DNA from: Candidatus Pacearchaeota archaeon
GTDB taxonomy: Archaea > Nanobdellota > Nanobdellia > Pacearchaeales > GW2011-AR1
Reading direction: 5' to 3'
Assembly: GCA_023144035.1 (NCBI GenBank)
Contig: JAGLGM010000001.1
Location: forward strand, 65,091 to 129,090
DNA length: 64,000 bases
Shown: piece by piece, positions 1 through 64,000 of the stretch
How positions within the stretch are numbered: position 1 is the first letter of the stretch
How the letters are laid out: every line of letters begins with the position of its first letter
The notes under the pieces: generated by a model
The model's database searches: none
Told to the model about the DNA's origin: nothing
Seen by the model: only the letters and a program-made list of their open reading frames with translations
Made by a program: the position numbers and the translations under genes

Positions 1-22
1 AAGTTGTGAAACATCAACCATT

Positions 23-313
23 TTAAGTATAAGCTCCCTTTGATACTTTAGATTTAATTCTTCTTGCCTCAATTTCTGTTTCTCTTAACATTAAAAAATC
101 TCCAACTCTAATAGGGCCTTTAACATTTCTTCTCATTGAACGTCCTTTATCTTTTCCATCTTGAACAAGGCATTTAACTTGAGTTATCTCTCCTCTAAAA
201 CCAGTTCTTCCAATAAGTTCTTCAACTACTGCAGGCACTGTTACACCTATAATTTTATCGCTTCCTTTCGTAGACTGAGATTTCTGTTCTTTTTTTTGTT
301 GTGTTTTAGCCAT
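23..313 (-). CDS. rps28e: 30S ribosomal protein S28e
   Basis: 96 aa. Conserved S28e core: [44 protein letters not shown]. Sits directly downstream of L7Ae as in the conserved archaeal L7Ae-S28e-L24e cluster. Confidence 0.8.
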
Positions 314-314
314 T

Positions 315-614
315 TTATTTTGAAACAGTAACGTCTTGTTCCGCTTCTCCTAATTCAATTACTACTATTGAAGACGCTGGTACTGACAATCCTGCTGCAA
401 TTCCTAATTTTTGTTTGCTTTCTACTTCTTGACAAGAAATATTTTTTTCCTTACATAAAACTGGGATATGTTGAACAATTTCTTTTGGATCAACATCAGC
501 AGCATATACAACAAATTTCGCAGTTCCTCTTTCGATTGCTTTAGTAACTTCGTTAGTTCCTTTTTCAATCTTTCCTGTTCTCTTTGCTTTTTCAATTATT
601 TTATATGCATCCAT
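315..614 (-). CDS. rpl7ae: 50S ribosomal protein L7Ae (K-turn binding; sRNP/RNase P component)
   Basis: Matches L7Ae/L30e family: [49 protein letters not shown]. The ORF-track start at 662 is a TTG; the ATG at 614 ([10 protein letters not shown]...) gives the canonical N-terminus. Confidence 0.8.
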
Positions 615-723
615 TTTTTTTATTATCGAGAACGAATAGAGAAACATTCTTTGTCCTCCCAAAAACGTTCATCGGATAATTAATTGAGAAAGAATTGGTT
701 TATAAAACTTTCTTTAGATGTTT

Positions 724-963
724 TTATTTATAAACATCTTTTCTATGTCCAAATTTTAAAAGATAAATCACATCATTAGAAAAAGAATAAACTAATCTAA
801 AAGGTTTAATATAAATACTTCTCTCTCCCCTCCTATATTTTAAAGGTTTACCAATTTCTGGATTTTTTATTATTTTAAAAATCTGTTTTTTTAATTTTTT
901 TAAGATAAAAGAATCTAAATTCTTAATTTGTTTTAGAAATAATGGAGAGCGTGTAATTTTCAT
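724..963 (-). CDS. RelE/ParE-family type II toxin
   Basis: 79 aa. C-terminal FRLVYSFxNDVIYLLKFGHRKDVY is the RelE/ParE signature. Sits 6 bp downstream of an AbrB-type antitoxin gene. Confidence 0.7.
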   Translation of the reverse strand: MKITRSPLFLKQIKNLDSFILKKLKKQIFKIIKNPEIGKPLKYRRGERSIYIKPFRLVYSFSNDVIYLLKFGHRKDVYK

Positions 964-969
964 TATTAT

Positions 970-1221
970 TTACCAATTTTCCATCTCTTTTATAAAATCT
1001 TCTACATCCACAGTAGTACCTTTACCTTTATCAATATCTTTCCAAATTCTTTCTAATTCTTTCATCTCTTTTAATTCTTCATTAGTCAAACCTTTTACAG
1101 GTTTTAAGATGATTAAATCATTTTGTTGAACAACATTAAAAGCAGTTCCTTCTTGAAAATTTTTCCTTAAATTTTCTGGAATAACAATTTGTCCTTTTGT
1201 ACTTAATTTAGTAATCTCCAT
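970..1221 (-). CDS. AbrB/SpoVT-MazE-family antitoxin
   Basis: 83 aa. N-terminal swapped-hairpin motif TKGQIVIPENLRK. Paralogous to 5591..5842. Confidence 0.65.
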   Translation of the reverse strand: MEITKLSTKGQIVIPENLRKNFQEGTAFNVVQQNDLIILKPVKGLTNEELKEMKELERIWKDIDKGKGTTVDVEDFIKEMENW

Positions 1222-1226
1222 ATAGA

Positions 1227-1243
1227 AGTAAGAAAATCTTACT
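1227..1243. promoter_or_regulatory. Inverted repeat AGTAAGA-aaa-TCTTACT immediately upstream of the antitoxin start; putative TA operator
   Basis: 7-bp perfect arms read directly in the sequence, ~6 bp upstream of the start at 1221. The same core palindrome recurs at 5847..5866 upstream of the paralogous antitoxin. Confidence 0.55.
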
Positions 1244-1255
1244 ATTTAAATATTT

Positions 1256-2236
1256 CTATTTCCAAGTAACTTCAACATCATCTGTTCTTTGACGAGGAAG
1301 AATATCAATTTTGCTTAAATCACTTTCTTTAATTCCTTTTCTAAACATAATTTCTCCTAAAAAAGCAATCATTGCTGCATTATCTACAAGTAAAGATCTT
1401 TCAGGACAAAAAAACTTTGCTCCTCTTTCTTTACACATAATCTTACACATTTCCTGTAACCGAGAATTACATGCAACTCCTCCTCCTAAAAGTAATTCTT
1501 TTTTTCCTGTATGAGCCAAAGCTCTTTCAGCTGTTTCAACAAGCATAGCAAACACAGTCTCTTGTAATGAATATGCTAAATCATTTAAATTATATTTAGC
1601 TTCAAGTTTTTGTTTTAAATTAGTAAGAATACCAGAAAGTGCAATATCCATTCCTTTAACTTTATAAGGTAATTCAATATAATTTTTCTTACTCTTCAAA
1701 GCTAACTTTTCTATAACTGGTCCTCCTGGAAAACCTATTCCAGCATATCTTGCAAAATTATCAATAAAATTTCCAACTCCAATATCTAAAGTTTCTCCAA
1801 ATACCCTATATTTTCCAGCCTCATAAGCTATTACTTGAGTATTTGCTCCAGAAGCATAAAGCATAACAGCATCTTTAGCCCCAGTCATTTTTCCTATTTC
1901 TAAATGAGCAATACAATGATTAACAGGAACTAATGGTTTGTTTAATTTTTTGCATAACTGTTTCGCTTTTTTCAATCCAATTAAAAGACAAGGTGCGAGT
2001 CCAGGACCAATAGATACTGCTATAAAATCTAAATTCCCTAATTGCACTTTTGTTTTTTCAAGAACTCTTTCCAAAACCTTATCAAAAACATCTTCATGAT
2101 GTTTTGCAGCATCCATAGGTATAATCCCTCCTTCATTAGTTATATAACTATTTTTTTCATTAGCAATTATCTTTCCATTTTTAACAATTCCTATGCCCAA
2201 AGTGTGAGCTGTGCTTTCAATACCTAACCCTATCAT
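1256..2236 (-). CDS. kae1: tRNA N6-adenosine threonylcarbamoyltransferase Kae1 (t6A synthesis)
   Basis: 326 aa. Strong Kae1/TsaD family similarity (MIGLGIESTAHTLGIGIV..., HxxxH metal site HCIAHLEIG, C-terminal GGGVACNSRLQE). Stand-alone, not fused to Bud32. Confidence 0.9.
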   Translation of the reverse strand: MIGLGIESTAHTLGIGIVKNGKIIANEKNSYITNEGGIIPMDAAKHHEDVFDKVLERVLEKTKVQLGNLDFIAVSIGPGLAPCLLIGLKKAKQLCKKLNKPLVPVNHCIAHLEIGKMTGAKDAVMLYASGANTQVIAYEAGKYRVFGETLDIGVGNFIDNFARYAGIGFPGGPVIEKLALKSKKNYIELPYKVKGMDIALSGILTNLKQKLEAKYNLNDLAYSLQETVFAMLVETAERALAHTGKKELLLGGGVACNSRLQEMCKIMCKERGAKFFCPERSLLVDNAAMIAFLGEIMFRKGIKESDLSKIDILPRQRTDDVEVTWK

Positions 2237-2949
2237 TTTAATTTATTATATACCTCTTTACTTCCAATATCTTCCCATGAACCCTTAAAAACAAATCCAT
2301 AAACATCTTGAAAGCTCATAAAATAAGGAATCAAATATCCTGGGCCTTCTTTTGGTTTATCTGTTTTCATATAGTTTTCAATATTTTTTATTTCTTCTTT
2401 AGAATAAATATACATAGCAGTAGAAATCAAAGTAGATTTTGGATTTTTAGGTTTTTCTAAAAAAGAAACAATTTTATTATTTTCTAATTCAAGTATTCCA
2501 AAATTCTTTGCTTTTTCTAAATTTTTTAAATCATATAAACCAATAACATTTTTATCTTTATTATGAAAAAAATCTACCATTTCTTTTAAGTTAAAATCAA
2601 AAAACAAATCACCTGCAAGAACAAACAAATCATCATTAATTTTCTTTTGCTCAACTGCATACCAAAGATCGCCTATCCCTCCAAGACGAGAACCATTTTC
2701 AAGAGTATGGTCATTTAAAATATCTATTTTTTTCTTAAACTTTCTAGAATTTTTCCACTCTACAAAATTATTATAAAATTTATCATTAGAAACAACATAT
2801 ATCTCATCAATATCATTAATTTCTTCTAGTTTATCGACTATATATTCTAAAAGAGGCTTTCCTTTTATAGGCAATAATGCTTTTGGTTTATTTAATGTTA
2901 AAGGGTAAAGCCTAGTTGCATAACCTGCACACAAAATAACACATTTCAT
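2233..2949 (-). CDS. Sugar-phosphate nucleotidyltransferase (glucose-1-phosphate thymidylyl/uridylyltransferase-like)
   Basis: N-terminal NTP_transferase motif MKCVILCAGYATRLYPLTLNKPKALLPIKGKPLL. 4-nt overlap with kae1 suggests co-transcription. Confidence 0.75.
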   Translation of the reverse strand: MKCVILCAGYATRLYPLTLNKPKALLPIKGKPLLEYIVDKLEEINDIDEIYVVSNDKFYNNFVEWKNSRKFKKKIDILNDHTLENGSRLGGIGDLWYAVEQKKINDDLFVLAGDLFFDFNLKEMVDFFHNKDKNVIGLYDLKNLEKAKNFGILELENNKIVSFLEKPKNPKSTLISTAMYIYSKEEIKNIENYMKTDKPKEGPGYLIPYFMSFQDVYGFVFKGSWEDIGSKEVYNKLK

Positions 2950-3032
2950 AGATTAAAATATAATAACTACTATATAAAATTAATTAAGCTAAATAAAAAA
3001 ATAAGATAAAATAAAAAAATAAAAAAATAAAT

Positions 3033-3224
3033 TTATCTCTTTTTTTTCTTTGCAGGCTTTTTCTTAGCTGGTTTCTTCTTAGCAGCAGGTTTCTTTTTAA
3101 CAGCTTTTTTCTTTCTCTTACCGCCTCTAGCCATTTTAGCCTCACAAACATTTCCTGCCCCATCAATATAATAAAGATGTCCAGGTTTTCTTGTTATTAC
3201 TTTTTTAACGACAATTCGTCCCAT
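3033..3224 (-). CDS. Small basic protein with SH3-like N-domain and lysine-rich tail; candidate nucleic-acid/chromatin-binding protein
   Basis: 63 aa. VKKVITRKPGHLYYIDGAGNVCEAK is followed by a KKKPAAKKKPAKKKPAKKKKR tail. Pattern is reminiscent of Sul7d/Cren7-like small DNA binders but the match is weak. The overlapping ORF 2984..3166 is rejected. Confidence 0.45.
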   Translation of the reverse strand: MGRIVVKKVITRKPGHLYYIDGAGNVCEAKMARGGKRKKKAVKKKPAAKKKPAKKKPAKKKKR

Positions 3225-3280
3225 TTTTATCCCTCCTTTTTAATATAGAACATAAACATCAAAAGTATATTTAAATGTTT

Positions 3281-3637
3281 CTAACTATCGTCGAGAAGTT
3301 CTATTATTTCATTATACCTTTTATTAATAGGAATTTCCACTAACTTGTGATAATGTTTTTTTATCCCTATATTTAATTTAAATGGTTTTACTTTCTTAAT
3401 TCCAAGAACATTATTTTTATTATCAAGCCAAATTGCAATAAAAGGGAAAAATACAAAATAAGAATGTAATTTTAATTTAGTTGGTTTTTTAAATTCAAAT
3501 AATAAAGAATTTGCTTTTTCTCGTCGACAAAACATAAGTCCTATTGCTTCTCCAAAAAAATTAACTTTCTTAACTTTTCCAAGGTCAATTTCCCTACCTT
3601 CTTTTTTAATCTTCATTTTTATTAAAATAAATTTCAT
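3281..3637 (-). CDS. DUF192 (COG1430) family protein
   Basis: 118 aa. Pattern consistent with DUF192: GLMFCRRE...FPFIAIWLDNKNNVLGIKKVKPF. The conserved start is more likely the second Met (ATG at 3616), whose 5' region is duplicated at 4291..4356. Confidence 0.55.
   Translation of the reverse strand: MKFILIKMKIKKEGREIDLGKVKKVNFFGEAIGLMFCRREKANSLLFEFKKPTKLKLHSYFVFFPFIAIWLDNKNNVLGIKKVKPFKLNIGIKKHYHKLVEIPINKRYNEIIELLDDS
3555..3620. repeat. 66-bp direct repeat, copy 1 (5' end of the DUF192 gene); partner at 4291..4356
   Basis: aaaaattaactttcttaacttttccaaggtcaatttccctacc...taatcttcattttt occurs at both sites with 1-2 differences. The two copies bracket the PIN/RHH cassette. Confidence 0.8.
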
Positions 3638-4049
3638 ATATTTCTTTAGTTGTAAATATTTTTACTATTTTTTGTTTTTTAAAATGTTTATCATTAGACC
3701 AGATAGGACAATTTAAAACAAGCGCTGCAGCAATAAATAAAACATCATCTTTATCTATTTTCCCCATTATCTTATTTGCACGATTATTATATTTCAATAA
3801 AATATCATTTCTTAAAATTGACACATACTTTAATAATTTTCTAATCAAATCCCTTATTTCATTTTGAGATTGCTTGGATTTTTTTGAAATTAATTTCTCA
3901 TATTTTTTTATTTCAATTATTTCTTGTTCTGGAATAAACAAATTAAATGGAGAATTCACAATTAAATATCTTGTTAAACTATCCTTAATTAAAGAAGAAA
4001 TAAAAATATTTGTATCAATTACTAAATTCATAAAATTTCTTGGCAGCAC
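3606..4049 (-). CDS. PIN-domain (VapC-like) toxin
   Basis: 147 aa. N-terminal LVIDTNIFISSL PIN motif with downstream conserved acidic residues. Overlaps the upstream RHH antitoxin gene. Confidence 0.7.
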   Translation of the reverse strand: MLPRNFMNLVIDTNIFISSLIKDSLTRYLIVNSPFNLFIPEQEIIEIKKYEKLISKKSKQSQNEIRDLIRKLLKYVSILRNDILLKYNNRANKIMGKIDKDDVLFIAAALVLNCPIWSNDKHFKKQKIVKIFTTKEIYEIYFNKNED

Positions 4050-4245
4050 TTCTTTTTATTTTTTTACTTATCTCTTCAACATCTTTTTTTGTCAGTTTAT
4101 TTTTTGAAGCAATTTGATTCATTGCCTCAAAATCATTTATTCTTTGTTCAATTGCACGTCGAGCTATTTCACTCCATCTTATTTCTGAAAAAGATTTCAT
4201 TTTTTCATGCAATTCTTTCGGAAGAGACAAAGTCATATTTACCAT
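4015..4245 (-). CDS. Ribbon-helix-helix (CopG/VapB-like) antitoxin
   Basis: 76 aa. N-terminal MTLSLPKELHEKMK beta-strand plus helix. Paralog of 27808..28038 (FSEIRWSEIARRAIEQRI vs FSEIKWSEFVRKIIKQRI). Confidence 0.6.
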   Translation of the reverse strand: MVNMTLSLPKELHEKMKSFSEIRWSEIARRAIEQRINDFEAMNQIASKNKLTKKDVEEISKKIKRSAAKKFYEFSN

Positions 4246-4252
4246 ACTTACT

Positions 4253-4268
4253 TATGTGTTAACACATA
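4253..4268. promoter_or_regulatory. 16-bp perfect palindrome TATGTGTTAACACATA; putative RHH operator
   Basis: Read directly from the sequence, ~8 bp upstream of the antitoxin start at 4245. Confidence 0.55.
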
Positions 4269-4290
4269 TTTAAATGTTCCTATAAAACTA

Positions 4291-4356
4291 AAAAATTAAC
4301 TTTCTTAACTTTTCCAAGGTCAATTTCCCTACCTTTTTTTTAATCTTCATTTTTTC
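4291..4356. repeat. 66-bp direct repeat, copy 2 (truncated, frameshifted copy of the DUF192 start region)
   Basis: Near-identical to 3555..3620. It would encode MKIKKKVGKLTLEKLRKLIF* and is therefore non-functional. Confidence 0.8.
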
Positions 4357-4374
4357 TTTATGCGAAGTGTATCT

Positions 4375-4749
4375 TCATGAGCATACTCTCCTTTTATTAT
4401 ATTCTTTAAAATATTTATTTACATTTTTATCAGTAACCCAATTATGATGTTTAAATCCTCCTCCAAAAGATATAGGAATATGCATAAGCTCGTGAATTAT
4501 TGTTTTAAGTTGATCTTCTTTACTAAGTCTTTCAAATCTTTCAGCTAAAAATTCTAGAGCATAAAAAGCCTCTGTCCCCATTGCTTTTTGCATAAGCTTT
4601 CCTAAAGCATGACATCTTGCAATTGTTCTTTTAGAAGAAGTTCCATAACTTCTAAAACACATAACTCTATTCATTCTAATATGTGGAAATAACATTATAG
4701 ATATTTCTTCAGCTATTATTTGTAAGTCTTGTGCAAATTCATACTTCAT
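4375..4749 (-). CDS. Putative Zn-metallopeptidase (HExxH motif; SprT/Wss1-like)
   Basis: 124 aa with HELMHI motif and a downstream region that may supply the third metal ligand. Family assignment is tentative. Confidence 0.45.
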   Translation of the reverse strand: MKYEFAQDLQIIAEEISIMLFPHIRMNRVMCFRSYGTSSKRTIARCHALGKLMQKAMGTEAFYALEFLAERFERLSKEDQLKTIIHELMHIPISFGGGFKHHNWVTDKNVNKYFKEYNKRRVCS

Positions 4750-4787
4750 TTCAAAAAGAAATCATAACCCTTTATATATTTATCAAC

Positions 4788-4997
4788 TCAAAAAAGTTCA
4801 ATAACTTTATTCCTCGACGTTAAACCAGATTTTATAATCACTTTTCTTTTAAAATATTTACCCAATATTTTTATTAATTTTTCATTAACCTTATTATCAA
4901 TTGGTTTTTCCTTTAACCACACTTCATATATTTTATTATCTTTCTTTTCAATCTTTTCCTGAGAAGAATTAGGATGAAGTTTAATTTTTATTTTCAT
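4788..4997 (-). CDS. DUF167 (YggU-like) family protein
   Basis: 69 aa. C-terminal IIKSGLTSRNKVIEL matches the conserved DUF167 G-x-T-S-R-x-K motif. Confidence 0.55.
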   Translation of the reverse strand: MKIKIKLHPNSSQEKIEKKDNKIYEVWLKEKPIDNKVNEKLIKILGKYFKRKVIIKSGLTSRNKVIELF

Positions 4998-5258
4998 TTT
5001 TTAGATTAATTCAATATTCAAATAGGGCAATGAGGTAATTTATTTTTAATTTTTTTCTGCTCTTGCTTAAAATGCTTCCTACATAAAAAAACTCCAACCA
5101 AAATTTTCATGTTTACCTCCAAGAAGGGAAGGATATACCTCCTTGTAAGCTTTATTCTTACATTTACCCCTATAATCACATAAATAAACTCTCTTACCAT
5201 TAATTATTTTCGTGAAAGGTGTTAATCTTTTATTTTCTATCTTCATTTTTAAAATATT

Positions 5259-5591
5259 TTAAAACATCCTACCAATTTCTTTTTTGACATCTCTCAGAAC
5301 TTTATTATTGATTATTCCAATTTTCATCTTAATTAAATTTTTTTCAACAGAAAATATTTTGTCAACACGAATTCTACTTGGCCTAATTAATTTTCCTAAG
5401 AATAAATCCTTTTGATTTATTAAAATAGAATAAGGCTCATCTTTTATTACAGCAGTTAAAGGAACCATAATACAATCCTCAGATTTTTTATTAAATTTGT
5501 TATTAGATATAATCAATGCTGGCCGAATTTTGTTTTCTTTCAAATTTGAAAAAGGATAAGGTAATAAAACAATCTCTTTTTGATTTGCCAT
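5259..5591 (-). CDS. MazF/PemK-family toxin
   Basis: 110 aa. IVLLPYPFSNLKENKIRPALIISNN matches the PemK/MazF N-terminal signature. Confidence 0.7.
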   Translation of the reverse strand: MANQKEIVLLPYPFSNLKENKIRPALIISNNKFNKKSEDCIMVPLTAVIKDEPYSILINQKDLFLGKLIRPSRIRVDKIFSVEKNLIKMKIGIINNKVLRDVKKEIGRMF

Positions 5592-5842
5592 TATTTAAGA
5601 TATTCTCCCCACACATTATCTTCTTTATTATCCCAAATTTCTTTCAAAGATTTTTCACTAAATTTTAAGATGTCATTAAAATCTTCAATTAGTTTTTTTT
5701 CCACTTTTTGTTGTTTTTCAATTAGCAACTTTCCTCCTATATCAAACAAAACCAAATCATCTCCTTTTGTAATTCCTAATTTCTCTCTAAAGCTTTGAGG
5801 AATAGCAATTTGTCCTTTGTCTGACACTTTTATTATTTTCAT
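5591..5842 (-). CDS. AbrB/MazE-family antitoxin
   Basis: 83 aa. SDKGQIAIPQSFREKLGITKGD SpoVT/AbrB swapped hairpin. Its stop overlaps the toxin start. Confidence 0.65.
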   Translation of the reverse strand: MKIIKVSDKGQIAIPQSFREKLGITKGDDLVLFDIGGKLLIEKQQKVEKKLIEDFNDILKFSEKSLKEIWDNKEDNVWGEYLK

Positions 5843-5846
5843 ATAA

Positions 5847-5866
5847 AAGTAAGAATTTTCTTACTT
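5847..5866. promoter_or_regulatory. 20-bp perfect palindrome AAGTAAGAATTTTCTTACTT; putative operator
   Basis: Lies between an A/T-rich TATA-like element (atataaaag) and the antitoxin start at 5842. Shares its core with the palindrome at 1227..1243. Confidence 0.6.
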
Positions 5867-5883
5867 ATAAATTATTCTGTGAA

Positions 5884-7080
5884 CTACCTCGTTACAATCT
5901 CCAAAGCATCTCGATGTTTTAATTCATAGGCCTTACCTAAGGCCTTTTTTGTTCTTGCATCAATTGCTTTAATAAAATTCTTTCCAAAATCAGTGTGTAA
6001 ATGAAATGCAAAATCTAAAGCAGTTGATCCTTTAGGTAATAAAAAACAATCAGGTAAGATATTTCCTTTACTATCTGCAAGTTTATTTGCCGAAGCTGGA
6101 AAAATTGCAACATATTTTAATAAATTAAAAATAGCCATATTCAAAACTTCTTGAACTCCTGTTCCATCATATTCTTTTAAAACTTTTTTAATATCTTCTA
6201 AAGCTAATTTTTGTTTTTCATTAATTTCTCCTTTAATTTTAAAATCAGAATCTCCTGGAATATATTCAATTAATTCTGCTTTTGCTGCTTCTCTTAAAGC
6301 TAATTCAGAATCAGCTGAACAAGGTACAACCATTAAATCTGGAAATTCTTTAATTAGCTTTTCAAAATTCTCTTTCCCATTTTTAGTATCAACTTTATTT
6401 GCTGCAATAATCATCGGCTTACTTTTTTTTCTCAAAGCAGTTGCAAATTCTTTTAATTGTTCTTCTGTCCAAATACTTGGTTTTTTAGAAAAATCTAATT
6501 TTAATAAAACATCTTTAACATCATCTTCTTTAACTTTTAAACCAGAAAATTGATGAGCCACAGCCTCTGAAAATTTCATATCTTCTATCTCTGCCTTTCT
6601 TGCAAAACTTTTCCAAACTTTCATTAAAATATTATAAAACCATTTATTTAATTCATCTTCAAGAAATTCAACATCTTTACAAACATCGTGATTTTCAGTA
6701 GGTTTTCCTTCTACATCTAAATTTCCAGAAGTATCAACAATATGAATAAAAACATCTGCTTTTCTTAAATCATCTAAAAATTGATTTCCTAATCCTTTTC
6801 CTTCACTTGCTCCAGGAACCAACCCTGCAACATCCATTAATTCAACAGGTACAAACCTATTATGATTAATACAAAAACCATGACTTGGATTACAATTTGT
6901 ATTAAATTCTTTATCAATACATTCAATTCTAACATAACCTACTCCATGATTTGCTTTTATTGTTGTAAAAGGGTAAGAAGCTATTTCAACCTCTGCTAAA
7001 GTCGCAGCTTTAAAAAAAGTGCTTTTTCCTACAGAAGGCTTACCCACCAAGGCTAACATCATTTTGAATAATATATCCAA
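5884..7080 (-). CDS. ychF: Obg-like ATPase YchF/OLA1 family GTPase with C-terminal TGS domain
   Basis: 398 aa. P-loop GKPSVGKST, G2 region YPFTTIKANHGV, NKVD G4 motif (AANKVD), TGS-like C-terminus. Confidence 0.75.
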   Translation of the reverse strand: MDILFKMMLALVGKPSVGKSTFFKAATLAEVEIASYPFTTIKANHGVGYVRIECIDKEFNTNCNPSHGFCINHNRFVPVELMDVAGLVPGASEGKGLGNQFLDDLRKADVFIHIVDTSGNLDVEGKPTENHDVCKDVEFLEDELNKWFYNILMKVWKSFARKAEIEDMKFSEAVAHQFSGLKVKEDDVKDVLLKLDFSKKPSIWTEEQLKEFATALRKKSKPMIIAANKVDTKNGKENFEKLIKEFPDLMVVPCSADSELALREAAKAELIEYIPGDSDFKIKGEINEKQKLALEDIKKVLKEYDGTGVQEVLNMAIFNLLKYVAIFPASANKLADSKGNILPDCFLLPKGSTALDFAFHLHTDFGKNFIKAIDARTKKALGKAYELKHRDALEIVTR

Positions 7081-7096
7081 TTTGGATTATCTTTAC

Positions 7097-8143
7097 TTAG
7101 TTACCTTGTTGTTGTTTCTTTTTATCTCTTTCTCTTTTAATTAAGAATATAATCAGCAGTATTAATATAATTATTATTAATATTATTAAGAAAAAGATTA
7201 TCTTTCCAAAAATACTAATAGGTGTTCTTTCTGTAACTTCAAAATGAGCACTTGAAGGTGCAACCCCATTAGGATAAATTAATTCCAACCCTACAATATA
7301 TGTGCCTAAAGGAAGAGCTCCTGTTGCAAAATTTCTTTTAAACTCAATTTTTTCGTCAATTAATAAAGTCTCTGATTTTGTTAAATAAGTTTTACCTTGA
7401 TAATCTTTAATAACATAATTTAAGGTTACATCCATTCTTTCTTTTTCACCCATTGGAATTAATGTAACTTGTGTCCTTAATTTATCTCCTTGTTCAACTA
7501 AATAATTTTCATTTAAAACTATAATATTTGAATCAAATAATAATAACTTTGTCCTTACATTTAAAGAAACAGGAATTGAAATTCCCCCTACTATTAATCT
7601 ACCAGTATATATTCCTGTTTTACTTGTTCCTACAAATGTAATTGTTATTTTCTTTACTTCTCCTGCATTTAAAGTTAATTCTGTTACAGGAAGAATTACA
7701 TTCATATCTAAATCTTGTTGGCTAATACTTATTGTTGCAAATTCTGATCCTGCATTTGTAATTGTAAGGGTTCTATCAATATTTGTATTTATAGCAAGAT
7801 TAACATTAAAAGAAGTTGGATCTACTGTTATTAAAGCTCCTCCACTTCCTCCACCACCTCCTTGATCATCATCGTCATCATCATCTTCTATTTGACAAGT
7901 TGATGAACATCCATCACCATTATCTGTATTACCATCATCACATTCTTCATCTCCTTGAACATCTCCATCACCACAAACAGGAGTTATAGTTATAGTTGGA
8001 ATTCCTGAGAAAAAACCCTCTATTTGTTCATGAGGATTAATTATTAATTCATCATCTCCTCCAGAATTTAAAGAAATAACATCTGCATTAATAAAAGAAA
8101 TAAAAAATATAAAAAATAACACAATAATTATTAATTTCTTCAT
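7097..8143 (-). CDS. Secreted/membrane-anchored Cys-rich surface protein
   Basis: 348 aa. N-terminal signal peptide. CGDGDVQGDEECDDGNTDNGDGCSSTC (Myxococcus-type Cys-rich repeat-like). Asp/Gly linker, beta-rich domain, C-terminal TM helix plus basic tail. Its start overlaps the HEPN gene stop (ATGA). Confidence 0.65.
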   Translation of the reverse strand: MKKLIIIVLFFIFFISFINADVISLNSGGDDELIINPHEQIEGFFSGIPTITITPVCGDGDVQGDEECDDGNTDNGDGCSSTCQIEDDDDDDDQGGGGGSGGALITVDPTSFNVNLAINTNIDRTLTITNAGSEFATISISQQDLDMNVILPVTELTLNAGEVKKITITFVGTSKTGIYTGRLIVGGISIPVSLNVRTKLLLFDSNIIVLNENYLVEQGDKLRTQVTLIPMGEKERMDVTLNYVIKDYQGKTYLTKSETLLIDEKIEFKRNFATGALPLGTYIVGLELIYPNGVAPSSAHFEVTERTPISIFGKIIFFLIILIIIILILLIIFLIKRERDKKKQQQGN

Positions 8144-8571
8144 TTTATTTGTTCCTTTATTCTCTTTAAAAAAATAAAAACTTTCATTGAATAATCACTA
8201 TCTAAAATTTTTCCATAATAAGTTACAGAATTCCTAAGATATCTAAGTTCATTCAAAAAAGAGGTCTCTGCATCAGAAAAACCTAATTCCATGAAATAAG
8301 AAATCTCTGCTTCATGAGAATAACTTCCAGAAGAATAATAACCTCTCATTAACATTTTTGATTTTATCCTTTCCATTATAATATCATAACAGTCTTTTAT
8401 AATGGAATTAGCATTTTTATTATTTATCCCAATTATTTTAATTCTTTCAACTAATCCCTCAAAAGAAATCTCTGATTCCTTTAATAAAAATTCTGCCCGA
8501 GATTTATCAGGAGATATTTTTCTTACTATATTTTTCTCCAAATAATAACTAAATTCTCTCGGCAACTTCAT
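8140..8571 (-). CDS. HEPN-domain protein (toxin-like partner of MNT)
   Basis: 143 aa, all alpha-helical. Rx4-6H-like region (RNSVTYYG...). ATGA overlap with the upstream MNT gene. Confidence 0.55.
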   Translation of the reverse strand: MKLPREFSYYLEKNIVRKISPDKSRAEFLLKESEISFEGLVERIKIIGINNKNANSIIKDCYDIIMERIKSKMLMRGYYSSGSYSHEAEISYFMELGFSDAETSFLNELRYLRNSVTYYGKILDSDYSMKVFIFLKRIKEQIK

Positions 8572-9116
8572 AATTCAACACTCCCAGAAAGCAAAATTCC
8601 ATTAAGAATACTCTCTTTAAGATTTTTATGAATATTCTTAAAAGAAGGATAAAAATTAATAATAATCTTTTTTCTAAACAGCTCTTCATATTTTTCTAGA
8701 AATTTCAAACTTTTTTCTTTCTTTCCAATAACTGCAATATCAACATCAGAACTAAAAATATCTTCTCCCCTAGAATAACTTCCAAAAAGAATAATTGTCG
8801 CTCCATAAAATTCCTCTCTTAATTTAGAAAAAAAACCAGAAGAATAAATTAATCTTAAATTTTCAATTCTCTTTAAATTAATTACTTTATCAAAATTTCT
8901 ATTTAATTCCATATAACTTAAATTCATTTTGCCAACCTTCTCAAAAATTATTAGGTCTGTTTCTATTAATTCAAAAAGAGCTTTAGAAACCGCAGTAGGA
9001 GAAACAGAAAGTTCTTTTGCTACTTGTCTTTGAGTCATTTTTTCTCCTGCTCTTAAACAAAGCAAACCAAAAATATCTTGTTGTAATCTCGTAAACTTAA
9101 ATTTATTTGTATCCAT
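8568..9116 (-). CDS. Minimal nucleotidyltransferase (MNT) with N-terminal wHTH
   Basis: 182 aa. HTH: TQRQVAKELSVSPTAVSKAL. Pol-beta-type NTase motif: GSYSRGEDIFSSDVDIAV. Confidence 0.65.
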   Translation of the reverse strand: MDTNKFKFTRLQQDIFGLLCLRAGEKMTQRQVAKELSVSPTAVSKALFELIETDLIIFEKVGKMNLSYMELNRNFDKVINLKRIENLRLIYSSGFFSKLREEFYGATIILFGSYSRGEDIFSSDVDIAVIGKKEKSLKFLEKYEELFRKKIIINFYPSFKNIHKNLKESILNGILLSGSVEL

Positions 9117-9248
9117 TATAGTTTATACATGTTAACTAAAGTTTATAAAGCTTTTTGAATCAATACTCTTTACAAAGCATCAATTTACCAACTTCACCAG
9201 TAAGAGATTTTGTGTAATAAAAATCTAATTCAGAAAGGGTTTCCTAAA

Positions 9249-9880
9249 CTAAAACCCTTTTCCATCTAAATTTCTTAAAATAATTTTAATTTCTTCAATA
9301 ACTTTTTGTTGATTTTTCTTATCAGACATCCTTACAAACTTAATTACCAAATCTTTTAACTCGGAAACTTCTAAAACTTTTAATTTTTGATTTAAATCTT
9401 GAATTTTAAATTCAGATTCATTTAGTTTCAAATATAAATTTTCTATTTTAATATCTGATTCATTCATTCTGTCTTTTGTTGCATTATTCATTTGAAGTAT
9501 ACCTCCAATAATTAATTGGTCTAAATTCTTTTGGTTAATAAATCCATCACTATAAATTTCCTCTGGAAGAACTGATAAATTTTCTCTATAAACAAAATTA
9601 GTTAATAAATCAATATCATCATAAATATCGAATGTATCAATACTTCCTCCTCCTGTTGCTCCTGGTTCAGAAACAGATACTGAACCATCAGATTCTATTC
9701 TAAAAGCCTCGACACCATCAGTCCAAAATTCAATCCAATTAAAAAATCCTTCAATATAATTATTAGTATTAATTATAATATTTTTATCTCCTCTGCATTA
9801 ATTGATATAATATCTGCATTTATTAAAGGTAAGGTTAAAAAAATTCCTAATACTAAACATATTAATAATTTTCTATTCAT
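9249..9880 (-). pseudogene. Frameshifted remnant of a secreted-protein paralog (related to 7097..8143)
   Basis: ATG at 9880 encodes the signal peptide MNRKLLICLVLGIFLTLPLINADIISINAEE, then a stop at 9775. The body continues in another frame (NIIINTNNYIEGFFNWIEFW...) into ORF 9249..9491. Compare INADVISLNSGG...IINPHEQIEGFFSGI in 7097..8143. Confidence 0.5.
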
Positions 9881-9910
9881 TCTAAATTTAATAGATGTTT
9901 ATTTTTATTT

Positions 9911-11107
9911 CTAAAAACCATTAATTTCATCTTTTGTAGCTGTTATTTTTCCTATTTCTCCTGTAAGAGATTTTGTAAAATAAAAATCAAAATCAGTATC
10001 AGTTTCACATAATAAAGAAGTCATATAAAATGATATTGGAGAAATTTGATTATTATCTACACTTAAAATTCCAACATGATAATCTATTGGATTATCATTA
10101 AAAAAATTATAAATTGTATCTTGTTTCAAAGTACTAGGATTTATTGCAATAACTTGAGGATACTCAAGAAAATTAAAATCTGGTGAAGATATTGTAGGAC
10201 CTAAAGTAGTTATAATTCTTCCCATATCATCAATAGCAAGAGAAGAAGGATATCTTAATTTATCTTTTAAAGGTGTTACAACCTTAGAATCTGAAACATT
10301 ATATATTGTTTTAGTTAATTGGTCTAATACATAATATTTTGAATTATTTAATATTCTTCCTTCTAATGTATTCTCTATAATATCCATTTTACCTATAACA
10401 CTTGAACCCATACTTGTAGACACTCCATCAGGTATTGAAAACTCATGAGATATTTCCTTAGTTTCAATATCAATAGAAATTACTTCTTTATTTTTTGGGA
10501 TGTTTTTAACTGCATAAATATTATTATCACTTCCAAGAATCATATCTGTTATTCCAACTAAACTATCATTTTCTAAATATATTTCTTCTTTATATTTTGT
10601 TTCATCATTATATATTCTATATAATTTATCAGAATTATTTGAAGACAAAATAATAGAATTGTCTGGAAGAGTTATTAAATCTAAAATAAGTTTACCAGGT
10701 CTCCACCCTCTTATACCATCTACATATACCTCTCCTAAATATCCTCCTAAAAAATCATCAACTTCTACATTTGATAATTCATATAATATATTTTGAGATG
10801 ATAAATCTGGTGAATTTGTATATATTTTTGGCTTTACAAGAAAATCAGTTCGGTACAAATTTATAACAGGACTTGAACAAAATAATTGAGTTTCTAAACT
10901 GCCTTGATTATCAAAAGATTTTAAAGTACCTTTTTTATTAGAAGATAATCCTCCAGGTCTTTCATAACCTTGTCCTAAAATTGTTTCAGAAACATTAATT
11001 AATTCATAATTATTTTGTTTTATTTCTGAGTCTTCAAATTTAGTACAACTTCCTAAAGCTAATGAACCTGCTAAAATCCCAGATAATAAAATATTTTTTA
11101 GTTTCAT
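9911..11107 (-). CDS. Putative lipoprotein / secreted beta-propeller-like protein
   Basis: 398 aa. Signal peptide with lipobox-like LALGSC. Repeated DxxxxIY / DMGRIITT-like strands suggest a propeller. Sits directly downstream of the giant fibre gene on the same strand. Confidence 0.5.
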   Translation of the reverse strand: MKLKNILLSGILAGSLALGSCTKFEDSEIKQNNYELINVSETILGQGYERPGGLSSNKKGTLKSFDNQGSLETQLFCSSPVINLYRTDFLVKPKIYTNSPDLSSQNILYELSNVEVDDFLGGYLGEVYVDGIRGWRPGKLILDLITLPDNSIILSSNNSDKLYRIYNDETKYKEEIYLENDSLVGITDMILGSDNNIYAVKNIPKNKEVISIDIETKEISHEFSIPDGVSTSMGSSVIGKMDIIENTLEGRILNNSKYYVLDQLTKTIYNVSDSKVVTPLKDKLRYPSSLAIDDMGRIITTLGPTISSPDFNFLEYPQVIAINPSTLKQDTIYNFFNDNPIDYHVGILSVDNNQISPISFYMTSLLCETDTDFDFYFTKSLTGEIGKITATKDEINGF

Positions 11108-11150
11108 ATTAATTTAACATATTTAAAGTTTATAAATTTTTTTAATTTTT

Positions 11151-14100
11151 TTAACACCATTCTTTTGCTCCCAAATTACATAATGATTTCTTCATTGCTT
11201 GGTTATCTAATAATAATTGATTTATTGTATTATTTTGAGAAATAATTAATTCTTGCTGTCCTTTTGTTGCTTGAACAAGTATAGGAGTTAAATAACCACT
11301 TCTTACTCCTGTTGCATAAAGCATTTTTGTTCCATTTTTATCAATATACCAATTAGATGAATTTGAAGCATTTTCATATATTATTGCCTCAGGAACAATC
11401 TTACCTAATTCTTCTGCAATAAATCCTATATCATGATTTCCAGTATCTTTCCAATTAAAATAACTTCCTTCAATATTAAGAATTTTATCTAAAGCAATTT
11501 GAGAATTTATCTCTGTTATATTTTCTTTCCATCTTATAGAAGAACCAAAACCATAGGTATTATGTGGAGAATAAAAATCAGCAGTGCCACCATCACCATA
11601 CACACCATAAGTAGTCCCTGTACCATACATACCAGTGTTTCCATCACCATATACACCAGTAGCAGTTCCTATACCATATACACCAGTAGTACCTCCACTA
11701 CCATATACACCATAAGTAGTTCCATAACTATATATTCCTGTATTGTCACCATCATGAATATAAACAGAATAAGTTGAAGCATCTGTTCCACTATTACCAA
11801 TTCTTAATCTAGATAAAGGAGTTGTATCTCCAATACCTACATTTCCATTATTAATATAAAAAACTTCTCCAGTGCTATCTCTCATTCTAATTCCTGCTAA
11901 ATCACTATTAAGAAATAAATCACTATGAGATTCAGAACCAAATCCAATATATCCTAATCTTGTAGGAGTTGCTCCATAATAAAATGAAAGAATTGGATTT
12001 GCTGCTGTTTCTGTGGTTTCTGTATCTGTAAGAGAAAGCATATTTGCTCCACCAGCAGAAGAAAGAGATAAAAGCGCATTAGGACTATTAGTTCCAATTC
12101 CCCATTTATCTGCTGAAGCATCATAATATAATCCTGCATTTCCTGATGATTTTCCAAGATTTAAATCAGCTATAGCAGGTGCATCTTCATCATAATTATA
12201 AATATTAAAAATATCATTTGCATCTTGATAAAATGTTGCTCTAAATGTTGAATCTCCAAATATTTTTAATCCTACAGCAGCAGCATTAGGGTCTATTATT
12301 TGACTTCCAACAACATGTAATTTCTCAGTAGGATTAGCTGTTCCAATACCTACTCTATTTGTACTTGTATCTACAAACAAATCAGTATTATCAACACTAA
12401 AGTTTCCTGTAAAGTTTCCATCTCCTACTACATTTAAAATATTTTGAGGTGTTATTGTGTTTATACCTACCTTTCCATCTATATCAAATGAGTGTTTATA
12501 TCCTCCTCCAACATATATCTGAAGTTCTGCATCTGTATCTTCAACAGGTCCAAGAAGCATTTTAGTGCCATCCATACCCATCATTCTTATTATGGTTCCA
12601 TCAGAGAATGCACTATAATAACCTCCATATATAACTATTGGTTTATCTCCTCCATCAACATAAAGGTCTCCTCCACTAACATTTGTAGTTCCAATAACAT
12701 GTAAAGGGTTTAATGGACTATCAGTTCCAATACCTACTCTACTAGTTGAACTATCTACAAATAAATCACTTGTATCAACAACCAAATCTCCTCCGAAAGT
12801 TCCAGTCCCAGCAGCATTAAGATTAGGAGCTCCTGTAAGATATAAACCAACATCATCATCAAAATACCCCCAAACTTTATTACCATCTTCAGGTTCAATA
12901 AATTGAAGATCTTCTCCACTAACCCTTATAGCTGCATCTCCAGTACCAGAAGTATCAAAATAAATAGTTGCATCTGCTTTATCTATTCTCAAATCTCCAG
13001 TCATAGTATCTCCTATAACAGCAACAAAATCTAAACTATCCATAGTATCTAAAGTATCAGCATCTCCAACTTTATCTCCTGATTCATAAAATTCAGTTAC
13101 ATCTGAAAGAGTTGCATAAAGACTAGCTTCATCAGTTAATGTGGCTCCTTTAGTATTTATTTGAGTTTGTATATCTGAACTAACTCCTTGTAAATAATCC
13201 ATTTCTGTTGTAGTTACTCCACTTGCCCAATCATAAATATCATCTTTTTCAGGAACACTAGTATCTCCATCCCAACCAACAGCCCAAACTTCATTTGCAC
13301 CAACAGCACCAGTTACTGAATCCCCATTTTCCCAAAATTGTGTTACATCTGAAAGAGTTGCATAAAGACTAGCTTCATCAGTTAATGTGGCTCCTTTAGT
13401 ATTTATTTGAGTTTGTATATCTGAACTAACTCCTTGTAAATAATCCATTTCTGTTGTAGTTACTCCACTTGCCCAATCATAAATATCATCTTTTTCAGGA
13501 ACACTAGTATCTCCATCCCAACCAACAGCCCAAACTTCATTTGCACCAACAGCACCAGTTACTGAATCCCCATTTTCCCAAAATTCAGTTACATCATTAA
13601 GTAAAGTGTATAAATTTGCTTCTGTCATTACAGTTATTTCTGTATAATCTATTGCTGTTCCTAAATCTACACTTAATACTGAACCACTTCCAGTAAGCCC
13701 TGTACCATCAACATCTGTTGCATCAAAAGTTAAAGCGCATGTGCCTGAAGTACACCCGCCATTTAAACCAGAGGTACCTGCAGTAGTTGTTATTCCTGTA
13801 ATATCTCCTGTATTACTTGTATACCCTTCAGGATTTGAAGCATTATAAAAATGAGTTGCATCTAAGCCATCTAATAAATTAGCATCCCCTCCATCAATAG
13901 CATCAGTACCACAACTAAAAGTATTTGAAGAAACAGTATATAATAATTTCCCACTTGTACAATCAGGAATAGCTTTTGTTTGCCAAGTTGATGTTCCGCT
14001 ACCAACCATTATTGAATCTTCAACACTTGCTGTAAGTCCAGTTCCTCCATTTGCGACAGGTAATGTTCCTGTTACTTCTGATGTAAGAGTAATAGTTCCA

Positions 14101-17100
14101 TCATCAATTATTCCTACATCTGATTCACTTATTGCAGTACCTCCAAAAGTAATATCTCCACCTGTAACCGTTAAATCTCCTGAAAAACTAGAAGCAGGAG
14201 AAGTAATTGTAACAGAAGTATCAGCATTCATAGCAAGAGTATCATCAGATTCAATAACCATTCCTGTCGCTGTTCCATCAATATATGTTCCTGTATCTAC
14301 CCATCTAATATCTGTTCCAGAAGCCATTGTAATTGGAGCTGTACTTGAAAAAGTATGTGCTGCTGTCCATTCAAAAGTTGCTCCCTCATTTAATTCATCG
14401 TCACTAATTGAATTAGCTGGAACAGTTATTCCAGTAACAAAAGTTGGAGAAGTACTAAATACAACATCTCCAGTTCCAGTTCTTGCAGAATAATTTGCAG
14501 ACCATAAAGGTTCTCCAATTGGAGCATATGCTGCATCACCTTCAGTAGCAGTAAGTAAGTCAGCATGAACTTCATTAACAGCCCAAGGATTTGCAGTATT
14601 ATCCCAATCTGCTGTAATTGTTTCAGCTTCTCCTAAAAATGCAACAAGTGATTTATTTCCTGTCCAATAAGGATCTGTTTCTGTGTAAGATGTTAATACA
14701 GCATTTTCATTAGAATAAATTGTTCCTGTAAAATTACCATCTCCAATTACATTTAAAGTGTTTTGAGGAGAAGTTGTTCCAATACCTACATTTCCTGTAT
14801 TTACATCCCAGTGCATTATAGCATACCAACTACTACCTGCATCTGGACTTCTATCTAATACTAAATCTGCACCAGCTGTTTCTCTAAATGAAAACCAATC
14901 ACTACCTGCCCCTCCTGCTTCTCTAAATTCTAAAAGCCTTGAAGCTCCGGGAGTATTACTTGCACTTGGAGCTTTTATACTTAATGATGCCTCAGGACTA
15001 CTTGTTCCAATCCCAACATTCCCAGTTCCTAAATCCATTACTAAAATATTATCTACTCTTGTTCCTATTGCATCTGTTAAAGAAGTATATTTAGCAATTC
15101 CTCCATTAACATTAAAAAGTATTCCTTTATCATCTGCTCCCCCTCCTAAATCTCCATAGATTACATTTACAGAATCTCCTTCCATTACCAAATTAGCATT
15201 TCCACCACTATTATAAATATGTTGTGTTAAACCAGTCATATCTCCTGTACTTCCAAATAAATTTAATCCGGGGCTTGTTGTTCCGATACCTACATTTCCA
15301 TCTTTGTCTATTCTCATTTGCTCAGATATTGAACCCCCTGTGGATGTAACAAATAATAATACAGCAGAATCTTCAATAGTACCAGATATATGAGAATATA
15401 TTGCTGCAACTGTTGAATCCTTTGCTTTAAACTGAATACCACCAACACTATAATCATCACCTAATTCTTGAACTCTGTTTAAAATCAAATTAGGTGCAGC
15501 AGTTGTTTTCTTTAATTCTAATAAATCTCCAGGACTATCAGTTCCAATACCTACATTTCCAGCAGAATCAATTCTCATACCTTCAGCTGCTGCACCATAT
15601 TTAAAAATTAATTCATTAGTTGCATCAGAATGTATACCTGCTCTTTCTACTCCTCCTACTGTTTCTCTAAAAGTATATCCACCTGCTATCCTTCCAATTC
15701 CAATATCTCCATTTACTTCTAATTTTGTTCCAGGGATATCAGTCCCAATACCAATATTTTGATTTTCTAACCAAGTCATAATTGTACTTGCACTTACTCC
15801 TTCTTCTCTTAATCTAAACCTTCCTTGACTTCCATCATCATCTGATAAAAATCTAAAAGGAATACCATTTGTATCTGTTGAAGTTAATCCTATTTGTGCT
15901 GTTGCATCTTCAATTTCTAAATTATAATCAGGACTATCAGTTCCAATACCTACATTACCTGCTTGATTAATATACATACGAGAATTTGAACCATTAGTTT
16001 GAAATTCAATTCCGTCGGCTACATCAGTTGTTCTTATTGTATAATCTGAATTAGAACCACTATCAAATCCAGAAAAACCTATTGTATCTCCATTTCCATC
16101 TTTAACAATTGTATATCCATAAGAAGCATCCAAAACCCCTGTGCTTTGTAATGTTATATGAGTATCAGAATCTTTTAAGTGTAGAATTGTATCAGGATTA
16201 TCTGTTCCAATACCTACATTTCCATCATTATTATTCACAAAAAAATCTGTTCCACCAACACTCAAATTATTATCACCTAAAACAAGATTTGTGTTTGCAC
16301 CAGTATAAGGAACATAACTTGTATTTGTTGTAGAACTCCAAGTAGTGTTATAAGCTGTCCAATTTGACACCCAAGTAGAACCTTGACTCCAAGAATTATT
16401 ATAAGCTGTATAATTTGAAGACCAAAGAGGTTCATTAACTAAAGCATAAGAAGTATTTGTTGTAGAACTCCAAGTAGTGTTGTAAGCTGTCCAATTAGCT
16501 AACCAAGTAACATCTCCACCTGAACTCCAAGTAGTGTTATAAGCTGTCCAATTAGCTAACCAAGTTGCATCTGAACCAGAACCACTAACAGAACTTAAAC
16601 AATTTCCTCCTTCAATACAAAAATCTACTTGAGAAGTTACATTTCCTGTGAAATTTCCATCTCCAATTACATTTAAGGTGTTTTGGGGTGTTGCAGTGTT
16701 TATACCTATGTTTCCACCATCTTTAAGAATCATCCTAAGATGAGAATCTGTTCTACCTCCAACATAAAATTCAATATCTGTTGAGGGAGTATAAGCAGTA
16801 AGAAATAAATTTCCACCAGAACTTTGAATCCCGCCTTTTCCAGCATAATTAGGAACAGCTGCATATCCATCAGAATGAGTAGCAAAATTTAATTGGGAAT
16901 CACTCCCATTTGCAGGAGCATTAAATAAAAACCCTGCAGAACCATCATTTGAAGTTGTATCCACTCTACTTCTAATATTATCTGAACCAGAAATATGTAA
17001 AATTCTTTCAGGATTATCTGTCCCAATACCTACATTACCATCAACAATTAAAGTATCACTGGTTCTTAATTTGTCTGCAGAATCCCTATATAAATCTACA

Positions 17101-20100
17101 TCAATATCTGTACTTCCTGCACCCCATCCTAATTTCCCAACACCATCAAAATTAAATCTTGCATAAGTTTCTCCACTAATTGATGTATAAAAAACTCCTC
17201 TACCAGAAGTTGGAATTGTATTATGAACTAAACCAAAACTCATTCTATCATATAAATCATCACTCTTCATTTTTATTTCGCCTTGATTTCCTTCAATACT
17301 AAAAATCTGTATATTATTACCTGATGTTGTATCTATAATATGTAATTTATCTTCTGGACTACTCGTCCCAATCCCAACATTCCCAGTTGAACTATCTACA
17401 AATAAATCAGTATTATCAACACTAAAGTTTCCTGTGAAGTTTCCATCTCCAATTACATTTAAGGTGTTTTGAGGGGTTGTTGTGTTTATACCTACTCTAG
17501 CAACTCCACCAGTTTCATCAATACGAATTCCTTCAACTCCACCAGCAACTAAACTTAGTTGGTCTGGAGTTCCATCAATAGCAGTTGCTATTCCTGTGTT
17601 TTCATCACCTTCAAAAGTTATTGTTAGACTAGCTAATGTTGGTGCTTCTGCTTTTAAACTACCACCATAAGCTACATTTGAACCAAAATATCTATTATTC
17701 TTTAAGGCAAATTTCGCAACTCCTCCAAGTACAAAATTTAATCTATCATCCAAACTTTCATAAAAACCAGTATCACCATCACCAAAAGTTAAACCTCCAG
17801 ATAAACTTCCTAATGTTCCATTAAGATTTAATAAAGATTGAGGATTATCTGTCCCTATCCCAACATTATCACCACTATTAGTTAGAAAAACATCAGTTCC
17901 TGCCCTACTCCAAGTTGAAGTATTACCTGAGAATGTTCCGAAGAAATTAGAAGCAGTTACATTCCCTGCAATAGAAACATTACCAGAACTAAAATCCCCC
18001 TGAATCAAAGGAACAGCATTTACATTTGCTTGTTGAACTATGAATTGATTAGATAAAACATTATTTAAACCAGCTTGATAACCTAAAGCAACAACATCGT
18101 CACCTGTGTTATTATAACCTGCTTGATAACCAATTCCTGTAATTGTATGTCCTGTGTTTAAACGACCAGCCTCGTAACCAATTCCTATAGCATTACTTCC
18201 TTCATTTGAATAACCTGCTCTAAAACCAATTGTTGATTGATAAGCTCCTTGATTTGAATAACCTGCTTGATAACCTATTGCTACTTGATTAATTCCTGTA
18301 TTTGAATGACCTGAATAAGGTCCAAATACAACTTGATTACTTCCTATATTTGAATAACCTGCATAATAACCTATTGCTGATTGACCCACACCTTCATTTT
18401 CACGACCTGCATTAAGACCAAATACTGATTGATAATCTGCTTTATTATCATAACCTGCATAATAACCTATTGCAACTTGACTAGTTCCATTATTTTGATA
18501 ACCTGCATAATAACCTATTGCTGATTGATAATCTCCTGTGTTTAAATAACCTGAATAAGCTCCTAATGCAGCTTGATTAAATCCGGTATTTGCTTGGCCT
18601 GTACGATAACCTACTGCTGATTGTTGGTTTCCTGTATTTGATAAACCTGCTTGATAACCAATTGCTATTTGACGATTTCCTGTATTTGAAAAACCTGCTT
18701 GATAACCAATTGCTAAAGAATATAAAGTATCAGAACCTGCTAATTTTCCAATTCCAAAACTATTATTTGTTTCAAAATATTCTATAAAATCATCACCACC
18801 AAATTTATATGTTTGGTCATTTGGAATTGTTAATCCTCCTGTAAAGTTTCCATCTCCAATTACATTTAAGGTGTTTTGTGGGGTTAAAGTATTTATTCCA
18901 ACATTTCCTGTATTATCTATCCTCATTCTTTCTAAACCATTTGTTGCAAACCTCATATTAGTATCTTCATAATTCCAAAATATTAATTCTTCAACAGTAG
19001 ACATACCAAATAAAACACCATCACTTGAACCAACACCTGTATCATCATTTGAAAATCTTACATGTAAACTACCTCCTCCTGATTCAAATAAATCTAAATT
19101 ACGAGTTGGTGTTGAAGTTCCAATCCCAACATTCCCAGTTGAACTATCTACAAATAAATCAGTATTATCAACACTAAAGTTTCCTGTGAAGTTTCCATCT
19201 CCAATTACATTTAAGGTGTTTTGAGGTGTTGAAGTGTTGATACCTACATTTCCACTATTAATATAAGAGTTTCCATTTGGATTTATTCTCACATTGTTAT
19301 TCAAAGAAGAATCCCATAAATCTAATACTCCTGTAGCAGAAGCTAAACGCATTCTTTGTGTATAACCATCATCACTATCTCTCCAATAAAATACATCTCC
19401 TGTATCAAAATTAATATTCCCTCCAGTACTCCTTAGAATAAGTGCAGAATTTCCTACGAAAGTTAAGGCGTTTGTCCCCATTATTATTCCTTGTCCAACT
19501 GAATTTACATACATTTGGACATTCTCTGCACTTTTGTCATCATATCCATTTAATTGTATACCTTTTCCATCTACACTTTGACTAACTTCTAATTTTACAG
19601 AAGGATTATCAGTCCCAATCCCAACATTATCTCCACTATTAGTTAGAAAAACATCAGTTCCTGCCCTACTCCAAGTTGAAGTATTACCCGAGAATGTTCC
19701 GAAGAAATTAGAAGCAGTTACATTCCCTGCAATAGAAACATTACCAGAACTAAAATCCCCCTGTATCAAAGGAACAGCATTTACATTTGCTTGTTGAACT
19801 ATGAATTGGTCATCTAAAACATTATTTAAACCAGCTTGATAACCTAAAGCAACTACATCGTCACCAGTGTTATTTTGTGTTGCATAATATCCAATTCCTG
19901 TAACTCTATGTCCTGTATTTAAATAACCTGCATAATACCCTATTACTGTTTGAAAACTTCCTGTGTTTTCACGACCTGCAAGATAACCTATTGCTGATTG
20001 ATAAGCTCCTGAATTTTGACGACCAGCATTATAACCTAATGCTGATTGAGAACTCCCTGTATTTTGATAACCTGCAGAATGACCTATTACTACTTGATTA

Positions 20101-23100
20101 ATTCCTGTGTTTGAATTACCTGCATAATAACCTATTGCTGTTTGAATAGTTCCTGTATTTGATTTACCTGCTTGATAACCTATTGCAGTTTGATAAGTTC
20201 CTGTGTTTTGATAACCTGCATAATAACCTATTGCTAAAGAAATTAAAGTATCAGAACCTGCTGATTTTCCAACTCCAAAACTATTATTTGTTTCAAAATA
20301 TTCTATAAAATCATCACCACCAAATTTATATGTTTGGTCATTTGGAATTGTTAATCCTCCTGTGAAGTTTCCATCTCCAATTACATTTAATGTGTTTTGT
20401 GGGGTTGTAGTGTTTATACCAACTTTTTCAAAAAAACCATAATCAGAAGTAATATTATAACCTGTATGATTTATATTTTCATGCATGTGAAAAGAAAGAG
20501 GGTCTACTTCATTTCCTATCTTTGGAGTATAACCACTTGAAACATACATTGCATCAATTCTTAATTTGTGTTGAACATTTGCTCCATTGTTATGAGTTAT
20601 TTTAATCATTATTTTATCATCAATTAAATGGTCAGAAGCATCTCTCATATCTGCGCAAGCCCATCTAAAAGTCTCTCCAGACCTAAAAGTAATATAATCT
20701 TCCCAATAACCACCAGTGTCCCAAATTGCTAAATCAAAATCTTCATTATCAGAAATATATCTTACACAAATTCTATTAACCTCACTTGAAACATTTGCTG
20801 TAGTATTTGCATAATATTCTAAACCCTGCGGAACAACCTCTGTTAAATTATAAGTTACAGCATCATAATTATTATATTGTTGTGTTGAAGTCAAACTTCC
20901 CTCTGGCGTTCCATAAACTACAGTTTCAGTTACAAAAAACCAAACATCTCCTAATAATAGTTCATCTAATTTAGATTCATTAAAAGTTAAATTATATCCA
21001 TTAAAATCACTCCAAGTATCTGTTGTCCAATTAAATAATCCATTGAACCAGTTTCCTGTAACATTCCCTGCAATAGAAACATTACCAGAACTAAAATCCC
21101 CCTGAATCAAAGGAACAGCATTTACATTTGCTTGTTGAACTATGAATTGATTAGAATCATTATTATAATATCCTGCTTGATAACCTATTGCTACAACATC
21201 ATCACCTGTGTTATTATAACCTGCTTCATATCCAAATACAGTAATAGAATTACCAGAATTACGAAAAGCACTGCTTCCACCAATTGCAGTTACAGAAAAA
21301 CCTTCATTTTGATAAGCACTATTAGAACCAAATGCTACAATACTATTACCTAATTGATATCCACCTGCTCTATAACCAACAGCAGTAACATATTGTCCCT
21401 CATTATGATTAAGGGCTTGATAACCCACACCAACAGAATAAACACCTGGACTTGAATATCCTGCCCAAGTTCCAATTAAAACATTTCTACCTCCAGTATT
21501 TCCATCACCTGCTCTATAACCAACAGCTGTAACATCATTACCAGTATTTCCATCACCTGCTAAATAACCAAAATATGTAGATTGACTTGTAGGATTTCCA
21601 GATAATGTTCCAACAGATAATGATTTTAATGTATCATTAAATCTAAAGTTACTTGAATATATTTGACCATCTACTTCTAATTTATAATCTGGACTATCTG
21701 TCCCTATCCCAACACTATCTCCAGTATTAGTCAAGAAAACATCAGTTCCTGCCCTACTCCAAGTTGAAGTATTACCAGAGAATGTTCCGAAGAAATTAGA
21801 AGCAGTTACATTCCCTGCAATAGAAACATTACCAGAACTAAAATCCCCCTGAATTAAAGGAACAGCATTTACATTTGCTTGTTGAACTATGAATTGGTCA
21901 TCTAAAACATTATTTTCTCCTGCTTCATAACCAATGAAAACCCCATCATCTCCAGTATTATTATAACCTGCTTGATAACTAATTCCTGTAACTCTAAGTC
22001 CTGTATTTAGATAACCTGCATTATAACCAATAGAAGTTACAAAGGCTCCAGTATTCTTATAACCTGAATTATATCCTATTGAGACTAAAGATTCTCCAAT
22101 GTTCTCAAATCCTGCTTGATAGCCAAATAATGAAACACTTGCCCCAGTGTTTTCACTTCCAGAAGAATGTCCAAAAAAAGTACTTAGTGAACCAGTATTC
22201 TTATAACCTGCTCTATAACCAACAGCGTTAGAACCAGTCCCAGTATTTGTATGTAATGCTCCAATTCCAAAAGCATTTGAATAAGTTCCAGAATTAAAAG
22301 CTAATGCTTGATAACCAACACCACTAGAATATGCTCCAGTATTTGAAAAACCTGTTTGATAACCTAGAAGAGTTGTTTGAGTTAAGATATCTCCAGTTGA
22401 TGAACCAACAACAGTTGATTTTAAAGAATCACTCCAATTAAAATTAGTTGATTTTATACTTCCTATAACTTCAAGTTCTTCACCAGGATTATCAGTCCCT
22501 ATCCCAACATTATCTCCAATATTAGTTAAGAAAACATCAGTTCCTGCCCTACTCCAAGTTGAAGTATTACCCGAGAATGTTCCAAAGAAATTAGAAGCAG
22601 TTACATTCCCTGCAATAGAAACATTACCAGAACTAAAATCCCCCTGTATCAAAGGAACAGCATTTACATTTGCTTGTTGAACTATGAATTGGTCATCTAA
22701 AACATTATTTTCTCCTGCTTCATAACCTAAAGCAACAACATCGTCACCTGTGTTATTTCGTGTTGCTTCTGCACCCAAACCTGTAACCCTATGTCCTGTA
22801 TTATCATGACCTGCATTAGAACCAATTGCTGCTTGATAATCTCCTGTGTTTTCATAACCTGCAAGATAACCCATTGCTGTTTGATAACCTCCTTCATTTA
22901 ATTGACCTGCTTGATTACCTATTGCTGATTGATAGTTTCCAGTATTTGAACGACCTGCATTTACTCCTATTGCTGATTGAAAAGTTCCTGTGTTTTGATA
23001 ACCTGTATAAAAACCTATTGCTGATTGACCATAACCTTCATTTTCATAACCTGCACGATAACCTATTGCTACTTGATTAGTTCCTGTGTTTAAATAACCT

Positions 23101-26100
23101 GCATAATAACCAATACCTAAAGAATATTGAGTATCAGAACCTGATAATTTTCCAACTCCAAAACTCTTATTTGTTTCAAAATATTCTATAAAATCATCAC
23201 CACCAAATTTATATGTTTGGTCATTTGGAATTGTTAATCCTCCTGTGAAGTTTCCATCTCCAATTACATTTAAGGTGTTTTGAGGACTTGTCGTCCCAAC
23301 TCCTAAATAACCTGAACTAAAATCCCCCTGTATCAAAGGAACAGCATTTACATTATCCATTTTTAAAATAAATTGATTATCTAAAATATTATTTTCTCCT
23401 GCTTCGTGACCAATGAAAACTCCACTATCTCCTGTATTATTATAACCTGCTTGATATCCCATTGCAGTTTGATAAGTTCCTGTGTTTAAACGACCTGTTT
23501 CATAACCTATTGCTGATTGATAAACTCCTGAATTTTGATAACCTGCTTGATAACCTATTGCTGATTGAGAACTCCCTGTATTATAACGACCTGCTTGAGA
23601 ACCTATTGCTACTTGATTATTTCCTTCATTTCCATATCCAGCATAATAACCTATTGCTAATTGTAGACTTCCTGTGTTTGAATGACCTGTATAAAGCCCC
23701 ATTACAACTTGATTATCTCCTGTGTTTGAATGACCTGCAAAATAACCTACTGCTGATTGAGAACTCCCTGTATTTTGATAACCTGCCCAATAACCCAATG
23801 CTGATTGCCCTAAACCTTCATTTTCAAAACCTGCTTGATAACCTATTACTGTTTGACGAATACCTATATTTTGATAACCAGCATAATCTCCTATTGCTAA
23901 AGAACGCAAAGTATCAGAACCTGCTAATTTTCCAACTCCAAAACTATTATTTGTTTCAAAATATTCTATAAAATCATCACCACCAAATTTATATGTTTGG
24001 TCATTTGGAATTGTTAATCCTCCTGTGAAGTTTCCATCTCCAATTACATTTAAAGTATTCTGAGGACTTGTCGTACCGATACCTACATTCCCAGAACTAA
24101 AATCCCCCTGAATCAAAGGAACAGCATTTACATTTGCTTGTTGAACTATGAATTGGTCATCTAAAACATTATTCTTTCCAGCTTGATAACCTATTGCTAC
24201 AACATCATTCCCTTTATTATTTTCCCCTGCTTCATATCCTATTGCAGAAACCTGATTACCAGTATTATTCTTTGAAGCATCAGCCCCTATTCCTATAACA
24301 TTATCTCCTGTTTGTAATTGTCCAGCATAATAACCTACTGCAGTTAATTTATCTCCTTCATTTCCATATCCAGCATATTGTCCAACAGAAGTTAAATAAT
24401 TTCCAATATTTAAACGACCAGCATAATTTCCCACAGAAGTCATATAAGTTCCTGTATTAGAAAATCCAGCATAAGCACCAATTGCTAATTGATTAACACC
24501 ACTATTTACCCTTCCTGCTTGATTACCTATTGCTACTTGATTAGCACCAGAATTGGCAACACCTGCATAATAACCTATTGCAACCTCATCTTCCCCAGTA
24601 TTACTACTACCTGCAAAATAACCAATTGCTACTTGATTAGCACCAGAGCTTGAATCACCAGCTCTATAACCTACTGCTGTTTGTTTTGTTAAACCTAATG
24701 TACCTGCATCATCTCCTACAAAAGTATTAGCATAAACTGCATCTGTTCCTTTATCTAATCTTAAGGCAGTAAATCCATCATATAAATAAGCAGAATTATT
24801 ATCTATGTTTATATTGCCAACAACATCTAAATCATAAGAAGGACTATCTGTCCCTATCCCAACACTATCTCCACTATTAGTTAAAAAAACATCAGTTCCT
24901 GCCCTACTCCAAGTTGAAGTATTACCTTCCATTGTTCCAGTAAAATTACCAAAGAAATTATCTGCTGTAACATTTCCATCTACAACCACATTTTCATTAA
25001 AAGTAACTTCTGAATCTGTTACTTCAACTACATTTTCATCATTTGCAATTAAATGCAAACTTGAAGTCCCATAACCTAATCCATAACTTGTCTCCTCTTG
25101 ATTAGGTATAATTGTAGGATTTGTGCTTGAAGTTTCCTCATTAAGAATTGCTCCACTTTTAACAATATTTCCTGAAAGAAAATTCCCTGAAACACTCCCA
25201 AAAGTCACATTACTTGTAAAATTCGCAGGTTTCCAACCAGTTATTTGCGAAGAAGTTAATTCTAAAATATTAGTATCTCCAGCAATAATATTAACACTTG
25301 AACTCCCATAACCTATTCCATAACCTGTTTCTCCTTTATTTGGAAGAATTGTAGGAACAGTTGAAGTAGATTGAACATTAACAAACCCATATGAACCAGC
25401 CACAACACCAGTCAAACTCCCTTGAACAGTCATATCTTGAGTAATATTTACTGAAGAACTATTAAATTCAGCAACATTTATAGAATCAGCAATTAAATGA
25501 ATGCTTTGAGAACCATACCCCAGACCATAACCTGTTTCCCCTTGATTAGGCACAATAGTAGGATTTGTACTTGAAGACCCCTCATTAAGAATTGCTCCAC
25601 TTGTAGCCTCACTTCCTCTTAAAAAATCCCCTCCAAAAGTTACATTTCCTGTGAAGTTTCCATCTCCAATTACATTTAAGGTGTTTTGGGGGTCAGTAGT
25701 TCCAATACCAACTCTCGCAATTCCACCAGTTTCATTAATATTTAATCCATTTACTCCACCAGCAACTAAAGATAATGTATCTTCTCCTGCCCATCCAATA
25801 CCTGTATCTATATCTCCTCTACTTGGTTCTATTGAAGGATAATAAGAAGTTGCTCCTGCTGATTTAAGTCTTGGTCCGCTACTATCTGAAGAATAAAAAC
25901 CCCCTGCAGCAAACCAAAACCTTACACTTCCAGCAGCAAATACTCCTAAAACATCATCTCCATACCTTTCTCCAAAACCAGTATCCCCATCTCCAAATGA
26001 AATAACTGGTTCATTAATTCCAGTATTTGATAAAGATATTTTAGATGCATATAAATCCCCAGTAAAATTCCCATCTCCAATTACATTTAAAGCACTTAGA

Positions 26101-26789
26101 GGATTATCTGTCCCTATCCCAACATTATCACCAATATTAGTTAGAAAAACATCAGTTCCTGCCCTACTCCAAGTTGAAGTATTACCTTCCATTGTTCCAG
26201 TAAAATTACCAAAGAAATTATCTGCTGTGATATTTCCAGTAGTAGTTATATTTCCTATTCCAATAACTTCTCCACTAAAATCTAAATCAGTCACAAACAA
26301 CTTAGAAATCCTTGAAGTTAAACTTCCAAGAAACCCAAAAAAACCAGTACCAGTTGTAGTCACATTATAAGCACCCATATCAAGATTTTGATCTATTTCA
26401 ACTCCACTCAAAGTTATATTCTGTGCTCTAAAAGAATAAGGAGTCCGAGCAATTTTTGAAGAGTCCTTTAAAGCACCATCTCTGTAATAACAAAGATAAT
26501 ATTGCTCATCATAATCAAGAGTAACACTTGGAAGATAATATGAAATTATCCCACGCGTATCAGTTAAAAGAGTTGTAGAATTAGTATAAATTATATTGTC
26601 ACAAGTAGAAGTTGTTGAAATATTAAATACAAAATCAAAAGTCCCTGTAGTAATTGTTCCATTATCAAATGTTGTTTGAATATTTAAATGAATGTCATCA
26701 GTAATTACAGCAGCCATTGTAAAAGAAATTGAAAGAGTTATAACTAAAGTTATTACTAAAATATTATAAAAATGCCTTATTAACTTCAT
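11151..26789 (-). CDS. Giant (5212 aa) repetitive surface fibre protein. Phage tail-fibre-like beta-helix/beta-roll repeats. C-terminal intramolecular chaperone (Peptidase S74-like) domain
   Basis: Single uninterrupted 15.6-kb ORF. N-terminal signal/TM (MKLIRHFYNILVITLVITLSISF). More than 15 copies of VGIGTxxPxNTLNVIGDGNFTG. Long arrays of 14-residue AIGYxAGxxNTGxxQx repeats (YadA-head/Hep_Hag-like). Several ~70-aa modules (FIVQQANVNAVPLIQGDFSSGNVSIAGNVTASNFFGTFSGNTSTWSRAGTDVFLTN...). Hundreds of N-x-S/T sequons. C-terminus (11151..~11600) matches endosialidase chaperone: SSIRWKENI...YFNWKD...IGFIAEELGKIVPEAI...YATGVRSGYLTPILVQATKGQQELI. Confidence 0.85.
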   Translation of the reverse strand: MKLIRHFYNILVITLVITLSISFTMAAVITDDIHLNIQTTFDNGTITTGTFDFVFNISTTSTCDNIIYTNSTTLLTDTRGIISYYLPSVTLDYDEQYYLCYYRDGALKDSSKIARTPYSFRAQNITLSGVEIDQNLDMGAYNVTTTGTGFFGFLGSLTSRISKLFVTDLDFSGEVIGIGNITTTGNITADNFFGNFTGTMEGNTSTWSRAGTDVFLTNIGDNVGIGTDNPLSALNVIGDGNFTGDLYASKISLSNTGINEPVISFGDGDTGFGERYGDDVLGVFAAGSVRFWFAAGGFYSSDSSGPRLKSAGATSYYPSIEPSRGDIDTGIGWAGEDTLSLVAGGVNGLNINETGGIARVGIGTTDPQNTLNVIGDGNFTGNVTFGGDFLRGSEATSGAILNEGSSSTNPTIVPNQGETGYGLGYGSQSIHLIADSINVAEFNSSSVNITQDMTVQGSLTGVVAGSYGFVNVQSTSTVPTILPNKGETGYGIGYGSSSVNIIAGDTNILELTSSQITGWKPANFTSNVTFGSVSGNFLSGNIVKSGAILNEETSSTNPTIIPNQEETSYGLGYGTSSLHLIANDENVVEVTDSEVTFNENVVVDGNVTADNFFGNFTGTMEGNTSTWSRAGTDVFLTNSGDSVGIGTDSPSYDLDVVGNINIDNNSAYLYDGFTALRLDKGTDAVYANTFVGDDAGTLGLTKQTAVGYRAGDSSSGANQVAIGYFAGSSNTGEDEVAIGYYAGVANSGANQVAIGNQAGRVNSGVNQLAIGAYAGFSNTGTYMTSVGNYAGRLNIGNYLTSVGQYAGYGNEGDKLTAVGYYAGQLQTGDNVIGIGADASKNNTGNQVSAIGYEAGENNKGNDVVAIGYQAGKNNVLDDQFIVQQANVNAVPLIQGDFSSGNVGIGTTSPQNTLNVIGDGNFTGGLTIPNDQTYKFGGDDFIEYFETNNSFGVGKLAGSDTLRSLAIGDYAGYQNIGIRQTVIGYQAGFENEGLGQSALGYWAGYQNTGSSQSAVGYFAGHSNTGDNQVVMGLYTGHSNTGSLQLAIGYYAGYGNEGNNQVAIGSQAGRYNTGSSQSAIGYQAGYQNSGVYQSAIGYETGRLNTGTYQTAMGYQAGYNNTGDSGVFIGHEAGENNILDNQFILKMDNVNAVPLIQGDFSSGYLGVGTTSPQNTLNVIGDGNFTGGLTIPNDQTYKFGGDDFIEYFETNKSFGVGKLSGSDTQYSLGIGYYAGYLNTGTNQVAIGYRAGYENEGYGQSAIGFYTGYQNTGTFQSAIGVNAGRSNTGNYQSAIGNQAGQLNEGGYQTAMGYLAGYENTGDYQAAIGSNAGHDNTGHRVTGLGAEATRNNTGDDVVALGYEAGENNVLDDQFIVQQANVNAVPLIQGDFSSGNVSIAGNVTASNFFGTFSGNTSTWSRAGTDVFLTNIGDNVGIGTDNPGEELEVIGSIKSTNFNWSDSLKSTVVGSSTGDILTQTTLLGYQTGFSNTGAYSSGVGYQALAFNSGTYSNAFGIGALHTNTGTGSNAVGYRAGYKNTGSLSTFFGHSSGSENTGASVSLFGYQAGFENIGESLVSIGYNSGYKNTGAFVTSIGYNAGYLNTGLRVTGISYQAGYNNTGDDGVFIGYEAGENNVLDDQFIVQQANVNAVPLIQGDFSSGNVSIAGNVTASNFFGTFSGNTSTWSRAGTDVFLTNTGDSVGIGTDSPDYKLEVDGQIYSSNFRFNDTLKSLSVGTLSGNPTSQSTYFGYLAGDGNTGNDVTAVGYRAGDGNTGGRNVLIGTWAGYSSPGVYSVGVGYQALNHNEGQYVTAVGYRAGGYQLGNSIVAFGSNSAYQNEGFSVTAIGGSSAFRNSGNSITVFGYEAGYNNTGDDVVAIGYQAGYYNNDSNQFIVQQANVNAVPLIQGDFSSGNVSIAGNVTGNWFNGLFNWTTDTWSDFNGYNLTFNESKLDELLLGDVWFFVTETVVYGTPEGSLTSTQQYNNYDAVTYNLTEVVPQGLEYYANTTANVSSEVNRICVRYISDNEDFDLAIWDTGGYWEDYITFRSGETFRWACADMRDASDHLIDDKIMIKITHNNGANVQHKLRIDAMYVSSGYTPKIGNEVDPLSFHMHENINHTGYNITSDYGFFEKVGINTTTPQNTLNVIGDGNFTGGLTIPNDQTYKFGGDDFIEYFETNNSFGVGKSAGSDTLISLAIGYYAGYQNTGTYQTAIGYQAGKSNTGTIQTAIGYYAGNSNTGINQVVIGHSAGYQNTGSSQSALGYNAGRQNSGAYQSAIGYLAGRENTGSFQTVIGYYAGYLNTGHRVTGIGYYATQNNTGDDVVALGYQAGLNNVLDDQFIVQQANVNAVPLIQGDFSSGNVSIAGNVTASNFFGTFSGNTSTWSRAGTDVFLTNSGDNVGIGTDNPSVKLEVSQSVDGKGIQLNGYDDKSAENVQMYVNSVGQGIIMGTNALTFVGNSALILRSTGGNINFDTGDVFYWRDSDDGYTQRMRLASATGVLDLWDSSLNNNVRINPNGNSYINSGNVGINTSTPQNTLNVIGDGNFTGNFSVDNTDLFVDSSTGNVGIGTSTPTRNLDLFESGGGSLHVRFSNDDTGVGSSDGVLFGMSTVEELIFWNYEDTNMRFATNGLERMRIDNTGNVGINTLTPQNTLNVIGDGNFTGGLTIPNDQTYKFGGDDFIEYFETNNSFGIGKLAGSDTLYSLAIGYQAGFSNTGNRQIAIGYQAGLSNTGNQQSAVGYRTGQANTGFNQAALGAYSGYLNTGDYQSAIGYYAGYQNNGTSQVAIGYYAGYDNKADYQSVFGLNAGRENEGVGQSAIGYYAGYSNIGSNQVVFGPYSGHSNTGINQVAIGYQAGYSNQGAYQSTIGFRAGYSNEGSNAIGIGYEAGRLNTGHTITGIGYQAGYNNTGDDVVALGYQAGLNNVLSNQFIVQQANVNAVPLIQGDFSSGNVSIAGNVTASNFFGTFSGNTSTWSRAGTDVFLTNSGDNVGIGTDNPQSLLNLNGTLGSLSGGLTFGDGDTGFYESLDDRLNFVLGGVAKFALKNNRYFGSNVAYGGSLKAEAPTLASLTITFEGDENTGIATAIDGTPDQLSLVAGGVEGIRIDETGGVARVGINTTTPQNTLNVIGDGNFTGNFSVDNTDLFVDSSTGNVGIGTSSPEDKLHIIDTTSGNNIQIFSIEGNQGEIKMKSDDLYDRMSFGLVHNTIPTSGRGVFYTSISGETYARFNFDGVGKLGWGAGSTDIDVDLYRDSADKLRTSDTLIVDGNVGIGTDNPERILHISGSDNIRSRVDTTSNDGSAGFLFNAPANGSDSQLNFATHSDGYAAVPNYAGKGGIQSSGGNLFLTAYTPSTDIEFYVGGRTDSHLRMILKDGGNIGINTATPQNTLNVIGDGNFTGNVTSQVDFCIEGGNCLSSVSGSGSDATWLANWTAYNTTWSSGGDVTWLANWTAYNTTWSSTTNTSYALVNEPLWSSNYTAYNNSWSQGSTWVSNWTAYNTTWSSTTNTSYVPYTGANTNLVLGDNNLSVGGTDFFVNNNDGNVGIGTDNPDTILHLKDSDTHITLQSTGVLDASYGYTIVKDGNGDTIGFSGFDSGSNSDYTIRTTDVADGIEFQTNGSNSRMYINQAGNVGIGTDSPDYNLEIEDATAQIGLTSTDTNGIPFRFLSDDDGSQGRFRLREEGVSASTIMTWLENQNIGIGTDIPGTKLEVNGDIGIGRIAGGYTFRETVGGVERAGIHSDATNELIFKYGAAAEGMRIDSAGNVGIGTDSPGDLLELKKTTAAPNLILNRVQELGDDYSVGGIQFKAKDSTVAAIYSHISGTIEDSAVLLFVTSTGGSISEQMRIDKDGNVGIGTTSPGLNLFGSTGDMTGLTQHIYNSGGNANLVMEGDSVNVIYGDLGGGADDKGILFNVNGGIAKYTSLTDAIGTRVDNILVMDLGTGNVGIGTSSPEASLSIKAPSASNTPGASRLLEFREAGGAGSDWFSFRETAGADLVLDRSPDAGSSWYAIMHWDVNTGNVGIGTTSPQNTLNVIGDGNFTGTIYSNENAVLTSYTETDPYWTGNKSLVAFLGEAETITADWDNTANPWAVNEVHADLLTATEGDAAYAPIGEPLWSANYSARTGTGDVVFSTSPTFVTGITVPANSISDDELNEGATFEWTAAHTFSSTAPITMASGTDIRWVDTGTYIDGTATGMVIESDDTLAMNADTSVTITSPASSFSGDLTVTGGDITFGGTAISESDVGIIDDGTITLTSEVTGTLPVANGGTGLTASVEDSIMVGSGTSTWQTKAIPDCTSGKLLYTVSSNTFSCGTDAIDGGDANLLDGLDATHFYNASNPEGYTSNTGDITGITTTAGTSGLNGGCTSGTCALTFDATDVDGTGLTGSGSVLSVDLGTAIDYTEITVMTEANLYTLLNDVTEFWENGDSVTGAVGANEVWAVGWDGDTSVPEKDDIYDWASGVTTTEMDYLQGVSSDIQTQINTKGATLTDEASLYATLSDVTQFWENGDSVTGAVGANEVWAVGWDGDTSVPEKDDIYDWASGVTTTEMDYLQGVSSDIQTQINTKGATLTDEASLYATLSDVTEFYESGDKVGDADTLDTMDSLDFVAVIGDTMTGDLRIDKADATIYFDTSGTGDAAIRVSGEDLQFIEPEDGNKVWGYFDDDVGLYLTGAPNLNAAGTGTFGGDLVVDTSDLFVDSSTSRVGIGTDSPLNPLHVIGTTNVSGGDLYVDGGDKPIVIYGGYYSAFSDGTIIRMMGMDGTKMLLGPVEDTDAELQIYVGGGYKHSFDIDGKVGINTITPQNILNVVGDGNFTGNFSVDNTDLFVDTSTNRVGIGTANPTEKLHVVGSQIIDPNAAAVGLKIFGDSTFRATFYQDANDIFNIYNYDEDAPAIADLNLGKSSGNAGLYYDASADKWGIGTNSPNALLSLSSAGGANMLSLTDTETTETAANPILSFYYGATPTRLGYIGFGSESHSDLFLNSDLAGIRMRDSTGEVFYINNGNVGIGDTTPLSRLRIGNSGTDASTYSVYIHDGDNTGIYSYGTTYGVYGSGGTTGVYGIGTATGVYGDGNTGMYGTGTTYGVYGDGGTADFYSPHNTYGFGSSIRWKENITEINSQIALDKILNIEGSYFNWKDTGNHDIGFIAEELGKIVPEAIIYENASNSSNWYIDKNGTKMLYATGVRSGYLTPILVQATKGQQELIISQNNTINQLLLDNQAMKKSLCNLGAKEWC
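13096..13587. repeat. Exact tandem duplication of a 246-bp (82-aa) unit inside the giant gene
   Basis: The protein segment FWENGDSVTGAVGANEVWAVGWDGDTSVPEKDDIYDWASGVTTTEMDYLQGVSSDIQTQINTKGATLTDEASLYATLSDVT occurs twice back-to-back. The DNA copies are essentially identical. Confidence 0.85.
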
Positions 26790-27182
26790 CTTTTTTTAAC
26801 TTTTTTTTCAACTGGTTTTCTAACTGGTTTTTTGAGTTTTGAAATAGGATATTTTTTGAAAATTATCTCTTTTTTTTTCACAGAAAGATACCAAACGCTT
26901 GTCATAATATAATATCATAATTATACTATATTATATACTAGGTACTAACTTGGTCCCAAAAGAAAGTAACTTAGGCCCAAAGTGTAAGAAACAAAAAACA
27001 GAAAACTAATTTTACCGACGGTAAGAAACAAAAATGGAAACTTTTCCTACATTTATCTTACATATTAATCTTGTAGGGAAAAAGAAAACCCCTCTTTACT
27101 TACTACTTCTAATAATTTATAATTTGTAATAAGATTTATAAAAGAGAATTCCTTATATTTATTGTATCAAAAAGAGGATAAG
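26790..27182. promoter_or_regulatory. Divergent intergenic/promoter region of the giant gene and the 27183 gene, with short tandem repeats
   Basis: 393 bp non-coding. Tandem taacttggtcccaaaag / taacttaggcccaaag and duplicated gtaagaaacaaaaa boxes at 26945..27033. aactggttttct(n)aactggtttttt near the giant-gene start. TATA-like tttataaaag ~45 bp upstream of 27183. Confidence 0.45.
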
Positions 27183-27371
27183 ATGAAGCAACCAGTTAAA
27201 ATTTATTTAGATTCTGAAACAAAAAAGAAGTTACTGCAAAAAGTAAGTGAAACAGGATTCTCAGGCAGAGGTGCATTAACAAAATTTGTAGAAAAAGTTG
27301 CAGCTGAAGACATTTGTTTTCTTGATGAAAATTTAAAAAAAATGTTAAAAACTCTTTTCCCAAGCAAATAA
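27183..27371 (+). CDS. Small hypothetical protein
   Basis: The ORF-track start at 27162 is TTG. The ATG at 27183 (MKQPVKIYLDSETKKK...) is preferred. No family recognised. Confidence 0.35.
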   Translation: MKQPVKIYLDSETKKKLLQKVSETGFSGRGALTKFVEKVAAEDICFLDENLKKMLKTLFPSK

Positions 27372-27417
27372 TCTTTCTTAAGAACTTTTAAATATACTAA
27401 AAATATCAATCTTTTAT

Positions 27418-27443
27418 GAGCTTATAGCTTAGCCTGGTTAAAC
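27418..27443 (+). repeat. Degenerate copy of the 5' 26 nt of tRNA-Ile (gagcttatagcttagcctggttaaac)
   Basis: 4 mismatches versus 27489..27514. Lacks the rest of a tRNA. Confidence 0.55.
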
Positions 27444-27488
27444 TGAAATTAAAATTTAGTAATCATTCTGGCTATAACAAACACTGAA

Positions 27489-27609
27489 GAGCCTATAGCT
27501 CAGCCTGGTTAGAGCGCTGGTCTTATATGAATGCAGTCCATGAGGATTGTTCTCTTTTGGATTCGTCTAAGAGAGCCAGAGGTCCTCGGTTCAAATCCGA
27601 GTAGGCTCA
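27489..27609 (+). tRNA. tRNA-Ile (anticodon UAU) with ~46-nt intron at canonical position 37/38
   Basis: Hand-folded. Acceptor GAGCCTA/TAGGCTC+A. D-arm GCTC-AGCCTGGTTA-GAGC. Anticodon stem CTGGT/GCCAG, loop CTTATA|intron|A. T-arm CTCGG-TTCAAAT-CCGAG. Anticodon call depends on the intron boundary. Confidence 0.6.
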
Positions 27610-27781
27610 TTATGCGAAGTTACCACCTACAAGCATCCATGAAATAGGTAACTATGTGAAATGTTGCTTTCATTGAGCATTCGAACTTGTTTGATAAGAA
27701 AAGACATTGTGAAATATGGATTTGAAACACTTGCGATTTAGTGCCTTAATTTATTCAATTCCTTAATAAAAAGAAAAGTTT

Positions 27782-27803
27782 AAATAAGTGCATTCACTTA
27801 TTT
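27782..27803. promoter_or_regulatory. Inverted repeat AAATAAGTG-catt-CACTTATTT; putative RHH operator
   Basis: 9-bp arms, 5 bp upstream of the antitoxin ATG at 27808. Confidence 0.5.
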
Positions 27804-27807
27804 TCAT

Positions 27808-28038
27808 ATGACAAATATAACTCTTTCAATTGATAATGAAGTTTACAATAAAATGCGTAAATTTTCTGAGATAAAATGGAGTGAATTTGTAAGAAAAATT
27901 ATTAAACAACGAATTGATGAAATGGAAAAAATAGATAAAGAAGGCTGGAAAAACGCAAAATTTTTAGGAGATGAAAAATTATTAGAACAATCATGGTCCT
28001 CAAAAGAAGATGAAAAAGCTTTCTCTTATTTGCAATGA
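27808..28038 (+). CDS. Ribbon-helix-helix antitoxin (paralog of 4015..4245)
   Basis: 76 aa. MTNITLSIDNEVYNKMRKFSEIKWSEFVRKIIKQRI. 4-nt overlap with the downstream MazF toxin gene. Confidence 0.6.
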   Translation: MTNITLSIDNEVYNKMRKFSEIKWSEFVRKIIKQRIDEMEKIDKEGWKNAKFLGDEKLLEQSWSSKEDEKAFSYLQ

Positions 28039-28364
28039 AATTAAAAAGATTTGATATAGTTCTTGTTGATTTTCCTTTTAGTGATTTAAAAAAAACAAAG
28101 AAAAGACCAGCAATGGTTATCAATTCTTTAGAAGGAGAAAATTCAATTTTATGTCAAATTACTACAAAAAATAGAAAAATTAAAAAATATGAAATACAAC
28201 TTAAAAAAGAATATTGTGAAGGAGAAATACAATTTGATTCACTAATTTATGTTGATATGATTTTTACATTACACAAAAGTCTTATTTACAGAAAAATTGG
28301 AGAAATAAAAGATATCCAAACAAAAGAAGAGATTAACAATAAAATTAAATTAACTTTAAAATAA
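28035..28364 (+). CDS. MazF/PemK-family toxin
   Basis: 109 aa. [24 protein letters not shown] PemK signature. Confidence 0.7.
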
Positions 28365-28365
28365 A

Positions 28366-28563
28366 ATGGCAAAACATAAAAAACTGTATAGAAATACAAA
28401 GAATAAAATGATTGCTGGAGTTTGTTCAGGAATAGCAGAATATTTAGACGCAGATCCTACAATTGTAAGATTAATTTGGGCAATTGCAACTCTAATCTCA
28501 ATAGGAGCAGGTATAATTGCATATTTAATAGCATGGATAATTGTCCCAGAAAAAACAAAATAA
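28366..28563 (+). CDS. PspC-domain membrane protein
   Basis: 65 aa. [38 protein letters not shown] matches the PspC domain. Followed by a TM helix. Confidence 0.75.
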
Positions 28564-28672
28564 GTTATCTTTAAAAACTAATTTTTTGTATATAACATAT
28601 GACAAAGGTTGTCTATCAGGCATGACCTTATATTAAAGGAAGATTATGCAAAAGAAACCTTGATGTCTTTAC

Positions 28673-28790
28673 GCCCCTATAGTTCAGTGGCCAAGAATGC
28701 TGCCCTTTCAGACTGAAACTTTGTTTCATCTTCCCTTAAAAAAGGAAGTAAAGAAAGGCAGTGACCCGAGTTCGAATCTCGGTAGGGGCG
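28673..28790 (+). tRNA. tRNA-Glu (anticodon UUC) with 45-nt intron
   Basis: Acceptor GCCCCTA/TAGGGGC+G. D-arm GTTC-AGTGGCCAA-GAAT. Anticodon stem CTGCC/GGCAG, loop CTTTCA|intron. T-arm CCGAG-TTCGAAT-CTCGG. Confidence 0.8.
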
Positions 28791-28835
28791 TTTCTAAAGA
28801 AAAAACCTTAAAATTGCAAGATTCTTGGATTATTT

Positions 28836-29117
28836 ATGAAAAAATTTGATGAATTAAAATATTGGTTGGATTTAAATGAACATATTAAAACTGCTTTGGC
28901 TTCGGCTGGTCTTGGAATTGCTATAGTTGGATTGAATTCATTGACACAAAACCCCACTTTGAAAGTTCTTACTATAATCGCTTTAGTTTTTTCAATTAGC
29001 ATAATAATTATGCAATTAATTTTAGGATTTAGGCAAATAAAAAGAGATTGCAAATTAAGAAAAGAATACAAAGTAAAATATCAAAGGCAATTGGATAATT
29101 TAAAAAGAACCGGTTAA
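28836..29117 (+). CDS. Hypothetical two-TM membrane protein (inside tRNA-Glu-linked island)
   Basis: 93 aa, two hydrophobic helices. No family recognised. Confidence 0.4.
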   Translation: MKKFDELKYWLDLNEHIKTALASAGLGIAIVGLNSLTQNPTLKVLTIIALVFSISIIIMQLILGFRQIKRDCKLRKEYKVKYQRQLDNLKRTG

Positions 29118-29242
29118 AAATGAATAACTACTTACTCACAAGTTTAATCACCTTAATTTATACTTTTTGAATTTGGAGAAGATTAATTCCTTCTTTTTTC
29201 TTAATAAGATAATATTAAATATGATAAGAATATCTTAATTTA

Positions 29243-29608
29243 ATGTGTAAAAATTATATTGATTTTATAAATAAAGAGTTTAAAAAATGTTCGGCAGAAG
29301 AAATTGAAATTGGAAAAACAGCAGAATTCCATATTAAAAGAGGTAGAAAATCTCTTTCTGAAATAAAAAAAGAGCTTTTAAATTGCAATTCTCTTAAAGT
29401 TGCTAACAAAGAAAAAATATCAGGAGAAACAAGATACACTCTTTATTTTATTTACACAAGAAGAAAAGGAACAAGATATACAATTACATTTAGAGGGGAG
29501 AAGATAAGATTAATAACTACAATTCCTCTAGGAAAAAAGAGTATTCAAAAAGCAGAGAAAAAGTTGAAAAAAACATTTAAAAAGACGAATCCCTTTAATT
29601 TAAAATGA
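29243..29608 (+). CDS. Hypothetical protein (island gene)
   Basis: 121 aa, basic. Stop overlaps the next ORF. Confidence 0.4.
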   Translation: MCKNYIDFINKEFKKCSAEEIEIGKTAEFHIKRGRKSLSEIKKELLNCNSLKVANKEKISGETRYTLYFIYTRRKGTRYTITFRGEKIRLITTIPLGKKSIQKAEKKLKKTFKKTNPFNLK

Positions 29609-29976
29609 TAGAAAGAGAATTTAAATATTTATATAATGAAGAAGATGATATTCTATCTATCTATGATGAGCAACATAAACCTTTTGAATTTGTAGAACTC
29701 TCTGATTTTTTAGCTCTTGGTTTGAATAAAGATGGAAGTTTTAATTGTCTTGAAATTTCAGATGCTTTTAACTTTTTTAAGATAGTGAATAAAAAGATAG
29801 ATAAAGATTTTTTAAAGAATTTAAAATCAACAAAATTAAGACAAGAAATATTCAGGGGAGCTTTCTATTTATTTTTAGTCTTATTTTCTAAAGAGGGAAA
29901 AGAAATAGAACAATCATTACCTCCTTTATTTCAGTGGGAATATGAAAGTCCTTTACTTAAAACATTAAAACATTAA
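29605..29976 (+). CDS. Hypothetical protein (island gene)
   Basis: 123 aa. Overlaps the previous ORF by 4 nt. Confidence 0.4.
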   Translation: MIEREFKYLYNEEDDILSIYDEQHKPFEFVELSDFLALGLNKDGSFNCLEISDAFNFFKIVNKKIDKDFLKNLKSTKLRQEIFRGAFYLFLVLFSKEGKEIEQSLPPLFQWEYESPLLKTLKH

Positions 29977-29997
29977 CTCCCTTTGTAAATACCTTAG

Positions 29998-30013
29998 CTT
30001 ACTAACCTCTCGG
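29998..30013 (+). repeat. 16-bp copy of the tRNA-Glu(UUC) 3' end (tctcggtaggggcgtt); att-like
   Basis: Identical to the tRNA 3' terminus at 28776..28791. Confidence 0.6.
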
Positions 30014-30119
30014 TAGGGGCGTTATTCTACTAGACTTATATAATTTATTCATAAACTAAAATACAACAAAAGATTTATATAATAATATCAATTGATACTA
30101 TCATATTAAAGAAATTAAA

Positions 30120-30401
30120 ATGCAATTATTGAAAAAAAATCCCCCTATAAGAAGTCCAACATTACAAACAGTATTAATGGTTGAAAAATTTATTGACAAA
30201 AATAGCGGAGAATATAAAAAAACAGAATTATTTAGAAAACTCCCTAAAAAAGTAATGTGGCAAACATTCCAAACCATAATGAGATATTTAGAAGATATTC
30301 ATAAAATAGCTTATGATAATAAAGATTATGTTGTTTATATTTGGAACCCAGAGTTTGCAAAGAAGTTTGAAGGGAGAGAAGACTTAATATGGAAGGAATA
30401 G
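30120..30401 (+). CDS. Hypothetical protein, possible antitoxin of the following RelE-like gene
   Basis: 93 aa. Overlaps the downstream gene by 13 nt. Confidence 0.35.
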   Translation: MQLLKKNPPIRSPTLQTVLMVEKFIDKNSGEYKKTELFRKLPKKVMWQTFQTIMRYLEDIHKIAYDNKDYVVYIWNPEFAKKFEGREDLIWKE

Positions 30402-30712
30402 TTATTTTTAATGATTTCTCTTTGAAAAATGCATTTGAAATTCTGAAAGATACTGATAAAGAATTACATTCTCAAATAGACAAGGCTACAAGTGATATAA
30501 GAGAGAATGTTTTTTGCGGAAGAAATGTGAAAAAAAAGTTGATACCTAAAAAATTTTCTAGGAAATATGGAATTGATAATTTATGGATATATAATTTAAG
30601 AAGTGGATGGAGATTATTATATTCTGTGTCTTCTCCAGATAAGATTAAGATTCTAGCAATAGTTCTTAATTGGATGAACCATAAAGAGTATGAAAAGTTG
30701 TTCAAATTCTAA
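30389..30712 (+). CDS. RelE/ParE-like toxin (tentative)
   Basis: 107 aa. C-terminal WRLLYSVSSPDKIKILAIVLNWMNHKEYE resembles RelE/ParE YRxxYxV...IxIlxIxxHxxxY. Confidence 0.4.
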   Translation: MEGIVIFNDFSLKNAFEILKDTDKELHSQIDKATSDIRENVFCGRNVKKKLIPKKFSRKYGIDNLWIYNLRSGWRLLYSVSSPDKIKILAIVLNWMNHKEYEKLFKF

Positions 30713-30722
30713 AATTAATTAA

Positions 30723-30766
30723 TAAGAAAGGCAGTGACCCGAGTTCGAATCTCGGTAGGGGCGTTT
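30723..30766 (+). repeat. 44-bp perfect copy of the tRNA-Glu(UUC) 3' exon (aagaaaggcagtgacccgagttcgaatctcggtaggggcgtttc); attR-like
   Basis: Identical to 28751..28794. Spans from the anticodon-stem 3' strand to the tRNA 3' end, the classic archaeal integrase att core. Confidence 0.8.
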
Positions 30767-30857
30767 CAGAGTATAAAACTCTCAAAATTAAATCACATTT
30801 CTATACGACTACATAGAAAGGCTTATAAATAATGTAGACGTACATTTATTATATAAA

Positions 30858-31325
30858 ATGGTATATACAGAAATAAAAAAAAGAAATAAAAAAAAATATT
30901 ATTATAGAGTAACTTCTATTAGAAAAGGTGTAAAAGTAAATAAAAAAAGAAAATATTTAGGAGTAAATATATCTAAAAAAGAATTGCAAGAAAAAGAAAA
31001 AGAAGCAGACAAATTTTTAATATCACAAAAAAACCAAATAAAACAAAAAGCTATTGAAGAGCTAACACAAAAAATCATAAAAATTTTAAAAGAAAATAAT
31101 ATAAAAAAAGCAGGTATTTTTGGAAGTTATTCTAGAAAAGAACAAAAAAAGAATAGCGATATTGATATCTTAATTCAACCAACAAAAAAAATGGGGTTTA
31201 AATTTGCTGGTTTAGAAATTCAACTCACAAAAGCATTAAAGAAAAAAGTTGATTTAGTAAGTTATAATGGAATAAGTCCTTATTTAAAAGATAAAATATT
31301 AAGTGAAGAAATAAGAATAATATGA
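30858..31325 (+). CDS. Nucleotidyltransferase (MNT) antitoxin of HepT/MNT pair
   Basis: 155 aa. GIFGSYSRKEQKKNSDIDIL pol-beta NTase motif. Imperfect inverted repeat AATGTA-gacg-TACATT 12 bp upstream. Confidence 0.7.
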   Translation: MVYTEIKKRNKKKYYYRVTSIRKGVKVNKKRKYLGVNISKKELQEKEKEADKFLISQKNQIKQKAIEELTQKIIKILKENNIKKAGIFGSYSRKEQKKNSDIDILIQPTKKMGFKFAGLEIQLTKALKKKVDLVSYNGISPYLKDKILSEEIRII

Positions 31326-31669
31326 ATAAAAATAATCTAGCTTTTATTGAACATATATTAGAAAGTATAAATGCAATAATGGAATTTTCTAAAGATATTA
31401 ATAAAAAAGAATTAATTTCAAATAGATTAAAACAAAGTGCAATAGTGAGAGAAATAGAAATTATAGGGGAAGCTGTTAAAAACATTTCTAAAGATCTTAA
31501 AAATAAACATCCAGAAATTGAATGGAAAGAAATTGTCGGTACAAGAGATAAAATGATTCATCATTATTTTGGTGTGGATTTAAATATTATTTGGGAAATA
31601 ATTAAAACTGATTTACCTGATTTAAAAAAACATATACTAAAAATAAAAGAAAATTTAAAGAAAGATTAA
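31322..31669 (+). CDS. HepT-like HEPN toxin (DUF86)
   Basis: 115 aa. RDKMIHHYFGVDLNIIWE is the DUF86/HepT Rx4HxY signature. 4-nt overlap with MNT. Confidence 0.7.
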   Translation: MNKNNLAFIEHILESINAIMEFSKDINKKELISNRLKQSAIVREIEIIGEAVKNISKDLKNKHPEIEWKEIVGTRDKMIHHYFGVDLNIIWEIIKTDLPDLKKHILKIKENLKKD

Positions 31670-31685
31670 TTAACAAAATTCAAAA

Positions 31686-33050
31686 TTACTTAACTTCTTC
31701 AAGTTTTTCATAACCTGGAAGCTTCATTGTTTTTGCAATTTTTCTCGCAGAATCTACATGATTATAATGTTTTTCCACAGCTCTTTTATTATCTTCTAAT
31801 ACTGAATTTGCCATTTCAATTCTTCTTTCTATTCCTAATTTATTTGTAAATTCTTTATAAGCTTCTTTATCTGAAAGTATATGTTCAATATCTTGTATTC
31901 TATTTACCCACTTATCTCCATAAGATTTAATTAACTCATCATTATAAAAATGCTTAAAATTCATTTCTCTTTGTTCAAAATCAGGATGTACTTCTGTAAG
32001 ATATCTTCCAACCATAGGAGTTCCAGAAACTTGAGATTCAATATATCCAAGTCCAAAACCTTCTCGCTCACTCGGACTTAAAGCTAAATCAGAAATATGA
32101 TATAAATTTCCAATATTAAAATTAACCCCATCTATAAATTTTGATATTTCTCCTAAAGAAACAGGAATATTATGTTTTTCTGCAACAAATTCTGAAATTC
32201 TTTGATATGTGTTTAATTGAGGATAAGGTTTTTCTCCATCAATAGATGCTGTTACAAGTAACTTATATTTTTCCCCTGTAATTTCATTTAAATTTCTTAT
32301 AATAGGAAATGCTACTTCAATTGCCTTTCTCTCTACAATTCTATTTGGACAAGAAATAATTTTTTCTCCAGAATCAACAATCCCTTCTTTTTCTAATAAT
32401 TCTCTAAAAGCCTCATCTTTTCCATCATCTTTCTTATAAAAGTTATCACAAACTATTGGATTTCTTATTACATTTATTTCTTTATCATAATATTTTTGCA
32501 TTCTTATTTTTGCAGGAGAAGTTAAAACAGATGTTGAAAAATTAGGTGTTCTTGGAAATGCTTGTTGAGTATGTTCAAAAACCTTATTAAATTTATTCCA
32601 ATCTTCTTTATGATCCCAAATATAATCATGATTTCTCCAATGAACTGGTTTATTAACTGTTTCTGTAAATTCTTTAAAAGCTTTAGTTGCATAAGGATTT
32701 ATTCCCCTTATAGGATTTTCAATTATAATATAATCTAAATCTTTTGTCAAATCAACTAATCCTCCAAGCAAATACCGATAAGAATCAGAATTAAACAAAG
32801 GCAATTCTCTTTGATCATGTTCATCAAAAACTCCTTTTTTAAATTCTTCACCAATAAATGTTAGTTCCATATTGGGATAAATAACATTTCCTCCTTGAAC
32901 AATACTATTATCTACCACAGTATTAACTCCTAATGAACTCTCATTCCAAAAATAATGAACTACTCCTACTTTTAAGGGTTTTTCACTAAGAACTGCATCT
33001 TGCTCTCCTGAATTTGAATTTTTCCCTAAAGCTGTATAATTTTTCGTCAT
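31686..33050 (-). CDS. GT-B fold glycosyltransferase (GT4-like)
   Basis: 454 aa. C-terminal EREGFGLGYIESQVSGTPMVGR matches the GT4 E-x7-E/EGFGL motif. N-terminal half is atypical. Confidence 0.45.
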   Translation of the reverse strand: MTKNYTALGKNSNSGEQDAVLSEKPLKVGVVHYFWNESSLGVNTVVDNSIVQGGNVIYPNMELTFIGEEFKKGVFDEHDQRELPLFNSDSYRYLLGGLVDLTKDLDYIIIENPIRGINPYATKAFKEFTETVNKPVHWRNHDYIWDHKEDWNKFNKVFEHTQQAFPRTPNFSTSVLTSPAKIRMQKYYDKEINVIRNPIVCDNFYKKDDGKDEAFRELLEKEGIVDSGEKIISCPNRIVERKAIEVAFPIIRNLNEITGEKYKLLVTASIDGEKPYPQLNTYQRISEFVAEKHNIPVSLGEISKFIDGVNFNIGNLYHISDLALSPSEREGFGLGYIESQVSGTPMVGRYLTEVHPDFEQREMNFKHFYNDELIKSYGDKWVNRIQDIEHILSDKEAYKEFTNKLGIERRIEMANSVLEDNKRAVEKHYNHVDSARKIAKTMKLPGYEKLEEVK

Positions 33051-33155
33051 TTTATCAATTTATAATATATTTTACTTAATATATACTCAAATATATACTT
33101 TTATTTATAAATCTTTTGTAACTTTTATAAAATAGTAAAGATTTTTTAGAAAAAA

Positions 33156-34571
33156 TCACAACTTTTTAACCATATAAGTGTCTTTTAATCTATATTTTAG
33201 TCTCCTATAATATTCTCTAACACCAATTCCAGAAATAATAGACAATTCTTTTATATTTTTATTCTTTACAATATTCTCTGCTTCACTTATAAGCCATTTA
33301 CCTAAACCACTATGTTGTCCTAATTTTTTACCTTTTTCACCTAATTTTAAAGCTTGACCATAAACATGAATCTCTCTAATAATTGCTTTTTTATTGCCCT
33401 CTTTACTAGAGGATACACCTTCTTTAAGACCTACTTGGTTGGGTGTTACAATTCTTAATCTTAAAAGACCAAACAAAAGATAATCTTTATTTACAATTTC
33501 TAAAAAATATTCATCACCTTTTGAAGCTTTATATTTTGTAATTTTCAAATCTAAATCTAAATTAATGTCTCTTTTATCCCGCAAAGCAAACCCAATTTCC
33601 CTATATCTTATTTCTTTTAATTGACTTTTCTTTTCTCTTAATTCATTTTCTATTTCTTTACGTAAATCAATTCTAATTGTACCTGCAACAAGATATTCTG
33701 GAGGTATTTCACGCATTACACGCATTACCCTACAATATTTAGGGACCAACTTTAACATTTCAATCAACACTTTTTCAATCTTTTCTCTACTATAAGGTTT
33801 ATATTTTTTCTTCCAATACATTTTTTCAAGTTCAGAACAAGGCATAACTTGACAAGGATATAATTTTAGTTGATCAGGTTTAAATTTAGAATCTGAAAAC
33901 AATTTTTTAAATAATTCTAAGTCTTTTTTAATATTGCTCCCAGGCAATCCTAGCATAATATGGTATCCAATTTTAAATCCTGCATTTTTTAGATCTTCTG
34001 TTGCTTGAACAACATCTTGAACAGTATGTCCTCTCTTAACTTTCTCATAAATCTTATTATCAATAATCTGAACTCCTAATTCTACACGAGTAACTCCCCA
34101 TTTTCTCATCTTTTTTATATGGTCTGAACAAACATCTGGTCTAGTTTCAACGCAAAGAGCAACACACCTATGCTTTGAACTCTCATTTTTCTTTTGAGCT
34201 TCCATCAAACTACCAGATTCACTATTATTTAACCCATCATAACAAGATTTTATAAATTTGTTTTGAAACTTTTCAGAATATTCTAAAAAAGTCCCGCCCA
34301 TAATTATTAATTCAATCTTCTCTGTTGGATGATTCATTGCTTTGAAAGCCTTTAACCTATCTACCACTTGTCTATAAGCATCATATTTAACTTCCATTGC
34401 CCTCATAACAACAGGTGATTTAGGAGTATAGCTTTGCGGAACATTTAAATTAGGACAATAAACACATGCACCATGATTACATTTACGAGGAGGCAACATT
34501 ACAGCTACAGGAGTTACTCCTGAAATTGTTTTTGTGGGTTTTCTAATTTCTCCTTTCTTTGGTTTTAACAT
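33156..34571 (-). CDS. elp3: Elp3-family radical-SAM/GNAT tRNA uridine-34 carboxymethyl-modification enzyme
   Basis: 471 aa. Cys cluster CNHGACVYC (Cx4Cx2C as in Elp3). Radical-SAM TIM barrel. C-terminal acetyltransferase-like domain (IREIHVYGQALKLGEK...). Confidence 0.75.
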   Translation of the reverse strand: MLKPKKGEIRKPTKTISGVTPVAVMLPPRKCNHGACVYCPNLNVPQSYTPKSPVVMRAMEVKYDAYRQVVDRLKAFKAMNHPTEKIELIIMGGTFLEYSEKFQNKFIKSCYDGLNNSESGSLMEAQKKNESSKHRCVALCVETRPDVCSDHIKKMRKWGVTRVELGVQIIDNKIYEKVKRGHTVQDVVQATEDLKNAGFKIGYHIMLGLPGSNIKKDLELFKKLFSDSKFKPDQLKLYPCQVMPCSELEKMYWKKKYKPYSREKIEKVLIEMLKLVPKYCRVMRVMREIPPEYLVAGTIRIDLRKEIENELREKKSQLKEIRYREIGFALRDKRDINLDLDLKITKYKASKGDEYFLEIVNKDYLLFGLLRLRIVTPNQVGLKEGVSSSKEGNKKAIIREIHVYGQALKLGEKGKKLGQHSGLGKWLISEAENIVKNKNIKELSIISGIGVREYYRRLKYRLKDTYMVKKL

Positions 34572-34612
34572 AAAATCACAGAATTTTTAACCTTAAAATA
34601 CTTACTATCCTC

Positions 34613-35254
34613 ATGAATTCACAAAATCAACAAGAAGTTTGGGATAAAATAGCAAATAAATGGGAAATTTTCAGAGTTAATCCAATTAATGAAGTAAAAG
34701 AATTTTTGAAAAATAAAAAAGGAAAAGTCCTAGATTTAGGCTGTGGTAGTGGACGAAATTTTATTAAAAGAAAAGATTTAGAGTTCTATGGTGTTGACTT
34801 TAGCAAAGAAATGGTTAAAATAGCAAAACAAAAACCATATAAAAAAGTTTTAAAATCAAATGCATGGGAAATTAAATTTCCAGATAATTTCTTTGACTAT
34901 GCCCTTTACATTTCTGCACTTCATTGTATTCCTTTAAAAAAAGATAGAGAAAAAAGTTTAATAGAATTAGCAAGAGTTCTAAAACCAAAAGCACAAGCTT
35001 TCATAAGTGTATGGGATAAAGAACAACCAAAATTTAAAGATAAAGGAAAAGAAATTTATCTTAAATGGGGATTTCAAGATAAAGAACCTTTTGTAGAAAG
35101 ATATTACAAACTTTACACTAAAAAAGAAATAATAAAACTTCTAGAAAAACATTTTAAAATAAAAAAAATATGTGAAAAAAACACTGAAGATGATAAAGGA
35201 GCAAGTAGATTTTCAAAAAGAAACTTAAACATAAAAGTAGAATCTAAAAAATAA
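34613..35254 (+). CDS. Class I SAM-dependent methyltransferase
   Basis: 213 aa. Motif I VLDLGCGSGRN. Motif post-I FYGVDFSKEMV. Confidence 0.7.
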   Translation: MNSQNQQEVWDKIANKWEIFRVNPINEVKEFLKNKKGKVLDLGCGSGRNFIKRKDLEFYGVDFSKEMVKIAKQKPYKKVLKSNAWEIKFPDNFFDYALYISALHCIPLKKDREKSLIELARVLKPKAQAFISVWDKEQPKFKDKGKEIYLKWGFQDKEPFVERYYKLYTKKEIIKLLEKHFKIKKICEKNTEDDKGASRFSKRNLNIKVESKK

Positions 35255-35271
35255 TTTATTATTAAAATTTT

Positions 35272-35520
35272 ATGAACCTTAAACAAAGAAAAAAGGAATT
35301 ATCAGAAAAATTAGAAGCTGTAGAAGTTTCTAAAAAAGAAATATGGAATCATTTAAAAGATTATAGAGTGCTAGGAATCTTTCCTTTTTATAGAAAATAT
35401 ATTGAAAATAAAGTAGAAATAACCTCTAGCTTAAGAAAACCTTTTATTAAACTTAAAAAAGAAGTGAAAATGCATAAACTAAATTGTAAATATAATTTTC
35501 CTGCAATTAATCAAAATTAA
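35272..35520 (+). CDS. Hypothetical protein
   Basis: 82 aa. No family recognised. Confidence 0.3.
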   Translation: MNLKQRKKELSEKLEAVEVSKKEIWNHLKDYRVLGIFPFYRKYIENKVEITSSLRKPFIKLKKEVKMHKLNCKYNFPAINQN

Positions 35521-36030
35521 TTATTTCCTCTTAACCATTTTTATCATATCAAAAAAAGATTTCTTATCAAAATCAATTATTTTCTTTGAAGGAGGGTCAA
35601 TATTAACTTTTATCATACCTAAACCAGAAACAAAAACAGTAGCAATCAATAAATCTTTTCCTTCTGAATTTTGCAAAGATAAAAGAATCTTCTGAACTCT
35701 ACTTTTAATTTTCTCCTCACTCATTTTTTCTTTAATTATTTTTTCTACTTCATCTAAATCAAAATCATATCCAAAACTTAATTTCTTAGGAGTTTTATTA
35801 TCAAAAGTTTCAATAGGAACTTTCTCAATTCCATTTTCTAATTTAAAACTAAAAACTTTTTTTAATGTTGGAGCATAACAATCAAGATGTCTTTGATGAT
35901 CTGCTTTTTCAAAATCCATTACAAAAAAACCAGAACAAATATATGCATCTGGATTTTCTAACATAAAATCTTGATATTCGTCAGAATTATGCAATTTCTC
36001 TAAGTAAAAATTAAAGTTCATTTTAATCAA
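35521..36030 (-). CDS. Hypothetical protein (co-transcribed with NYN-domain gene)
   Basis: 169 aa. 8-nt overlap with the upstream NYN gene. Confidence 0.4.
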   Translation of the reverse strand: MIKMNFNFYLEKLHNSDEYQDFMLENPDAYICSGFFVMDFEKADHQRHLDCYAPTLKKVFSFKLENGIEKVPIETFDNKTPKKLSFGYDFDLDEVEKIIKEKMSEEKIKSRVQKILLSLQNSEGKDLLIATVFVSGLGMIKVNIDPPSKKIIDFDKKSFFDMIKMVKRK

Positions 36031-36595
36031 AAAACTCGTCTAAAAGATCTTTATTTAATTCTAATGATTTATGACAATGTTGTTTTAAATTTCTAGAAGA
36101 ACTTTTTTTAAAATAAATATTAATTATTTTCTTTTTTCTTTTTTTAACAGATTTTACTGCAGGCACAAAATCTCCGTCTCCAGAAATAAGAATTGCTATA
36201 TCAAATTTATTATCATAGGCATCCTCTACAATATTTACAGCCATATTTATATCATCTTCTTTTAATACATAATAATATTTTTCAGAATTAGGAATTTTTC
36301 TTTTTAATAATTTACATAAAACTAAATTAAAATTAGGTATTTGTTTCAGTTTATTGAAAAACTCTTTTTGGCTAAGAAACTTTTGAAAATCATTTGATTT
36401 ATCTAATTGAGCATTATAATAATATGTTTCTACCAATTCATTATTTTCAACTAAAAAATTAATAAACTTTTCAAAATTAAATTTCTTTAAACTTTTATTT
36501 TTACCATAAATTAATCTAAGTCCGTAGTAAAAATTATTCCCATCAATAAAAACACTTACTTTTTCCATTTTAGAAAAGATGCCCATCCATTGCAA
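36023..36595 (-). CDS. NYN-domain (LabA-like) putative ribonuclease
   Basis: 190 aa. VFIDGNNFYYG...DINMAVNIVEDA...DIAILISGDGDFVPAV matches NYN/LabA acidic motifs. Confidence 0.7.
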   Translation of the reverse strand: MQWMGIFSKMEKVSVFIDGNNFYYGLRLIYGKNKSLKKFNFEKFINFLVENNELVETYYYNAQLDKSNDFQKFLSQKEFFNKLKQIPNFNLVLCKLLKRKIPNSEKYYYVLKEDDINMAVNIVEDAYDNKFDIAILISGDGDFVPAVKSVKKRKKKIINIYFKKSSSRNLKQHCHKSLELNKDLLDEFFD

Positions 36596-36651
36596 GCAAT
36601 GATGAGCGTATATGAAAATTAATAGTTATTAACCTTTATAAGGATTTGGTT

Positions 36652-38370
36652 CTAAATTCTATCTTCAAGCTCTTCTTTTAAATCTTCAATAAATTCTTTA
36701 ATCTTAAGAGTTTTAATCTTTTTATTACCTCTAACTCTTACAGCTAAATTACCTTCTTTTTCTTCTTTATCACCAACTACAATTATATAAGGAATTTTCA
36801 TTAATTCAGCATCTTTAACTTTTGAAGCCACAGTTGTTTGTCTAATATCTGATTCTACTCTTAAACAATCAATTTCTTCTTGTAATTGTCTAACAATTTT
36901 ATTTGCATAAATTTCATTTCTATCTGTAAAACTTAAAACTTTAACTTGAACAGGCGCAAGCCAAGTTGGTAATCTTCCATTATAATGCTCAAGTAAGATT
37001 CCAATAAATCTTTCTAAACTTCCATAAATTGTTCTATGAATCATAACAGGTCTTTTTTTCTTATTATCTTTATCAGTATATTCTAAATCAAATCTTTCTG
37101 GCATCTGAAAATCAATTTGAATTGTACCACATTGCCAGGTTCTACCTAATGAATCTTTTACATGATAATCTATTTTTGGACCATAAAATACCCCCTCACC
37201 CTCTCCAATTTTATATTTTATCTTCTTTTTATCTAAAACCTTTTTTAAAACATTCTCTGCTTTATCCCAAACCTCTTCACTTCCAATTCTTTTCTCAGGA
37301 CGTGTTGATAATTCCACAGAATAACTAAAATTAAACTTTGAATAAAACAACTCAACCAAATCCATTACCCTATTTAACTCTGTTTCTACTTGTTTTTCAG
37401 TACAATAAATATGTGCATCATCTTGAGTAAATTGAATGACTCTAAACAATCCTCCTAAAACACCTGAAAGTTCTTGCCTATGAACAATTCCTAATTCTCC
37501 AATTCTTAATGGAAAATCTTTGTAACTTTTTGGTTTATTCTTAAAAATAAGCAATCCTCCGGGGCAATTCATTGGTTTTATTGCAAATTGTCTTTTTTCA
37601 TATTCTGTTAAAAATATATTTTCTTTGTACTTTTCCCAATGTCCTGAAATTTGCCACAATTTCTTATCTAAAATTTGAGGTGTAACAACTTCTTTATATT
37701 CTGCATTTTTATGAACTTCTTTCCAAAATTTAACAAGTTCATCTCTAATTACTAATCCATTATTATGCCAAAATACCATTCCAGGAGCAGTTTCATTAAA
37801 ACTAAACAAATCCATTTGTTGACCTAAAATTCTATGATCATTATCTTTAAGTTTTGAAGTATCTAACTTAGTTTTAGAAATTTCTCTTAATAATTTATTT
37901 GAATCAACTTCTTTTTCAGTTTCTTCTTTAGTTTCTTTGCCTTCTTCATCAATTTTTATCTCCCTACTTAATTCTGACAAAGGATGTCCTTTAACTTTCA
38001 TTTCAAATTCCTTATAATATCCAAAAGGGGCATGAACAACCTCAAAATCTTTTCTTAATTCTTCGTTTGCTTTCTTCATAACTTTCATAGCTAATTCAGG
38101 AGAAGCTAAATTACTAGATAAATGAGCATAAGGATATAATACAATCTTCTTTGCCTTAACTTGTCCTGCAATATCTTTTATATGTTTAACAAATTCTCTA
38201 ACAACACCCTCAACATTTGTATCTATTTTCTCAACAGCAGTTAAAATAGCTAAAGCCTCTTTTACTTTTGCACCTTTTTTTTCTTTTTCTGTAATATCTT
38301 CTATTTTCTTAAGAGCTTTTTTCAAAGGTTTAAAATGAATATGATCTACATGTAAACTTAAGAATTTCAT
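36652..38370 (-). CDS. thrS: Threonyl-tRNA synthetase, archaeal type (archaea-specific N-terminal editing domain plus class II core)
   Basis: 572 aa. Class II motifs (FRVIQFTQDDAHIY, motif 3 region). Anticodon-binding C-terminus. N-terminal ~140-aa archaeal editing-domain-like region. Confidence 0.85.
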   Translation of the reverse strand: MKFLSLHVDHIHFKPLKKALKKIEDITEKEKKGAKVKEALAILTAVEKIDTNVEGVVREFVKHIKDIAGQVKAKKIVLYPYAHLSSNLASPELAMKVMKKANEELRKDFEVVHAPFGYYKEFEMKVKGHPLSELSREIKIDEEGKETKEETEKEVDSNKLLREISKTKLDTSKLKDNDHRILGQQMDLFSFNETAPGMVFWHNNGLVIRDELVKFWKEVHKNAEYKEVVTPQILDKKLWQISGHWEKYKENIFLTEYEKRQFAIKPMNCPGGLLIFKNKPKSYKDFPLRIGELGIVHRQELSGVLGGLFRVIQFTQDDAHIYCTEKQVETELNRVMDLVELFYSKFNFSYSVELSTRPEKRIGSEEVWDKAENVLKKVLDKKKIKYKIGEGEGVFYGPKIDYHVKDSLGRTWQCGTIQIDFQMPERFDLEYTDKDNKKKRPVMIHRTIYGSLERFIGILLEHYNGRLPTWLAPVQVKVLSFTDRNEIYANKIVRQLQEEIDCLRVESDIRQTTVASKVKDAELMKIPYIIVVGDKEEKEGNLAVRVRGNKKIKTLKIKEFIEDLKEELEDRI

Positions 38371-38405
38371 ATTTCAACAAAGAATATTGGGTTTTTAAAA
38401 CTTTT

Positions 38406-39515
38406 TTACTTCAAATATCTCCTAATTTTCTTCTTAGATTTTGCTAATTTCTTTTGGTGAACTTTCAAAAAACTATTAATTTTCTTAATAGTATATTCTT
38501 TTAATTGCCCTGTTAATAATTCTCCCTTCCTATATTTTTCTTCAATTTCTTTTAATTTCTCATCATTTGGCTCAAAAAAGAATTTTAAATATTGAAAGCT
38601 AACATCAATATCAGGATTTCCACCTTTTTCTTGATGTTCTTTTAAAGTAGCTCTTCCACCTGAAAAAGCATATTTTTTAATTTTTCTTTCAACATCTTTT
38701 TCAGAATCTGTTAAAGCTATATATGAACTAGACTCTGAAGAAGACATTTTCCCTCCTCCAAGTCCTGAAATAAAAAGATGATAAGTTGAACTTAATTGGA
38801 TAAATCCTTTAACTCTCTTAGAAATATCTCTTGCTAATCTTAAATGAGGATCTTGATCAATACCTACAGGAACTAAAACAGGAATTTGTCCTTCAAATTC
38901 TTTTAATTGAGGATGCAACATATCAGAAGCTTGCAAAAGAGAAGACAACATTTTCCCAGGATTAATATCTCCATAAACAGCTTTAAATTCATTAAAATTT
39001 ACATGTCTAGCTAAAACATTCTGCAATCTATAATATGCATTTGCTTTTTTAGCATCTTTAGAACGTTCACTTTGAAAATAAATTTCACAATTTGCAGGTT
39101 TTAATCCTAATGCTATATAATTAGAAACATATTCTTCTAAAGCAATCTTTCTACTTTCTTCTAAACTTTGTCCTCTTGCATTATATGCTTCTATATCTGC
39201 AACAGCAATATATATTTTAGCTCCTAATTTCTGATAAAACACCATTTGCTGTGCTAAAATCATATGTCCAATATGGAATTTCCCAGTAGGCATTAAACCA
39301 GTCATCATCACAAAAGGTTTTTTAGATTTTATAATTTCTAAAATTCTTTGAATATCTCTATGTGCAAAAATAATTTTCCTTCTAAATAAAATTTCTTTAT
39401 TAAAAATCTTTGGAAGTTCAGTTAAATGAGAAACTCCAAATTTTTTAATCAACTTTTCATAGTCTAAATTTCCAGAAACTTCCCACGGAGTGATTTTACT
39501 TGATTCATTTATCAT
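38406..39515 (-). CDS. trpS: Tryptophanyl-tRNA synthetase (archaeal/eukaryotic type)
   Basis: 369 aa. N-terminal TPWEV...DYEKLIKKFG as in arch/euk TrpRS. HIGH motif (PTGKFHIGHM). KMSKS motif (KMSSS). Confidence 0.85.
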   Translation of the reverse strand: MINESSKITPWEVSGNLDYEKLIKKFGVSHLTELPKIFNKEILFRRKIIFAHRDIQRILEIIKSKKPFVMMTGLMPTGKFHIGHMILAQQMVFYQKLGAKIYIAVADIEAYNARGQSLEESRKIALEEYVSNYIALGLKPANCEIYFQSERSKDAKKANAYYRLQNVLARHVNFNEFKAVYGDINPGKMLSSLLQASDMLHPQLKEFEGQIPVLVPVGIDQDPHLRLARDISKRVKGFIQLSSTYHLFISGLGGGKMSSSESSSYIALTDSEKDVERKIKKYAFSGGRATLKEHQEKGGNPDIDVSFQYLKFFFEPNDEKLKEIEEKYRKGELLTGQLKEYTIKKINSFLKVHQKKLAKSKKKIRRYLK

Positions 39516-39597
39516 ACCTTGTTAAAGAAGAATCTATTTTTAAACATTATCAAATCCTACAAATATTTATAAATCCTATTTAGTTTAAATTATTAAA

Positions 39598-41628
39598 ATG
39601 AGGCGAACAATATTATCTCTAATTTTTCTTATCTTATTGGTATTAACTATATCAACTATATCTGCAGATGTAATTATTACTCAACAACCAAATGAGGTTT
39701 ATAATCTCGGAGATGTCGTAAATCTTCCAATGAAAATAACAACTGCTGTAGAGCTTCCATCATCTATTTTTAAAATAAATTTAATTTGTAATGGTATAGA
39801 AACACTTGTTTATCAAGAATTTTTGGTTCTTTCTACAGGAGAAGAAGCTGAACGAAATCCAAAAATTCCATTAATGCAAGAATTAATCGGAAGACCAACA
39901 GGAACTTGCGTATTAAAAGCAATTCTTGATTTAGAAACATTTGAATTAACAGAATCATTTACAATTTCAGATTATGTTACTATTTCAATAACTGAACAAA
40001 AATCAGAAGCTGCTCCAGAAGAAAATATAGTCTTAGAGGGAAATGCTATAAAAGATAATGGAGAAAATGTACAAGGAATAGGAGAAATAAGAATAATAAA
40101 AGATAATGAAACAATTATTGAATTAACAGACACTGTTAAAAATGGATATTTTTATTTTAATTTTTCTTTTCCTAAAGATTCACAAGCAGGGCAATATTTA
40201 GTCCAATTAAATATTTATGAAAATGACAATTTAGGAGAAAAAACAAATAAAGGATTTATTAATTACAATCTATTAATAGCTCAAGTTCCTACAAGCTTAG
40301 AAGTAATATTTGATACTCCAAAAGTAGAGCCTGGAACAGATTTAAAAGTTAAAACAATTCTTCATGACCAAACAGGAGTACCTATAGAAACAACTTCTAT
40401 TATTACAATAAAAAATGACAATCAGGAAATTATTGAACAAGTAGAAAAAAGCACAGGTGAATTCTTAGAATTCCCTATAGCTTATAACGAACCTGCAGCA
40501 GAATGGGAAATAGTTGCTCTTTCAAATAAAATAACAACAGAAGCTTCTTTTGAAATAATTGAAAAAGAAGATATAGAAATAGTTCTTATAAATAGAACAA
40601 TTACAATTTTAAATACAGGAAATATTCCTTATTGTAATAAATCTGTATTAATAAAAATAGGAAATGATTCTCTAAATGTTGATGTTTGTTTAGAAGTAGA
40701 TCAAGAACAAGAATATATTTTAACAGCTCCAGAAGGAGAATATCAAGTAGATATTATAAGTGAAGGTGAAGAAAAAATAAGCCAAAGTGTTATGCTTACA
40801 GGAAGAGCAATAGATGTAAAAGCTGTTTCAGGGAAAAACTTTATTAATCGTCCCTTAGTTTGGATTTTCTTGATAGGTATCTTAGGTTTTGTTGCATTTT
40901 TATTCTTTAAAAAAGGGTATAAAAGAAACTTTATAGGATATGTTACAAAAAGAAAGAAATCAAAAACCAGCACCCAATTAACAAAAGGTTCTCTATTAAA
41001 CACAAAGAACAAAGCAGAACTTTCTTTATCTATTAAAGGAGATAAACAAAATGTAAGTGTTATTTGTTTAAAAATAAAGAATCTACAAGAAATTAGTTCT
41101 AAAAAAGGAATTGTGGAAGAATCTTTACAAAAGATAATTAATTTAGTTGAAGAGAAAAAAGCATATGTTTATGAAAACAATGAAAATATATTTTTCATTT
41201 TTGCTCCTGTAAATACAAAAACTTTTAGTAATGAAAAATCAGCAGTTGATGTTGCTCAAAAAATATCAAATGCTTTAACAGAAGGGAATAAAATATACAA
41301 AGATAAAATAAACTTTGGAATTGGATTAAATTATGGAACAATTATAGCTAAAAAAGAAAAAGGAACATTCCAATTTATGAGTATGGGAACACTTATAACA
41401 ACTGCAAAAAAAACAGCAAATGCTTCTAAAGGAGATTTATTATTAGGTGAAAAAATGAATGATAAATTAAGAACACAAGTAAAAACAGAAAAAGAAATGC
41501 ATGGAAATACTGAATTATACAGGATAAAAGAAATCAAAACAAGAGGAGATCATAAAAACTTCTTAAGTAATTTTGTTAAAAAATTAGAAAAAGATAAAAA
41601 AGAACAAGAAGCTAAAAAATTAAAATAA
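39598..41628 (+). CDS. Single-pass membrane protein. Large extracellular domain, cytoplasmic class III nucleotidyl-cyclase-like domain
   Basis: 676 aa. Signal peptide. TM at ~PLVWIFLIGILGFVAFLFF. C-terminal FGIGLNYGTIIAKKEKGTFQFMSMGTLITTAKKTANASKGDLLLGE resembles the CYTH-unrelated class III cyclase core. Similarity is weak. Confidence 0.45.
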   Translation: MRRTILSLIFLILLVLTISTISADVIITQQPNEVYNLGDVVNLPMKITTAVELPSSIFKINLICNGIETLVYQEFLVLSTGEEAERNPKIPLMQELIGRPTGTCVLKAILDLETFELTESFTISDYVTISITEQKSEAAPEENIVLEGNAIKDNGENVQGIGEIRIIKDNETIIELTDTVKNGYFYFNFSFPKDSQAGQYLVQLNIYENDNLGEKTNKGFINYNLLIAQVPTSLEVIFDTPKVEPGTDLKVKTILHDQTGVPIETTSIITIKNDNQEIIEQVEKSTGEFLEFPIAYNEPAAEWEIVALSNKITTEASFEIIEKEDIEIVLINRTITILNTGNIPYCNKSVLIKIGNDSLNVDVCLEVDQEQEYILTAPEGEYQVDIISEGEEKISQSVMLTGRAIDVKAVSGKNFINRPLVWIFLIGILGFVAFLFFKKGYKRNFIGYVTKRKKSKTSTQLTKGSLLNTKNKAELSLSIKGDKQNVSVICLKIKNLQEISSKKGIVEESLQKIINLVEEKKAYVYENNENIFFIFAPVNTKTFSNEKSAVDVAQKISNALTEGNKIYKDKINFGIGLNYGTIIAKKEKGTFQFMSMGTLITTAKKTANASKGDLLLGEKMNDKLRTQVKTEKEMHGNTELYRIKEIKTRGDHKNFLSNFVKKLEKDKKEQEAKKLK

Positions 41629-42144
41629 TTCTAAATAACTATTAATTATTGCACGTTTTATTTCAGGATGTTTTTCTTCTAAATTGCCTATAAAATTTGA
41701 AATATTATCTTTCTTTTCATCCTCTTTTCTAAATTTTAATCCCTTTAATTTAGCATATAATAAAACTTCTTCATCTAAAAATAAATATAATGGTTTAATC
41801 ACTTTTCCTTGAACAGCTTTCAAGTCTCTCAAATTCTCCACCTTTCCTTTAATTAATTCATGAATAAATTTATCTGACCCCATATCTATAGTAGATGAAA
41901 TTGCTTTTTTTGCTTTAAAATTATTTCTTTTTACTAATTTAATATCTGCTTTTTCAGAAAACATTTTTAAAACATCTTCTAACACAACTCCTCTAAAATC
42001 TCCTTTATTTTCATAAAAAATCAAATCATTATTTTTTATCATTTCAAATTTCCTAATTGTATATAGAACCTTCTTTTGAAAATATTTAAGAAATTCTGAT
42101 TTAGTTAATTTCCTTTGATTAGTAAATTCATATACATATTTCAT
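41620..42144 (-). CDS. Hypothetical protein (operon partner of ThiI-like PP-loop ATPase)
   Basis: 174 aa. Its start overlaps the upstream gene stop. Confidence 0.4.
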   Translation of the reverse strand: MKYVYEFTNQRKLTKSEFLKYFQKKVLYTIRKFEMIKNNDLIFYENKGDFRGVVLEDVLKMFSEKADIKLVKRNNFKAKKAISSTIDMGSDKFIHELIKGKVENLRDLKAVQGKVIKPLYLFLDEEVLLYAKLKGLKFRKEDEKKDNISNFIGNLEEKHPEIKRAIINSYLELF

Positions 42145-43037
42145 TATAATTTCTCCTTATCAAACTTCTCCCTATCTTTTAAATTTCCTTTTTTTGAATA
42201 TGCTTTAATTAATTTATTTGTTTTATTAATAACTGCTTTGGAAAGGGCGGTGGTAGGGGAAGTGGTGGCTTTACTCATTATTACTGCACTTGGAGCAGGA
42301 TAATCTGGTTCAATAACTTTTCCTGCTTTACTTGATTCAATAATTTTATTCTCCTTCTCATCTCTTCCAATAATAATCCATATTTTACCAAACATAAAAT
42401 GTCTCCCAATTCCAACAAGATTTATTTCTTTTTCATTTAATCCTCTTTTTAGTAAAGTCTCTAATCTAATTTTCAAAGCTTTTTCACAAAGTAAACATCC
42501 TCCAGCAGGATCAGGATATTTAATCTTAAATTTTTTAGCAAGAGCAATCTGAGGTTTTCTAGATCTTCCCTGAAATTTATAAAAATCAATTAAAGGTCTA
42601 ATAATTCTATTTTTTAATTTTGATTCTTCCTCAATTACTTTTATTTGCTTTTTTTGTTGAGACATAGGCCTTTGACCAATAACTTCTCCTGTTACAATAA
42701 ATTCAATCTTTTGTTTATCTGCAAATTTCTTTACTTTCTTTAACATAAAAATTCGACAATCAATGCAAGGATTTATTCCTGCACCTCTTCCATGTTTAGC
42801 TTTCTTAATAACTTCTAAATACTCTTTTAAGAGCTTTCCCTTTGTACAATCAAAAACTTTAAGTTTTAACCCTTGTAATTGTGAAAAATTAAAAGAACAC
42901 CCTTCACTACAACATCCTGTTCCAAAAGGTAATTTAAAAAATACTGCAAGAACATCAAACCCTTTTTCTTGCATAATCTTAATAGCAAGTCTACTATCTA
43001 ATCCTCCTGAAAACATAACAATACATTTTTTCTTCAT
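42144..43037 (-). CDS. ThiI-like PP-loop ATPase (tRNA sulfurtransferase family)
   Basis: 297 aa. SGGLDS PP-loop. FIVTGEVIGQ...RIIRPLI matches ThiI xVTGExLGQ...RPLi. CxxC (CIDC) present. Confidence 0.55.
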   Translation of the reverse strand: MKKKCIVMFSGGLDSRLAIKIMQEKGFDVLAVFFKLPFGTGCCSEGCSFNFSQLQGLKLKVFDCTKGKLLKEYLEVIKKAKHGRGAGINPCIDCRIFMLKKVKKFADKQKIEFIVTGEVIGQRPMSQQKKQIKVIEEESKLKNRIIRPLIDFYKFQGRSRKPQIALAKKFKIKYPDPAGGCLLCEKALKIRLETLLKRGLNEKEINLVGIGRHFMFGKIWIIIGRDEKENKIIESSKAGKVIEPDYPAPSAVIMSKATTSPTTALSKAVINKTNKLIKAYSKKGNLKDREKFDKEKL

Positions 43038-43067
43038 AACAAGAAAATAGAAAAAGTATTTTATAAA

Positions 43068-43928
43068 CTATTTCTTCTTAGACTTTTGAACTGGTTTATC
43101 TTTAATTGCTTTAACTTGCTCTTTAACTTGTTTCTTAATCTGTTCTTTAACTTCTTTAGTTGATTCTCCTCTCTGAAATAATTTTGAAATTTTAAATCCT
43201 ACAAGAAATAATTTAACAACAAATCCAATTATTACAAGTCCAAGTCCTGTAAAGAAAGCAATATTAAAAACAACACGTGCTTTTGAAAAGAAAATACTTA
43301 ATAATTCAAAAACTATTTTATCTCCTGAAAAAGACATAAAAGTTCCAATTTTTAAGAAAGGTATTGCAGCAACTATTAATAAAATTCCAGGAATTAAAAA
43401 AGAATTTTGTTTCTTTTTATATAATAAAAATAAACAACCAATTAAAACAAGAGCAACAGTTAATGCCCAGTAAAATTTAGCTTTCCAATAATCTCTTGCA
43501 TATTCTGAAACTAAAAATAAAGGAATTTCTTCTTCTCCAAGACACTTCCAAAAATCACAAGTATAATCTTTATAATAAGCAGTTTCAATAATACTATCAA
43601 CTCCTGAAGCTATAATTGCATCTGTTCCTTGAGTTAAAGTTTCACATGAAAGTGTAATTTCAAATCCCCCTTCACTAAAAACATATCCTTCTGGATAATC
43701 TTCACATTGAATATTCATATTTTCTAATTCTTTTTCTATTTCAGCTGGGATATCAACTCCTATTTCTTCTTCTAAAGTTCCTTGAATTAAAGGAGCAATT
43801 TTATCATAAACATTTTCATATTGTAAAGATAAAGTTAATGTTAAAAAAGAACATCCAAGTAAAAAAATTATAAAGAGTAAAATAGTTACAAAAACTCCTA
43901 AAGCACCTCTTATAAACCCCATATACAA
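43068..43928 (-). CDS. Hypothetical polytopic membrane protein with Lys/Glu-rich repetitive C-tail
   Basis: 286 aa. Several TM helices. KEVKEQIKKQVKEQVKAIKDK tail. Confidence 0.4.
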   Translation of the reverse strand: MYMGFIRGALGVFVTILLFIIFLLGCSFLTLTLSLQYENVYDKIAPLIQGTLEEEIGVDIPAEIEKELENMNIQCEDYPEGYVFSEGGFEITLSCETLTQGTDAIIASGVDSIIETAYYKDYTCDFWKCLGEEEIPLFLVSEYARDYWKAKFYWALTVALVLIGCLFLLYKKKQNSFLIPGILLIVAAIPFLKIGTFMSFSGDKIVFELLSIFFSKARVVFNIAFFTGLGLVIIGFVVKLFLVGFKISKLFQRGESTKEVKEQIKKQVKEQVKAIKDKPVQKSKKK

Positions 43929-43953
43929 TTAAGAAAAAGATAGTTTATAAAAT

Positions 43954-44832
43954 TTACATTCTCTCCAAAACTTGAATTCTTTTATCAAGTGAAGGATGTG
44001 TTTTACCCATTGCTCCAAAAGGATTTGAAATAAATAAAGGTGCAACAGCTTTACTAACTTTCTTTTCAGGGGGAGCATGGTCTTCTTTAATTTTTTTCAA
44101 AGCTCTTATTAATCCACCAGGATATCTTGTAAACTTTACAGCAGAAGCATCTGCAACAAATTCTCTTTTTCTAGAAATTGACATTTGAACAATATAAACT
44201 ACAATAGGTGCTAAAATTGCTAAAGCAATTCCGATTATCATAAAAATAATTTTACTTTTATCATTTCCTCCACTACTAAACCATAAACTTCTTAAAAATA
44301 TTTGAGAAATAATTGCAACCATTCCAACCATAACAGCAACTAAAGTCATATATCTCATATCATAACTTGCTATATGGCCTAACTCATGCGCAAGAACTGC
44401 TTCAAGTTCATTTTTATCTAATTTTTCTAAAGCCCCTTCTGTAACACAAATCACTGCATGTTGAGGATCTCTACCAGAAGCAAAAGCATTTATCTGTTTA
44501 GAGTGCATAATATAAAGTTCTGGCTTAGGCAAACCTGAAGCTAAAGTTAATCCTTCAACTAAACTATGATATTGTTTATAATCATCTTTGTAAGCTTTAG
44601 TCGCTTTAACACTCGCAATTGCAATACGATGTGAATTATAATAACTAATTAAAATATAACTCATTGAAAATAAAATTGCAACAATCATTATAATAAAAAA
44701 ATATGCAGGACTAAATGCCAAAGAAATAACATAACCTAATAAAACTAATATTACAAATACACTAAACATTAGAAAAACAGATCTTCTTTTATTTCTTGTA
44801 ATTTGATCACGGAAATCTATTCTTTTTTTCAT
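43954..44832 (-). CDS. htpX: HtpX-like M48 family membrane Zn-metalloprotease
   Basis: 292 aa. HELGHI motif, TM helices, C-terminal conserved Glu region. Confidence 0.8.
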   Translation of the reverse strand: MKKRIDFRDQITRNKRRSVFLMFSVFVILVLLGYVISLAFSPAYFFIIMIVAILFSMSYILISYYNSHRIAIASVKATKAYKDDYKQYHSLVEGLTLASGLPKPELYIMHSKQINAFASGRDPQHAVICVTEGALEKLDKNELEAVLAHELGHIASYDMRYMTLVAVMVGMVAIISQIFLRSLWFSSGGNDKSKIIFMIIGIALAILAPIVVYIVQMSISRKREFVADASAVKFTRYPGGLIRALKKIKEDHAPPEKKVSKAVAPLFISNPFGAMGKTHPSLDKRIQVLERM

Positions 44833-44867
44833 AAATAATATAAATTAAACTGGTTTTTAAGATTAAC

Positions 44868-45335
44868 CTAATTACATTTTCCCTTAGAAGCAAATATTTT
44901 CACGCCTTCTAATTTTTCTCTTGCCTCTTCATATGCTTTGCCATCATTCATTATATTAAAAGAATCATATGTATTACGAAATTTTTGTTTAAGGTGAAGT
45001 TCCCCATCTTTTTCATAAATAAAATTACTCCATTTCATTAAAGATGAACAATCTCCTTCTGAAAATTCAAAAGCTCTTAATTCTGAAGACATAACAAGAT
45101 TTGAAGAAATAGTCTGTAATCTTCCAATCCCTGCATAATCTCCAACACAATAAGCAAATATAAAACCAGTTATTTCACTTTTAATATCCTCTCTCTCATA
45201 AATTCTTCCTTTAATTTTTTCAGGGCTTGCAGGCCATGCATTTTTTGTAGGATCAAGGTTCAACTCTAAAAGTCCCTTATTTGTAGAAGCAAGTCTTTCA
45301 AGATCTTTTTCACAAAGTATCTTATAAGTTTTCAT
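44868..45335 (-). CDS. Hypothetical protein between lemA and htpX
   Basis: 155 aa. No family recognised. Confidence 0.35.
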   Translation of the reverse strand: MKTYKILCEKDLERLASTNKGLLELNLDPTKNAWPASPEKIKGRIYEREDIKSEITGFIFAYCVGDYAGIGRLQTISSNLVMSSELRAFEFSEGDCSSLMKWSNFIYEKDGELHLKQKFRNTYDSFNIMNDGKAYEEAREKLEGVKIFASKGKCN

Positions 45336-45388
45336 AAAAAAATCAATATCTACAAGATTTAAAAAAATATGTATACTCTAAAATTATA

Positions 45389-45943
45389 TTAAAATTTAAC
45401 ATCAACTTTCTTTTTCTCTGATTCTGTTATTTGAAGATATTTTCTTTCTTTTTTTCCATACATATTAGCAAAAATAACTCCTGGGAAAGTTTTACATAAA
45501 TTATTGTAAGCTAAAATAGAATCATTATAAAATTGCCTAGCATATGCAATCTTATCTTCTGTTGCTGTAAGTTCTCTTTGTAATTCAAGAAAATTAGTAT
45601 TTGCCTTTAAATCAGGATAACCTTCTGCAAGTGCAAAAATTGTCTTTAATGCAGATTCTAATTGTTTGTTTGCCTCAACTTTTTTCTCTACACCTTTAGC
45701 ACCCATCAATACTTTACGAGCATCTGTAACTTCTTTAATAGCTGCTTTTTCATGTTTCATATAACCTTTAACAGATTCAATTAAATTAGGAATTAAATCT
45801 GCCCTTCTCTTTAATTGAACATTTATTTGTGCTAAAGAATTATCAATTCTATTTCCTAATAATACAAATTTATTATAATATCCTAAGAAAATAAAAATTA
45901 GTAAAACTGCTACAATAATTAAAATCCAAAATACTAATAACAT
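45389..45943 (-). CDS. lemA: LemA-family membrane protein
   Basis: 184 aa. N-terminal TM plus LKRRADLIPNLIESVKGYMKHEK match LemA. Confidence 0.85.
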   Translation of the reverse strand: MLLVFWILIIVAVLLIFIFLGYYNKFVLLGNRIDNSLAQINVQLKRRADLIPNLIESVKGYMKHEKAAIKEVTDARKVLMGAKGVEKKVEANKQLESALKTIFALAEGYPDLKANTNFLELQRELTATEDKIAYARQFYNDSILAYNNLCKTFPGVIFANMYGKKERKYLQITESEKKKVDVKF

Positions 45944-45993
45944 ATTTAAGATAAAAAAACTAGATTTATAAAGTTAATGAAATAATAATAAAC

Positions 45994-46164
45994 ATGACAA
46001 GCGTAGATAAAGAAAAGTGTATTGGGTGTGGCAGATGTATAGAAATTTGTGAAGAAGTTTTTTCTATGCAAAGTGATGGAAAAGCTTTTGTAAAGAAAGA
46101 ATCAAACAATCCTTGTGTAAAAGACGCAATTGCTTCATGTCCTGTTGAAGCTATAGAAGAATAA
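45994..46164 (+). CDS. fdx: Small ferredoxin (single [4Fe-4S] / [3Fe-4S] type). Not in ORF track (<60 aa)
   Basis: MTSVDKEKCIGCGRCIEICEEVFSMQSDGKAFVKKESNNPCVKDAIASCPVEAIEE. CxxCxxC...C(P) pattern. Confidence 0.65.
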   Translation: MTSVDKEKCIGCGRCIEICEEVFSMQSDGKAFVKKESNNPCVKDAIASCPVEAIEE

Positions 46165-46198
46165 AAACCTTTATTAAGTATTTTTATTTTTATTTAAT

Positions 46199-49100
46199 AT
46201 GCAAGAGGTAAAAGAGGAAATTCAAAAAAATCCTATCCCAGAAAAAAAAGAGAATTCTAAAACATCTAGTAATGAAAAACCTGATTTTGTAAAATGGTTT
46301 TCTGAATTAAATAAAGATTCTGGAAAATATGTAGGTGGAAAAGGAGCAAATTTAGCTGAAATATATAATTTAAAAATAGCAGTGCCTCCTGGATTTGTCG
46401 TGACTGCTCAAGCTTATGATTATTTTATTGATAAAGCAGGATTAGCAAATAAAATAAGTGAAATTCTCAGTAAAATAAATTATGAAGATACAAAACAATT
46501 AGATGAAAGTACAAAACAAATTAGAGAATTAATTGAAAATGCAAAGTTTCCAAAAGAAATGCAAGAAGAAATTCTTGAGTCATATAGTCATTTAGATGTT
46601 GAAGAAGAAGATTTTAGGCAAAGTGAATCAGTTATAGATATTTTAAAAACTTCAAGAGAACCTTTATTTGTTGCTGTAAGAAGCAGTGCTACAGCAGAAG
46701 ATCTTCCAGATGCTAGTTTTGCAGGACAACAAGATTCTTTTGTAAATATAAAAGGAAATGATAATTTAATGCTTCACATAAAAAAATGTTTTGCTTCTTT
46801 ATACACTTCAAGAGCAACATATTATAGAAACAAAAAAAATTTCAAACATGAAGATGTTAGTTTAGCAGTAATAATTCAAAAAATGGTTGATTCTGTTAAA
46901 TCAGGAGTAATCTTTTCAAAAGACCCTACTCATAAAAAGGACAATGTTATTATAGAAGCTGTTTGGGGATTAGGAGAAGGAATAGTTTCTGGCGCAATTA
47001 CTCCAGACAAACACATAGTTTCACAAAAATTAGAAATTATTGATACAAAATTAGCTAATAAAAAAATAGCAATAACAAGAGATGCAGGAGGGAAAAAAGT
47101 AACTGTTAAACTTAGAGAAGAAAAAGCTCAACAACAAGTTCTAAAAGAATATGAAATAAAAAAATTAGCTGAAACAGCTTTAAAACTAGAAAAACATTAT
47201 CAAAAACCTCAAGACATTGAATTTGCAATTGAAGGTGAAGATATAATGATTGTTCAAACACGTCCAATAACAACAATTGAATCAAGAGTAGAAAAAGGAA
47301 CAGAACTAAAAGGAGAAGCAATTCTTTCAGGATTAGCTGCTTCACCTGGAATTGGTGTTGGAAAAGTAAAAATAATAGAAGATTTAGCAGACCTCTCTAA
47401 ATTAGTTCAAGGAGATGTTTTAGTAACAGGTATGACAAATCCAGACATGGTTGTTGCAATGCAAAAATCAGCTGCAATAGTTACAGATGAAGGAGGTTTA
47501 ACAGCTCATGCTGCAATTGTATCAAGAGAAATGGGAATTCCATGCATTGTAGGAACACAAGAAGCAACTACTAAATTAAAAGAAGGAGAAATAATCACAG
47601 TAGACGGTACAAATGGAAAAGTATACAAAGGAAAAGTTGCAGAAGCAAAACAAAAAGAAGTATTACCTGTAACAGCTCAAACAAAAACAGAAATAAAAGT
47701 TATGGTTGATTTACCAAGTTTTGCAGAACGTGCATTTAAATCTGGATTAAAAAAAGTAGGTTTAACAAGAATGGAAGGAATAATTGCAGAATCTGGAAAG
47801 CACCCTCAATATTTTTTAGAACAAAATAAAATACAAGATTATGAAGAAGTAATTTTTAAAGGTATTCAAGGCATTTCAAAATATTTTGAAGAACTATGGA
47901 TTAGAACTTCTGATATTAGAAGTGATGAATTTCAAAACTTAGAAGGAGCTCCAAAAATTAAAGAAGCAAACCCTATGTTAGGAATGCATGGAATTAGATA
48001 TGGTTTAAAAAATCCAGAAATATTAAAAGCAGAATTAAAAGCTCTAAAAAGAGTTGCAGAGCAAGGAAAAACAATTGGTTTATTACTTCCACAAATAATT
48101 TCAGTAGATGAAGTAAAAAAAGTTAAAGAATTTTTAAAAGAAATAGATTTTCAAAAAGCAAAAATCGGAATAATGGTTGAAACTCCTGCTGCAGTACAAA
48201 TAATAAATGATTTATGTACAGAAGGAATTGATTTTATTTCCTTTGGAACAAATGATTTAACACAATATCTTTTAGCAGTTGATAGAGGAAACGAGCAAGT
48301 TCAATATATTTACAATGAATTAAATCCTGCAATTTTATATCAATTAGAATTTGTAATAAGAGTTTGTAAAAGAAATAAAGTTCAAACAAGTATTTGTGGA
48401 CAAGCAGGAAGTAAAAAAGAAATGGTTAAATTCTTAGTTGAAAGAGGAATTGATAGTATAAGTGTAAATGCAGATGTAGCAAAAGAAATTTCAGAATATA
48501 TTGTAGAAATTGAAAAAACACAAATTAAAGGAACAGATAAAGAGCCAAGACAATATGAATTAAAAAAAGAAGAAGCTCAAGATTCAGCAAACATAGTTGC
48601 TTCACCTAAAGAGCCAAGACAATATCAACCTGAAAAGAAAATTATTCAAGATAAAAATAATACTGGTAATAAGATGTTAGTTAATAAAAATAATAATCTA
48701 AAATCTGCTGAAAATAGTACTAATAGTAAAAGTAATTTAGTGGAAGGTAGCTCTGAAGAATTTGTAAAACCTCAAAAAGTAGAAGAACCTATTCAAGAAA
48801 CTTCTAAGCCTATTGAACCTATTCCTGAACCTGAAACAACACCTATTGAACAAGAAAAACAAGAATATGAGAAAAACCTTGAAAATAAAGAAATTAAAGA
48901 AAGCCCTAAAGAAGAACTAAAAGAGGAAACCAAAGAAGAACCTCCTACAATACCTGGAATTCAAAATTTATCAAAAGAAGATGTGGAAAAAGATATTCAA
49001 GCAATTGAACAAGAAAAACAAGAATATCTTAAAGAACACCCGGAGGAAAAGGAAAAAGAGGGAGAAACTGAAGAAAAGGAAGAAGAAGAAAAAGAGGAAG

Positions 49101-49225
49101 AAAAATTATCTGAAGACAATAATCAAGAAAAAGAAAATAAAGAAGAATTTGATCATGAACCTGAATTTAAAGACGAAAAAGAAATAAATAAAAAAGAAGA
49201 GGATAAAACTTTAGATATTTTCTAA
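46199..49225 (+). CDS. ppsA: Phosphoenolpyruvate synthase (pyruvate, water dikinase) with ~250-aa low-complexity charged C-terminal extension
   Basis: 1008 aa. PPDK_N ATP-grasp (GGKGANLAE). Phosphohistidine domain (GGLTAHAAIVSREMGIPCIVG). PEP-utilising TIM barrel. Followed by an E/K-rich tail with duplicated KEPRQY(E/Q) segments. Confidence 0.85.
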   Translation: MQEVKEEIQKNPIPEKKENSKTSSNEKPDFVKWFSELNKDSGKYVGGKGANLAEIYNLKIAVPPGFVVTAQAYDYFIDKAGLANKISEILSKINYEDTKQLDESTKQIRELIENAKFPKEMQEEILESYSHLDVEEEDFRQSESVIDILKTSREPLFVAVRSSATAEDLPDASFAGQQDSFVNIKGNDNLMLHIKKCFASLYTSRATYYRNKKNFKHEDVSLAVIIQKMVDSVKSGVIFSKDPTHKKDNVIIEAVWGLGEGIVSGAITPDKHIVSQKLEIIDTKLANKKIAITRDAGGKKVTVKLREEKAQQQVLKEYEIKKLAETALKLEKHYQKPQDIEFAIEGEDIMIVQTRPITTIESRVEKGTELKGEAILSGLAASPGIGVGKVKIIEDLADLSKLVQGDVLVTGMTNPDMVVAMQKSAAIVTDEGGLTAHAAIVSREMGIPCIVGTQEATTKLKEGEIITVDGTNGKVYKGKVAEAKQKEVLPVTAQTKTEIKVMVDLPSFAERAFKSGLKKVGLTRMEGIIAESGKHPQYFLEQNKIQDYEEVIFKGIQGISKYFEELWIRTSDIRSDEFQNLEGAPKIKEANPMLGMHGIRYGLKNPEILKAELKALKRVAEQGKTIGLLLPQIISVDEVKKVKEFLKEIDFQKAKIGIMVETPAAVQIINDLCTEGIDFISFGTNDLTQYLLAVDRGNEQVQYIYNELNPAILYQLEFVIRVCKRNKVQTSICGQAGSKKEMVKFLVERGIDSISVNADVAKEISEYIVEIEKTQIKGTDKEPRQYELKKEEAQDSANIVASPKEPRQYQPEKKIIQDKNNTGNKMLVNKNNNLKSAENSTNSKSNLVEGSSEEFVKPQKVEEPIQETSKPIEPIPEPETTPIEQEKQEYEKNLENKEIKESPKEELKEETKEEPPTIPGIQNLSKEDVEKDIQAIEQEKQEYLKEHPEEKEKEGETEEKEEEEKEEEKLSEDNNQEKENKEEFDHEPEFKDEKEINKKEEDKTLDIF

Positions 49226-49257
49226 ATATTTATAAATCATAAAAGCTTGTTAAAAAC

Positions 49258-49941
49258 ATGGTGAAAAAAAAGGTGAAAAAAAAGACTCCTGTAAAAGTTG
49301 TTAAAAAGACAGTTACAACTACTACAACTACAACTCCTCATAAAAAGGCTACAACTAAACACAAGAAAAAAACTACAAAAAAAAGAAAGCCTACAATAAA
49401 AAAACCAAAAATTCCAAAAGATGATGCTAAATTAGAAAAAGTATTAATTGAGAATTTTGTAGGTTTACAAAAAGTGATGGTAAATTTATCTGTAAAATTT
49501 GATGACCTTTCAACTAAAATAGCTAAATTATTAGAATTATTTGAGATTTCTGCAAAAGCTTTAGCTGAAAAAGATTTAACAATTGAAAAAACTGCGAGAG
49601 ATGATACAAAAATTATTAAAAAAATAGATAATCTTTATGAACAAAATAGAGTAGTTGCAAGAGGTCTAACTTTAATGCACGATAGATTATCCGAAGAACC
49701 AGAAGAAAAAATTATGGAAAGAGATAATATGTCTTTTGCAAAGCCTCCAATGCAACAAATGCCTCCACAAATGCAACCTCCCATGCAAAGACCTCCTCAA
49801 CAAACTATGCGAAGACCTCCTCAACAAACTATGCAAAAACCAGCAACTGAACAAGACAAAACAATTACACAAAATAAAACTCCTATAGAAGGTTATCAAA
49901 AATCAATTGCTTCTGAACCCTTTAAAAAACTTCCAACATAG
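49258..49941 (+). CDS. Low-complexity protein (Lys/Thr-rich N-terminus, Pro/Gln-rich C-terminus)
   Basis: 227 aa. KKKVKKKTPVKVVKK...TTTTTTT and PPMQQMPPQMQPPMQRPPQQTMRRPPQQTMQKP. Confidence 0.4.
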   Translation: MVKKKVKKKTPVKVVKKTVTTTTTTTPHKKATTKHKKKTTKKRKPTIKKPKIPKDDAKLEKVLIENFVGLQKVMVNLSVKFDDLSTKIAKLLELFEISAKALAEKDLTIEKTARDDTKIIKKIDNLYEQNRVVARGLTLMHDRLSEEPEEKIMERDNMSFAKPPMQQMPPQMQPPMQRPPQQTMRRPPQQTMQKPATEQDKTITQNKTPIEGYQKSIASEPFKKLPT

Positions 49942-49943
49942 AA

Positions 49944-50594
49944 ATGTTAAAACAAACTTCTAGAGAATTTAGAAAACTATTTTTATTAAAATTTACAAAA
50001 CAATTAATTGATGCTCATGCTCCTGAAGATATTGCTAAATTAGAAAGAATTCTAAAAAAAGAAAATAAAGAAGGAACAATAATTCAAAAAAAATCAAGAG
50101 AACTTGTAAAAGAAATAATTCATGAAAAAGAAAAGGAATTAGAATTCTTACAAAAAACTCCTTTAAAACAAAGAAAACCTAATTTTAAAAAAAATTTAAA
50201 TTCTTTAAGAAAAAAACCTATTTTAAGAATTCCAAGAACAAGACTACCTCAAACTTTCCAATATCTTAAACCAACCCCTACAGCTAATGAAATAGATTTA
50301 GGTAAATTAAATATTTTTATCCAAGATCCTTTAATAAAAGTTATTGAATGTCATGGTCCTGATGAAAACATAATGGTACATGGTTCAATGGGAACAAAAC
50401 CAACAAACCTTTTATTAAAAAAAGAGGAAATTGATGAAATAATTAAAAAATTTTCAGAAGCAACAAAAATCCCTCAGAATGAAGGAATCTTTAAAGCTGT
50501 TGTTGGAAAATTAATTTTATCAGCTATAATTTCTGAAACAATTGGTTCTAAATTTGTAATAAGAAAAATGATGTATGGTCCAAAATACTATTGA
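49944..50594 (+). CDS. Hypothetical protein
   Basis: 216 aa. Weak resemblance of NIFIQDPLIKVIECHGPDENIMVHG to the N-terminal domain of secretion ATPases, but no Walker motifs. Confidence 0.35.
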   Translation: MLKQTSREFRKLFLLKFTKQLIDAHAPEDIAKLERILKKENKEGTIIQKKSRELVKEIIHEKEKELEFLQKTPLKQRKPNFKKNLNSLRKKPILRIPRTRLPQTFQYLKPTPTANEIDLGKLNIFIQDPLIKVIECHGPDENIMVHGSMGTKPTNLLLKKEEIDEIIKKFSEATKIPQNEGIFKAVVGKLILSAIISETIGSKFVIRKMMYGPKYY

Positions 50595-52069
50595 GAAAAA
50601 TTAGTAGAAAATTCAACAATATTTTTTTCTTCAGGTACTTTTTCTTTCTTTAAAAGAGAAGCTGCAATATCTTTTAACCATTTTGTTCTATCTGCTTCAA
50701 TTTGAATTTTAAGTGCTTCTGTAGTTTGAGGATATTCATAAGTATATTCTGTAGTATAACTAGGATCTTCCACAAGTTGAGAACCTATCTTTAATCTACC
50801 ATCTTCAACATCTTGCCTAATTGTATTAATATTAATAGAACCAAATTTCTTAAGTAAAATTGCTCTTTCTGATTTAGTTAAATTAACTCCTTCAGGGATT
50901 TTAATCTCTTGAGGAACTTCTACTTCTTCTTGAATTGGTTCTTGAATTGGTTCTCCTTGTATTTGAGCTCCTGAAGTTTTTCCTTCTTGTAAAATAGTTG
51001 TTAAAGAAATCAATTCTTCTTCAGAATAAATTAAACTTATTTTTAATTCTCCTTCACCTAATACTAAATTTAAATCTGATAAATCTATATTAAAATCTTT
51101 TGTATTATCTCCTAAATATTCTTCTCCAAAACCTTCTTCATTATCAAGATAATCTGTAGTGATAATTAATTCATTATTTTCTATTTTAATATCAAGAACA
51201 TTATCATTTATTTCTTCTAAATTTGTTTTAACACTTTTAGGTTTAATCTCTACTGTTTCATCTTCTTCTAAAGTGTATATAAAAGGATTATCTATTGAAA
51301 CTTGTCCTTCAATTTCTCTTTGTAATTCCATAATAACATTTCCTGTTCCAAGCCATCCAAAAAAAGAAGAGATAGTTCCACCTGTAATTATTGGTGTAGC
51401 TTCTTCAATAGGTTCTATAGATTCTCCTCCATCTTCAATTGTTTCTTCAAAAGATTCTTCTTCAATTGGTGATTCTTCGGGGTTTTGCAAAGAAGTGTCT
51501 CCTGCTTCTTCAGTTACTTCTTGAATTGGTTCTTCTAATTCTTCTGGTTCATCTATTCTTTCTTGACCTGAATAAATTTCTAATGTAAAATATACTGTTG
51601 GAGATATTTCTTTATCTCCACTTATTCCATAACCTTCACCAGTTCCAGAAATAGTTTTTCCTTCAACATAAAAATCTCCTTCAATTATTTCATCAAATAT
51701 AACTTCTGATAAAGGATATTCATATTTTTCTCCATTATTTTCTAATACAAGTTTTGAAGATGTTGGAATTAATTCTCCTTCTTTTAATAAAAGTTTTAAA
51801 ACACCATCAATTGCTTCTCCTTCTTTATAATCTATAGTAACATCAAAAGTAGCCTGACCTGAAATTCTTTTTTCTAAAAAAGACACTCCAAAAATAAGAA
51901 CTGCTAAAATCAACACTCCTAATCCAATCCAAAGAAATTTTTTAAAATCAATTTTTTTACTATGTGTTCCATGATATTCTGAAACAACTTTTCCACCTAT
52001 CCTTTTACTGTGATAGATATAAGGACCATAAACTTTCCCTCCTCTTTTAATATACTTTTTATAAGCCAT
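50588..52069 (-). CDS. N-terminally anchored acidic surface protein
   Basis: 493 aa. TM at FLWIGLGVLILAVLIFGVSFL. Strongly acidic (E/D/I-rich) ectodomain. Confidence 0.4.
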   Translation of the reverse strand: MAYKKYIKRGGKVYGPYIYHSKRIGGKVVSEYHGTHSKKIDFKKFLWIGLGVLILAVLIFGVSFLEKRISGQATFDVTIDYKEGEAIDGVLKLLLKEGELIPTSSKLVLENNGEKYEYPLSEVIFDEIIEGDFYVEGKTISGTGEGYGISGDKEISPTVYFTLEIYSGQERIDEPEELEEPIQEVTEEAGDTSLQNPEESPIEEESFEETIEDGGESIEPIEEATPIITGGTISSFFGWLGTGNVIMELQREIEGQVSIDNPFIYTLEEDETVEIKPKSVKTNLEEINDNVLDIKIENNELIITTDYLDNEEGFGEEYLGDNTKDFNIDLSDLNLVLGEGELKISLIYSEEELISLTTILQEGKTSGAQIQGEPIQEPIQEEVEVPQEIKIPEGVNLTKSERAILLKKFGSININTIRQDVEDGRLKIGSQLVEDPSYTTEYTYEYPQTTEALKIQIEADRTKWLKDIAASLLKKEKVPEEKNIVEFSTNFSQ

Positions 52070-52121
52070 CTTGTAAGTAACTAATAATTAAAATAAAAAG
52101 CTATATTTAAATGTTATTAAA

Positions 52122-53189
52122 TTAAGCACCAACAGGTAATGCGTTTGTACAATCACCAATCTGATCCCAGATTTCATAGGTATCTCCTATTTGTAAATTT
52201 TCTAAAGGTTGTTGTAAAAACATTTCAACAATTGCATTTTCATATACTGCTTCGTCATAAGAATATCCTACAATTAAATAACATTCAGTATCATATCCTG
52301 AAAAAGCAACTGAATATCCATAATAAATACTATCTGTTTTTGTCAGTTCAGCATCATCAAAATAAATTCCTGCTCCAGGAGGCCAAACATTATCAATTAA
52401 TCCTCCTTCAACATAAGTTATTTCTGTACAAACATTCTCAACGCATTCCCAAGTAGCTTCAAATAATTCTGCGCAAGTTCCTTCAGCCACAATACTACAA
52501 TTTACAGCTTCTCCACAATTATTTGTTACATTACCACAATTAAATCCTGTACAAGTCACTGCTGGATCTTCTGCAACACAAGTATCATCATAACACATAT
52601 TATCTTCCCCACAACTAAAACCAACATTACAATCTCCACAACTACCACTACAACCATCGTCTCCACAATCTAATCCCTCACATTCTGGTGTACAAGAAGG
52701 ATCTCCTCCAGGATCACCTACATAGCCTTCATCTCCAGTTCCTAAATCTCCTGAATCAGAAGTTGTAGTATCAATTATCCCTCCAATGGTTTCAGTTCCA
52801 GATGAGACTTCAAATATTGGTGCAATTGAAATACTTGTAATTTCACCAACAGCTAAAGTAGTTAAATCAAATGTAAATGTTTCAAAACCTAATTCAGCCA
52901 AGGTAGTATCTTTTCTCACAACAACTGAATTATCTCCATCACTAATAACAAAATTTATTCCAACTAAATCTCCTTCTCCTGCATTTCGTTTAACAGTAAC
53001 ACTTAGAATATCACCATCAACAGTTACTTTTGTTATATCTAAATCAAGAGTTAATCCTGTTAAAGTTATTTCATCACTTCCTTTATCAATTATATTTTTA
53101 ACAACAACCCATACAATACCAATTGCCACAATTGCTAAAAGAATTATTATTAAAGTGGTTACAACCGCAGACATACCTCTCTTTTTCAT
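52122..53189 (-). CDS. Archaeal type IV pilin-like protein (class III signal peptide) with Cys-rich C-terminal domain
   Basis: 355 aa. KRGMSAVVTTLIIILLAIVAIGIV matches the archaeal prepilin/DUF361 N-terminus. Cys-rich CTPECEGLDCGDDGCSGSCGDC block. Confidence 0.65.
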   Translation of the reverse strand: MKKRGMSAVVTTLIIILLAIVAIGIVWVVVKNIIDKGSDEITLTGLTLDLDITKVTVDGDILSVTVKRNAGEGDLVGINFVISDGDNSVVVRKDTTLAELGFETFTFDLTTLAVGEITSISIAPIFEVSSGTETIGGIIDTTTSDSGDLGTGDEGYVGDPGGDPSCTPECEGLDCGDDGCSGSCGDCNVGFSCGEDNMCYDDTCVAEDPAVTCTGFNCGNVTNNCGEAVNCSIVAEGTCAELFEATWECVENVCTEITYVEGGLIDNVWPPGAGIYFDDAELTKTDSIYYGYSVAFSGYDTECYLIVGYSYDEAVYENAIVEMFLQQPLENLQIGDTYEIWDQIGDCTNALPVGA

Positions 53190-53247
53190 AGATTAAAAAA
53201 TAAAAACAAGTTTATAAACATTTTCAAAAATTAAAAAATTTACTAAA

Positions 53248-53526
53248 TTATTGAGTTGGTTGAGCTGGTTGAATTTGTCTAATTTCACCTACTAAAAGCA
53301 AAACTTGATCTTCACTTAGAGGTATTTCAGCTTGACCAGTTTGTTGAATTTGGGTCAAGATGTTATTTAAAAGTTCAGCTTGTGCTTGTTGATATCCTTC
53401 TGCATAATTTTCAAATGCATACCCTGTAACAGCAGGTCTTATTGCAAATGCATAAAGAACAACTAAAGCAAGAAGTGCAATAACCAAAACCAAAATTCTC
53501 ACAGTTAATTTATTTTTGTCAGCCAT
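53248..53526 (-). CDS. Small membrane protein (possible minor pilin/accessory)
   Basis: 92 aa. N-terminal hydrophobic helix. Gln-rich. Local GC above the surroundings. Confidence 0.35.
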   Translation of the reverse strand: MADKNKLTVRILVLVIALLALVVLYAFAIRPAVTGYAFENYAEGYQQAQAELLNNILTQIQQTGQAEIPLSEDQVLLLVGEIRQIQPAQPTQ

Positions 53527-53657
53527 GATTTGTTTAAATTAATAGTCTTTATAAATTTTGTGGAAATTTTACGCATGATTATTTTAATCACCTTACAGAG
53601 ACTTTCTTTAAAAAAACATTCGGTTATATTTAAAAACCAAAGATTATTCTAAAAATT

Positions 53658-53981
53658 ATGAATAAAATAAATAAAGAAAAAATAGAAAAAAACTCGCAGA
53701 ACATAGTCACTTCGCTTAAAGAAAAAGTAGAAAAATATTTTAAATTAACTTCAACAGCTTTAGAAAAAGTAAAAAACTCAATAATTCAAGGAAAAGAAAA
53801 TCATGCAAAAGAAATAATAGACATGGTTTCAAATTATCTTTCAGATGCTAAACATTTTGAAAAAAAAGGAGACCTTGTAAATGCATTTGCTGCTTTAAAT
53901 TATGCACATGGTTGGCTTGACTCAGGAGTTAGATTAGATATATTTGAAACAGATGATGATAAGTTGTTTACAATTAAATAA
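53658..53981 (+). CDS. DUF357-family archaeal protein
   Basis: 107 aa. SNYLSDAKHFEKKGDLVNAFAALNYAHGWLDSGVRL matches the DUF357 conserved core. Confidence 0.5.
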   Translation: MNKINKEKIEKNSQNIVTSLKEKVEKYFKLTSTALEKVKNSIIQGKENHAKEIIDMVSNYLSDAKHFEKKGDLVNAFAALNYAHGWLDSGVRLDIFETDDDKLFTIK

Positions 53982-54035
53982 AATTATATTTTAAACCCCA
54001 TAAATTCTTTTAAACACTATCTTAATAATAAAGCA

Positions 54036-54338
54036 ATGCCTTGTGATAATTTTGAAATAAATGAGTCTGGAAAAATAACTATGAATAATGTTAATGATTT
54101 AGGTAATTTAACACTTTCAAATGAAAATTTGAGTATTTCAGAACTTTTAGGTGAAAAATATATTCTAAATAAAGAATCTATTATTAGTTTAGAGAATTAT
54201 ACAGAACAAAATTTAGAAAAGAACCCTATATACTTTTTAGTTGGAGAAAATAAAAAAGCAAAGTATGGACTTGCCTCAAGAATAACTGATTTAGATAAGT
54301 TAAATGAAATTGTTAGAGAATTTAAAAATAATCCTTAA
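54036..54338 (+). CDS. Hypothetical protein
   Basis: 100 aa. No family recognised. Confidence 0.3.
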   Translation: MPCDNFEINESGKITMNNVNDLGNLTLSNENLSISELLGEKYILNKESIISLENYTEQNLEKNPIYFLVGENKKAKYGLASRITDLDKLNEIVREFKNNP

Positions 54339-54844
54339 AAATAATCTACAAATGTTTCTTCTTCATTAACTTCTTTACCTTTATGTTTAATCACTCCAAT
54401 AAAATTTCTACCATCTTTTAACCATTCATACATTTTCTTATCTCCTGGATTTGAAGGTACTTCATTAACTTTGTTTAAAGAAATTGTTCTAGGTTTTCCT
54501 TCATCACTTTCTTTAGGTTCTCCTTTAAACTTTTTAGCAGAATAAATATACACATAAAAATTATCTGGATTTTTCCAATTACTAAATGTTCTTCCTTCAT
54601 TATCAAATAAAATTACTCCTTTTAAGATAGGATTAATTGGTTCAATTCCTGTTTCATCTATTGTTTCTCTTATACTAGATTCTACTCTTCCCTTGGGATT
54701 CTTCAAACCCTTCTCATCTTTTTCTAATTTTCCTCCTGGAAGAGTAAAATTCCCAGAATTAGTATCATCTTTCCTCTCATGTTTCTCTATCATTAGAACA
54801 TTTCCTTTTTTAGAAGTTAAATAGAGCATTGTCCCATATTTCAT
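54335..54844 (-). CDS. Nudix hydrolase
   Basis: 169 aa. Nudix box PGGKLE...ESSIRETIDETGI (Gx5Ex7REUxEExGU). Confidence 0.65.
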   Translation of the reverse strand: MKYGTMLYLTSKKGNVLMIEKHERKDDTNSGNFTLPGGKLEKDEKGLKNPKGRVESSIRETIDETGIEPINPILKGVILFDNEGRTFSNWKNPDNFYVYIYSAKKFKGEPKESDEGKPRTISLNKVNEVPSNPGDKKMYEWLKDGRNFIGVIKHKGKEVNEEETFVDYF

Positions 54845-54894
54845 ATAAAAAGCATTTCAAAAAAGTATAAAAAGATTATTTCTCTCTAAAATAT

Positions 54895-55584
54895 ATGAAG
54901 AAAAAGGTGATTGTGTTAAGTCTAGGTGGAAGTTTAATTATTCCTGATAAAGTAGACCTAAAATATCTCAAAGAATTTAAAAAAACAATTTTAAAAAATA
55001 CAAAAAAATACAAATTTATTGTGGCTTGTGGAGGAGGAAGTGTTGCAAGAAAGTATATTACTGCTTTAAGAGAAATAGGTATGGACCAAAGATTCCAAAG
55101 TTTCTCTGGAATTGGTGCTACAAGAATGAATGCAAGATTCATGAATTATTTCTTTAAAATAGATCCTGAAAAAGGTATTCCTCGTTCAAAAAGTACTTTG
55201 AAAAAATATCTTAAAAAAAGAGATGTTATTTTCTGTGGAGCATTAGATTATAAACCAAATCAAACTTCTGATTCAACTGCTGCACAACTTGCAAGAAGTT
55301 ATAAAACAATTTTTATAAATTTAACAAATGTAAAAGGTCTTTATGATAAAGATCCTTCAAAATATAAAAATGCTAAATTTACTAAGAAAATCTCTTGGAA
55401 AGATTTCAATAAAAAAGCAAATGAAAGCAAATACCAACCAGGGCAACATTTTGTATTAGACCAAACAGCTTCAAAAATAATTTTAGAATCAGAAATTCCC
55501 ACATATATAATTGGAAAAGATATGAAACAACTAGATAATGTTCTAAAAAATAAAGACTTTAAAGGAACTTTAATCAAGGGATAA
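54895..55584 (+). CDS. pyrH: UMP kinase (archaeal PyrH, amino-acid-kinase fold)
   Basis: 229 aa. VIVLSLGGSLI...VACGGGSVARKYI...GIGATRMNARFM. Confidence 0.7.
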   Translation: MKKKVIVLSLGGSLIIPDKVDLKYLKEFKKTILKNTKKYKFIVACGGGSVARKYITALREIGMDQRFQSFSGIGATRMNARFMNYFFKIDPEKGIPRSKSTLKKYLKKRDVIFCGALDYKPNQTSDSTAAQLARSYKTIFINLTNVKGLYDKDPSKYKNAKFTKKISWKDFNKKANESKYQPGQHFVLDQTASKIILESEIPTYIIGKDMKQLDNVLKNKDFKGTLIKG

Positions 55585-55585
55585 T

Positions 55586-56056
55586 ATGAAAAACATAATC
55601 CTAATACAAGATATTGATTTTAATAAGATAAGAAAAAAAATAAAAGAAAATCCAAAAAAAACAATAATTTTCTCTAGCAATAATGATGAATTAAATCGAA
55701 AAATTATTGAAAAAGAAAATATAAATATTTTACTTCTAAACCAAATTCAAAGAAAAGATAGATTTAAACAAAGAGATTCTGGATTAAATCAAGTTCTTAC
55801 AAAATTAATAAAAAAGAAAAATATCACAATAGGAATAAATTTAGATGAAATTATAGAAACCCAAGGAACAAAGAAAAAAAATATTTTAGCTAGAATAAAA
55901 CAAAATATAAAACTTTGCAACAAACACCACATAAAAATGGAATTTATTGCTTTAAAAGAAAAAAATAAAAGAGATATATATGATTTAAAAGCATTAGGTT
56001 TAATTCTTGGAATGCCTACTTGGATGACAAGTTCATTAAGTAGCGACAAACTATAA
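55586..56056 (+). CDS. Hypothetical protein (weak resemblance to RNase P Rpp30-like PHP fold)
   Basis: 156 aa. 1-nt spacing after pyrH. Family uncertain. Confidence 0.3.
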   Translation: MKNIILIQDIDFNKIRKKIKENPKKTIIFSSNNDELNRKIIEKENINILLLNQIQRKDRFKQRDSGLNQVLTKLIKKKNITIGINLDEIIETQGTKKKNILARIKQNIKLCNKHHIKMEFIALKEKNKRDIYDLKALGLILGMPTWMTSSLSSDKL

Positions 56057-56133
56057 AAACTTCAATAACGATTCTTCAATAGTTAAATTGCAAAATTGGG
56101 AAGTTTTTTTAATGCAATTTCATTTAAATTAAA

Positions 56134-57645
56134 ATGAATATAAAAAGATTAATTGAATCTTTAAGTCCTAATGAAAGAAAGATATTACCTTATCTTGAAG
56201 AAGAAATAAATTTAATCTGCGAAAAATCAGAATTAGACAATACTTCTGTATTAAGAGCCTTAGAATATCTTCAAAATAAAAAAATAATTGAACTAAACTT
56301 TGAAAAAAAGAAAACAGTTGAAATAGGAATTAATGGAAGTTTATACAAATCAAAAGGATTACCTGAAAGAAGACTTTTACATCTTTTAGATAAAAAACAT
56401 ATTATTTCTCTTTCAGAAGCTCAAAAAGAAAGTAAATTATCTAATGATGAATTTAAAGCTTCTTTAGGTGCTTTAAAGAAAAAAGCATTAATTGAACTAA
56501 AAAATGGAAAAATTTCTCTTAATGCTAACAAAGAAGAAATTTCTAAAAAAAGTTTTGAAGAATCTTTAATTGAATCTTTACCCTTAGATTATGAATCTTT
56601 ATCACCTGAACAAATTCATGGTTTAAAATCTTTAGAAAATAGAAAAGGAATTATCCAGATAAAAGAAATAAAAATTCCTCATATTAATATTACAAAATTA
56701 GGAAAAGAAATTTCAGAATCTAAAATAAAATCACAAAAACTTATTGAACAATTAACACCTGAAACATTAAAAAAAGATTCTTTATGGAAAGGAAAAAAAT
56801 TTAGAAGATATGACATCCTCTCGCCACTTCCTGCAATTTCTGGAGGAAAAAGACATTTTGTTAATCAATCTATAGATTATGCTAAAAAAATTTGGACAGA
56901 TATGGGTTTTAAAGAAATGTCAGGAAATTTAATTGTCAGTTCTTTTTGGAATTTTGATACTTTATTTACTGCTCAAGACCATCCTGTAAGAGAAATGCAA
57001 GACACTTTTTTTATTAACAAAGAAAAAGAACTTCCAGATAAAGAATTAGTTAAAGCGATTAAAGACAGCCATGAAAAAGGTGTTGCTGGAAGCAAAGGAT
57101 GGGAATATAACTGGGAAGAAAAACAAGCAAAAAAAGCAGTATTAAGAACACATACTACCTGCCTATCTTCTCAAACACTTGCAAAATTAAAAGAAAAAGA
57201 TCTTCCTGTAAAATTCTTTGCTTTAGGAAAATGTTTTAGAAATGAAACAGTTGATTGGAGCCATGGATTTGAATTTAATCAAACAGAGGGAATTGTAGTA
57301 GATAAAAATGCAAACTTTAGACATTTACTAGGATATTTAAAACAATTCTTTGATAAAATGGGCTTTAAAAAAATTAGAATGAGACCTGCTTATTTTCCTT
57401 ATACAGAACCTTCAGTAGAAATAGATGTTTGGCACCCAGAAAAAAGAGTTTGGCTGGAATTAGGAGGGGCAGGTATATTTAGACCAGAAGTAACAATTCC
57501 ATTATTAGGTAAAAACATTCCTGTGCTTGCTTGGGGTCCTGGATTTGATAGGATTTTAATGGATTATTATGAAATAAAAGACCTTAGAGAACTTTACAAA
57601 AATGATTTAAGTAAATTAAGAAAAATGAAAATTTGGGTGAAATAA
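56134..57645 (+). CDS. pheS: Phenylalanyl-tRNA synthetase alpha subunit (archaeal type)
   Basis: 503 aa. Class II motif 2 FRNETVDWSHGFEFNQTEG. Motif 3 GxGxGxxR-like GPGFDRILM. Confidence 0.9.
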   Translation: MNIKRLIESLSPNERKILPYLEEEINLICEKSELDNTSVLRALEYLQNKKIIELNFEKKKTVEIGINGSLYKSKGLPERRLLHLLDKKHIISLSEAQKESKLSNDEFKASLGALKKKALIELKNGKISLNANKEEISKKSFEESLIESLPLDYESLSPEQIHGLKSLENRKGIIQIKEIKIPHINITKLGKEISESKIKSQKLIEQLTPETLKKDSLWKGKKFRRYDILSPLPAISGGKRHFVNQSIDYAKKIWTDMGFKEMSGNLIVSSFWNFDTLFTAQDHPVREMQDTFFINKEKELPDKELVKAIKDSHEKGVAGSKGWEYNWEEKQAKKAVLRTHTTCLSSQTLAKLKEKDLPVKFFALGKCFRNETVDWSHGFEFNQTEGIVVDKNANFRHLLGYLKQFFDKMGFKKIRMRPAYFPYTEPSVEIDVWHPEKRVWLELGGAGIFRPEVTIPLLGKNIPVLAWGPGFDRILMDYYEIKDLRELYKNDLSKLRKMKIWVK

Positions 57646-59277
57646 ATGGCAATTATAACAATAAATAAAAATCAATTTGAAAAAGAAATAGGAAAGTTGG
57701 ATGAAAAAATGCAAGATAGAATTGCTATGTTTGGAACACCTATTGAAAATATAACAAATGAGGAACTTCAAATAGAAATATTTCCAAATAGACCAGATAT
57801 GCTTTCATATCAAGGATTTAAACGTTCTTTTTTAAGTTTTTTAGGGAAAAAAACAGGATTAAAAAAATATAAAATAAACAAACCTGAAAAAAACTATAAA
57901 GTAATTATAGATTCTTCTGTGAAAAATATTAGACCCTACACAACTTGTGCAATTGTTAAAAAATTAAAATTAGATGAAAATAAAATAAAAGAATTAATTG
58001 AAATTCAAGAAAAATTACATATCACAATTGGAAGAAAAAGAAAAAAAGTTGCAATAGGTATTTATCCCTTAGATAAAATAAAACTACCTATAACTTTCAA
58101 AGCTTTAGAACCTGACAAAATAAAATTTCTTCCTTTAGAAGCAGATAAAGAAATGTCTGGGCTACAAATTTTGCAAAAACATTCTGCTGGAAAAGATTAT
58201 GCACATCTTTTATCAGGAAAAGCTAAATTTCCTATTTTTATAGATTCAAATAAAAATATTTTAAGTATGCCTCCAATAATAAATTCCCATCTAACTGGAA
58301 AAATGACAGAAGATACAAAAGATATTTTTATAGAATGTTCTGGTTTTGATTTAAAAATTCTTAATAAATGTTTAAACATAATTGTAACAAGTTTAGCAGA
58401 TATGGGTGGAGAAATTTATTCTATGGAACTTAAATACAAAAGGAAACTAACAACTCCAAATCTAAATACAGAAAAAAGAAAGATTTCTTTAGAAAATACA
58501 AATAAATTATTAGGATTAAATCTTACTGAAAAACAATTGAAAAATCTAATTGAAAAAATGGGGCATGATTATTCAAAAGAAACTGTTGAAATTCCTGCGT
58601 GGAGAACAGATATTTTACATGAAGTTGATTTAATTGAAGATGTTGCAATTGCATATGGTTATGAAAACTTTATACCAGAAATTCCAGAAGTATCAACAAT
58701 TGGTCAAGAAAATCAAAGAGAAATAATAAAGAAAAAAATATCTGAACTTTTAATCGGATTAAATTTATTAGAAATTTCAAATTATCATTTAACAAATAAA
58801 AAAGACCAATTCAAAAATATGGGCTTTTCTGAAAAACAAGAAAAAGATTATATTGAAGTTGAAGAATCTAAAACAGATTACACAATACTAAGAAAAGATT
58901 TAACACATTATTTATTAAAAATACTCTCTCAAAATATTGATTCAGAATATCCTCAAAAAATCTTTGAAGTTGGAACAGTATTTAATCCAGATGAAAATGA
59001 AAAACTTGCCGTTGCATTAACTCCTGGAAACTTCACAGAAATTAGACAAGTTTTGGAATATGTTTCTAGAATGCTAAATTTAGATATTAAATTAAAAGAA
59101 ACAGAAAACACCCCAGATTATTTTATAGAAGGAAGAGTTGGTGAAATTACATTAGACAATAAACCAATAGGATTTATAGGTGAAATTCATCCAAAAATAT
59201 TAAAGAACTGGAAAATCAAAATGCCAGTTGCTCTTTTTGAAATAGACTTAGAAGGTGTTTTTGAAAAGTTGGAATAA
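57646..59277 (+). CDS. pheT: Phenylalanyl-tRNA synthetase beta subunit (archaeal type)
   Basis: 543 aa. B3/4 and B5-like regions. Immediately follows pheS. Confidence 0.85.
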   Translation: MAIITINKNQFEKEIGKLDEKMQDRIAMFGTPIENITNEELQIEIFPNRPDMLSYQGFKRSFLSFLGKKTGLKKYKINKPEKNYKVIIDSSVKNIRPYTTCAIVKKLKLDENKIKELIEIQEKLHITIGRKRKKVAIGIYPLDKIKLPITFKALEPDKIKFLPLEADKEMSGLQILQKHSAGKDYAHLLSGKAKFPIFIDSNKNILSMPPIINSHLTGKMTEDTKDIFIECSGFDLKILNKCLNIIVTSLADMGGEIYSMELKYKRKLTTPNLNTEKRKISLENTNKLLGLNLTEKQLKNLIEKMGHDYSKETVEIPAWRTDILHEVDLIEDVAIAYGYENFIPEIPEVSTIGQENQREIIKKKISELLIGLNLLEISNYHLTNKKDQFKNMGFSEKQEKDYIEVEESKTDYTILRKDLTHYLLKILSQNIDSEYPQKIFEVGTVFNPDENEKLAVALTPGNFTEIRQVLEYVSRMLNLDIKLKETENTPDYFIEGRVGEITLDNKPIGFIGEIHPKILKNWKIKMPVALFEIDLEGVFEKLE

Positions 59278-60516
59278 TCACTCTTCTTTATATTTTCCAC
59301 CCATCTCTCTTTTTATTTTTTTAACACTTTCATCAATATTATTTCTTAGTAAATTTAAATTTTTTCTTATATACTCTCCAGAATTAATAATTGTAGTTGC
59401 TTTTATTTGCATGGCATCAATATTTTTGAAATTATCTTCCATAGTATTTAACTCAGATGAAATTTTATCAAAATCTACACATTCCTCAGAACCAATAATT
59501 TCTTTAAGAGCAAAAAGTCTAGCAATACGATATGCGAAATATAAGTTATCTTCATCATAATAAGTTATAATATATTTATCAGTTATTTTAATAGGGCAAA
59601 GTTCCCGTGGCATTAAATCTCTTTTTGCAAAAAGGAAAATTCCAAAAACTGCATTTCTATTTTGTATTGCTTCATTTATTTCATCTATTGTTTTTTTAGT
59701 AGAATAACTTGAACTATCTTTACATTCTACAACAATCTTTTTCTTATTTTCAAGCTCTATTAATACATCTCCTTTTTTACTTCCAACACCAGATTTTTCT
59801 CCAATAAGTTCAATAGTATTTTCATAATAACTTGCTAAAGTTTGTAAAGTTGAATAAACTTCTTCTTCAAACTCAAATCCTTTTTCAGTTCCCCTTTGTT
59901 TTACTTCATCAATTGCACTTTTTTTCAACACTTCATCTCTAATATCTTTTATTTCTTTATCTCTCATATCATTTAATTTTTCTAATATTTGTTCTTTAAG
60001 ATATCTAGCAGGAGAATCTGTTTTATTTGAATCAAGTAACTCATGTAACTTCTTTTCATCCATTTCAGAATTTTTTCTTAATTCTTCAATTAAAAGAGAT
60101 AAAGCACTTTTTTTATTATCAATATTAAATGTTTCATCAATTATATTTCTTATTTGTCCTTTATCTTTATTAAAATATTCATCAATTAGTTCTTTCATTT
60201 GAAATAATGGACTTTGAGTATTACTTAAACTAAAAGTTGTATCAATTTTGTCATTAAAATTACATGTTTGCTTCTCAAATACTTCTTTTGCTTTAATTAT
60301 AAATTTATTAAATTCTTTTTCAACAAAATCTACATTTTCAGTTAAAACCATTTGTCTTAAACCTACACAACCAATAATTAATGCCTTTTTTGCCCAATCT
60401 TCTAAATTTTCTTTATCTTTTAAAAAATTATATACTTCTGGACTAGATATCTTTAAATTTTGAATAAGAATTTCTTCGTTCTCTTTATCAAGGATAATTT
60501 TATTGTCTTCTGCCAT
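59278..60516 (-). CDS. Hypothetical protein with coiled-coil N-region and PD-(D/E)xK nuclease-like C-terminal domain
   Basis: 412 aa. GFEFEEEVYSTL...GDVLIELENKKKIVVECKD fits the E...D-x(n)-E-x-K restriction-endonuclease-like core. Confidence 0.4.
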   Translation of the reverse strand: MAEDNKIILDKENEEILIQNLKISSPEVYNFLKDKENLEDWAKKALIIGCVGLRQMVLTENVDFVEKEFNKFIIKAKEVFEKQTCNFNDKIDTTFSLSNTQSPLFQMKELIDEYFNKDKGQIRNIIDETFNIDNKKSALSLLIEELRKNSEMDEKKLHELLDSNKTDSPARYLKEQILEKLNDMRDKEIKDIRDEVLKKSAIDEVKQRGTEKGFEFEEEVYSTLQTLASYYENTIELIGEKSGVGSKKGDVLIELENKKKIVVECKDSSSYSTKKTIDEINEAIQNRNAVFGIFLFAKRDLMPRELCPIKITDKYIITYYDEDNLYFAYRIARLFALKEIIGSEECVDFDKISSELNTMEDNFKNIDAMQIKATTIINSGEYIRKNLNLLRNNIDESVKKIKREMGGKYKEE

Positions 60517-60584
60517 ATTTTAAAGAAAAAATAAAACTATTTAAATATTTAGAAATCTCTATTTCAAGTATTAAATCTAATCAA

Positions 60585-61073
60585 TCACCCAAAATAATCT
60601 TTATTTTTAGATTCAGATTTATTATTGTCCCAATTATCATTTGCTTTTTTAATAATTCCTAATAAATCTTCTTTCATAGTCTGCCACATTAAATATGATT
60701 CTTTAATAAACAAAGCTTCTTTTTCTTCAGAATATTTTATATCTAATTCAATTAACTTAAGTTCATTTCTGGATAATTTTTTATAAATTTCAGTTAATTT
60801 ATCTTTTTCTCCATTTTCTAAAGATTTAATTAAAGAATAAATAAACATTTGAACATTAGTTGGATTTAAAATAGCTTCAACAAACCTCATATATGTTGAT
60901 AATTTATCAGCCATAAATCTTCTAATTTCTCTAATTAATAATTCTACTTCAATTTCTGAAGCTTTCTCAATATTAAAATCTTCATTAAGTTCTTCAAAGC
61001 TTGGTAAATTATATTTTCCTTGGATTTCACTATATTCTTGTTTTAGTGAATCTAAACCATATTTTCTTTCCAT
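60585..61073 (-). CDS. Hypothetical coiled-coil protein
   Basis: 162 aa. No family recognised. Confidence 0.35.
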   Translation of the reverse strand: MERKYGLDSLKQEYSEIQGKYNLPSFEELNEDFNIEKASEIEVELLIREIRRFMADKLSTYMRFVEAILNPTNVQMFIYSLIKSLENGEKDKLTEIYKKLSRNELKLIELDIKYSEEKEALFIKESYLMWQTMKEDLLGIIKKANDNWDNNKSESKNKDYFG

Positions 61074-61125
61074 CTTAAAGACTAAGAAGAAGTGTTTATA
61101 AATTTATAGAAAGTAAGATTATCAT

Positions 61126-61259
61126 GCCTGAATAGCTCAGTTTTGGTAGAGCACTACATTGGTAAGCGAAGGACACAAAGGTTTCCTACCGCACTACCTT
61201 CCTTTAAAATAGGTAAACCAAAAATGTAGAGGTCCTGAGTTCAAGTCTCAGTTCAGGCT
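61126..61259 (+). tRNA. tRNA-Thr (anticodon GGU) with ~59-nt intron
   Basis: Acceptor GCCTGAA/TTCAGGC+U. D-arm GCTC-AGTTTTGGTA-GAGC. Anticodon stem CTACA/TGTAG, loop TTGGTA|intron. T-arm CTGAG-TTCAAGT-CTCAG. Confidence 0.75.
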
Positions 61260-61525
61260 TATTTCTTCATTATCTTAAGAAACCACAAAATTAAAAGAAC
61301 AATTAAAAGAGCTACAGAAATAAATCCAAAAATTAATTTTGCAATTCCAAAGAAATTACTCCAAAGTTCATTTGATGTTACAAAACCTAACACTAAAAAT
61401 AAAATAAAAAAGATTAAGAAGAAAACAAGTCTTCTAAAAACCATCTCCAATTTCTTCTGATTATTAAGTCCTTTAGTAGATTTTGAAGAACTTTTCTTTT
61501 TACTCACCTTTTTTTTCTTCACCAT
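61259..61525 (-). CDS. Small membrane protein with Lys-rich N-terminus
   Basis: 88 aa. MVKKKKVSKKKSSSKSTKG... followed by two TM helices. Confidence 0.4.
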   Translation of the reverse strand: MVKKKKVSKKKSSSKSTKGLNNQKKLEMVFRRLVFFLIFFILFLVLGFVTSNELWSNFFGIAKLIFGFISVALLIVLLILWFLKIMKK

Positions 61526-61618
61526 TTTTTATTTCTAAAAAATGAACTTACCAAAACTTCTTGTTTTGAGTTCACCATTTTCTAAGATTATTAAGCTTAA
61601 TTAGTTTATAAATATTAC

Positions 61619-61936
61619 TCAGCTAGTAGAAGTTTCATTAATATGTTTCCAATCCATATCTATTGCATGTGTTGTAATTGTTTTTAAATTTCCAAATATA
61701 GAACCTAACCATGAAATATAAAGAGTACCAGCTTCTTTAACTCCTACAGGTGATTTAAAATCTATTTCTTCTCCTTTAAGAACTGCTGTAAAACTAAGAT
61801 AGGTAAATAATATTAAAAAAATTAAAAATATTGCAAATAACTTGTGTTTAAATCTCTTTACTTCTATTATAATCCACACAGCAATAATTAATACTGCTAC
61901 AATTAATAAGGTCACCCCAACTGCCATCACAAACAA
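61619..61936 (-). CDS. Small membrane protein
   Basis: 105 aa. Two TM helices. Confidence 0.4.
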   Translation of the reverse strand: MFVMAVGVTLLIVAVLIIAVWIIIEVKRFKHKLFAIFLIFLILFTYLSFTAVLKGEEIDFKSPVGVKEAGTLYISWLGSIFGNLKTITTHAIDMDWKHINETSTS

Positions 61937-61965
61937 AAGTTCAGAAACTATAAAAATCTTTCGAA

Positions 61966-61980
61966 TAATAGCCCTACCAG
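61966..61980 (-). repeat. 15-bp copy of the tRNA-Gln 3' end (CTGGTAGGGCTATTT on minus strand), 47 bp downstream of the gene
   Basis: Identical to 62026..62040. Separated from the tRNA by a 7-bp-stem hairpin tcgaacc-tt-ggttcga at 62013..62028. Confidence 0.6.
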
Positions 61981-62028
61981 TATCCTCGTTAGTTCTCGTG
62001 CCATTTGGTATCGAACCTTGGTTCGAAA

Positions 62029-62101
62029 TAGCCCTACCAGGATTCGAACCTGGGTCAACTGGCCCAGAACCAATTATATTTGACCACTATACTATAGGGC
62101 T
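62029..62101 (-). tRNA. tRNA-Gln (anticodon CUG), intronless
   Basis: Acceptor AGCCCTA/TAGGGCT+A with archaeal Gln-type A1:U72. D-arm GTAT-AGTGGTCAA-ATAT. Anticodon stem ATTGG/CCAGT, loop TTCTGGG. T-arm CCAGG-TTCGAAT-CCTGG. Confidence 0.7.
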
Positions 62102-62153
62102 ATATTTACATTATAATCAATAAATTTAAATATCTTTTCTCCTTTAAAAAAGA

Positions 62154-62405
62154 ATGAAAGAAAAAGAAATTGGAAAAGTTTCTAGCTTTTTTAGCCATGT
62201 TGGTGTTGCTGCCATAAAATTGACAAACAATTTAAAGGTCGGTGATAAAATTCACATAAAAGGGAGTACAACTGATTTTGAAGATGTAATTGGAAGTATT
62301 CAAATAGAAAGAAAAGAAGTTCAAAAAGCAGGAAGTGGAGACCATATTGGAATAAAAGTTCAAGAAAAAGTTAGACCAAATGATACAGTTTTCCTAGTTT
62401 CATAA
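62154..62405 (+). CDS. Small beta-barrel protein resembling EF-Tu/IF2 domain II
   Basis: 83 aa. VGDKIHIKGSTTDFEDVIGSIQIERKEVQKAGSGDHIGIKV is a typical translation-factor domain-2 barrel. Confidence 0.45.
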   Translation: MKEKEIGKVSSFFSHVGVAAIKLTNNLKVGDKIHIKGSTTDFEDVIGSIQIERKEVQKAGSGDHIGIKVQEKVRPNDTVFLVS

Positions 62406-62508
62406 AATTTAACAAAATTTTTAAGAAGAGTAAGAAATTCATAGAATTTTTTAGTGGAATAATTTAAAAAGATTTTTTATTTAATTTTTATATTGTTTAA
62501 TCAGGCGC

Positions 62509-62661
62509 GCCCCGATAGTTCAGTGGCCAAGAATGCCGCCCTCTCAAAAACTAAATAAGAAAGTATATCTTGTCTCGATGAGAGAAAAGATTTATGTATC
62601 TCAATACAACTTTCTTTTTTAGAGAACGGCGGTGACCCGAGTTCAAATCTCGGTCGGGGCG
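62509..62661 (+). tRNA. tRNA-Glu (anticodon CUC) with ~80-nt intron
   Basis: Exons near-identical to tRNA-Glu(UUC). GCCCCGATAGTTCAGTGGCCAAGAATGCCGCCCTCTCA|intron|...GGCGGTGACCCGAGTTCAAATCTCGGTCGGGGCG. Confidence 0.75.
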
Positions 62662-62675
62662 TTAGATTTGAACAA

Positions 62676-62731
62676 AATAGTTCAACGCCAAGAAGGCGCG
62701 AGTACCTGTTAACAGGATCCCGGCAGGGGCG
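62676..62731 (+). repeat. tRNA-Glu-like remnant: D-arm/anticodon-stem-like segment plus 3'-end-like cccggcaggggcgtt, no T-arm
   Basis: atagttcaacgccaagaaggcgcg resembles gatagttcagtggccaagaatgccgcc. Contains the palindrome CCTGTTAACAGG. Confidence 0.45.
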
Positions 62732-62741
62732 TTAATTTAAA

Positions 62742-63398
62742 ATGAACAAACAAGAAAAAATTCAAAAAAGTTTAAAGATTTTAAGTAAAATCTATTATAG
62801 TAATGAAAAAACTACTTTAAATCGTATGAGAAAAAAACCAGATGCTTTTAAAATTTTAATCTCTTGTTTACTTTCTTTAAGAACTCAAAATAAAAATACA
62901 AAAAAAGCTTCTACAAAATTATATCAAATTGCAAATACTCCTAAAGAAATTTCACAACTTCCAATTAAAAAATTAGAAAAGCTTATTTTTTCTTCAGGTC
63001 ACTATAAAAAGAAAGCAAGAATATTGCAATCTGTTTCAAAAGAACTAATTAAAAGATTTAATTCTAAAGTTCCTCACACAAAAGAAGAATTATTATCAAT
63101 AAAAGGAATTGGTCCAAAAACAGCAAATATTGTTTTAGCCTTTGCATTTAATAAAAATGTTATTCCTGTAGATACTCATGTTCATAGGATTCCAAATAGA
63201 CTTGGATGGATTAAAACAAAAACTCCAGAGCAAACAGAAACAAAACTTGAAAGAATATTACCTAAAAAGCACTGGAAAGAATTTAATGCTATTTTTGTAC
63301 AATTTGGTCAAACAATCTGTCAACCAATTTCTCCATGGTGTAGTAAGTGTCCAATAAGTAAATATTGTTCAAAAACCAATATAAATCATAGTAGATAA
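62742..63398 (+). CDS. nth: Endonuclease III (HhH-GPD DNA glycosylase with [4Fe-4S] cluster)
   Basis: 218 aa. HhH LLSIKGIGPKTANIVLAFAF. Catalytic VDTHVHRI. C-terminal Cx6Cx2Cx5C (CQPISPWCSKCPISKYC). Confidence 0.85.
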   Translation: MNKQEKIQKSLKILSKIYYSNEKTTLNRMRKKPDAFKILISCLLSLRTQNKNTKKASTKLYQIANTPKEISQLPIKKLEKLIFSSGHYKKKARILQSVSKELIKRFNSKVPHTKEELLSIKGIGPKTANIVLAFAFNKNVIPVDTHVHRIPNRLGWIKTKTPEQTETKLERILPKKHWKEFNAIFVQFGQTICQPISPWCSKCPISKYCSKTNINHSR

Positions 63399-63429
63399 TT
63401 TTATAAATCAATTTTCTCTTTCTTCAACT

Positions 63430-63546
63430 ATGAAAAGGAGCTCAAGACGTTGGAAAAAGAAAAGACAAATGCGTTGGAAGTGGCAACGTAAAAGACTTAA
63501 GAAAGAAAAGCGTAAAAGAAAAATGAGAAGAGCTAGGTCTAAATAA
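63430..63546 (+). CDS. rpl41e: 50S ribosomal protein L41e. Not in ORF track (38 aa)
   Basis: MKRSSRRWKKKRQMRWKWQRKRLKKEKRKRKMRRARSK. Arg/Lys/Trp-rich like archaeal L41e (RWKWxxKR). Confidence 0.6.
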   Translation: MKRSSRRWKKKRQMRWKWQRKRLKKEKRKRKMRRARSK

Positions 63547-63548
63547 TT

Positions 63549-63932
63549 CTATTTTATAACTTCAAAATCTACAGAATAATTTTCTGAAGGATTATTTTTA
63601 AAAACAGCAGTTATTCTATATTTTCCAGGACCATTTTCCCTTACTCTATCTATGAAATCAGGAGGAGAACTTGAAGCTATAACTCTACCTGTCCACCATC
63701 CAACTATTGCTTGTTTAGAGTCTATATTTGTACCTAATAATCTCCCATCTTCAGTATAACTTTTAAAAGTAACTTCTCCAATTACATTAGGAACATTTAA
63801 TCCAATTCTAAGAAATTCTTTATCTAAATTAAATACTTTTTTTCCTAAACCACTAAACTCATATGTTTCATATTTTTTATTCTTATTTACATCTTGCCAA
63901 TTATTATAAACAAAAAGCCCAGTAGGCTCCAA
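63549..63932 (-). CDS. Hypothetical protein, probably N-terminally incomplete (continues past the window end)
   Basis: The reading frame stays open upstream of the listed Met toward position 64000. Confidence 0.35.
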   Translation of the reverse strand: MEPTGLFVYNNWQDVNKNKKYETYEFSGLGKKVFNLDKEFLRIGLNVPNVIGEVTFKSYTEDGRLLGTNIDSKQAIVGWWTGRVIASSSPPDFIDRVRENGPGKYRITAVFKNNPSENYSVDFEVIK

Positions 63933-64000
63933 AAGACCATAATTAGGTTTAAGACCTGTAATCTCAAAATCCTTTATAAATATCTTTCCATTGGCTGTTT

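What the first reader, a model, noticed from the sequence alone, without database searches (positions are those of the whole stretch)
11151..26789. 15.6-kb gene encoding a 5212-aa phage-tail-fibre-like surface fibre with a C-terminal self-cleaving chaperone domain, in an archaeon
One ORF covers a quarter of the window. It combines a signal peptide, hundreds of N-glycosylation sequons, YadA-head/Hep_Hag-like AIGYxAGxxNTG beta-roll arrays and the recurrent VGIGTxxPxNTLNVIGDGNFTG module. Its last ~150 residues (SSIRWKENI...YFNWKD...GFIAEELGKIVPEAI) match the endosialidase/tail-spike intramolecular chaperone (Peptidase S74) that trimerises and then excises itself. That domain is characteristic of phage fibres and bacterial prophage adhesins. 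In a tiny-genome, probably episymbiotic archaeon it suggests a giant trimeric host-attachment fibre built from viral parts. This is the best candidate for the novel system in the window.
Basis: partly seen in the sequence, partly recalled or inferred. Interest (0 to 1): 0.85.

Follow-up and report, generated by a model that had tools for sequence, protein, structure and literature searches.

The report
Giant phage-fibre-like surface protein, DPANN archaeon
A tiny cold-seep archaeon carries a real 15.6-kb gene for a secreted, probably three-stranded fibre built from the same parts as virus tail fibres, including a self-removing folding domain; it is a good candidate for how such cells hold on to other cells, but both the parts and giant surface proteins in these archaea were already known.

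Summary

New here: the gene sits at a conserved, hypervariable chromosomal locus. Relatives carry 359-aa, 748-aa and at least 2168-aa versions with the same signal peptide and N-terminal domain. One relative has a signal-less fibre behind an HK97-type capsid gene at that site.

Most likely it is a secreted fibre that trimerises from its C-terminus, cleaves off the chaperone, and serves in adhesion. The adhesion role is inferred. It is a new, extreme variant of known kinds, not a new system.

The parts
11151..26789 (-). Whole CDS, 5212 aa plus stop codon
   Evidence: GC3 is 0.10, the same as host genes. The same length is called in an independent assembly.
26712..26789 (-). Residues 1-26: Sec-type signal peptide, or possibly an uncleaved signal anchor. 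MKLIRH + hydrophobic core + TMA|A.
   Evidence: It is the only hydrophobic 19-mer in the protein. The same feature is seen in 58 N-domain homologues. No signal-peptide predictor was run.
26340..26711 (-). Residues 27-150: conserved N-terminal domain of a Nanoarchaeota protein family; proposed cell-proximal docking end
   Evidence: 58 homologues at 40-83% identity, named Nanoarchaeota, Pacearchaeota or ainarchaeum. 52% identical to the syntenic 748-aa P0002.
24990..25658 (-). Residues 378-600: three copies of a ~75-aa repeat (SGAILNExSSTNPTIxPNxGETGYGxGYG...)
   Evidence: also present in P0191 and P0192. Function unknown.
24135..24752 (-). Array 1 of 16-residue repeats (residues 680-885)
23355..23942 (-). 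Array 2 (residues 950-1145); this is the array that was modelled
22665..23162 (-). Array 3 (residues 1210-1375)
21870..22442 (-). Array 4 (residues 1450-1640)
21120..21662 (-). Array 5 (residues 1710-1890)
20460..21077 (-). Residues 1905-2110: unique Cys-containing domain, unidentified
   Evidence: No internal repeat, no Pfam hit at E <= 10, no PDB sequence hit.
19785..20312 (-). Array 6 (residues 2160-2335)
   Evidence: best stretch of the phrog_4636 tail spike hit
18015..18782 (-). Array 7 (residues 2670-2925), 14 units
14724..17864 (-). Residues 2976-4022: string of ~90-130-aa modules, each opened by GNVGIGTxxP...L.V.G
   Evidence: PHROG tail fiber families 9942 and 18345. The same motif precedes the chaperone in MyRF.
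13677..14723 (-). Residues 4023-4371: unique region (ETDPYW..., LPVANGGTGLTA)
   Evidence: Short motifs are shared with bacterial fibre-like genes.
12939..13676 (-). Residues 4372-4617: three tandem 82-aa repeats (246-nt unit); the only spot where the assembly is uncertain
   Evidence: A 100-N gap lies here in scaffold L094. The repeat is also present in L005.
11544..12938 (-). Residues 4618-5082: VGIGT modules, then xGVYGxGx octad repeats. This would be the distal tip of the mature fibre.
   Evidence: Shared with P0001-P0004.
11154..11543 (-). Residues 5083-5212: Peptidase_S74 intramolecular chaperone plus C-terminal long helix. Predicted cleavage is at Gly5082|Ser5083.
   Evidence: Pfam. Profile against PDB hits 6f45, 8jov and 7dc3. 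AF2 pLDDT > 90. Foldseek hits 7dc3, 3gw6, 3gud and 4uw8.
11541..11543 (-). Ser5083 codon, the predicted nucleophile
   Evidence: Invariant column in alignment A1; aligns to the S/A of SDRRIK, SDERLK and ADLRAK in solved chaperones.
11526..11528 (-). Lys5088 codon, the predicted general base
   Evidence: Invariant column in alignment A1
7097..8143 (-). Neighbour gene: 348-aa type-I membrane protein (signal peptide, Cys-rich DUF4215, Ig-like part, C-terminal TM). It accompanies the fibre locus in all relatives. A link to the fibre is possible but unproven.
9911..11107 (-). Neighbour gene 43 nt downstream of the fibre gene: 398-aa protein with a lipobox-like N-terminus (LGSC). Relation to the fibre unknown.

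Best explanation
The gene encodes a secreted, very long modular fibre of a Nanoarchaeota (DPANN) archaeon, assembled like a virus tail fibre.

Proposed mechanism:
1. The N-terminal signal sequence exports the chain.
2. The C-terminal S74 intramolecular chaperone (residues 5083-5212) brings three chains together and nucleates folding of the upstream beta-structures from the C-terminus.
3. The Ser5083/Lys5088 dyad then cuts the bond before Ser5083 and releases the 130-residue chaperone.
4. The mature product of about 5050 residues per chain consists of a conserved N-terminal domain, seven YadA-head-like 16-residue beta-roll arrays with caps, about 20 'VGIGT' modules, several unidentified domains, and a GVYG-repeat tip.

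By analogy with phage fibres, the conserved N-terminal domain is the cell-proximal docking end. The variable C-terminal part is the distal, target-binding end. The fibre most likely serves adhesion of this small-genome archaeon to a partner cell or surface.

The gene occupies a conserved but hypervariable chromosomal locus. It arose from a short (~750 aa) orthologue by insertion and serial duplication of fibre modules that are also used by viruses.

Shown: the ORF, the domains, the dyad, the homologies, the synteny and the reproducibility of the assembly.
Inferred: export, trimerisation, cleavage, orientation, and above all the adhesive function and its target.
For: - ORF and architecture.
- S74 domain: Pfam 46.2 bits against cut-off 22. 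Ser5083 and Lys5088 invariant in 27 sequences. Profile hits to solved fibre chaperones 6f45 (1.9e-16) and 8jov (5.2e-14), and to MyRF 7dc3 (6.1e-9), with the S-x4-K aligned. AF2 pLDDT > 90 over residues 5086-5212. Foldseek top hits are the MyRF ICA, endosialidase, GP12 and T5 pb1 chaperones.
- Cellular, not viral: host-like GC3 of 0.10; no viral hallmark found in the window.
- Conserved synteny radical-SAM ... fibre ... w7097 - Obg - ... - Kae1 - L7Ae - S28e in L001, L012, L005 and L004.
- P0002 (748 aa) shares both the N-terminus (52% identity) and the C-terminus, down to the ending LGAKEWC.
- The N-domain family has 58 members, all with a signal-like N-terminus.
- An independent assembly gives the same 5212 aa.
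- Precedent for giant surface proteins and autotransporter-like or pyocin-knob proteins proposed for host interaction in DPANN: PMC10266531.
Against: - No membrane or cell-wall anchor is identified for the mature protein if the signal peptide is cleaved, so attachment to the cell is assumed, not shown.
- No receptor-binding or enzymatic domain was recognised. Residues 1905-2110 and 4023-4371 stay unidentified.
- The relative L005 has a fibre gene at the same locus without S74, so S74 is not obligatory for the family.
- There is no expression or proteomic evidence.
- The episymbiotic lifestyle of this organism is assumed from its lineage.
Confidence: 0.6

Rival explanations
1. It is the tail fibre of an integrated or defective tailed archaeal virus: a virion component, not a cellular organelle.
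For: - Shaft and chaperone are homologous to phage fibres.
- The closest C-terminal homologue, P0001, lies right after an HK97-type major head protein (phrog_1650, 3.4e-21) and a LamG virion protein, at the same chromosomal site in a relative.
- A tRNA-flanked remnant of an integrated element lies 2 kb upstream.
Against: - No capsid or other L004 viral-module homologue and no PHROG hit among the window ORFs tested, and no viral hallmark in the Pfam scans.
- The giant has a signal peptide and a cellular N-domain family that P0001 lacks.
- GC3 is identical to host genes.
- Relatives L001 and L012 have the gene between housekeeping genes with no viral genes.
- The gene lies outside the att-bounded segment 28751-30763.
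- A fibre of about 5050 residues is out of scale for a virus of a cell this small (inference).
Confidence: 0.08
2. It is a general envelope or matrix fibre for adhesion to minerals, biofilm or kin cells, or a protective coat. It has no role in recognising a specific host cell.
For: - Everything that supports a secreted trimeric fibre.
- No specific receptor-binding domain was recognised.
- YadA-type heads in bacteria bind many substrates (established knowledge of trimeric autotransporter adhesins).
Against: - Extreme length and domain turnover at one locus among close relatives: 359, 748, at least 2168 and 5212 aa, with the C-terminal domain swapped. This is the pattern of proteins under diversifying pressure from a biological partner, as in phage receptor-binding proteins. 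That is an inference, not proof.
Confidence: 0.2
3. It is a tailspike-like enzyme carrier: the beta-solenoid arrays or unidentified domains degrade a partner's surface polysaccharide, S-layer glycan or pseudomurein.
For: - The phrog_4636 'tail spike' hit on the arrays.
- S74 chaperones were first found on endosialidases (established knowledge; 3gw6 hit).
Against: - No catalytic family was detected by Pfam or NCBIfam.
- The 16-residue coils are too small for typical pectate-lyase-type active-site grooves (inference).
Confidence: 0.08
4. The giant ORF is an assembly artefact: a chimera, or collapsed or expanded repeats.
For: - The gene is highly repetitive.
- One scaffold has a 100-N gap in the 246-nt tandem repeat, and a Logan contig breaks in the GVYG repeats.
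- Most family members in databases are contig-end fragments.
Against: - An assembly from a second sample calls the same 5212-aa product; 6993 nt of it was held here and differs by 1 nt.
- The frame is unbroken for 15.6 kb.
- GC3 is uniform at 0.08-0.12 along the gene.
- The repeats are diverged: 48-nt units are 60-75% identical, and the longest exact repeat is under 250 nt.
Confidence: 0.04

Closest known systems
Phage tail fibres and tailspikes with a C-terminal intramolecular chaperone: K1F endosialidase (3gw6), phi29 GP12 (3gud), T5 pb1 L-shaped fibre (4uw8), S16 long tail fibre (6f45)
   Same: S74 domain with the Ser-x4-Lys dyad at the extreme C-terminus followed by a long helix. Beta-rich repetitive shaft before it. 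PHROG tail-fibre homology of the shaft modules. Conserved N-terminus with a variable C-terminal part.
   Different: Chromosomal gene of an archaeon between housekeeping genes. It has a signal peptide and a cellular N-terminal domain instead of a virion-attachment domain. At 5212 aa it is more than 4.5 times the longest of the 150 best-scoring representatives, which reach at most 1139 aa.
Cellular 'tail fiber domain-containing proteins' of bacteria (Bacteroidota, Planctomycetota, Patescibacteria and others) and of DPANN archaea
   Same: Same module set: AxGxxAGxxNTG arrays with a 16-17-residue period, the PLIxGDF cap, the VGIGT motif and S74. Often with a signal peptide. Examples are P0147, P0177, P0048 and P0098.
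   Different: Those proteins are 300-1100 aa with one array. Here seven arrays and about 20 VGIGT modules are concatenated. The N-terminal domain is specific to Nanoarchaeota.
Trimeric autotransporter adhesins (YadA, UspA1, BpaC, BoaA)
   Different: No YadA_anchor beta-barrel and no outer membrane. The period is 16, not 14. There is no direct YadA_head hit. Trimerisation is presumably driven by a cleavable S74 chaperone instead of the membrane anchor.
MyRF (eukaryotic membrane transcription factor with an ICA domain, 7dc3)
   Same: Best structural match of the chaperone (Foldseek 8.8e-7). Even the preceding GxVGI(N/G)TxxPxxxLxVxG motif is shared. It is a precedent for a viral fibre chaperone recruited by a cell.
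   Different: MyRF uses the cleavage to release a transcription factor. There is no fibre and no secretion.
Giant surface proteins of DPANN (nanohaloarchaeal 'SPEARE' proteins of 5,000-9,409 aa; autotransporter-like SVXNc_0803 with a LamG operon) - PMC10266531
   Same: A very large secreted protein in a small-genome, host-dependent archaeal lineage, located in variable genome regions and proposed to mediate host contact.
   Different: No Ig/WD40/VirB4-type ATPase architecture was detected here. The lineage is different (Nanoarchaeota from a marine cold seep). S74-mediated assembly was not reported for those proteins in the text read.

Membership tests
Peptidase S74 / C-terminal intramolecular chaperone domain (PF13884) | Match to the family model above the curated threshold | tested here: met
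   42.6-46.2 bits against cut-off 22, E = 5.8e-12, residues 5083-5136
Peptidase S74 / C-terminal intramolecular chaperone domain (PF13884) | Catalytic Ser and Lys five residues apart (S-x4-K) at the start of the domain | tested here: met
   Ser5083 and Lys5088 are invariant in 27 sequences and align with the corresponding residues of 6f45, 8jov and 7dc3
Peptidase S74 / C-terminal intramolecular chaperone domain (PF13884) | Characteristic fold at the extreme C-terminus with a terminal long helix | tested here: met
   AF2 pLDDT > 90, helix at model residues 179-220. Foldseek hits to 7dc3, 3gw6, 3gud and 4uw8.
Peptidase S74 / C-terminal intramolecular chaperone domain (PF13884) | Trimerisation-dependent autoproteolysis that releases the domain | not testable with these tools
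   Needs expression or proteomics
Phage/virus tail fibre (virion component) | Encoded within a viral structural gene module | tested here: not met
   No L004 viral-module homologue and no PHROG hit among the window ORFs tested; no viral hallmark in the Pfam scans. Flanked by housekeeping genes. It is met in the relative L004.
Phage/virus tail fibre (virion component) | Shaft homologous to known tail fibre families | tested here: met
   phrog_9942 at 8e-41, phrog_18345 at 1.2e-27, phrog_4636 at 2.2e-26
Phage/virus tail fibre (virion component) | N-terminus adapted to attach to a tail or baseplate, with no export signal | tested here: not met
   N-terminal hydrophobic signal plus a domain family found in cellular Nanoarchaeota contexts
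Trimeric autotransporter adhesin (type Vc) | C-terminal YadA_anchor beta-barrel translocator in an outer membrane | tested here: not met
   No such Pfam hit. The C-terminus is S74. The host is an archaeon.
Trimeric autotransporter adhesin (type Vc) | YadA_head / Hep_Hag repeats (PF05658) | tested here: inconclusive
DPANN giant 'SPEARE'-type surface proteins | Ig-like/WD40 ectodomains with a C-terminal membrane-embedded VirB4/TraG-like ATPase region (as described in PMC10266531) | tested here: not met
   No such Pfam domains. The only hydrophobic segment is N-terminal.
Diversity-generating retroelement target | Nearby reverse transcriptase with a template/variable repeat pair | tested here: not met
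   No ORF of 300 aa or more in the window gave a reverse-transcriptase hit; 14 of the 16 were scanned with Pfam, and 52122-53189 was scanned with PHROGs only. The internal repeats are ordinary diverged duplications.

The most novel reading that the evidence does not exclude
The fibre is a domesticated virus tail fibre that a DPANN lineage now uses as its own host-attachment organelle. It is kept at a dedicated hypervariable chromosomal locus that still exchanges chaperone and shaft modules with tailed viruses that integrate at the same site. Supporting this, the closest chaperone (including a shared lineage-specific insertion) belongs to a signal-less fibre gene behind an HK97 capsid gene in a relative. 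Length expansion from about 360 to 5212 aa would tune the reach of the fibre.
Probability: 0.3. Interest if true: 0.75.

Novelty: new variant of a known kind. Interest (0 to 1): 0.55.

Why it matters
How DPANN archaea other than a few cultured lineages find and hold their partners is largely unknown. This gene gives a concrete candidate that can be expressed, with a predictable processing site (Gly5082|Ser5083) and a defined variable tip.

The locus comparison also matters. One chromosomal site holds versions of 359 to 5212 aa, and in one relative a capsid-linked version. That offers a natural experiment on how cells and their viruses share receptor-binding hardware.

It also shows that members of this family are systematically fragmented in metagenome assemblies, so their prevalence in Nanoarchaeota is probably underestimated.

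Tried and rejected
- Whole-protein homology search: too long, then timed out. Regions were searched instead.
- Single-sequence PDB search of the C-terminus found nothing relevant. Only the profile worked.
- Direct Pfam YadA_head/Hep_Hag test on the arrays at E <= 10: no hit.
- NCBIfam: nothing meaningful.
- Foldseek of the array model: no significant hit.
- PDB sequence searches of residues 1895-2125 and 4015-4360: nothing.
- Sequon enrichment: rejected, 97 against 86.5 +/- 8.4.
- Foreign composition: rejected. The higher GC of the gene is all at codon position 2, so it reflects amino-acid composition; GC3 equals that of host genes.
- Provirus in the window: no L004 viral-module homologue and no PHROG hit among the window ORFs tested.
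- Paralogues elsewhere in the window: none.
- Close relatives in IMG/VR by single sequence: none. Only distant S74 relatives were found with the profile.
- DGR targeting: no reverse transcriptase found in the window.
- Giant gene inside a tRNA-bounded island: no. The att-like repeat pair encloses only about 28751-30763.
- Literature searches for an S74 or tail-fibre-like giant protein in DPANN found no description.
Full report

The window contains one ORF on the minus strand from 26789 down to 11151, 5212 codons plus stop. It is Gly/Thr/Asn/Ser-rich.

Its total GC (33-36%) exceeds that of its flanks (25-29%). This is entirely a codon-position-2 effect: GC2 is 0.46 against 0.26-0.34 in other genes. 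GC3 is 0.10, the same as in the surrounding housekeeping genes (0.07-0.17), and is uniform along the gene. The gene is therefore compositionally native.

NTLNVIGDGNFTG occurs 9 times, VGIGT 19 times, NVNAVPLIQGDFSSG 7 times and TWSRAGTDVFLTN 6 times.

The 'hundreds of sequons' claim is wrong. There are 97 N-x-S/T sites, against 86.5 +/- 8.4 in shuffles.

**2. Is it an assembly artefact?**

An exact look-up of the neighbouring 348-aa protein located the source: metagenomes of the Site-F cold seep, South China Sea (PMC9357000).

- A 241-kb scaffold from one sample is 100% identical to the window, but has a 100-N gap replacing window 13151-13284. That lies inside a 246-nt tandem repeat.
- A 24.7-kb contig from a second sample has no gap in the part that was held. 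It differs by a single base in the last 6993 nt of the gene, and its gene product is called as 5212 aa with PF13884.
- Internal DNA repeats are mostly diverged. The 48-nt units are 60-75% identical and the linkers reach up to 94%. The longest exact repeat, 200-249 nt, is that same tandem repeat.

The ORF is therefore real. Only the copy number of the 82-aa repeat is uncertain.

**3. The organism**

Four tRNA genes carry introns, at 118-153 nt by Rfam; ARAGORN finds only the intron-less one. The window encodes a ThrRS with the archaea-specific editing domain, Kae1, and archaeal PheRS alpha and beta.

The closest genome-collection locus is a Nanoarchaeota MAG. N-terminal homologues are labelled Nanoarchaeota, Pacearchaeota or ainarchaeum. 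'DPANN archaeon' is supported. An episymbiotic lifestyle is assumed from the lineage, not shown.

**4. Anatomy**

- Residues 1-26: basic stretch, hydrophobic core, then TMA|A. This is the only hydrophobic 19-mer in the whole protein.
- Residues 27-150: a conserved N-terminal domain.
- Residues 378-600: three repeats of about 75 aa.
- Seven arrays (680-885, 950-1145, 1210-1375, 1450-1640, 1710-1890, 2160-2335, 2670-2925), holding about 72 units of a strictly 16-residue repeat (AIGYxAGxxNTGxxQx). Each array is closed by NQFIVQQANVNAVPLIQGDFSSG and joined by conserved linkers.
- Residues 1905-2110: a unique Cys-containing domain.
- Residues 2976-4022: roughly twenty modules of 90-130 aa, each opened by GNVGIGTxxP.
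- Residues 4023-4371: a unique region.
- Residues 4372-4617: three 82-aa tandem repeats.
- Residues 4618-5082: more VGIGT modules, then xGVYGxGx octads.
- Residues 5083-5212: the C-terminal domain.

**5. The C-terminal domain**

Pfam gives PF13884 Peptidase_S74 at 42.6-46.2 bits (cut-off 22), covering residues 5083-5136.

In a 27-sequence alignment with database homologues, Ser5083 and Lys5088 are invariant. The five-residue spacing is, from my own knowledge, that of the endosialidase dyad Ser911/Lys916.

A profile of that alignment hits three solved chaperones, with the S-x4-K aligned:
- the S16 long tail fibre (6f45, 1.9e-16),
- another tail fibre (8jov, 5.2e-14),
- the MyRF ICA domain (7dc3, 6.1e-9).

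The AF2 model is confident (pLDDT > 90) from residue 5086 to the end and finishes in a 40-residue helix. Foldseek's only meaningful hits are MyRF ICA, the endosialidase chaperone 3gw6, phi29 GP12 3gud and T5 pb1 4uw8.

Every computationally testable membership criterion is met. Self-cleavage and trimerisation cannot be tested here.

**6. The shaft**

PHROGs assigns the VGIGT modules to tail-fibre families (phrog_9942 at 8e-41; phrog_18345 at 1.2e-27) and the arrays to a tailspike family (phrog_4636 at 2.2e-26).

The arrays give no Pfam YadA_head hit even at E <= 10, and Foldseek finds nothing significant for the array model. Three lines still support a link to YadA-type heads:
- Database homologues of the array (E down to 1e-56) include proteins that end in S74 or Peptidase_G2 chaperones.
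- Five homologues with the same 16-residue period pass the YadA_head cut-off.

I conclude that the arrays are a 16-residue beta-roll related to, but not a member of, the YadA_head family. The protein is not an autotransporter: it has no anchor and the host has no outer membrane.

**7. Genomic context: the most informative result**

The gene lies between a radical-SAM gene and a block reading 348-aa membrane protein (w7097) - Obg-like GTPase - ... - Kae1 - L7Ae - S28e. The same frame is found in relatives, but the gene in the middle differs:

- L012 (a single-cell genome): a 359-aa protein.
- L001/L002: the 748-aa P0002.
- L005 (a Nanoarchaeota MAG): a gene of at least 2168 aa that runs off the contig. 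It has VGIGT modules and the 82-aa repeat, but a different C-terminal domain that is not S74.
- The window: 5212 aa.

P0002 shares the giant's N-terminus (52% identity over ~135 aa) and its C-terminus, down to the final LGAKEWC. The giant therefore looks like that short orthologue with about 4500 residues of fibre modules inserted and duplicated.

The N-terminal domain defines a family of at least 58 database proteins at 40-83% identity. All have a signal-like N-terminus. Most are fragments at the ends of 1-5-kb contigs, so assemblies usually break inside these genes.

**8. Viral connection**

The best C-terminal homologue, P0001, is 593 aa and 41% identical overall, rising to 56% over the last 227 residues. 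It shares with the giant, P0002 and P0003 an insertion (NxSNxSNWYxDxNGxKxLYATG) that is absent from the other S74 domains.

P0001 has no signal peptide and no N-domain. It lies directly behind a LamG virion protein (phrog_8510) and an HK97-type major head protein (phrog_1650, 3.4e-21). It is followed by the w7097 homologue and Obg, which places it at the same chromosomal site in a relative.

In the window itself, no L004 viral-module homologue and no PHROG hit was found among the ORFs tested, and the Pfam scans showed no viral hallmark.

S74 domains are abundant in viral contigs, but at lower identity of 26-40%.

The cellular fibre and a virus of the same lineage therefore share recent chaperone ancestry. 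The direction of transfer is open.

**9. How common, how unusual?**

The S74-type C-terminus has 241,682 representative clusters at E <= 1e-3. The 150 best are 211-1139 aa long, so the giant is an extreme length outlier within an extremely common family.

The literature searches found no description of an S74 or tail-fibre-like giant protein in DPANN. Giant surface proteins (up to 9409 aa) have, however, been reported in nanohaloarchaea and proposed to mediate host interaction, together with an autotransporter-like protein, LamG proteins and a pyocin-knob protein (PMC10266531).

**10. Interpretation**

The best-supported mechanism is export by the N-terminal signal, then C-terminal nucleation of a homotrimer by the S74 chaperone, then autocleavage before Ser5083. 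The result would be a fibre roughly a few hundred nanometres long. That length is a rough scaling from T4 long tail fibres, from my own knowledge.

By analogy with phage fibres, the conserved N-terminal domain is proximal and the variable part is distal. Adhesion to a partner cell is the most plausible role, given the lineage and the rapid turnover at the locus, but it is an inference.

How the mature fibre stays on the cell is unresolved. Two possibilities are an uncleaved signal anchor and docking to an envelope protein. The co-located w7097 membrane protein is a candidate for the latter only by position.

The rivals are less likely, for the reasons listed under each: a provirus fibre, a non-specific matrix fibre, a depolymerase carrier, and an assembly artefact.

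**11. Verdict**

This is a real and well-delimited feature. The YadA and glycosylation details are overstated, and the function is unproven.

It is a new, extreme variant that combines two known kinds: S74-terminated fibre proteins and giant DPANN surface proteins. It is not a new system. The hypervariable-locus finding and the capsid-linked relative add real interest.

Noticed in passing
window 28673-28790 and 30724-30763 (also 30008-30021): The last 40 nt of the intron-bearing tRNA at 28673-28790 are repeated exactly at 30724-30763, and 14 nt at 30008-30021. This att-like pair brackets about 2 kb of small ORFs, including a toxin-antitoxin-like pair at 30120-30712 whose homologues follow the fibre gene in L005. 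It looks like the remnant of an element integrated into the tRNA. No integrase was seen.
   Followed up: partly
window 9773-9880 (-): A 35-aa ORF (MNRKLLICLVLGIFLTLPLINADIISINAEEIKIL) resembles the N-terminus of the 348-aa membrane protein at 7097-8143. It may be a leftover of a duplicated or displaced copy. This suggests the NTase/HEPN-like pair at 8140-9116 was inserted between the fibre gene and its usual neighbour.
   Followed up: no
window 7097-8143 (-), and its homologues in L001, L004, L005 and L012: A type-I membrane protein (signal peptide, Cys-rich DUF4215, poly-Asp/Gly linker, Ig-like part, C-terminal TM plus basic tail) sits next to Obg, adjacent to or a few genes from the fibre-locus gene, in every relative examined (39-49% identity). 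It is a possible envelope partner or anchor of the fibre, or simply conserved synteny.
   Followed up: partly
L004 219-5110: A relative's contig carries a compact head module upstream of the S74 fibre: an HK97-type major head protein (phrog_1650, 3.4e-21), a scaffold-like 92-aa protein and a LamG virion protein. This is a candidate (pro)virus of a Nanoarchaeota archaeon, integrated beside the Obg gene.
   Followed up: partly
L005 56-6508: The fibre gene of the Nanoarchaeota MAG CSMAG_2060 runs off the contig start (at least 2168 aa). It shares the 82-aa repeat (up to 60% identity) but ends in a different, unidentified ~170-aa C-terminal domain instead of S74. The tip and chaperone modules are evidently swapped within the family.
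   Followed up: partly
L013 8001-13828: In another relative, a 345-aa N-domain protein is followed, with a 4-nt overlap, by a secreted protein of at least 1598 aa with a Cys-rich part, a beta-propeller-like part and VGIGT-like modules, running off the contig. It is either a split giant gene or a two-gene fibre system.
   Followed up: no
window 11154-11190 (residues 5201-5212): The chaperone ends in a Cys pair (LCNLGAKEWC). The pair is conserved in P0002 (LCKLGAKEWC) and similar in P0001 and P0027, but absent from most S74 domains. Its significance is unknown.
   Followed up: no
window 27489-27609, 28673-28790, 61126-61259, 62509-62661: Four tRNA genes with long introns (47-82 nt beyond a standard tRNA) are detected by Rfam but missed by ARAGORN. 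The genes at 28673 and 62509 share nearly identical exons.
   Followed up: no
alignment A2 against PDB 7dc3: The fibre's GxVGIGTxxPxxxLxVxG motif also occurs directly upstream of the ICA domain in human/mouse MyRF (GRVGINTDRPDEALVVHGN). MyRF therefore seems to have inherited a piece of fibre shaft along with the chaperone.
   Followed up: no

What the first reader, a model, noticed from the sequence alone, without database searches (positions are those of the whole stretch)
13096..25700. Giant gene is built from near-identical DNA cassettes, including an exact 246-bp tandem duplication
Read directly from the sequence. The 246-bp unit at 13096..13341 is repeated at 13342..13587. A ~60-nt block (cctcctgtgaagtttccatctccaattacatttaaggtgttttg) recurs at ~16650, 17430, 18840, 19180, 20350, 23240, 24020 and 25650. 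An ~85-nt block (gattatctgtccctatcccaacattatc...actccaagttgaagtattacc) recurs at ~17870, 19610, 21700, 22480, 24860 and 26110. Repeats this long and this identical within one gene mean ongoing homologous recombination, so copy number probably varies between cells or strains (fibre length or antigenic variation). They are also an assembly hazard.
Basis: seen in the sequence. Interest (0 to 1): 0.55.

Follow-up and report, generated by a model that had tools for sequence, protein, structure and literature searches.

The report
Repeat-built giant archaeal surface-fibre gene
A 15.6-kb gene of a tiny cold-seep archaeon encodes a giant tail-fibre-like surface protein assembled from repeated in-frame modules, and public assemblies of the same population already disagree on the number of one 246-bp module (one copy, two copies, or an unresolved gap).

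Summary
ORF 11151..26789 (-) encodes 5212 aa. The 246-bp unit is duplicated in tandem: 244 nt are exact and only the last 2 nt differ. The 44-nt and 85-nt blocks recur at every listed position.

"Near-identical cassettes" is overstated. Whole cassettes are 70-86% identical. Their cores are degenerate 48-nt (16-aa) repeat arrays with no one-to-one correspondence. High identity is confined to in-frame junction blocks with exact runs of 77-127 nt, where codons are 81-92% identical against about 57% expected.

The protein is annotated "tail fiber domain-containing protein" of a Candidatus Pacearchaeota (DPANN) MAG. It has an N-terminal hydrophobic leader, phage tail-fibre-like modules and a C-terminal Peptidase_S74 chaperone domain. 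It is probably a trimeric cell-surface fibre.

The recombination reading is partly supported.
- A cluster-mate protein is identical except for exactly one missing 82-aa unit.
- Assemblies from three other samples carry the duplication junction with its private 2-nt mark. One is contiguous and two have N-gaps there.
- All four SNPs between assemblies are synonymous, lie in junction blocks, and switch to a base found in paralogous copies.

All the data are Illumina short reads, so real copy-number heterogeneity cannot be separated from assembler choice. This is an ordinary kind of thing (compare BadA) in an unusual host.

The parts
11151..26789 (-). Giant ORF of 5212 aa, identical to NCBI MCK5624310.1, 'tail fiber domain-containing protein [Candidatus Pacearchaeota archaeon]'.
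26712..26789 (-). N-terminal hydrophobic leader (aa 1-26, MKLIRHFYNILVITLVITLSISFTMA). Read as a signal peptide or membrane anchor; this is inferred.
   Evidence: sequence read; no predictor was run
13342..13587 (-). First 246-bp (82-aa) unit in coding order, aa 4401-4482.
13096..13341 (-). Second 246-bp (82-aa) unit in coding order. 244 nt are identical to the first unit.
13317..13388 (-). Duplication junction J1. It is a hybrid of the unit's 3' end and the upstream flank. It lies in a 16-nt stretch (GATGTAACTGAATTTT) shared by the two outer junctions J0 and J2. It carries a private TG>AC change (E>Q).
24150..24692 (-). Array 1 of degenerate 48-nt / 16-aa repeats (consensus AIGYxAGxxNTGxxQx).
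23385..23912 (-). Array 2 of 16-aa repeats (about 10 units).
22695..23132 (-). Array 3 of 16-aa repeats (about 8 units).
21915..22382 (-). Array 4 of 16-aa repeats (about 9 units, more degenerate).
21150..21572 (-). Array 5 of 16-aa repeats (degenerate).
19800..20252 (-). Array 6 of 16-aa repeats (about 8 units). The AlphaFold2 model gives one strand per repeat with block-mean pLDDT 88-95 over most of the array, and no significant PDB match.
18045..18722 (-). Array 7 of 16-aa repeats (about 13 units).
20264..20390 (-). Start junction block (…NVIGDGNFTGGLTIPNDQTYKFGGDDFIEYFETN…). The 127-nt run is exactly identical to 23927-24053. Further copies lie at about 23109-23288 and 18705-18884.
23927..24053 (-). 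Partner of the 127-nt exact run (start junction block of the cassette at aa 908).
19702..19827 (-). End junction block (…QFIVQQANVNAVPLIQGDFSSGNV…). The 126-nt run is exactly identical to 22585-22710. Related copies lie at 17929-18053, 21061-21155, 21778-21932 and 24091-24173.
22585..22710 (-). Partner of the 126-nt exact run (end junction block).
17368..17474 (-). 107-nt exact run, identical to 19120-19226. It lies within the block encoding (G)INT.TPQNTLNVIGDGNFTGNFSVDNTDLFVDSSTGNVGIGTS (131 nt, 96% identical). A third copy at 12340-12470 is 82% identical.
19120..19226 (-). Partner of the 107-nt exact run.
17843..17927 (-). One of six copies of the 85-nt block (NTSTWSRAGTDVFLTN.GD.VGIGTD.P). 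The others are at 19604-19688, 21692-21776, 22487-22571, 24842-24926 and 26102-26186.
23239..23282 (-). Reference copy of the 44-nt block (TPQNTLNVIGDGNFTG). Other copies start at 12403, 14722, 16642, 17428, 18835, 19180, 20356, 24019 and 25645.
16465..16572 (-). 57-nt tandem repeat (1.9 copies, 94% matches) encoding the Trp-rich motif NWTAYNTTWSS. A related copy starts at 16333.
11582..11734 (-). 27/51-nt repeats encoding the Gly/Tyr-rich G.YG.G.T.GVYG stretch just upstream of the S74 domain.
11382..11543 (-). Peptidase_S74 intramolecular-chaperone domain, aa 5083-5136. It starts SSIRWK, with Ser5083 and Lys5088 at model positions 1 and 6.
19764..19764 (-). Synonymous SNP between assemblies (T in the window, A in L001/L002/L005/L006). 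The paralogous site 22647 changes the same way, and A is the base in four other block copies. Further such sites are 21855 (T/C) and 17928 (T/C).

Best explanation
The gene encodes a giant secreted or membrane-anchored surface fibre of a DPANN archaeon (Candidatus Pacearchaeota, South China Sea cold seep). The fibre is probably a homotrimer.

Architecture:
- An N-terminal hydrophobic leader.
- Seven arrays of a 16-residue solenoid-type repeat.
- Many ~100-aa modules that begin GNVGIGT..P...L.V.G.
- Helical units carrying a DYLQGVSSDIQTQI motif.
- A C-terminal Peptidase_S74 self-cleaving chaperone domain of the type that trimerises phage tail fibres and tailspikes.

The gene grew by repeated in-frame duplication of modules. 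The short junction blocks flanking the arrays are kept almost identical at the DNA level by intragenic recombination or gene conversion. The arrays themselves have diverged or been scrambled.

The 246-bp duplication is the youngest event. It is an unequal exchange within a 16-nt stretch shared by the two flanks, followed by one 2-nt change.

Because every block pair is in frame and exact tracts reach 77-244 nt, the gene can gain or lose modules without losing its reading frame. A one-unit and a two-unit version both exist in public data.

Shown here: the repeat anatomy, the S74 domain, tail-fibre homology, excess codon identity, paralog-matching SNPs, the real duplication junction, and the 82-aa length difference.

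Inferred: trimeric fibre, surface location, host attachment, and that copy number varies among living cells.
For: Anatomy and protein family:
- Repeat anatomy is shown.
- Peptidase_S74 scores 42.7 bits against a cut-off of 22, over model positions 1-57.
- PHROG tail-fibre and tailspike families hit aa 3334-4000, the cassette and the C-terminus, with E from 1e-8 to 1e-26.
- Cassette homologues are ~440-aa proteins that often carry PF13884 and/or PF05658.
- The NCBI name of the identical protein agrees.
- The AlphaFold2 model of the cassette has block-mean pLDDT 88-95 over most of the array (residues ~50-180), with one strand per 16 aa.

Chromosomal archaeal context:
- Four tRNA matches of 118-153 nt, long enough to contain introns.
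- An archaeal ThrRS editing domain, Kae1, other aminoacyl-tRNA synthetases and RNase P p30.

Homogenised junction blocks:
- Codon identity at identical residues is 0.81-0.92 against 0.54-0.60 expected. The 16-aa units compared all against all give 0.69.
- In-register identity equals out-of-register identity inside the arrays.
- The blocks end at sharp breakpoints.
- Sawyer-type tests give P(SSCF) of 0.0004, 0.0 and 0.005.

The duplication is real:
- Junction J1 with its private AC dinucleotide is present once in the window and once in assemblies from three other samples. The junction that a simple graph loop would produce is absent.

Length variant:
- P0242 is 5130 aa, which is P0241 minus one unit with no substitutions.

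SNPs:
- All four differences between assemblies lie inside the gene. No differences occur in about 11.6 kb of upstream flank in L005, or in the downstream flank of L001.
- All four are synonymous, lie in junction blocks, and match a paralogous copy.
Against: 1. All assemblies come from one Illumina-only project that used MEGAHIT with k up to 141. A 244-nt exact repeat cannot be phased by such reads, so both the one-copy protein and the paralog-matching SNPs could be assembler path choices.
2. Apart from the 246-bp unit, no cassette-number difference appears between the three assemblies that could be aligned.
3. No strain or sister species carrying an orthologous gene was found.
4. The trimeric fibre is not shown. 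The monomer model has no significant PDB neighbour, and the model of the 82-aa units is poor (pLDDT 59).
5. Excess codon identity could partly reflect selection at the codon level.
Confidence: 0.68

Rival explanations
1. The copy-number difference and the SNPs are purely assembly artefacts. The population carries one fixed allele with two or more units. The one-copy protein is a collapsed repeat, and the paralog-matching SNPs are wrong path or consensus choices inside exact 77-126-nt repeats. Recombination happened in the past but is not ongoing.
For: - The reads are 150 nt and the largest k-mer is 141, both shorter than the 244-nt exact repeat.
- Scaffolds from two samples carry 100-N gaps exactly in the unit, and Logan contigs end in repeat blocks.
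- SNP sites 19764 and 22647 lie inside the same 126-nt exact repeat and change together. An assembler walking one path twice would produce this.
- P0242 has no substitution relative to P0241.
Against: - A fixed two-copy allele should break a de Bruijn contig at the repeat. Yet a 478-kb contig passes through it with one copy.
- SNPs at 21855 and 17928 sit at the edges of exact runs, where the flanking unique bases are within read length.
- None of this is decisive.
Confidence: 0.4
2. There is no recombination-driven homogenisation. The blocks are alike only because the peptide motifs are under strong purifying selection in an AT-rich genome with strong codon bias.
For: - The blocks encode almost invariant peptides (TPQNTLNVIGDGNFTG, NAVPLIQGDFSSG, TWSRAGTDVFLTN).
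- Even the unrelated 16-aa units share 69% of codons at identical residues, against 54% expected.
Against: - Codon identity in the blocks (0.81-0.92) exceeds both the codon-usage expectation and the 16-aa-unit control.
- Exact runs of 107-127 nt span more than 35 codons without one synonymous change.
- Concordant polymorphic sites are clustered.
- Three homologous giant genes of 3054-3179 aa have longest internal exact repeats of only 32-35 nt.
Confidence: 0.12
3. The differences between cassettes are written by a dedicated diversifying system, such as a diversity-generating retroelement, a shufflon or invertase, or silent donor cassettes.
For: DPANN and CPR organisms are known hosts of DGRs (bioRxiv 10.1101/2020.04.01.020958, listed). 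The variable positions of the 16-aa repeat differ at almost every x position between arrays.
Against: - No reverse transcriptase, integrase or invertase was found among the ORFs of at least 150 aa scanned against Pfam; 30858-31325, 35521-36595 and 60585-61073 were not scanned.
- Substitutions are not adenine-specific. A>T and T>A are balanced.
- No copy of any part of the gene exists elsewhere in the 64-kb window, by blastn or tblastn.
- The apparent excess of amino-acid changes comes from aligning repeat units that do not correspond.
Confidence: 0.03

Closest known systems
Bartonella adhesin A (BadA) and other trimeric autotransporter adhesins with repetitive head/neck/stalk arrays
   Same: - Very long modular fibre gene built of repeated domain arrays.
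- Highly repetitive DNA.
- Domain-array number differs between isolates through recombination, and this was only resolved with long reads (PMC8859334).
- The 16-aa repeat profile weakly matches the head of the trimeric autotransporter EibD (E = 0.008).
- Some cassette homologues carry Pfam Hep_Hag, PF05658.
   Different: - There is no YadA-type beta-barrel anchor. The host is an archaeon without an outer membrane.
- The C-terminus is a Peptidase_S74 chaperone instead.
- The anchor, if any, is N-terminal.
- Pfam Hep_Hag does not hit this protein.
- No flanking pseudogene or donor cassettes were found in the window.
Phage tail fibres, tailspikes and endosialidases with a C-terminal intramolecular chaperone domain (Peptidase_S74)
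   Same: - The S74 domain has Ser and Lys at the expected model positions.
- Several modules hit PHROG tail-fibre and tailspike families.
- The GNVGIGT..P...L.V.G motif aligns with the start of the chaperone-domain region of MYRF, PDB 7dc3.
   Different: - The gene sits in a cellular archaeal chromosome among housekeeping genes, not in a virus.
- It has an N-terminal hydrophobic leader.
- At 5212 aa it is several times longer than typical fibres.
- No match was found in IMG/VR for the conserved block DNA.
Alpha C / Rib (Alp) surface proteins of group B streptococci
   Same: From my own recollection, not tested here: their genes contain large tandem repeats that are identical at the DNA level (reported as 246 bp / 82 aa in bca). 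Repeat number changes by recombination and alters antigenicity. The same logic applies to the 246-bp unit here.
   Different: There is no sequence relationship. Pfam finds no Rib domain in aa 4300-4600. Only two copies are present here. The organism, envelope and anchoring differ.
Giant surface proteins of other DPANN archaea (the 'SPEARE' proteins of nanohaloarchaea)
   Same: A giant extracellular protein with a Sec-type leader in an ultrasmall, probably host-attached archaeon, and proposed to mediate host contact (PMC10266531).
   Different: Those proteins are built of Ig-like and fibronectin-like domains with a VirB4/TraG-like ATPase. This one is built of tail-fibre-like modules with an S74 domain. 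No homology between them was shown.

Membership tests
Tail fiber domain-containing proteins with a C-terminal intramolecular chaperone (Pfam PF13884, Peptidase_S74) | A Peptidase_S74 domain at the C-terminus scoring above Pfam's gathering score. | tested here: met
   42.7 bits against a cut-off of 22, E = 7e-11, model positions 1-57 of 58, aa 5083-5136. PHROG tail-fibre families also hit the same region.
Tail fiber domain-containing proteins with a C-terminal intramolecular chaperone (Pfam PF13884, Peptidase_S74) | A catalytic Ser...Lys pair at the start of the domain (the self-cleavage site). | tested here: met
   The domain starts S5083-S-I-R-W-K5088, so Ser and Lys fall on model positions 1 and 6. 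The assignment of these positions to the catalytic dyad rests on my knowledge of endosialidase and MYRF. Cleavage itself was not tested.
Tail fiber domain-containing proteins with a C-terminal intramolecular chaperone (Pfam PF13884, Peptidase_S74) | Homotrimeric fibre whose folding depends on the chaperone domain. | not testable with these tools
   Only monomer prediction is available. The monomer model of the cassette is solenoid-like but has no significant PDB match.
Phage virion tail fibre (a structural protein of a virus) | Encoded within a viral or proviral genome next to other virion genes. | tested here: not met
   The flanks are archaeal housekeeping genes and toxin-antitoxin pairs. 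No virion genes were found among the neighbours, and there was no IMG/VR match to the block DNA.
Trimeric autotransporter adhesins (type Vc secretion) | A C-terminal YadA-like beta-barrel membrane anchor. | tested here: not met
   Pfam finds only Peptidase_S74 in the C-terminal half. The host is an archaeon.
Trimeric autotransporter adhesins (type Vc secretion) | YadA-like head repeats (Pfam Hep_Hag, PF05658). | tested here: inconclusive
   Pfam gives no hit on the cassette at E <= 1. A cassette profile hits the EibD head at E = 0.008 with heavy compositional bias. Several homologues carry PF05658.
Alp/Rib family of Gram-positive surface proteins | Rib domain repeats. | tested here: not met
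   Pfam finds no Rib domain in aa 4300-4600. The resemblance is by analogy only.
Diversity-generating retroelement target gene | A nearby reverse transcriptase and a template repeat with adenine-specific mismatches to the variable repeat. | tested here: not met
   No reverse transcriptase was found among the window ORFs scanned. The substitution spectrum is not adenine-specific. No extra copy of gene DNA exists in the window.
Contingency or variable-length repeat genes (intragenic recombination changes module number) | Long in-frame DNA repeats of high identity within one ORF. | tested here: met
   Exact runs of 244, 127, 126 and 107 nt. All strong repeat pairs are in the same frame.
Contingency or variable-length repeat genes (intragenic recombination changes module number) | Alleles with different repeat numbers within a population or between strains. 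| tested here: inconclusive
   Proteins of 5212 and 5130 aa differ by exactly one unit. All data are short-read assemblies, and two scaffolds have gaps at the unit.

The most novel reading that the evidence does not exclude
The in-frame, DNA-identical junction blocks work as built-in recombination sites. They would let an ultrasmall, host-dependent archaeon continually reshuffle and resize its attachment fibre. A natural population would then carry a spectrum of fibre lengths and array compositions. This would be a recombination-based surface-variation system of the pathogen type, documented for the first time in DPANN archaea.
Probability: 0.2. Interest if true: 0.65.

Novelty: new member of a known kind. 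Interest (0 to 1): 0.38.

Why it matters
DPANN archaea are thought to live attached to other cells, and how they recognise and hold their hosts is largely unknown. This gene would take up a few percent of a genome of the ~1 Mb size reported for DPANN archaea and is built like a phage receptor-binding fibre, so it is a plausible attachment organelle.

If module number really varies within the population, host range or attachment distance could be tuned by simple recombination.

There is also a practical point. Genes of this kind are systematically broken, collapsed or mis-phased in short-read MAGs. Catalogues of giant proteins from uncultured lineages are therefore biased against the most repetitive members. 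Deposited lengths such as 5212 and 5130 aa should not be read as strain differences without long reads.

Tried and rejected
1. **DGR or shufflon.** No reverse transcriptase or recombinase was found among the window ORFs scanned. The substitution spectrum is not adenine-specific.
2. **Silent donor cassettes.** blastn and tblastn of the gene against the rest of the window found nothing.
3. **dN/dS of about 1 between cassettes.** I first read this as diversifying selection. I dropped that reading because in-register identity equals out-of-register identity in the arrays, so the aligned repeat units do not correspond.
4. **Pfam on the cassette, on the 82-aa units and on aa 3334-4000.** No credible hit.
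5. **PDB by sequence.** Nothing for single sequences. A profile gave only marginal hits.
6. **Foldseek of the cassette model against PDB.** No match with E < 0.1.
7. **AlphaFold2 of the two 82-aa units.** Confidence was low (pLDDT 59, pTM 0.20). It shows only helices, so it was not searched further.
8. **Looking for the same species or an orthologue.** GTDB representative genomes gave only ~49% identical C-termini in two other DPANN MAGs. L010 showed no long ORF over the match and was not pursued. An exact block-DNA pattern found nothing in JGI metagenomes or IMG/VR.
9. **DNA of the 5130-aa variant.** It could not be fetched. The protein exceeds the 5000-aa look-up limit, and the neighbour look-ups collapse similar places.
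10. **Homology of the 82-aa unit.** It was absent from the first 240 hits. The exhaustive search then found 1360 relatives that share a ~35-aa DYL.GV.S.IQ.Q motif, often in many tandem copies.

Full report
**1. Checking the observation**

The window holds one very large ORF at 11151..26789 on the minus strand, encoding 5212 aa.

- **Tandem duplication.** 13096-13341 and 13342-13587 are identical at 244 of 246 positions. The exact run is 13096-13339 = 13342-13585, and only the last two bases of the unit differ. TRF reports period 246, 2.1 copies, 98% matches.
- **44-nt block.** The quoted sequence occurs with 0-3 mismatches at all eight listed positions, and two weaker copies lie at 12403 and 14722.
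- **85-nt block.** It occurs at all six listed positions, and its last 21 nt are exact in all six.
- **Chance.** Chance is excluded. The longest exact internal repeat is 244 nt, against 15-21 nt in codon shuffles of the gene and 24-44 nt in other stretches of the window. In total 18.7% of the gene lies in exact repeats of at least 31 nt.

**2. How alike are the cassettes?**

They are less alike than the title suggests.

- Self-BLAST gives 70-86% identity over 500-830 bp for the large cassettes. Short islands reach 90-96%. Only the tandem pair is near 100%.
- The core of each cassette is an array of a degenerate 48-nt / 16-aa repeat with consensus AIGYxAGxxNTGxxQx. There are seven arrays of about 6-13 units each.
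- Inside the arrays, identity between two cassettes is the same in register (~0.75) as when shifted by one or two units (~0.72). No unit-for-unit correspondence survives.
- My first dN/dS values of about 1 therefore mean nothing.

High identity is confined to the junction blocks around the arrays:

- A start block, TPQNTLNVIGDGNFTGGLTIPNDQTYKFGGDDFIEYFETN.
- An end block, NNVLDDQFIVQQANVNAVPLIQGDFSSGNVSIAGNVTASNFFGTFSGNTSTWSRAGTDVFLTN.GD.VGIGTD.P.

These blocks contain exact runs of 127 nt (20264-20390 = 23927-24053), 126 nt (19702-19827 = 22585-22710) and 107 nt (17368-17474 = 19120-19226), plus many runs of 77-95 nt. They end at sharp breakpoints.

**3. Is this more than protein conservation?**

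- At residues that are identical between copies, the same codon is used in 81-92% of cases in the blocks. The gene's own codon usage predicts 54-60%. The 16-aa units compared all against all give 69%.
- Sawyer-type permutation tests use polymorphic sites only, so invariant sites do not count. They show clustering of concordant sites in three alignments, with P(SSCF) of 0.0004, 0.0 and 0.005. The longest fragment gives P = 0.02 in the end-block alignment.
- Three homologous giant genes of 3054-3179 aa from other metagenomes have longest internal exact repeats of only 32-35 nt, with 1-5% of their length in exact repeats.
- This degree of DNA homogeneity is therefore not a general property of the family. 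One caveat applies: short-read assembly selects against repetitive members.
- I read this as concerted evolution of the junction blocks by intragenic recombination or gene conversion. Some contribution from codon-level selection is not excluded.

**4. The 246-bp duplication in detail**

The three junctions were compared on the coding strand.

- J0 lies between the upstream flank and unit 1, J1 between units 1 and 2, and J2 between unit 2 and the downstream flank.
- J0 and J2 share the 16-nt stretch GATGTAACTGAATTTT.
- J1 is the hybrid expected from an unequal exchange within that stretch, but it carries a private TG>AC change (Glu>Gln).
- The upstream flank also encodes an older, degenerate copy of the unit's end (EANLYTLLNDVTEF against EASLYATLSDVTQF).
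- J1 with its private mark occurs once in the window. It also occurs once in each of the assemblies from three other samples (L001/L013, L002, L012). The junction that a simple graph loop would create is absent.
- The duplication is therefore real and not an assembler loop.

**5. Variation between assemblies**

The identical protein is NCBI MCK5624310.1, 'tail fiber domain-containing protein [Candidatus Pacearchaeota archaeon]'. Its 90% cluster has four members:

| Member | Length | Source |
|---|---|---|
| P0241 | 5212 aa | NCBI/ENA, 302-kb contig; identical to the window protein |
| P0242 | 5130 aa | NCBI, 478-kb contig |
| P0243 | 630 aa | C-terminal fragment |
| P0244 | 683 aa | C-terminal fragment |

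- P0242 equals the window protein minus exactly one 82-aa unit, with no substitution in 5130 aa.
- The two fragments come from scaffolds with a 100-N gap placed inside the tandem duplication.
- One further scaffold (L002/L006) is contiguous with two units and also encodes 5212 aa.
- Logan contigs of two runs stop inside repeat blocks, at 11855 and 26199.
- Across the whole gene, the two alignable assemblies are collinear with the window. They differ at only four sites: 17928, 19764, 21855 and 22647. There are no differences in about 11.6 kb of upstream flank (L005), and none in the downstream flank of L001.
- All four sites are synonymous and lie in junction blocks. Each alternative base is one carried by a paralogous block copy. 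Sites 19764 and 22647 are the same position of one 126-nt exact repeat and change together.
- The samples are cold-seep fluids and sediments from Site F, South China Sea. They were sequenced on Illumina HiSeq X Ten and assembled with MEGAHIT at k up to 141 (PMC9357000).
- These reads cannot phase a 244-nt exact repeat. The one-copy version and the paralog-matching SNPs are what ongoing recombination predicts. They are also what assembler path choice predicts. I cannot separate the two with the tools at hand.

**6. What the gene is**

- **Host.** The host is an archaeon. Four tRNA matches are 118-153 nt long, long enough to contain introns. The window also encodes an archaea-specific ThrRS editing domain, Kae1, several aminoacyl-tRNA synthetases and RNase P p30.
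- **Composition.** Window-wise GC is about 24-30% outside the gene and 33-36% within it.
- **Ends of the protein.** It starts with a hydrophobic leader and ends with a Peptidase_S74 domain (42.7 bits against a cut-off of 22) that begins SSIRWK.
- **Viral homology.** PHROG tail-fibre and tailspike families hit aa 3334-4000, the cassette and the C-terminus.
- **Cassette homologues.** They are mostly ~440-aa proteins from metagenomes, often with PF13884 and sometimes Hep_Hag. Homologues of the C-terminal third are giant proteins of Pacearchaeota, Nanoarchaeota and Patescibacteria, with best identity of only 41% over 18% of the query.
- **Cassette structure.** An AlphaFold2 model of one cassette gives block-mean pLDDT 88-95 over most of the array, with one strand per 16 residues. 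It has no significant PDB neighbour.
- **Profile hits.** A cassette profile weakly matches the head of the trimeric autotransporter EibD, and matches the chaperone-domain region of MYRF at the GNVGIGT motif.
- **The 82-aa unit.** It contains a ~35-aa DYLQGVSSDIQTQI motif that has 1360 relatives in the representative library. In those proteins the motif often occurs in 5-15 tandem copies spaced about 57 aa apart. The closest relative (82% identical over the matched stretch) has a single unit.
- **Other features.** 97 N-x-S/T sequons are present, several of them inside the conserved blocks.
- **Conclusion.** The best reading is a very long surface fibre built from phage-fibre-type modules, probably trimeric and probably glycosylated, and plausibly used for contact with a host cell. 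Trimer state, location and function are inferred.

**7. Mechanism and rivals**

- All strong repeat pairs are in frame, and exact tracts of 77-244 nt are adequate substrates for homologous recombination. Unequal exchange would therefore add or remove whole modules without breaking the ORF.
- Pure assembly artefact remains a serious rival for the ongoing-variation part (confidence about 0.4).
- Pure protein-level conservation is unlikely (about 0.12).
- A dedicated diversifier such as a DGR is essentially excluded within this window (about 0.03).

**8. Comparison and novelty**

- The closest functional analogue is BadA of Bartonella henselae. It has a highly repetitive modular fibre gene whose domain arrays differ between isolates by recombination, and this was only seen with long reads (PMC8859334).
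- The Alp/Rib proteins are a second analogue, cited from memory only.
- By membership, the protein is an S74 'tail fiber domain-containing protein'. It is not a trimeric autotransporter, because it has no beta-barrel anchor. It is not a virion protein, because its context is cellular.
- The giant surface proteins described in nanohaloarchaea have a different architecture (PMC10266531).
- The phenomenon is known and the host and module set are new, so I file it as a new member of a known kind. Interest is modest.

Noticed in passing
window 28751-28794 and 30724-30767 (tRNA at 28673-28790, +): A 44-nt exact direct repeat. The first copy is the 3' end of an intron-containing tRNA, so about 1.97 kb carrying five small ORFs (93-123 aa) is bracketed by a duplicated tRNA 3' half. 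This looks like the attachment-site scar of a small integrated element, but no integrase-sized ORF lies inside.
   Followed up: partly
window 27489-27609, 28673-28790, 61126-61259, 62509-62661: Four tRNA matches in Rfam are 118-153 nt long and were missed by ARAGORN, so they presumably contain introns. Only the 75-nt tRNA-Gln at 62028-62102 was found by both tools.
   Followed up: no
window 27100-31700: The region upstream of the giant gene is packed with small toxin-antitoxin-type genes: an RHH_12 protein next to a PemK toxin, a PspC-domain protein, and a nucleotidyltransferase next to a HepT-like protein. More such pairs lie downstream of the giant gene: MazE/PemK, RHH/PIN and ParE.
   Followed up: no
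window 6251-6595 versus L002 14513-14857: The last ~345 nt of the ENA scaffold L002 differ from the window at about 24% of positions, inside the Obg-like GTPase gene. The preceding 14.5 kb differ at only 2 sites. This is either a chimeric contig end or a second, divergent strain in that sample.
   Followed up: no
window 9911-11107 (-): A 398-aa ORF immediately downstream of the giant gene, conserved in that position in all related assemblies. It has no Pfam or PHROG match. It could be a partner of the fibre.
   Followed up: no
window 23462-23971 (+): A 169-aa ORF antisense to the giant gene, lying inside a 48-nt repeat array. It is most likely a by-product of the repeat composition and not a gene.
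   Followed up: no
window 12001-26000 versus flanks: GC is 33-36% inside the giant gene, against about 24-30% in the rest of the window. This fits its Gly/Thr/Asn/Ser-rich composition (14.4% Gly).
   Followed up: partly
window 3555 and 4290: A further exact direct repeat of at least 30 nt outside the giant gene. It was not examined.
   Followed up: no
window 7097-8143 (-): A 348-aa protein with a DUF4215 Cys-rich repeat and a weak Rifin-like hit at its C-terminus. It may be another surface protein near the giant gene.
   Followed up: no

Follow-up and report, generated by a model that had tools for sequence, protein, structure and literature searches.

The window, a 64,000-nt stretch of contig JAGLGM010000001.1 from the DPANN archaeon Candidatus Pacearchaeota archaeon (GCA_023144035.1), contains a tRNA-Glu(UUC) gene on its forward strand (28673-28790). 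The gene matched the full Rfam RF00005 model with 54.6 bits, folded into a cloverleaf (z=-3.0), and carried a 45-nt intron (28711-28755) at the canonical position 37/38. ARAGORN overlooked all four intron-bearing tRNAs, this one included, and we used the Rfam tRNA model in its place. Intronless tRNA-Glu genes at loci L015, L032, and L039 of other genomes aligned with the window gene, and the intron is lineage-specific. We took two protein-coding genes as synteny anchors: a PspC-domain gene on the left (28366-28563, forward strand; Pfam PspC, E=1.7e-27) and a radical-SAM (ELP3-like) gene on the right (33156-34571, reverse strand; Pfam Radical_SAM and Radical_SAM_C).

A preliminary description of this DNA had reported that tRNA-Glu(UUC) is followed by two copies of its 3' end. 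We confirmed this arrangement from the Rfam match and from exact 44-bp and 16-bp matches. The 44-bp sequence AAGAAAGGCAGTGACCCGAGTTCGAATCTCGGTAGGGGCGTTTC lies within the functional tRNA (attL, 28751-28794, forward strand) and occurs again on the same strand at 30724-30767 (attR), where the 3' exon stands without a tRNA 5' half. The perfect recurrence had been described correctly, but the second copy had been placed at 30723-30766, and the repeat had been said to start at the 3' strand of the anticodon stem. We observed instead that it begins inside the intron: the final 5 intron nucleotides are followed by the 35-nt 3' exon and by 4 trailer nucleotides, so that the repeat also extends past the tRNA 3' end. 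This shows that an att site can reach into the intron of its target tRNA, a point relevant to the long-standing notion of introns shielding tRNA genes from integration.

The exact 16-bp copy of the tRNA 3' end (TCTCGGTAGGGGCGTT; the middle att) likewise exists, on the forward strand at 30008-30023 rather than at 29998-30013. It spans the last two T-loop bases and the 3' strand of the T-stem through the discriminator, plus 2 nt, and is sharply bounded, with 2 of the 16 bases upstream matching the tRNA. When up to 2 mismatches were allowed, 0.00 chance matches to the 16-mer were expected (100 dinucleotide-preserving shuffles), and none of the tRNA-derived repeats is expected by chance. A longer repeat, in which the intron is also copied upstream of attR, was tested and was not significant (p about 0.09). 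In a search for a further degenerate att copy, nothing rose above the shuffled background, either between attR and the radical-SAM gene (30768-33160) or upstream of the tRNA.

Between the repeats lie five small ORFs, all co-directional. One end of this island is the intact tRNA, and its base composition is the same as that of the flanks. Segment X (28795-30007, forward strand, 1.2 kb), bounded by attL and the 16-bp copy, encodes a small membrane protein and a toxin-antitoxin (TA)-like pair. The 93-aa membrane protein (28836-29117, forward strand), with no assigned function, has one strong hydrophobic helix (residues ~40-66) and sub-threshold family matches only (SLATT_5, E=0.0086; SieB, E=0.029). 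The pair comprises genes for a 121-aa protein (29243-29608, forward strand) and a 123-aa protein (29605-29976, forward strand) that overlap by 4 nt, and it ends 31 nt from the 16-bp att.

The 121-aa family has 47 representatives among 1.84 billion proteins. The window protein itself gave no Pfam match; among distant family members, however, 6 of 37 matched Pfam DUF4258 (PF14076; best 9.6e-6) and 2 matched BrnT. An AF2 model of the protein (pLDDT 77.7) returned weak Foldseek matches to RelE, YoeB/ParE, BrnT, and MqsR (E>=0.02, TM 0.35-0.5). PMC11980606 lists DUF4258 among the BECR-fold families of TA toxins, and we describe the 121-aa protein as a DUF4258-like (RelE/ParE-superfamily, BECR-fold) putative toxin. 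Its 123-aa partner is a DUF2283-like putative antitoxin: 6 of the 7 family members matched DUF2283 (PF10049; best 3.6e-4), and the window protein scored E=0.059. The two families were adjacent in every locus fetched. The small proteins of X that had been listed without a function turn out, at the level of sequence families, to be a second RelE-superfamily-type pair, a putative TA.

Segment Y (30024-30723, forward strand, 0.7 kb) is essentially one TA operon with its promoter/operator region. The gene for a 93-aa putative antitoxin (30120-30401, forward strand) overlaps by 13 nt that for a 107-aa RelE/ParE/YoeB-family putative toxin (30389-30712, forward strand). The RelE-like assignment made earlier for this pair held at the family level: among close homologues of the 107-aa protein, 24 of 30 matched PF05016 and 10 of 30 matched PF06769 at E<=0.01, while the window protein itself stayed below that cutoff (E=0.032). 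This protein has 258 homologues, the best 120 of which share 56-86% identity with it and come mostly from Pacearchaeota/Nanoarchaeota. The 93-aa protein had no family match in Pfam, PHROGs, or NCBIfam; an upstream partner homologous to it (74-101 aa) is present in L035, L037, L038, and L039. Upstream of the operon lies a palindrome (30074-30109; inverted repeat I14, 21-nt arms, 86% complementary), which falls inside the stretch conserved with L039 and is probably the operator. DNA similarity of Y to L039, L035, and L037 (75-78%) is confined to about 30067-30718, that is, to the operon. Trimming has left Y within 43 nt of one att site and 11 nt of the other, and the 44-bp repeat is still perfect.

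Judged at the family level, both cargo pairs belong to RelE/ParE-superfamily TA-type families. They resemble type II modules with BECR-fold RelE/ParE toxins in their small, overlapping bicistronic operons, in the palindromic putative operator before Y, and in family-level Pfam matches to ParE_toxin/YoeB_toxin (Y), DUF4258/BrnT (the toxin-like protein of X), and DUF2283 (its partner). They differ from such modules in that the window proteins themselves fall below Pfam thresholds and that the X pair has the toxin-like gene first, followed by a partner with a hydrophobic C-terminal extension.

Just outside attR is an MNT/HepT toxin-antitoxin pair (30858-31669, forward strand; Polbeta/NTP_transf_2, E=1e-15; HepT-like, E=7.7e-30; Pfam), as previously noted, followed by a gene for a 454-aa glycosyltransferase-like protein on the reverse strand (31686-33050; PHROG glycosyltransferase, 1.6e-12; NCBIfam matches). 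The preliminary description had suggested looking among relatives for an uninterrupted tRNA-Glu locus. We found one in a syntenic Pacearchaeote (L015), where PspC is followed by an intronless tRNA-Glu and, after 25 bp, by the radical-SAM and methyltransferase genes, with no island. The PspC gene is directly upstream of tRNA-Glu there too, and it also adjoins tRNA-Glu in L039. The unoccupied site rests on this one syntenic relative, whose radical-SAM protein is 72% identical to that of the window; our genome scan obtained only three tRNA-Glu loci, one of them syntenic. The repeat copies are missing from the relatives' tRNA-Glu loci. An island of ~2 kb, as first described, holds for the att-bounded part, but relative to L015 the window is longer by 4.3 kb. 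This larger block includes the MNT/HepT pair and the glycosyltransferase-like gene, both missing from the L015 site, and no att copy bounds them.

Homologous cargo occurs at other tRNA genes. In L040-L045, a 5.34-kb element at tRNA-Asp(GUC) carries a homologous X pair 40 nt from attR (72.7% DNA identity to window 29304-29976), and the position and orientation of the pair at the attR end are the same as in the window. Beside attL this element has an intact, unsplit PF00589 tyrosine integrase (44.1 bits), and it also has a Rep_1 gene (44.3 bits); the L040 integrase matched PF00589 only. Neither the Rep nor the integrase of L040 had a tblastn match in PLSDB plasmids or INPHARED phages. This 5.3-kb integrase and rolling-circle Rep element at tRNA-Asp, from other Pacearchaeota metagenomes, is a candidate intact source element for the scar. 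It is the only relative found with an integrase; it targets tRNA-Asp, not tRNA-Glu, has only the pair in common with X, and is linked to the cargo of X and not to that of Y.

A 1.4-kb islet (L016) holds an X-type pair and one membrane-protein gene between perfect 28-bp tRNA-Thr(GGU) repeats; its 138-aa membrane protein did not align with the 93-aa membrane protein of X. The L016/L017 relative has LemA-PPDK-DUF357-amino-acid-kinase synteny in common with the window (kinase 64% identical), and the window's own tRNA-Thr has no islet. At all three X-pair loci the att copies begin in the T-stem/T-loop region, whereas the 44-bp att begins at the anticodon loop, consistent with two integrase specificities. 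In L039, the Y pair lies between repeats of the tRNA-Ile 3' end and downstream DNA; the flanking repeat is at least 142 nt long at 93% identity and runs well past the tRNA. L035 and L037 carry the Y pair at a different chromosomal site with no tRNA, suggesting that the Y pair is mobile.

The absence of an integrase from the bracketed DNA, already noted, was borne out: none of the five island ORFs matched one in Pfam, PHROGs, or NCBIfam, and neither an integrase nor a fragment of one turned up in the island or in the examined parts of the 64-kb window. The island retains attL and attR and has no integration or transfer genes. Like the 44-bp att of the window, that of SSV1 is 44 bp long and spans the downstream half of its target tRNA gene. 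The SSV-type integrase that had been invoked, however, found no support. No int(N) or int(C) fragment adjoins attL, the middle att, or attR, where we saw a 41-nt spacer with the membrane-protein gene and the ends of TA operons; no island ORF matched PF16795 (Phage_integr_3) at E<=1; and in the intact relative, L040, an unsplit PF00589 integrase is next to attL.

The junctions of the island are crossed, with at most 4 mismatches, by contigs of three assemblies (samples ERZ23498471, ERZ23498475, and ERZ23498528), which excludes misassembly; Logan unitigs break exactly at the 44-bp attR repeat. Every fetched junction-crossing contig carries the island, that is, the occupied state only. For excision of the whole island, the predicted empty-site junction is ...GGAAGTAAAGAAAGGCAG...GGGGCGTTTC/AGAGTATAAAACTC and the predicted circle junction is ...AAATTCTAAAATTAATTAAT/AAGAAAGGCAG...GCGTTTC/TAAAGAAAAAACC. 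The predicted X-only products are ...GTTCGAATCTCGGTAGGGGCGTT/ATTCTACTAGAC in the chromosome and GCTTACTAACC/TCTCGGTAGGGGCGTT/TCTAAAGAAAAAACC in the circle, and the predicted Y-only product in the chromosome is GCTTACTAACC/TCTCGGTAGGGGCGTT/TCAGAGTATAAAAC. Assembled contigs and viral and metagenome scans yielded no circular form, attP-bearing element, or empty-site variant from the same population, and the viral and metagenome scans yielded no autonomous element specific for tRNA-Glu. Viral-contig scans gave no match to the 34-nt 3' exon, nor to relatives of the 121-aa, 123-aa, and 107-aa proteins, whether single sequences or a profile served as the query; in a metagenome scan with the 21-nt 3' end of the tRNA, everything returned was an ordinary tRNA gene or an unrelated sequence, and none was an attP.

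The repeats, the family-level cargo, the unoccupied site in a relative, and the homologous cargo elsewhere are shown, and they support an origin of the island from integrated elements. Probably, two integrative elements, both decayed, stand in tandem at the 3' end of tRNA-Glu(UUC); the earlier proposal of a degraded island formed by two tandem integrations is supported by the L015 empty site and by the cargo at L016, L040, and L039. In the recombination mechanism and deletion history that we infer, the attP of each element would have recombined site-specifically with the tRNA gene, or with an att copy present from before, restoring an intact tRNA and leaving a partial tRNA copy at the far end. 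X, with its 16-bp att starting in the T-loop, probably derives from a small, integrative, rolling-circle-plasmid-like element of the type that survives whole in L040, with its tyrosine integrase and Rep_1 and, beside attR, a DUF4258/DUF2283 pair. Y, with its 44-bp att starting at the anticodon-loop/intron boundary, probably derives from another element, one whose integrase differed in specificity. Later deletions would have taken the integrase, replication, and other genes, and the two RelE/ParE-superfamily TA-type operons would have remained because loss of an addictive module is counter-selected. Two orders of integration, Y first and then X at attL, or X first and then Y at the attR of X, would both give the 44/16/44 pattern.

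This reading is supported by its match to a published three-step model of integration, decay to a CIME, and accretion (PMC5704250), and by archaeal precedents such as PYG1. In the CIMEs and tandem accretions of ICESt1-type elements in Streptococcus, an element likewise stands in tandem with a second one at a common target gene, and the three-step history fits the window (PMC5704250). The window differs in its archaeal host, in its far smaller elements (1.2 kb and 0.7 kb), and in having two att cores of different length and sublocation; cis-mobilization here is putative. PYG1 of Pyrococcus yayanosii is flanked by 44-bp tRNA-Gln repeats (PMC9897764). There, too, a complete and a partial tRNA copy bracket foreign DNA, and the 44-bp repeat runs from the anticodon-loop region to the 3' end. 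L040, with its unsplit integrase beside attL, resembles the pNOB8/"classical" type II integrase class (PMC8371274). Unlike PYG1 and the classical elements, the window element is integrase-less, has roughly a tenth of their size, and lies in a DPANN host at a tRNA with an intron, 5 nt of which are included in the repeat. SSV-type elements of Sulfolobales/Thermococcales can also stay trapped in the chromosome (PMC8371274; PMC7253208), but the island has neither split int(N)/int(C) halves at its junctions nor a PF16795 match, and the homologous intact element uses an unsplit PF00589 integrase. Most likely, then, the locus preserves what stripping has left of two mobile elements, a type of genomic scar that is already known.

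The close trimming of Y beside a perfect 44-bp repeat is not predicted by random decay; a cassette-like mobile unit would account for it about equally well. X, Y, or both could still be mobile, as integrase-less, att-flanked TA cassettes (CIME-like) that are moved by an integrase encoded elsewhere and that make up a growing array. The 44-bp site is perfect in both att copies, Y amounts to little more than a single operon with an att site on either side, the X and Y pairs occur in tiny integrase-less att-flanked islets at other tRNAs (L016 and L039), and bacterial CIMEs are mobilized in a like manner (PMC5704250). We nevertheless regard continuing mobility as unlikely: no circular junction or empty-site contig appeared in any sample, islet boundaries, pair orientation, and the accompanying small gene vary among genomes, and no integrase was found in the window. 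Moreover, because the att sequences come from different tRNAs, a single cassette cannot just move from one of these sites to the next. A more general proposal, that Pacearchaeota array such cassettes behind tRNA genes and move them in trans, would, if true, mean a counterpart of the TA-rich cassette arrays of integrons, anchored at tRNA genes. Akin to it is the idea that the tRNA-Glu intron, whose last 5 nt lie within the 44-bp att, was gained through integration/recombination, as was proposed for Caldiarchaeum tRNA-Thr (PMC3293823). We consider this generalization improbable.

Alternatively, the cassettes could have been inserted by homologous (Campbell-type) recombination of circular DNA bearing a tRNA fragment, with no dedicated integrase. 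The long L039 repeat, which continues beyond the tRNA, resembles homology-driven insertion more than a core att. For homologous recombination, however, the 16-bp and 44-bp repeats of the window are short, their boundaries coincide with the classic integrase sublocations (T-loop and anticodon loop), and an integrase-bearing relative exists (L040), which together make this route very unlikely.

The downstream 3' exon copy might instead be functional, as the 3' half of a split tRNA or as a spare, in which case selection and not integration would have kept the repeats. Split or shared tRNA halves are known in DPANN-like archaea, as in the tRNA-Glu halves of Nanoarchaeum equitans, and the 44-bp copy, which takes in 5 intron nucleotides, has no mismatch. 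We give this idea hardly any credence. The window has no orphan 5' half, the only matches to the 5' end being the intact Glu(UUC) and Glu(CUC) genes; 5 nt of intron are too little for a bulge-helix-bulge with a partner; the 16-bp copy cannot function; and relatives have no copies. Just as far-fetched are casposon-like or transposon target-site duplications, since 44 bp is too long for one, the segment termini have no inverted repeats, and no Cas1, PolB, or transposase match was seen in the window, even though casposon target-site duplications resemble a ~15-bp duplication at a tRNA 3' end; the same holds for an assembly artefact, given the contigs of three assemblies that cross the junctions.

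A tandem array of decayed elements at tRNA-Glu does not overturn current understanding. It is a clear sequence-level case of mobile-element integration, stacking, and decay in a member of the DPANN archaea, for which mobile elements have scarcely been described, and one in which TA operons would outlast all other genes of a decaying element in a streamlined genome. Elsewhere in the window, we also observed short copies of tRNA ends near three other tRNA genes, which suggests recurrent integration and decay.

The locus at tRNA-Glu(UUC) is probably a tandem pair of remnants of the cis-mobilizable element (CIME) type, a known kind of element, here in a lineage that has been little explored. In its workings it resembles two bacterial CIME-type remnants stacked at a tRNA gene, and also the archaeal tRNA-flanked integrated elements that have long been known. 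The tRNA gene (28673-28790, forward strand; Rfam tRNA model, 54.6 bits) contains a 45-nt intron at position 37/38 (28711-28755). A 44-bp repeat, AAGAAAGGCAGTGACCCGAGTTCGAATCTCGGTAGGGGCGTTTC, made up of 5 intron nt, the complete 35-nt 3' exon, and 4 trailer nt, is present in two identical forward-strand copies at 28751-28794 (attL) and 30724-30767 (attR). A third, exact copy of a 16-bp part of it, TCTCGGTAGGGGCGTT, lies between them at 30008-30023 on the same strand (the middle att). The edges of the middle copy are sharp, the sequence left of 30008 is unrelated to the tRNA, and the chance expectation for the 16-mer was 0.00 matches with 2 mismatches allowed (100 dinucleotide-preserving shuffles). 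The preliminary description had recognized both the perfect 44-bp and the exact 16-bp repeats, but its coordinates were off by 1 for 30724-30767 and by 10 for 30008-30023.

The window has a G+C content of 28.5%; its DNA is also present on ENA scaffold ZHAN22-2_SAMN18200496 scaffold_3, and its NCBI protein locus tags begin with KAI04_. We observed that contigs from three assemblies (samples ERZ23498471, ERZ23498475, and ERZ23498528) crossed the junctions; the short ones were exact substrings of the window, and two long ones differed from it at 3-4 positions. Logan unitigs ended exactly within the 44-bp repeat, as expected of a k=31 graph. Because the contigs of three assemblies span the junctions and the Logan breaks match such a graph, the repeat and island structure is real, and we rejected an assembly artefact.

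A search with the tRNA 3' end against one genome per species returned three loci. In L015, a syntenic locus of Pacearchaeota RS_7_11, the order is PspC, an intronless tRNA-Glu(UUC), 25 bp, a radical-SAM gene (72% identical to that of the window), and a methyltransferase. This is the window neighborhood minus 4.3 kb. One relative therefore has the site unoccupied, and this is the uninterrupted tRNA-Glu locus that the preliminary description suggested looking for in related genomes. Upstream of the window tRNA are PspC, an RHH/MazF pair, and the intron-containing tRNA-Ile(UAU); beyond attR come, in order, a clear MNT/HepT pair, placed there correctly by the preliminary description, a glycosyltransferase-like gene on the opposite strand, and a radical-SAM (ELP3-like) gene. 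The block absent from L015 also spans MNT/HepT and the glycosyltransferase gene, and we found no further att remnant bounding these two. In the outer attR flank, 30790-30806 (AAATCACATTTCTATAC) resembles the radical-SAM stop-codon region (window 33150-33170; L015 about 5550-5570); this very short stretch may be left over from the original tRNA/radical-SAM junction.

The tRNA-Glu(UUC) gene is also intronless in two more related genomes (L032/L014 and L039), so its intron is lineage-specific. Inclusion of 5 intron nt in the repeat has a chance of roughly 0.5%, and thus the attP or the recombination event probably involved an intron-bearing allele. A longer degenerate intron copy was sought upstream of attR and was unsupported (p about 0.09).

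Every gene between the repeats is co-oriented with the tRNA. Segment X (28795-30007) contains a gene for a 93-aa protein with a single strong hydrophobic helix, followed by the X pair, a 121-aa and a 123-aa ORF that overlap by 4 nt, making three genes in all. Segment Y (30024-30723) consists of a palindrome (30074-30109) and the Y pair of 93-aa and 107-aa ORFs, overlapping by 13 nt. Searches of Pfam, PHROGs, and NCBIfam linked none of these five proteins to a replication, structural, or integrase family, in agreement with the earlier remark that the bracketed DNA encodes no integrase; nor was an integrase found in the examined parts of the 64-kb window. The base composition of the island did not differ from that of its flanks, and no inverted repeats were seen at the ends of either segment.

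The 107-aa protein of Y has 258 homologues, the best 120 of them at 56-86% identity; among the matches listed, those with names are mostly from Pacearchaeota or Nanoarchaeota. The window protein itself reached only E=0.032 against a Pfam toxin model, while ParE_toxin was matched by 24 and YoeB_toxin by 10 of 30 family members, which supports at the family level the RelE-like pair of the preliminary description. The 121-aa ORF of X belongs to a small family, with 47 representatives in 1.84 billion proteins. Distant members of this family matched DUF4258 (6/37) and BrnT (two), and an AlphaFold model (pLDDT 77.7) gave weak Foldseek matches to RelE, YoeB/ParE, BrnT, and MqsR. Within the BECR-fold RelE/ParE superfamily, DUF4258 is listed as a toxin family of type II toxin-antitoxin (TA) modules (PMC11980606). 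The 123-aa partner is DUF2283-like (model matched by 6/7 family members, best E=3.6e-4), and the two genes adjoin each other in all loci fetched. Judged by these family matches, X and Y each carry a RelE-superfamily TA-type operon with predicted toxin and antitoxin activity.

The X pair also occurs beside other tRNA genes. A relative (L016/L017) that has the LemA-PPDK-DUF357-amino-acid-kinase synteny of window 45-55 kb (kinase 64% identical) carries a 1.4-kb islet of an X pair homologue and a 138-aa zinc-ribbon membrane protein, bounded by a perfect 28-bp direct repeat of the tRNA-Thr(GGU) 3' end; no islet of this kind accompanies the tRNA-Thr(GGU) of the window (61126-61259). Contigs from six samples (L040-L045) carry an X pair with 72.7% DNA identity to window 29304-29976 at the far end of a 5.34-kb element that is integrated at the tRNA-Asp(GUC) 3' end (L040 5025-10436, JGI 3300003358 C687J50192_1000189; also L041-L045). 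This element reads attL, integrase, Rep_1, several small genes, X pair, 40 nt, attR. It encodes an intact 388-aa tyrosine integrase beside attL (PF00589, 44.1 bits), a 402-aa Rep_1 rolling-circle initiator (44.3 bits), a winged-helix gene, and a DUF4258/DUF2283-like pair; its attR is identical at 18/22 bases, including an exact run of 12. L040 and the window agree in pair orientation and in nearness to attR (40 nt to attR in L040, 31 nt to the 16-bp att in the window), and losing the stretch from integrase to Rep would be expected to turn an L040-type element into segment X. Neither the Rep nor the integrase of L040 had a match in plasmid (PLSDB) or phage (INPHARED) collections, and the element is a candidate for a so far undescribed family of small integrative plasmids in Pacearchaeota. 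The tRNA-Glu locus makes a useful worked example and points to this family, but specialists would not find it surprising.

In two of four genomes examined, tRNA-derived repeats accompany the Y pair. In L039, from a Nanoarchaeota MAG, a 79-aa gene and a Y pair homologue lie between direct repeats of at least 142 nt (93% identity) that comprise the tRNA-Ile(UAU) 3' end and its downstream DNA. That tRNA-Ile is followed by a 50-nt tandem repeat whose hairpins are of the GGTACCC-TTTC-AGGGTACG type (5046-5258 and 6372-6533); one 19-nt hairpin unit splits the attR-like tRNA fragment at 6360-6405 and may represent a small mobile repeat of palindromic form. In L035 (5708-6324) and L037 (5741-6324), from two further Pacearchaeota genomes, the RelE-like pair is found at a conserved chromosomal position that has a variable gene on one side and a Trm5/TYW2 tRNA methyltransferase gene on the other; it lies directly upstream of the methyltransferase gene and almost abuts it, with no tRNA or repeats nearby. 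DNA similarity between the window and these three loci is limited to the Y operon and about 50 nt of promoter/operator, so the Y pair is a mobile operon. No integrase-bearing carrier of the pair was found.

In all three X-pair loci, att identity begins in the T-stem/T-loop region: at the last two T-loop bases in the window, the last T-stem base before the T-loop in L016, and GTTC of the T-loop in L040. The 44-bp att extends from the anticodon-loop/intron boundary to the tRNA 3' end, and the SSV1 att likewise runs from the anticodon-loop region to the tRNA 3' end. Williams reportedly noted in 2002 that integrase subfamilies favor particular tRNA sublocations. The att of PYG1 has the same reach as the 44-bp att (PMC9897764). 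The two sublocations suggest that X and Y entered by two different integrases in separate events.

We infer the following integration, order of events, and deletion history at tRNA-Glu(UUC). Y could have entered the tRNA via the 44-bp core, followed by X entering attL via the 16-bp core; or X could have entered first, and Y's attP would then have recombined with X's 16-bp attR, leaving 16 bp alone on the left and the full attP-derived 44 bp on the right. Either order would reproduce the 44/16/44 pattern. Later deletions would have spared one small gene and the TA operons and removed everything else. Streamlined DPANN genomes are expected to shed neutral DNA fast, and loss of an addictive TA module would be counter-selected. 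Integration, decay to a CIME, and accretion have been described for bacterial elements and match this sequence (PMC5704250). Although Y is trimmed to within 43 nt and 11 nt of its att sites, the two copies of the 44-bp repeat remain identical; for this combination, a cassette-like Y unit mobilized in trans would be as good an explanation as decay. None of the collections searched yielded an attP or an empty-site molecule.

The preliminary description had proposed an integrated island at tRNA-Glu, possibly from two integrations, and had invoked an SSV-type integrase. The reading as a degraded island with two tandem integrations is supported, but the SSV-type integrase is not: the split integrase halves and PF16795 domain that define SSV-type elements are absent at the locus, whereas the intact tRNA-Asp element homologous to X has the unsplit PF00589 integrase of the classical type (PMC8371274). 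A casposon was tested and rejected, as the segment ends have no inverted repeats, and a split-tRNA reading was likewise tested and rejected.

Introns of 45-80 nt interrupt four of the window's five tRNA genes (Ile-UAU, 27489-27609; Glu-UUC; Thr-GGU; Glu-CUC, 62509-62661), and ARAGORN missed all four, calling only the intronless tRNA-Gln (62029-62101, reverse strand). An exact 14-nt copy of the tRNA-Gln 3' end lies 60 nt past the gene (61967-61980, reverse strand), and a 16-nt copy of the tRNA-Glu(CUC) 3' end with 2 mismatches lies about 55 nt past that gene (62718-62733, forward strand). The first 23 nt of tRNA-Ile(UAU) recur with 2 mismatches at 27418-27440, 71 nt upstream of the gene. None of these copies is expected by chance (0 matches for both 3' copies), and they would fit recurrent integration and decay in this genome; the two 3' copies look like att scars of nearly wholly deleted elements. 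The tRNA-Ile copy, absent in L015 and L032, may be a 5'-side integration scar or a partial duplication. L039 has a similar 19-nt 5' copy (4764-4782), 108 nt upstream of its tRNA-Ile.

Beyond the island pairs, the window is rich in TA-type genes: PIN, MazF, a second MNT with a 143-aa partner, RHH/MazF, and MNT/HepT (3606-4049, 5259-5591, and 8140-9116 on the reverse strand; 27808-28364 and 30858-31669 on the forward strand). A phage-type metallopeptidase gene lies at 4375-4749, and a single 5,212-aa ORF (11151-26789, reverse strand) with internally repeated sequence and a Peptidase_S74 match presumably encodes a giant surface protein.
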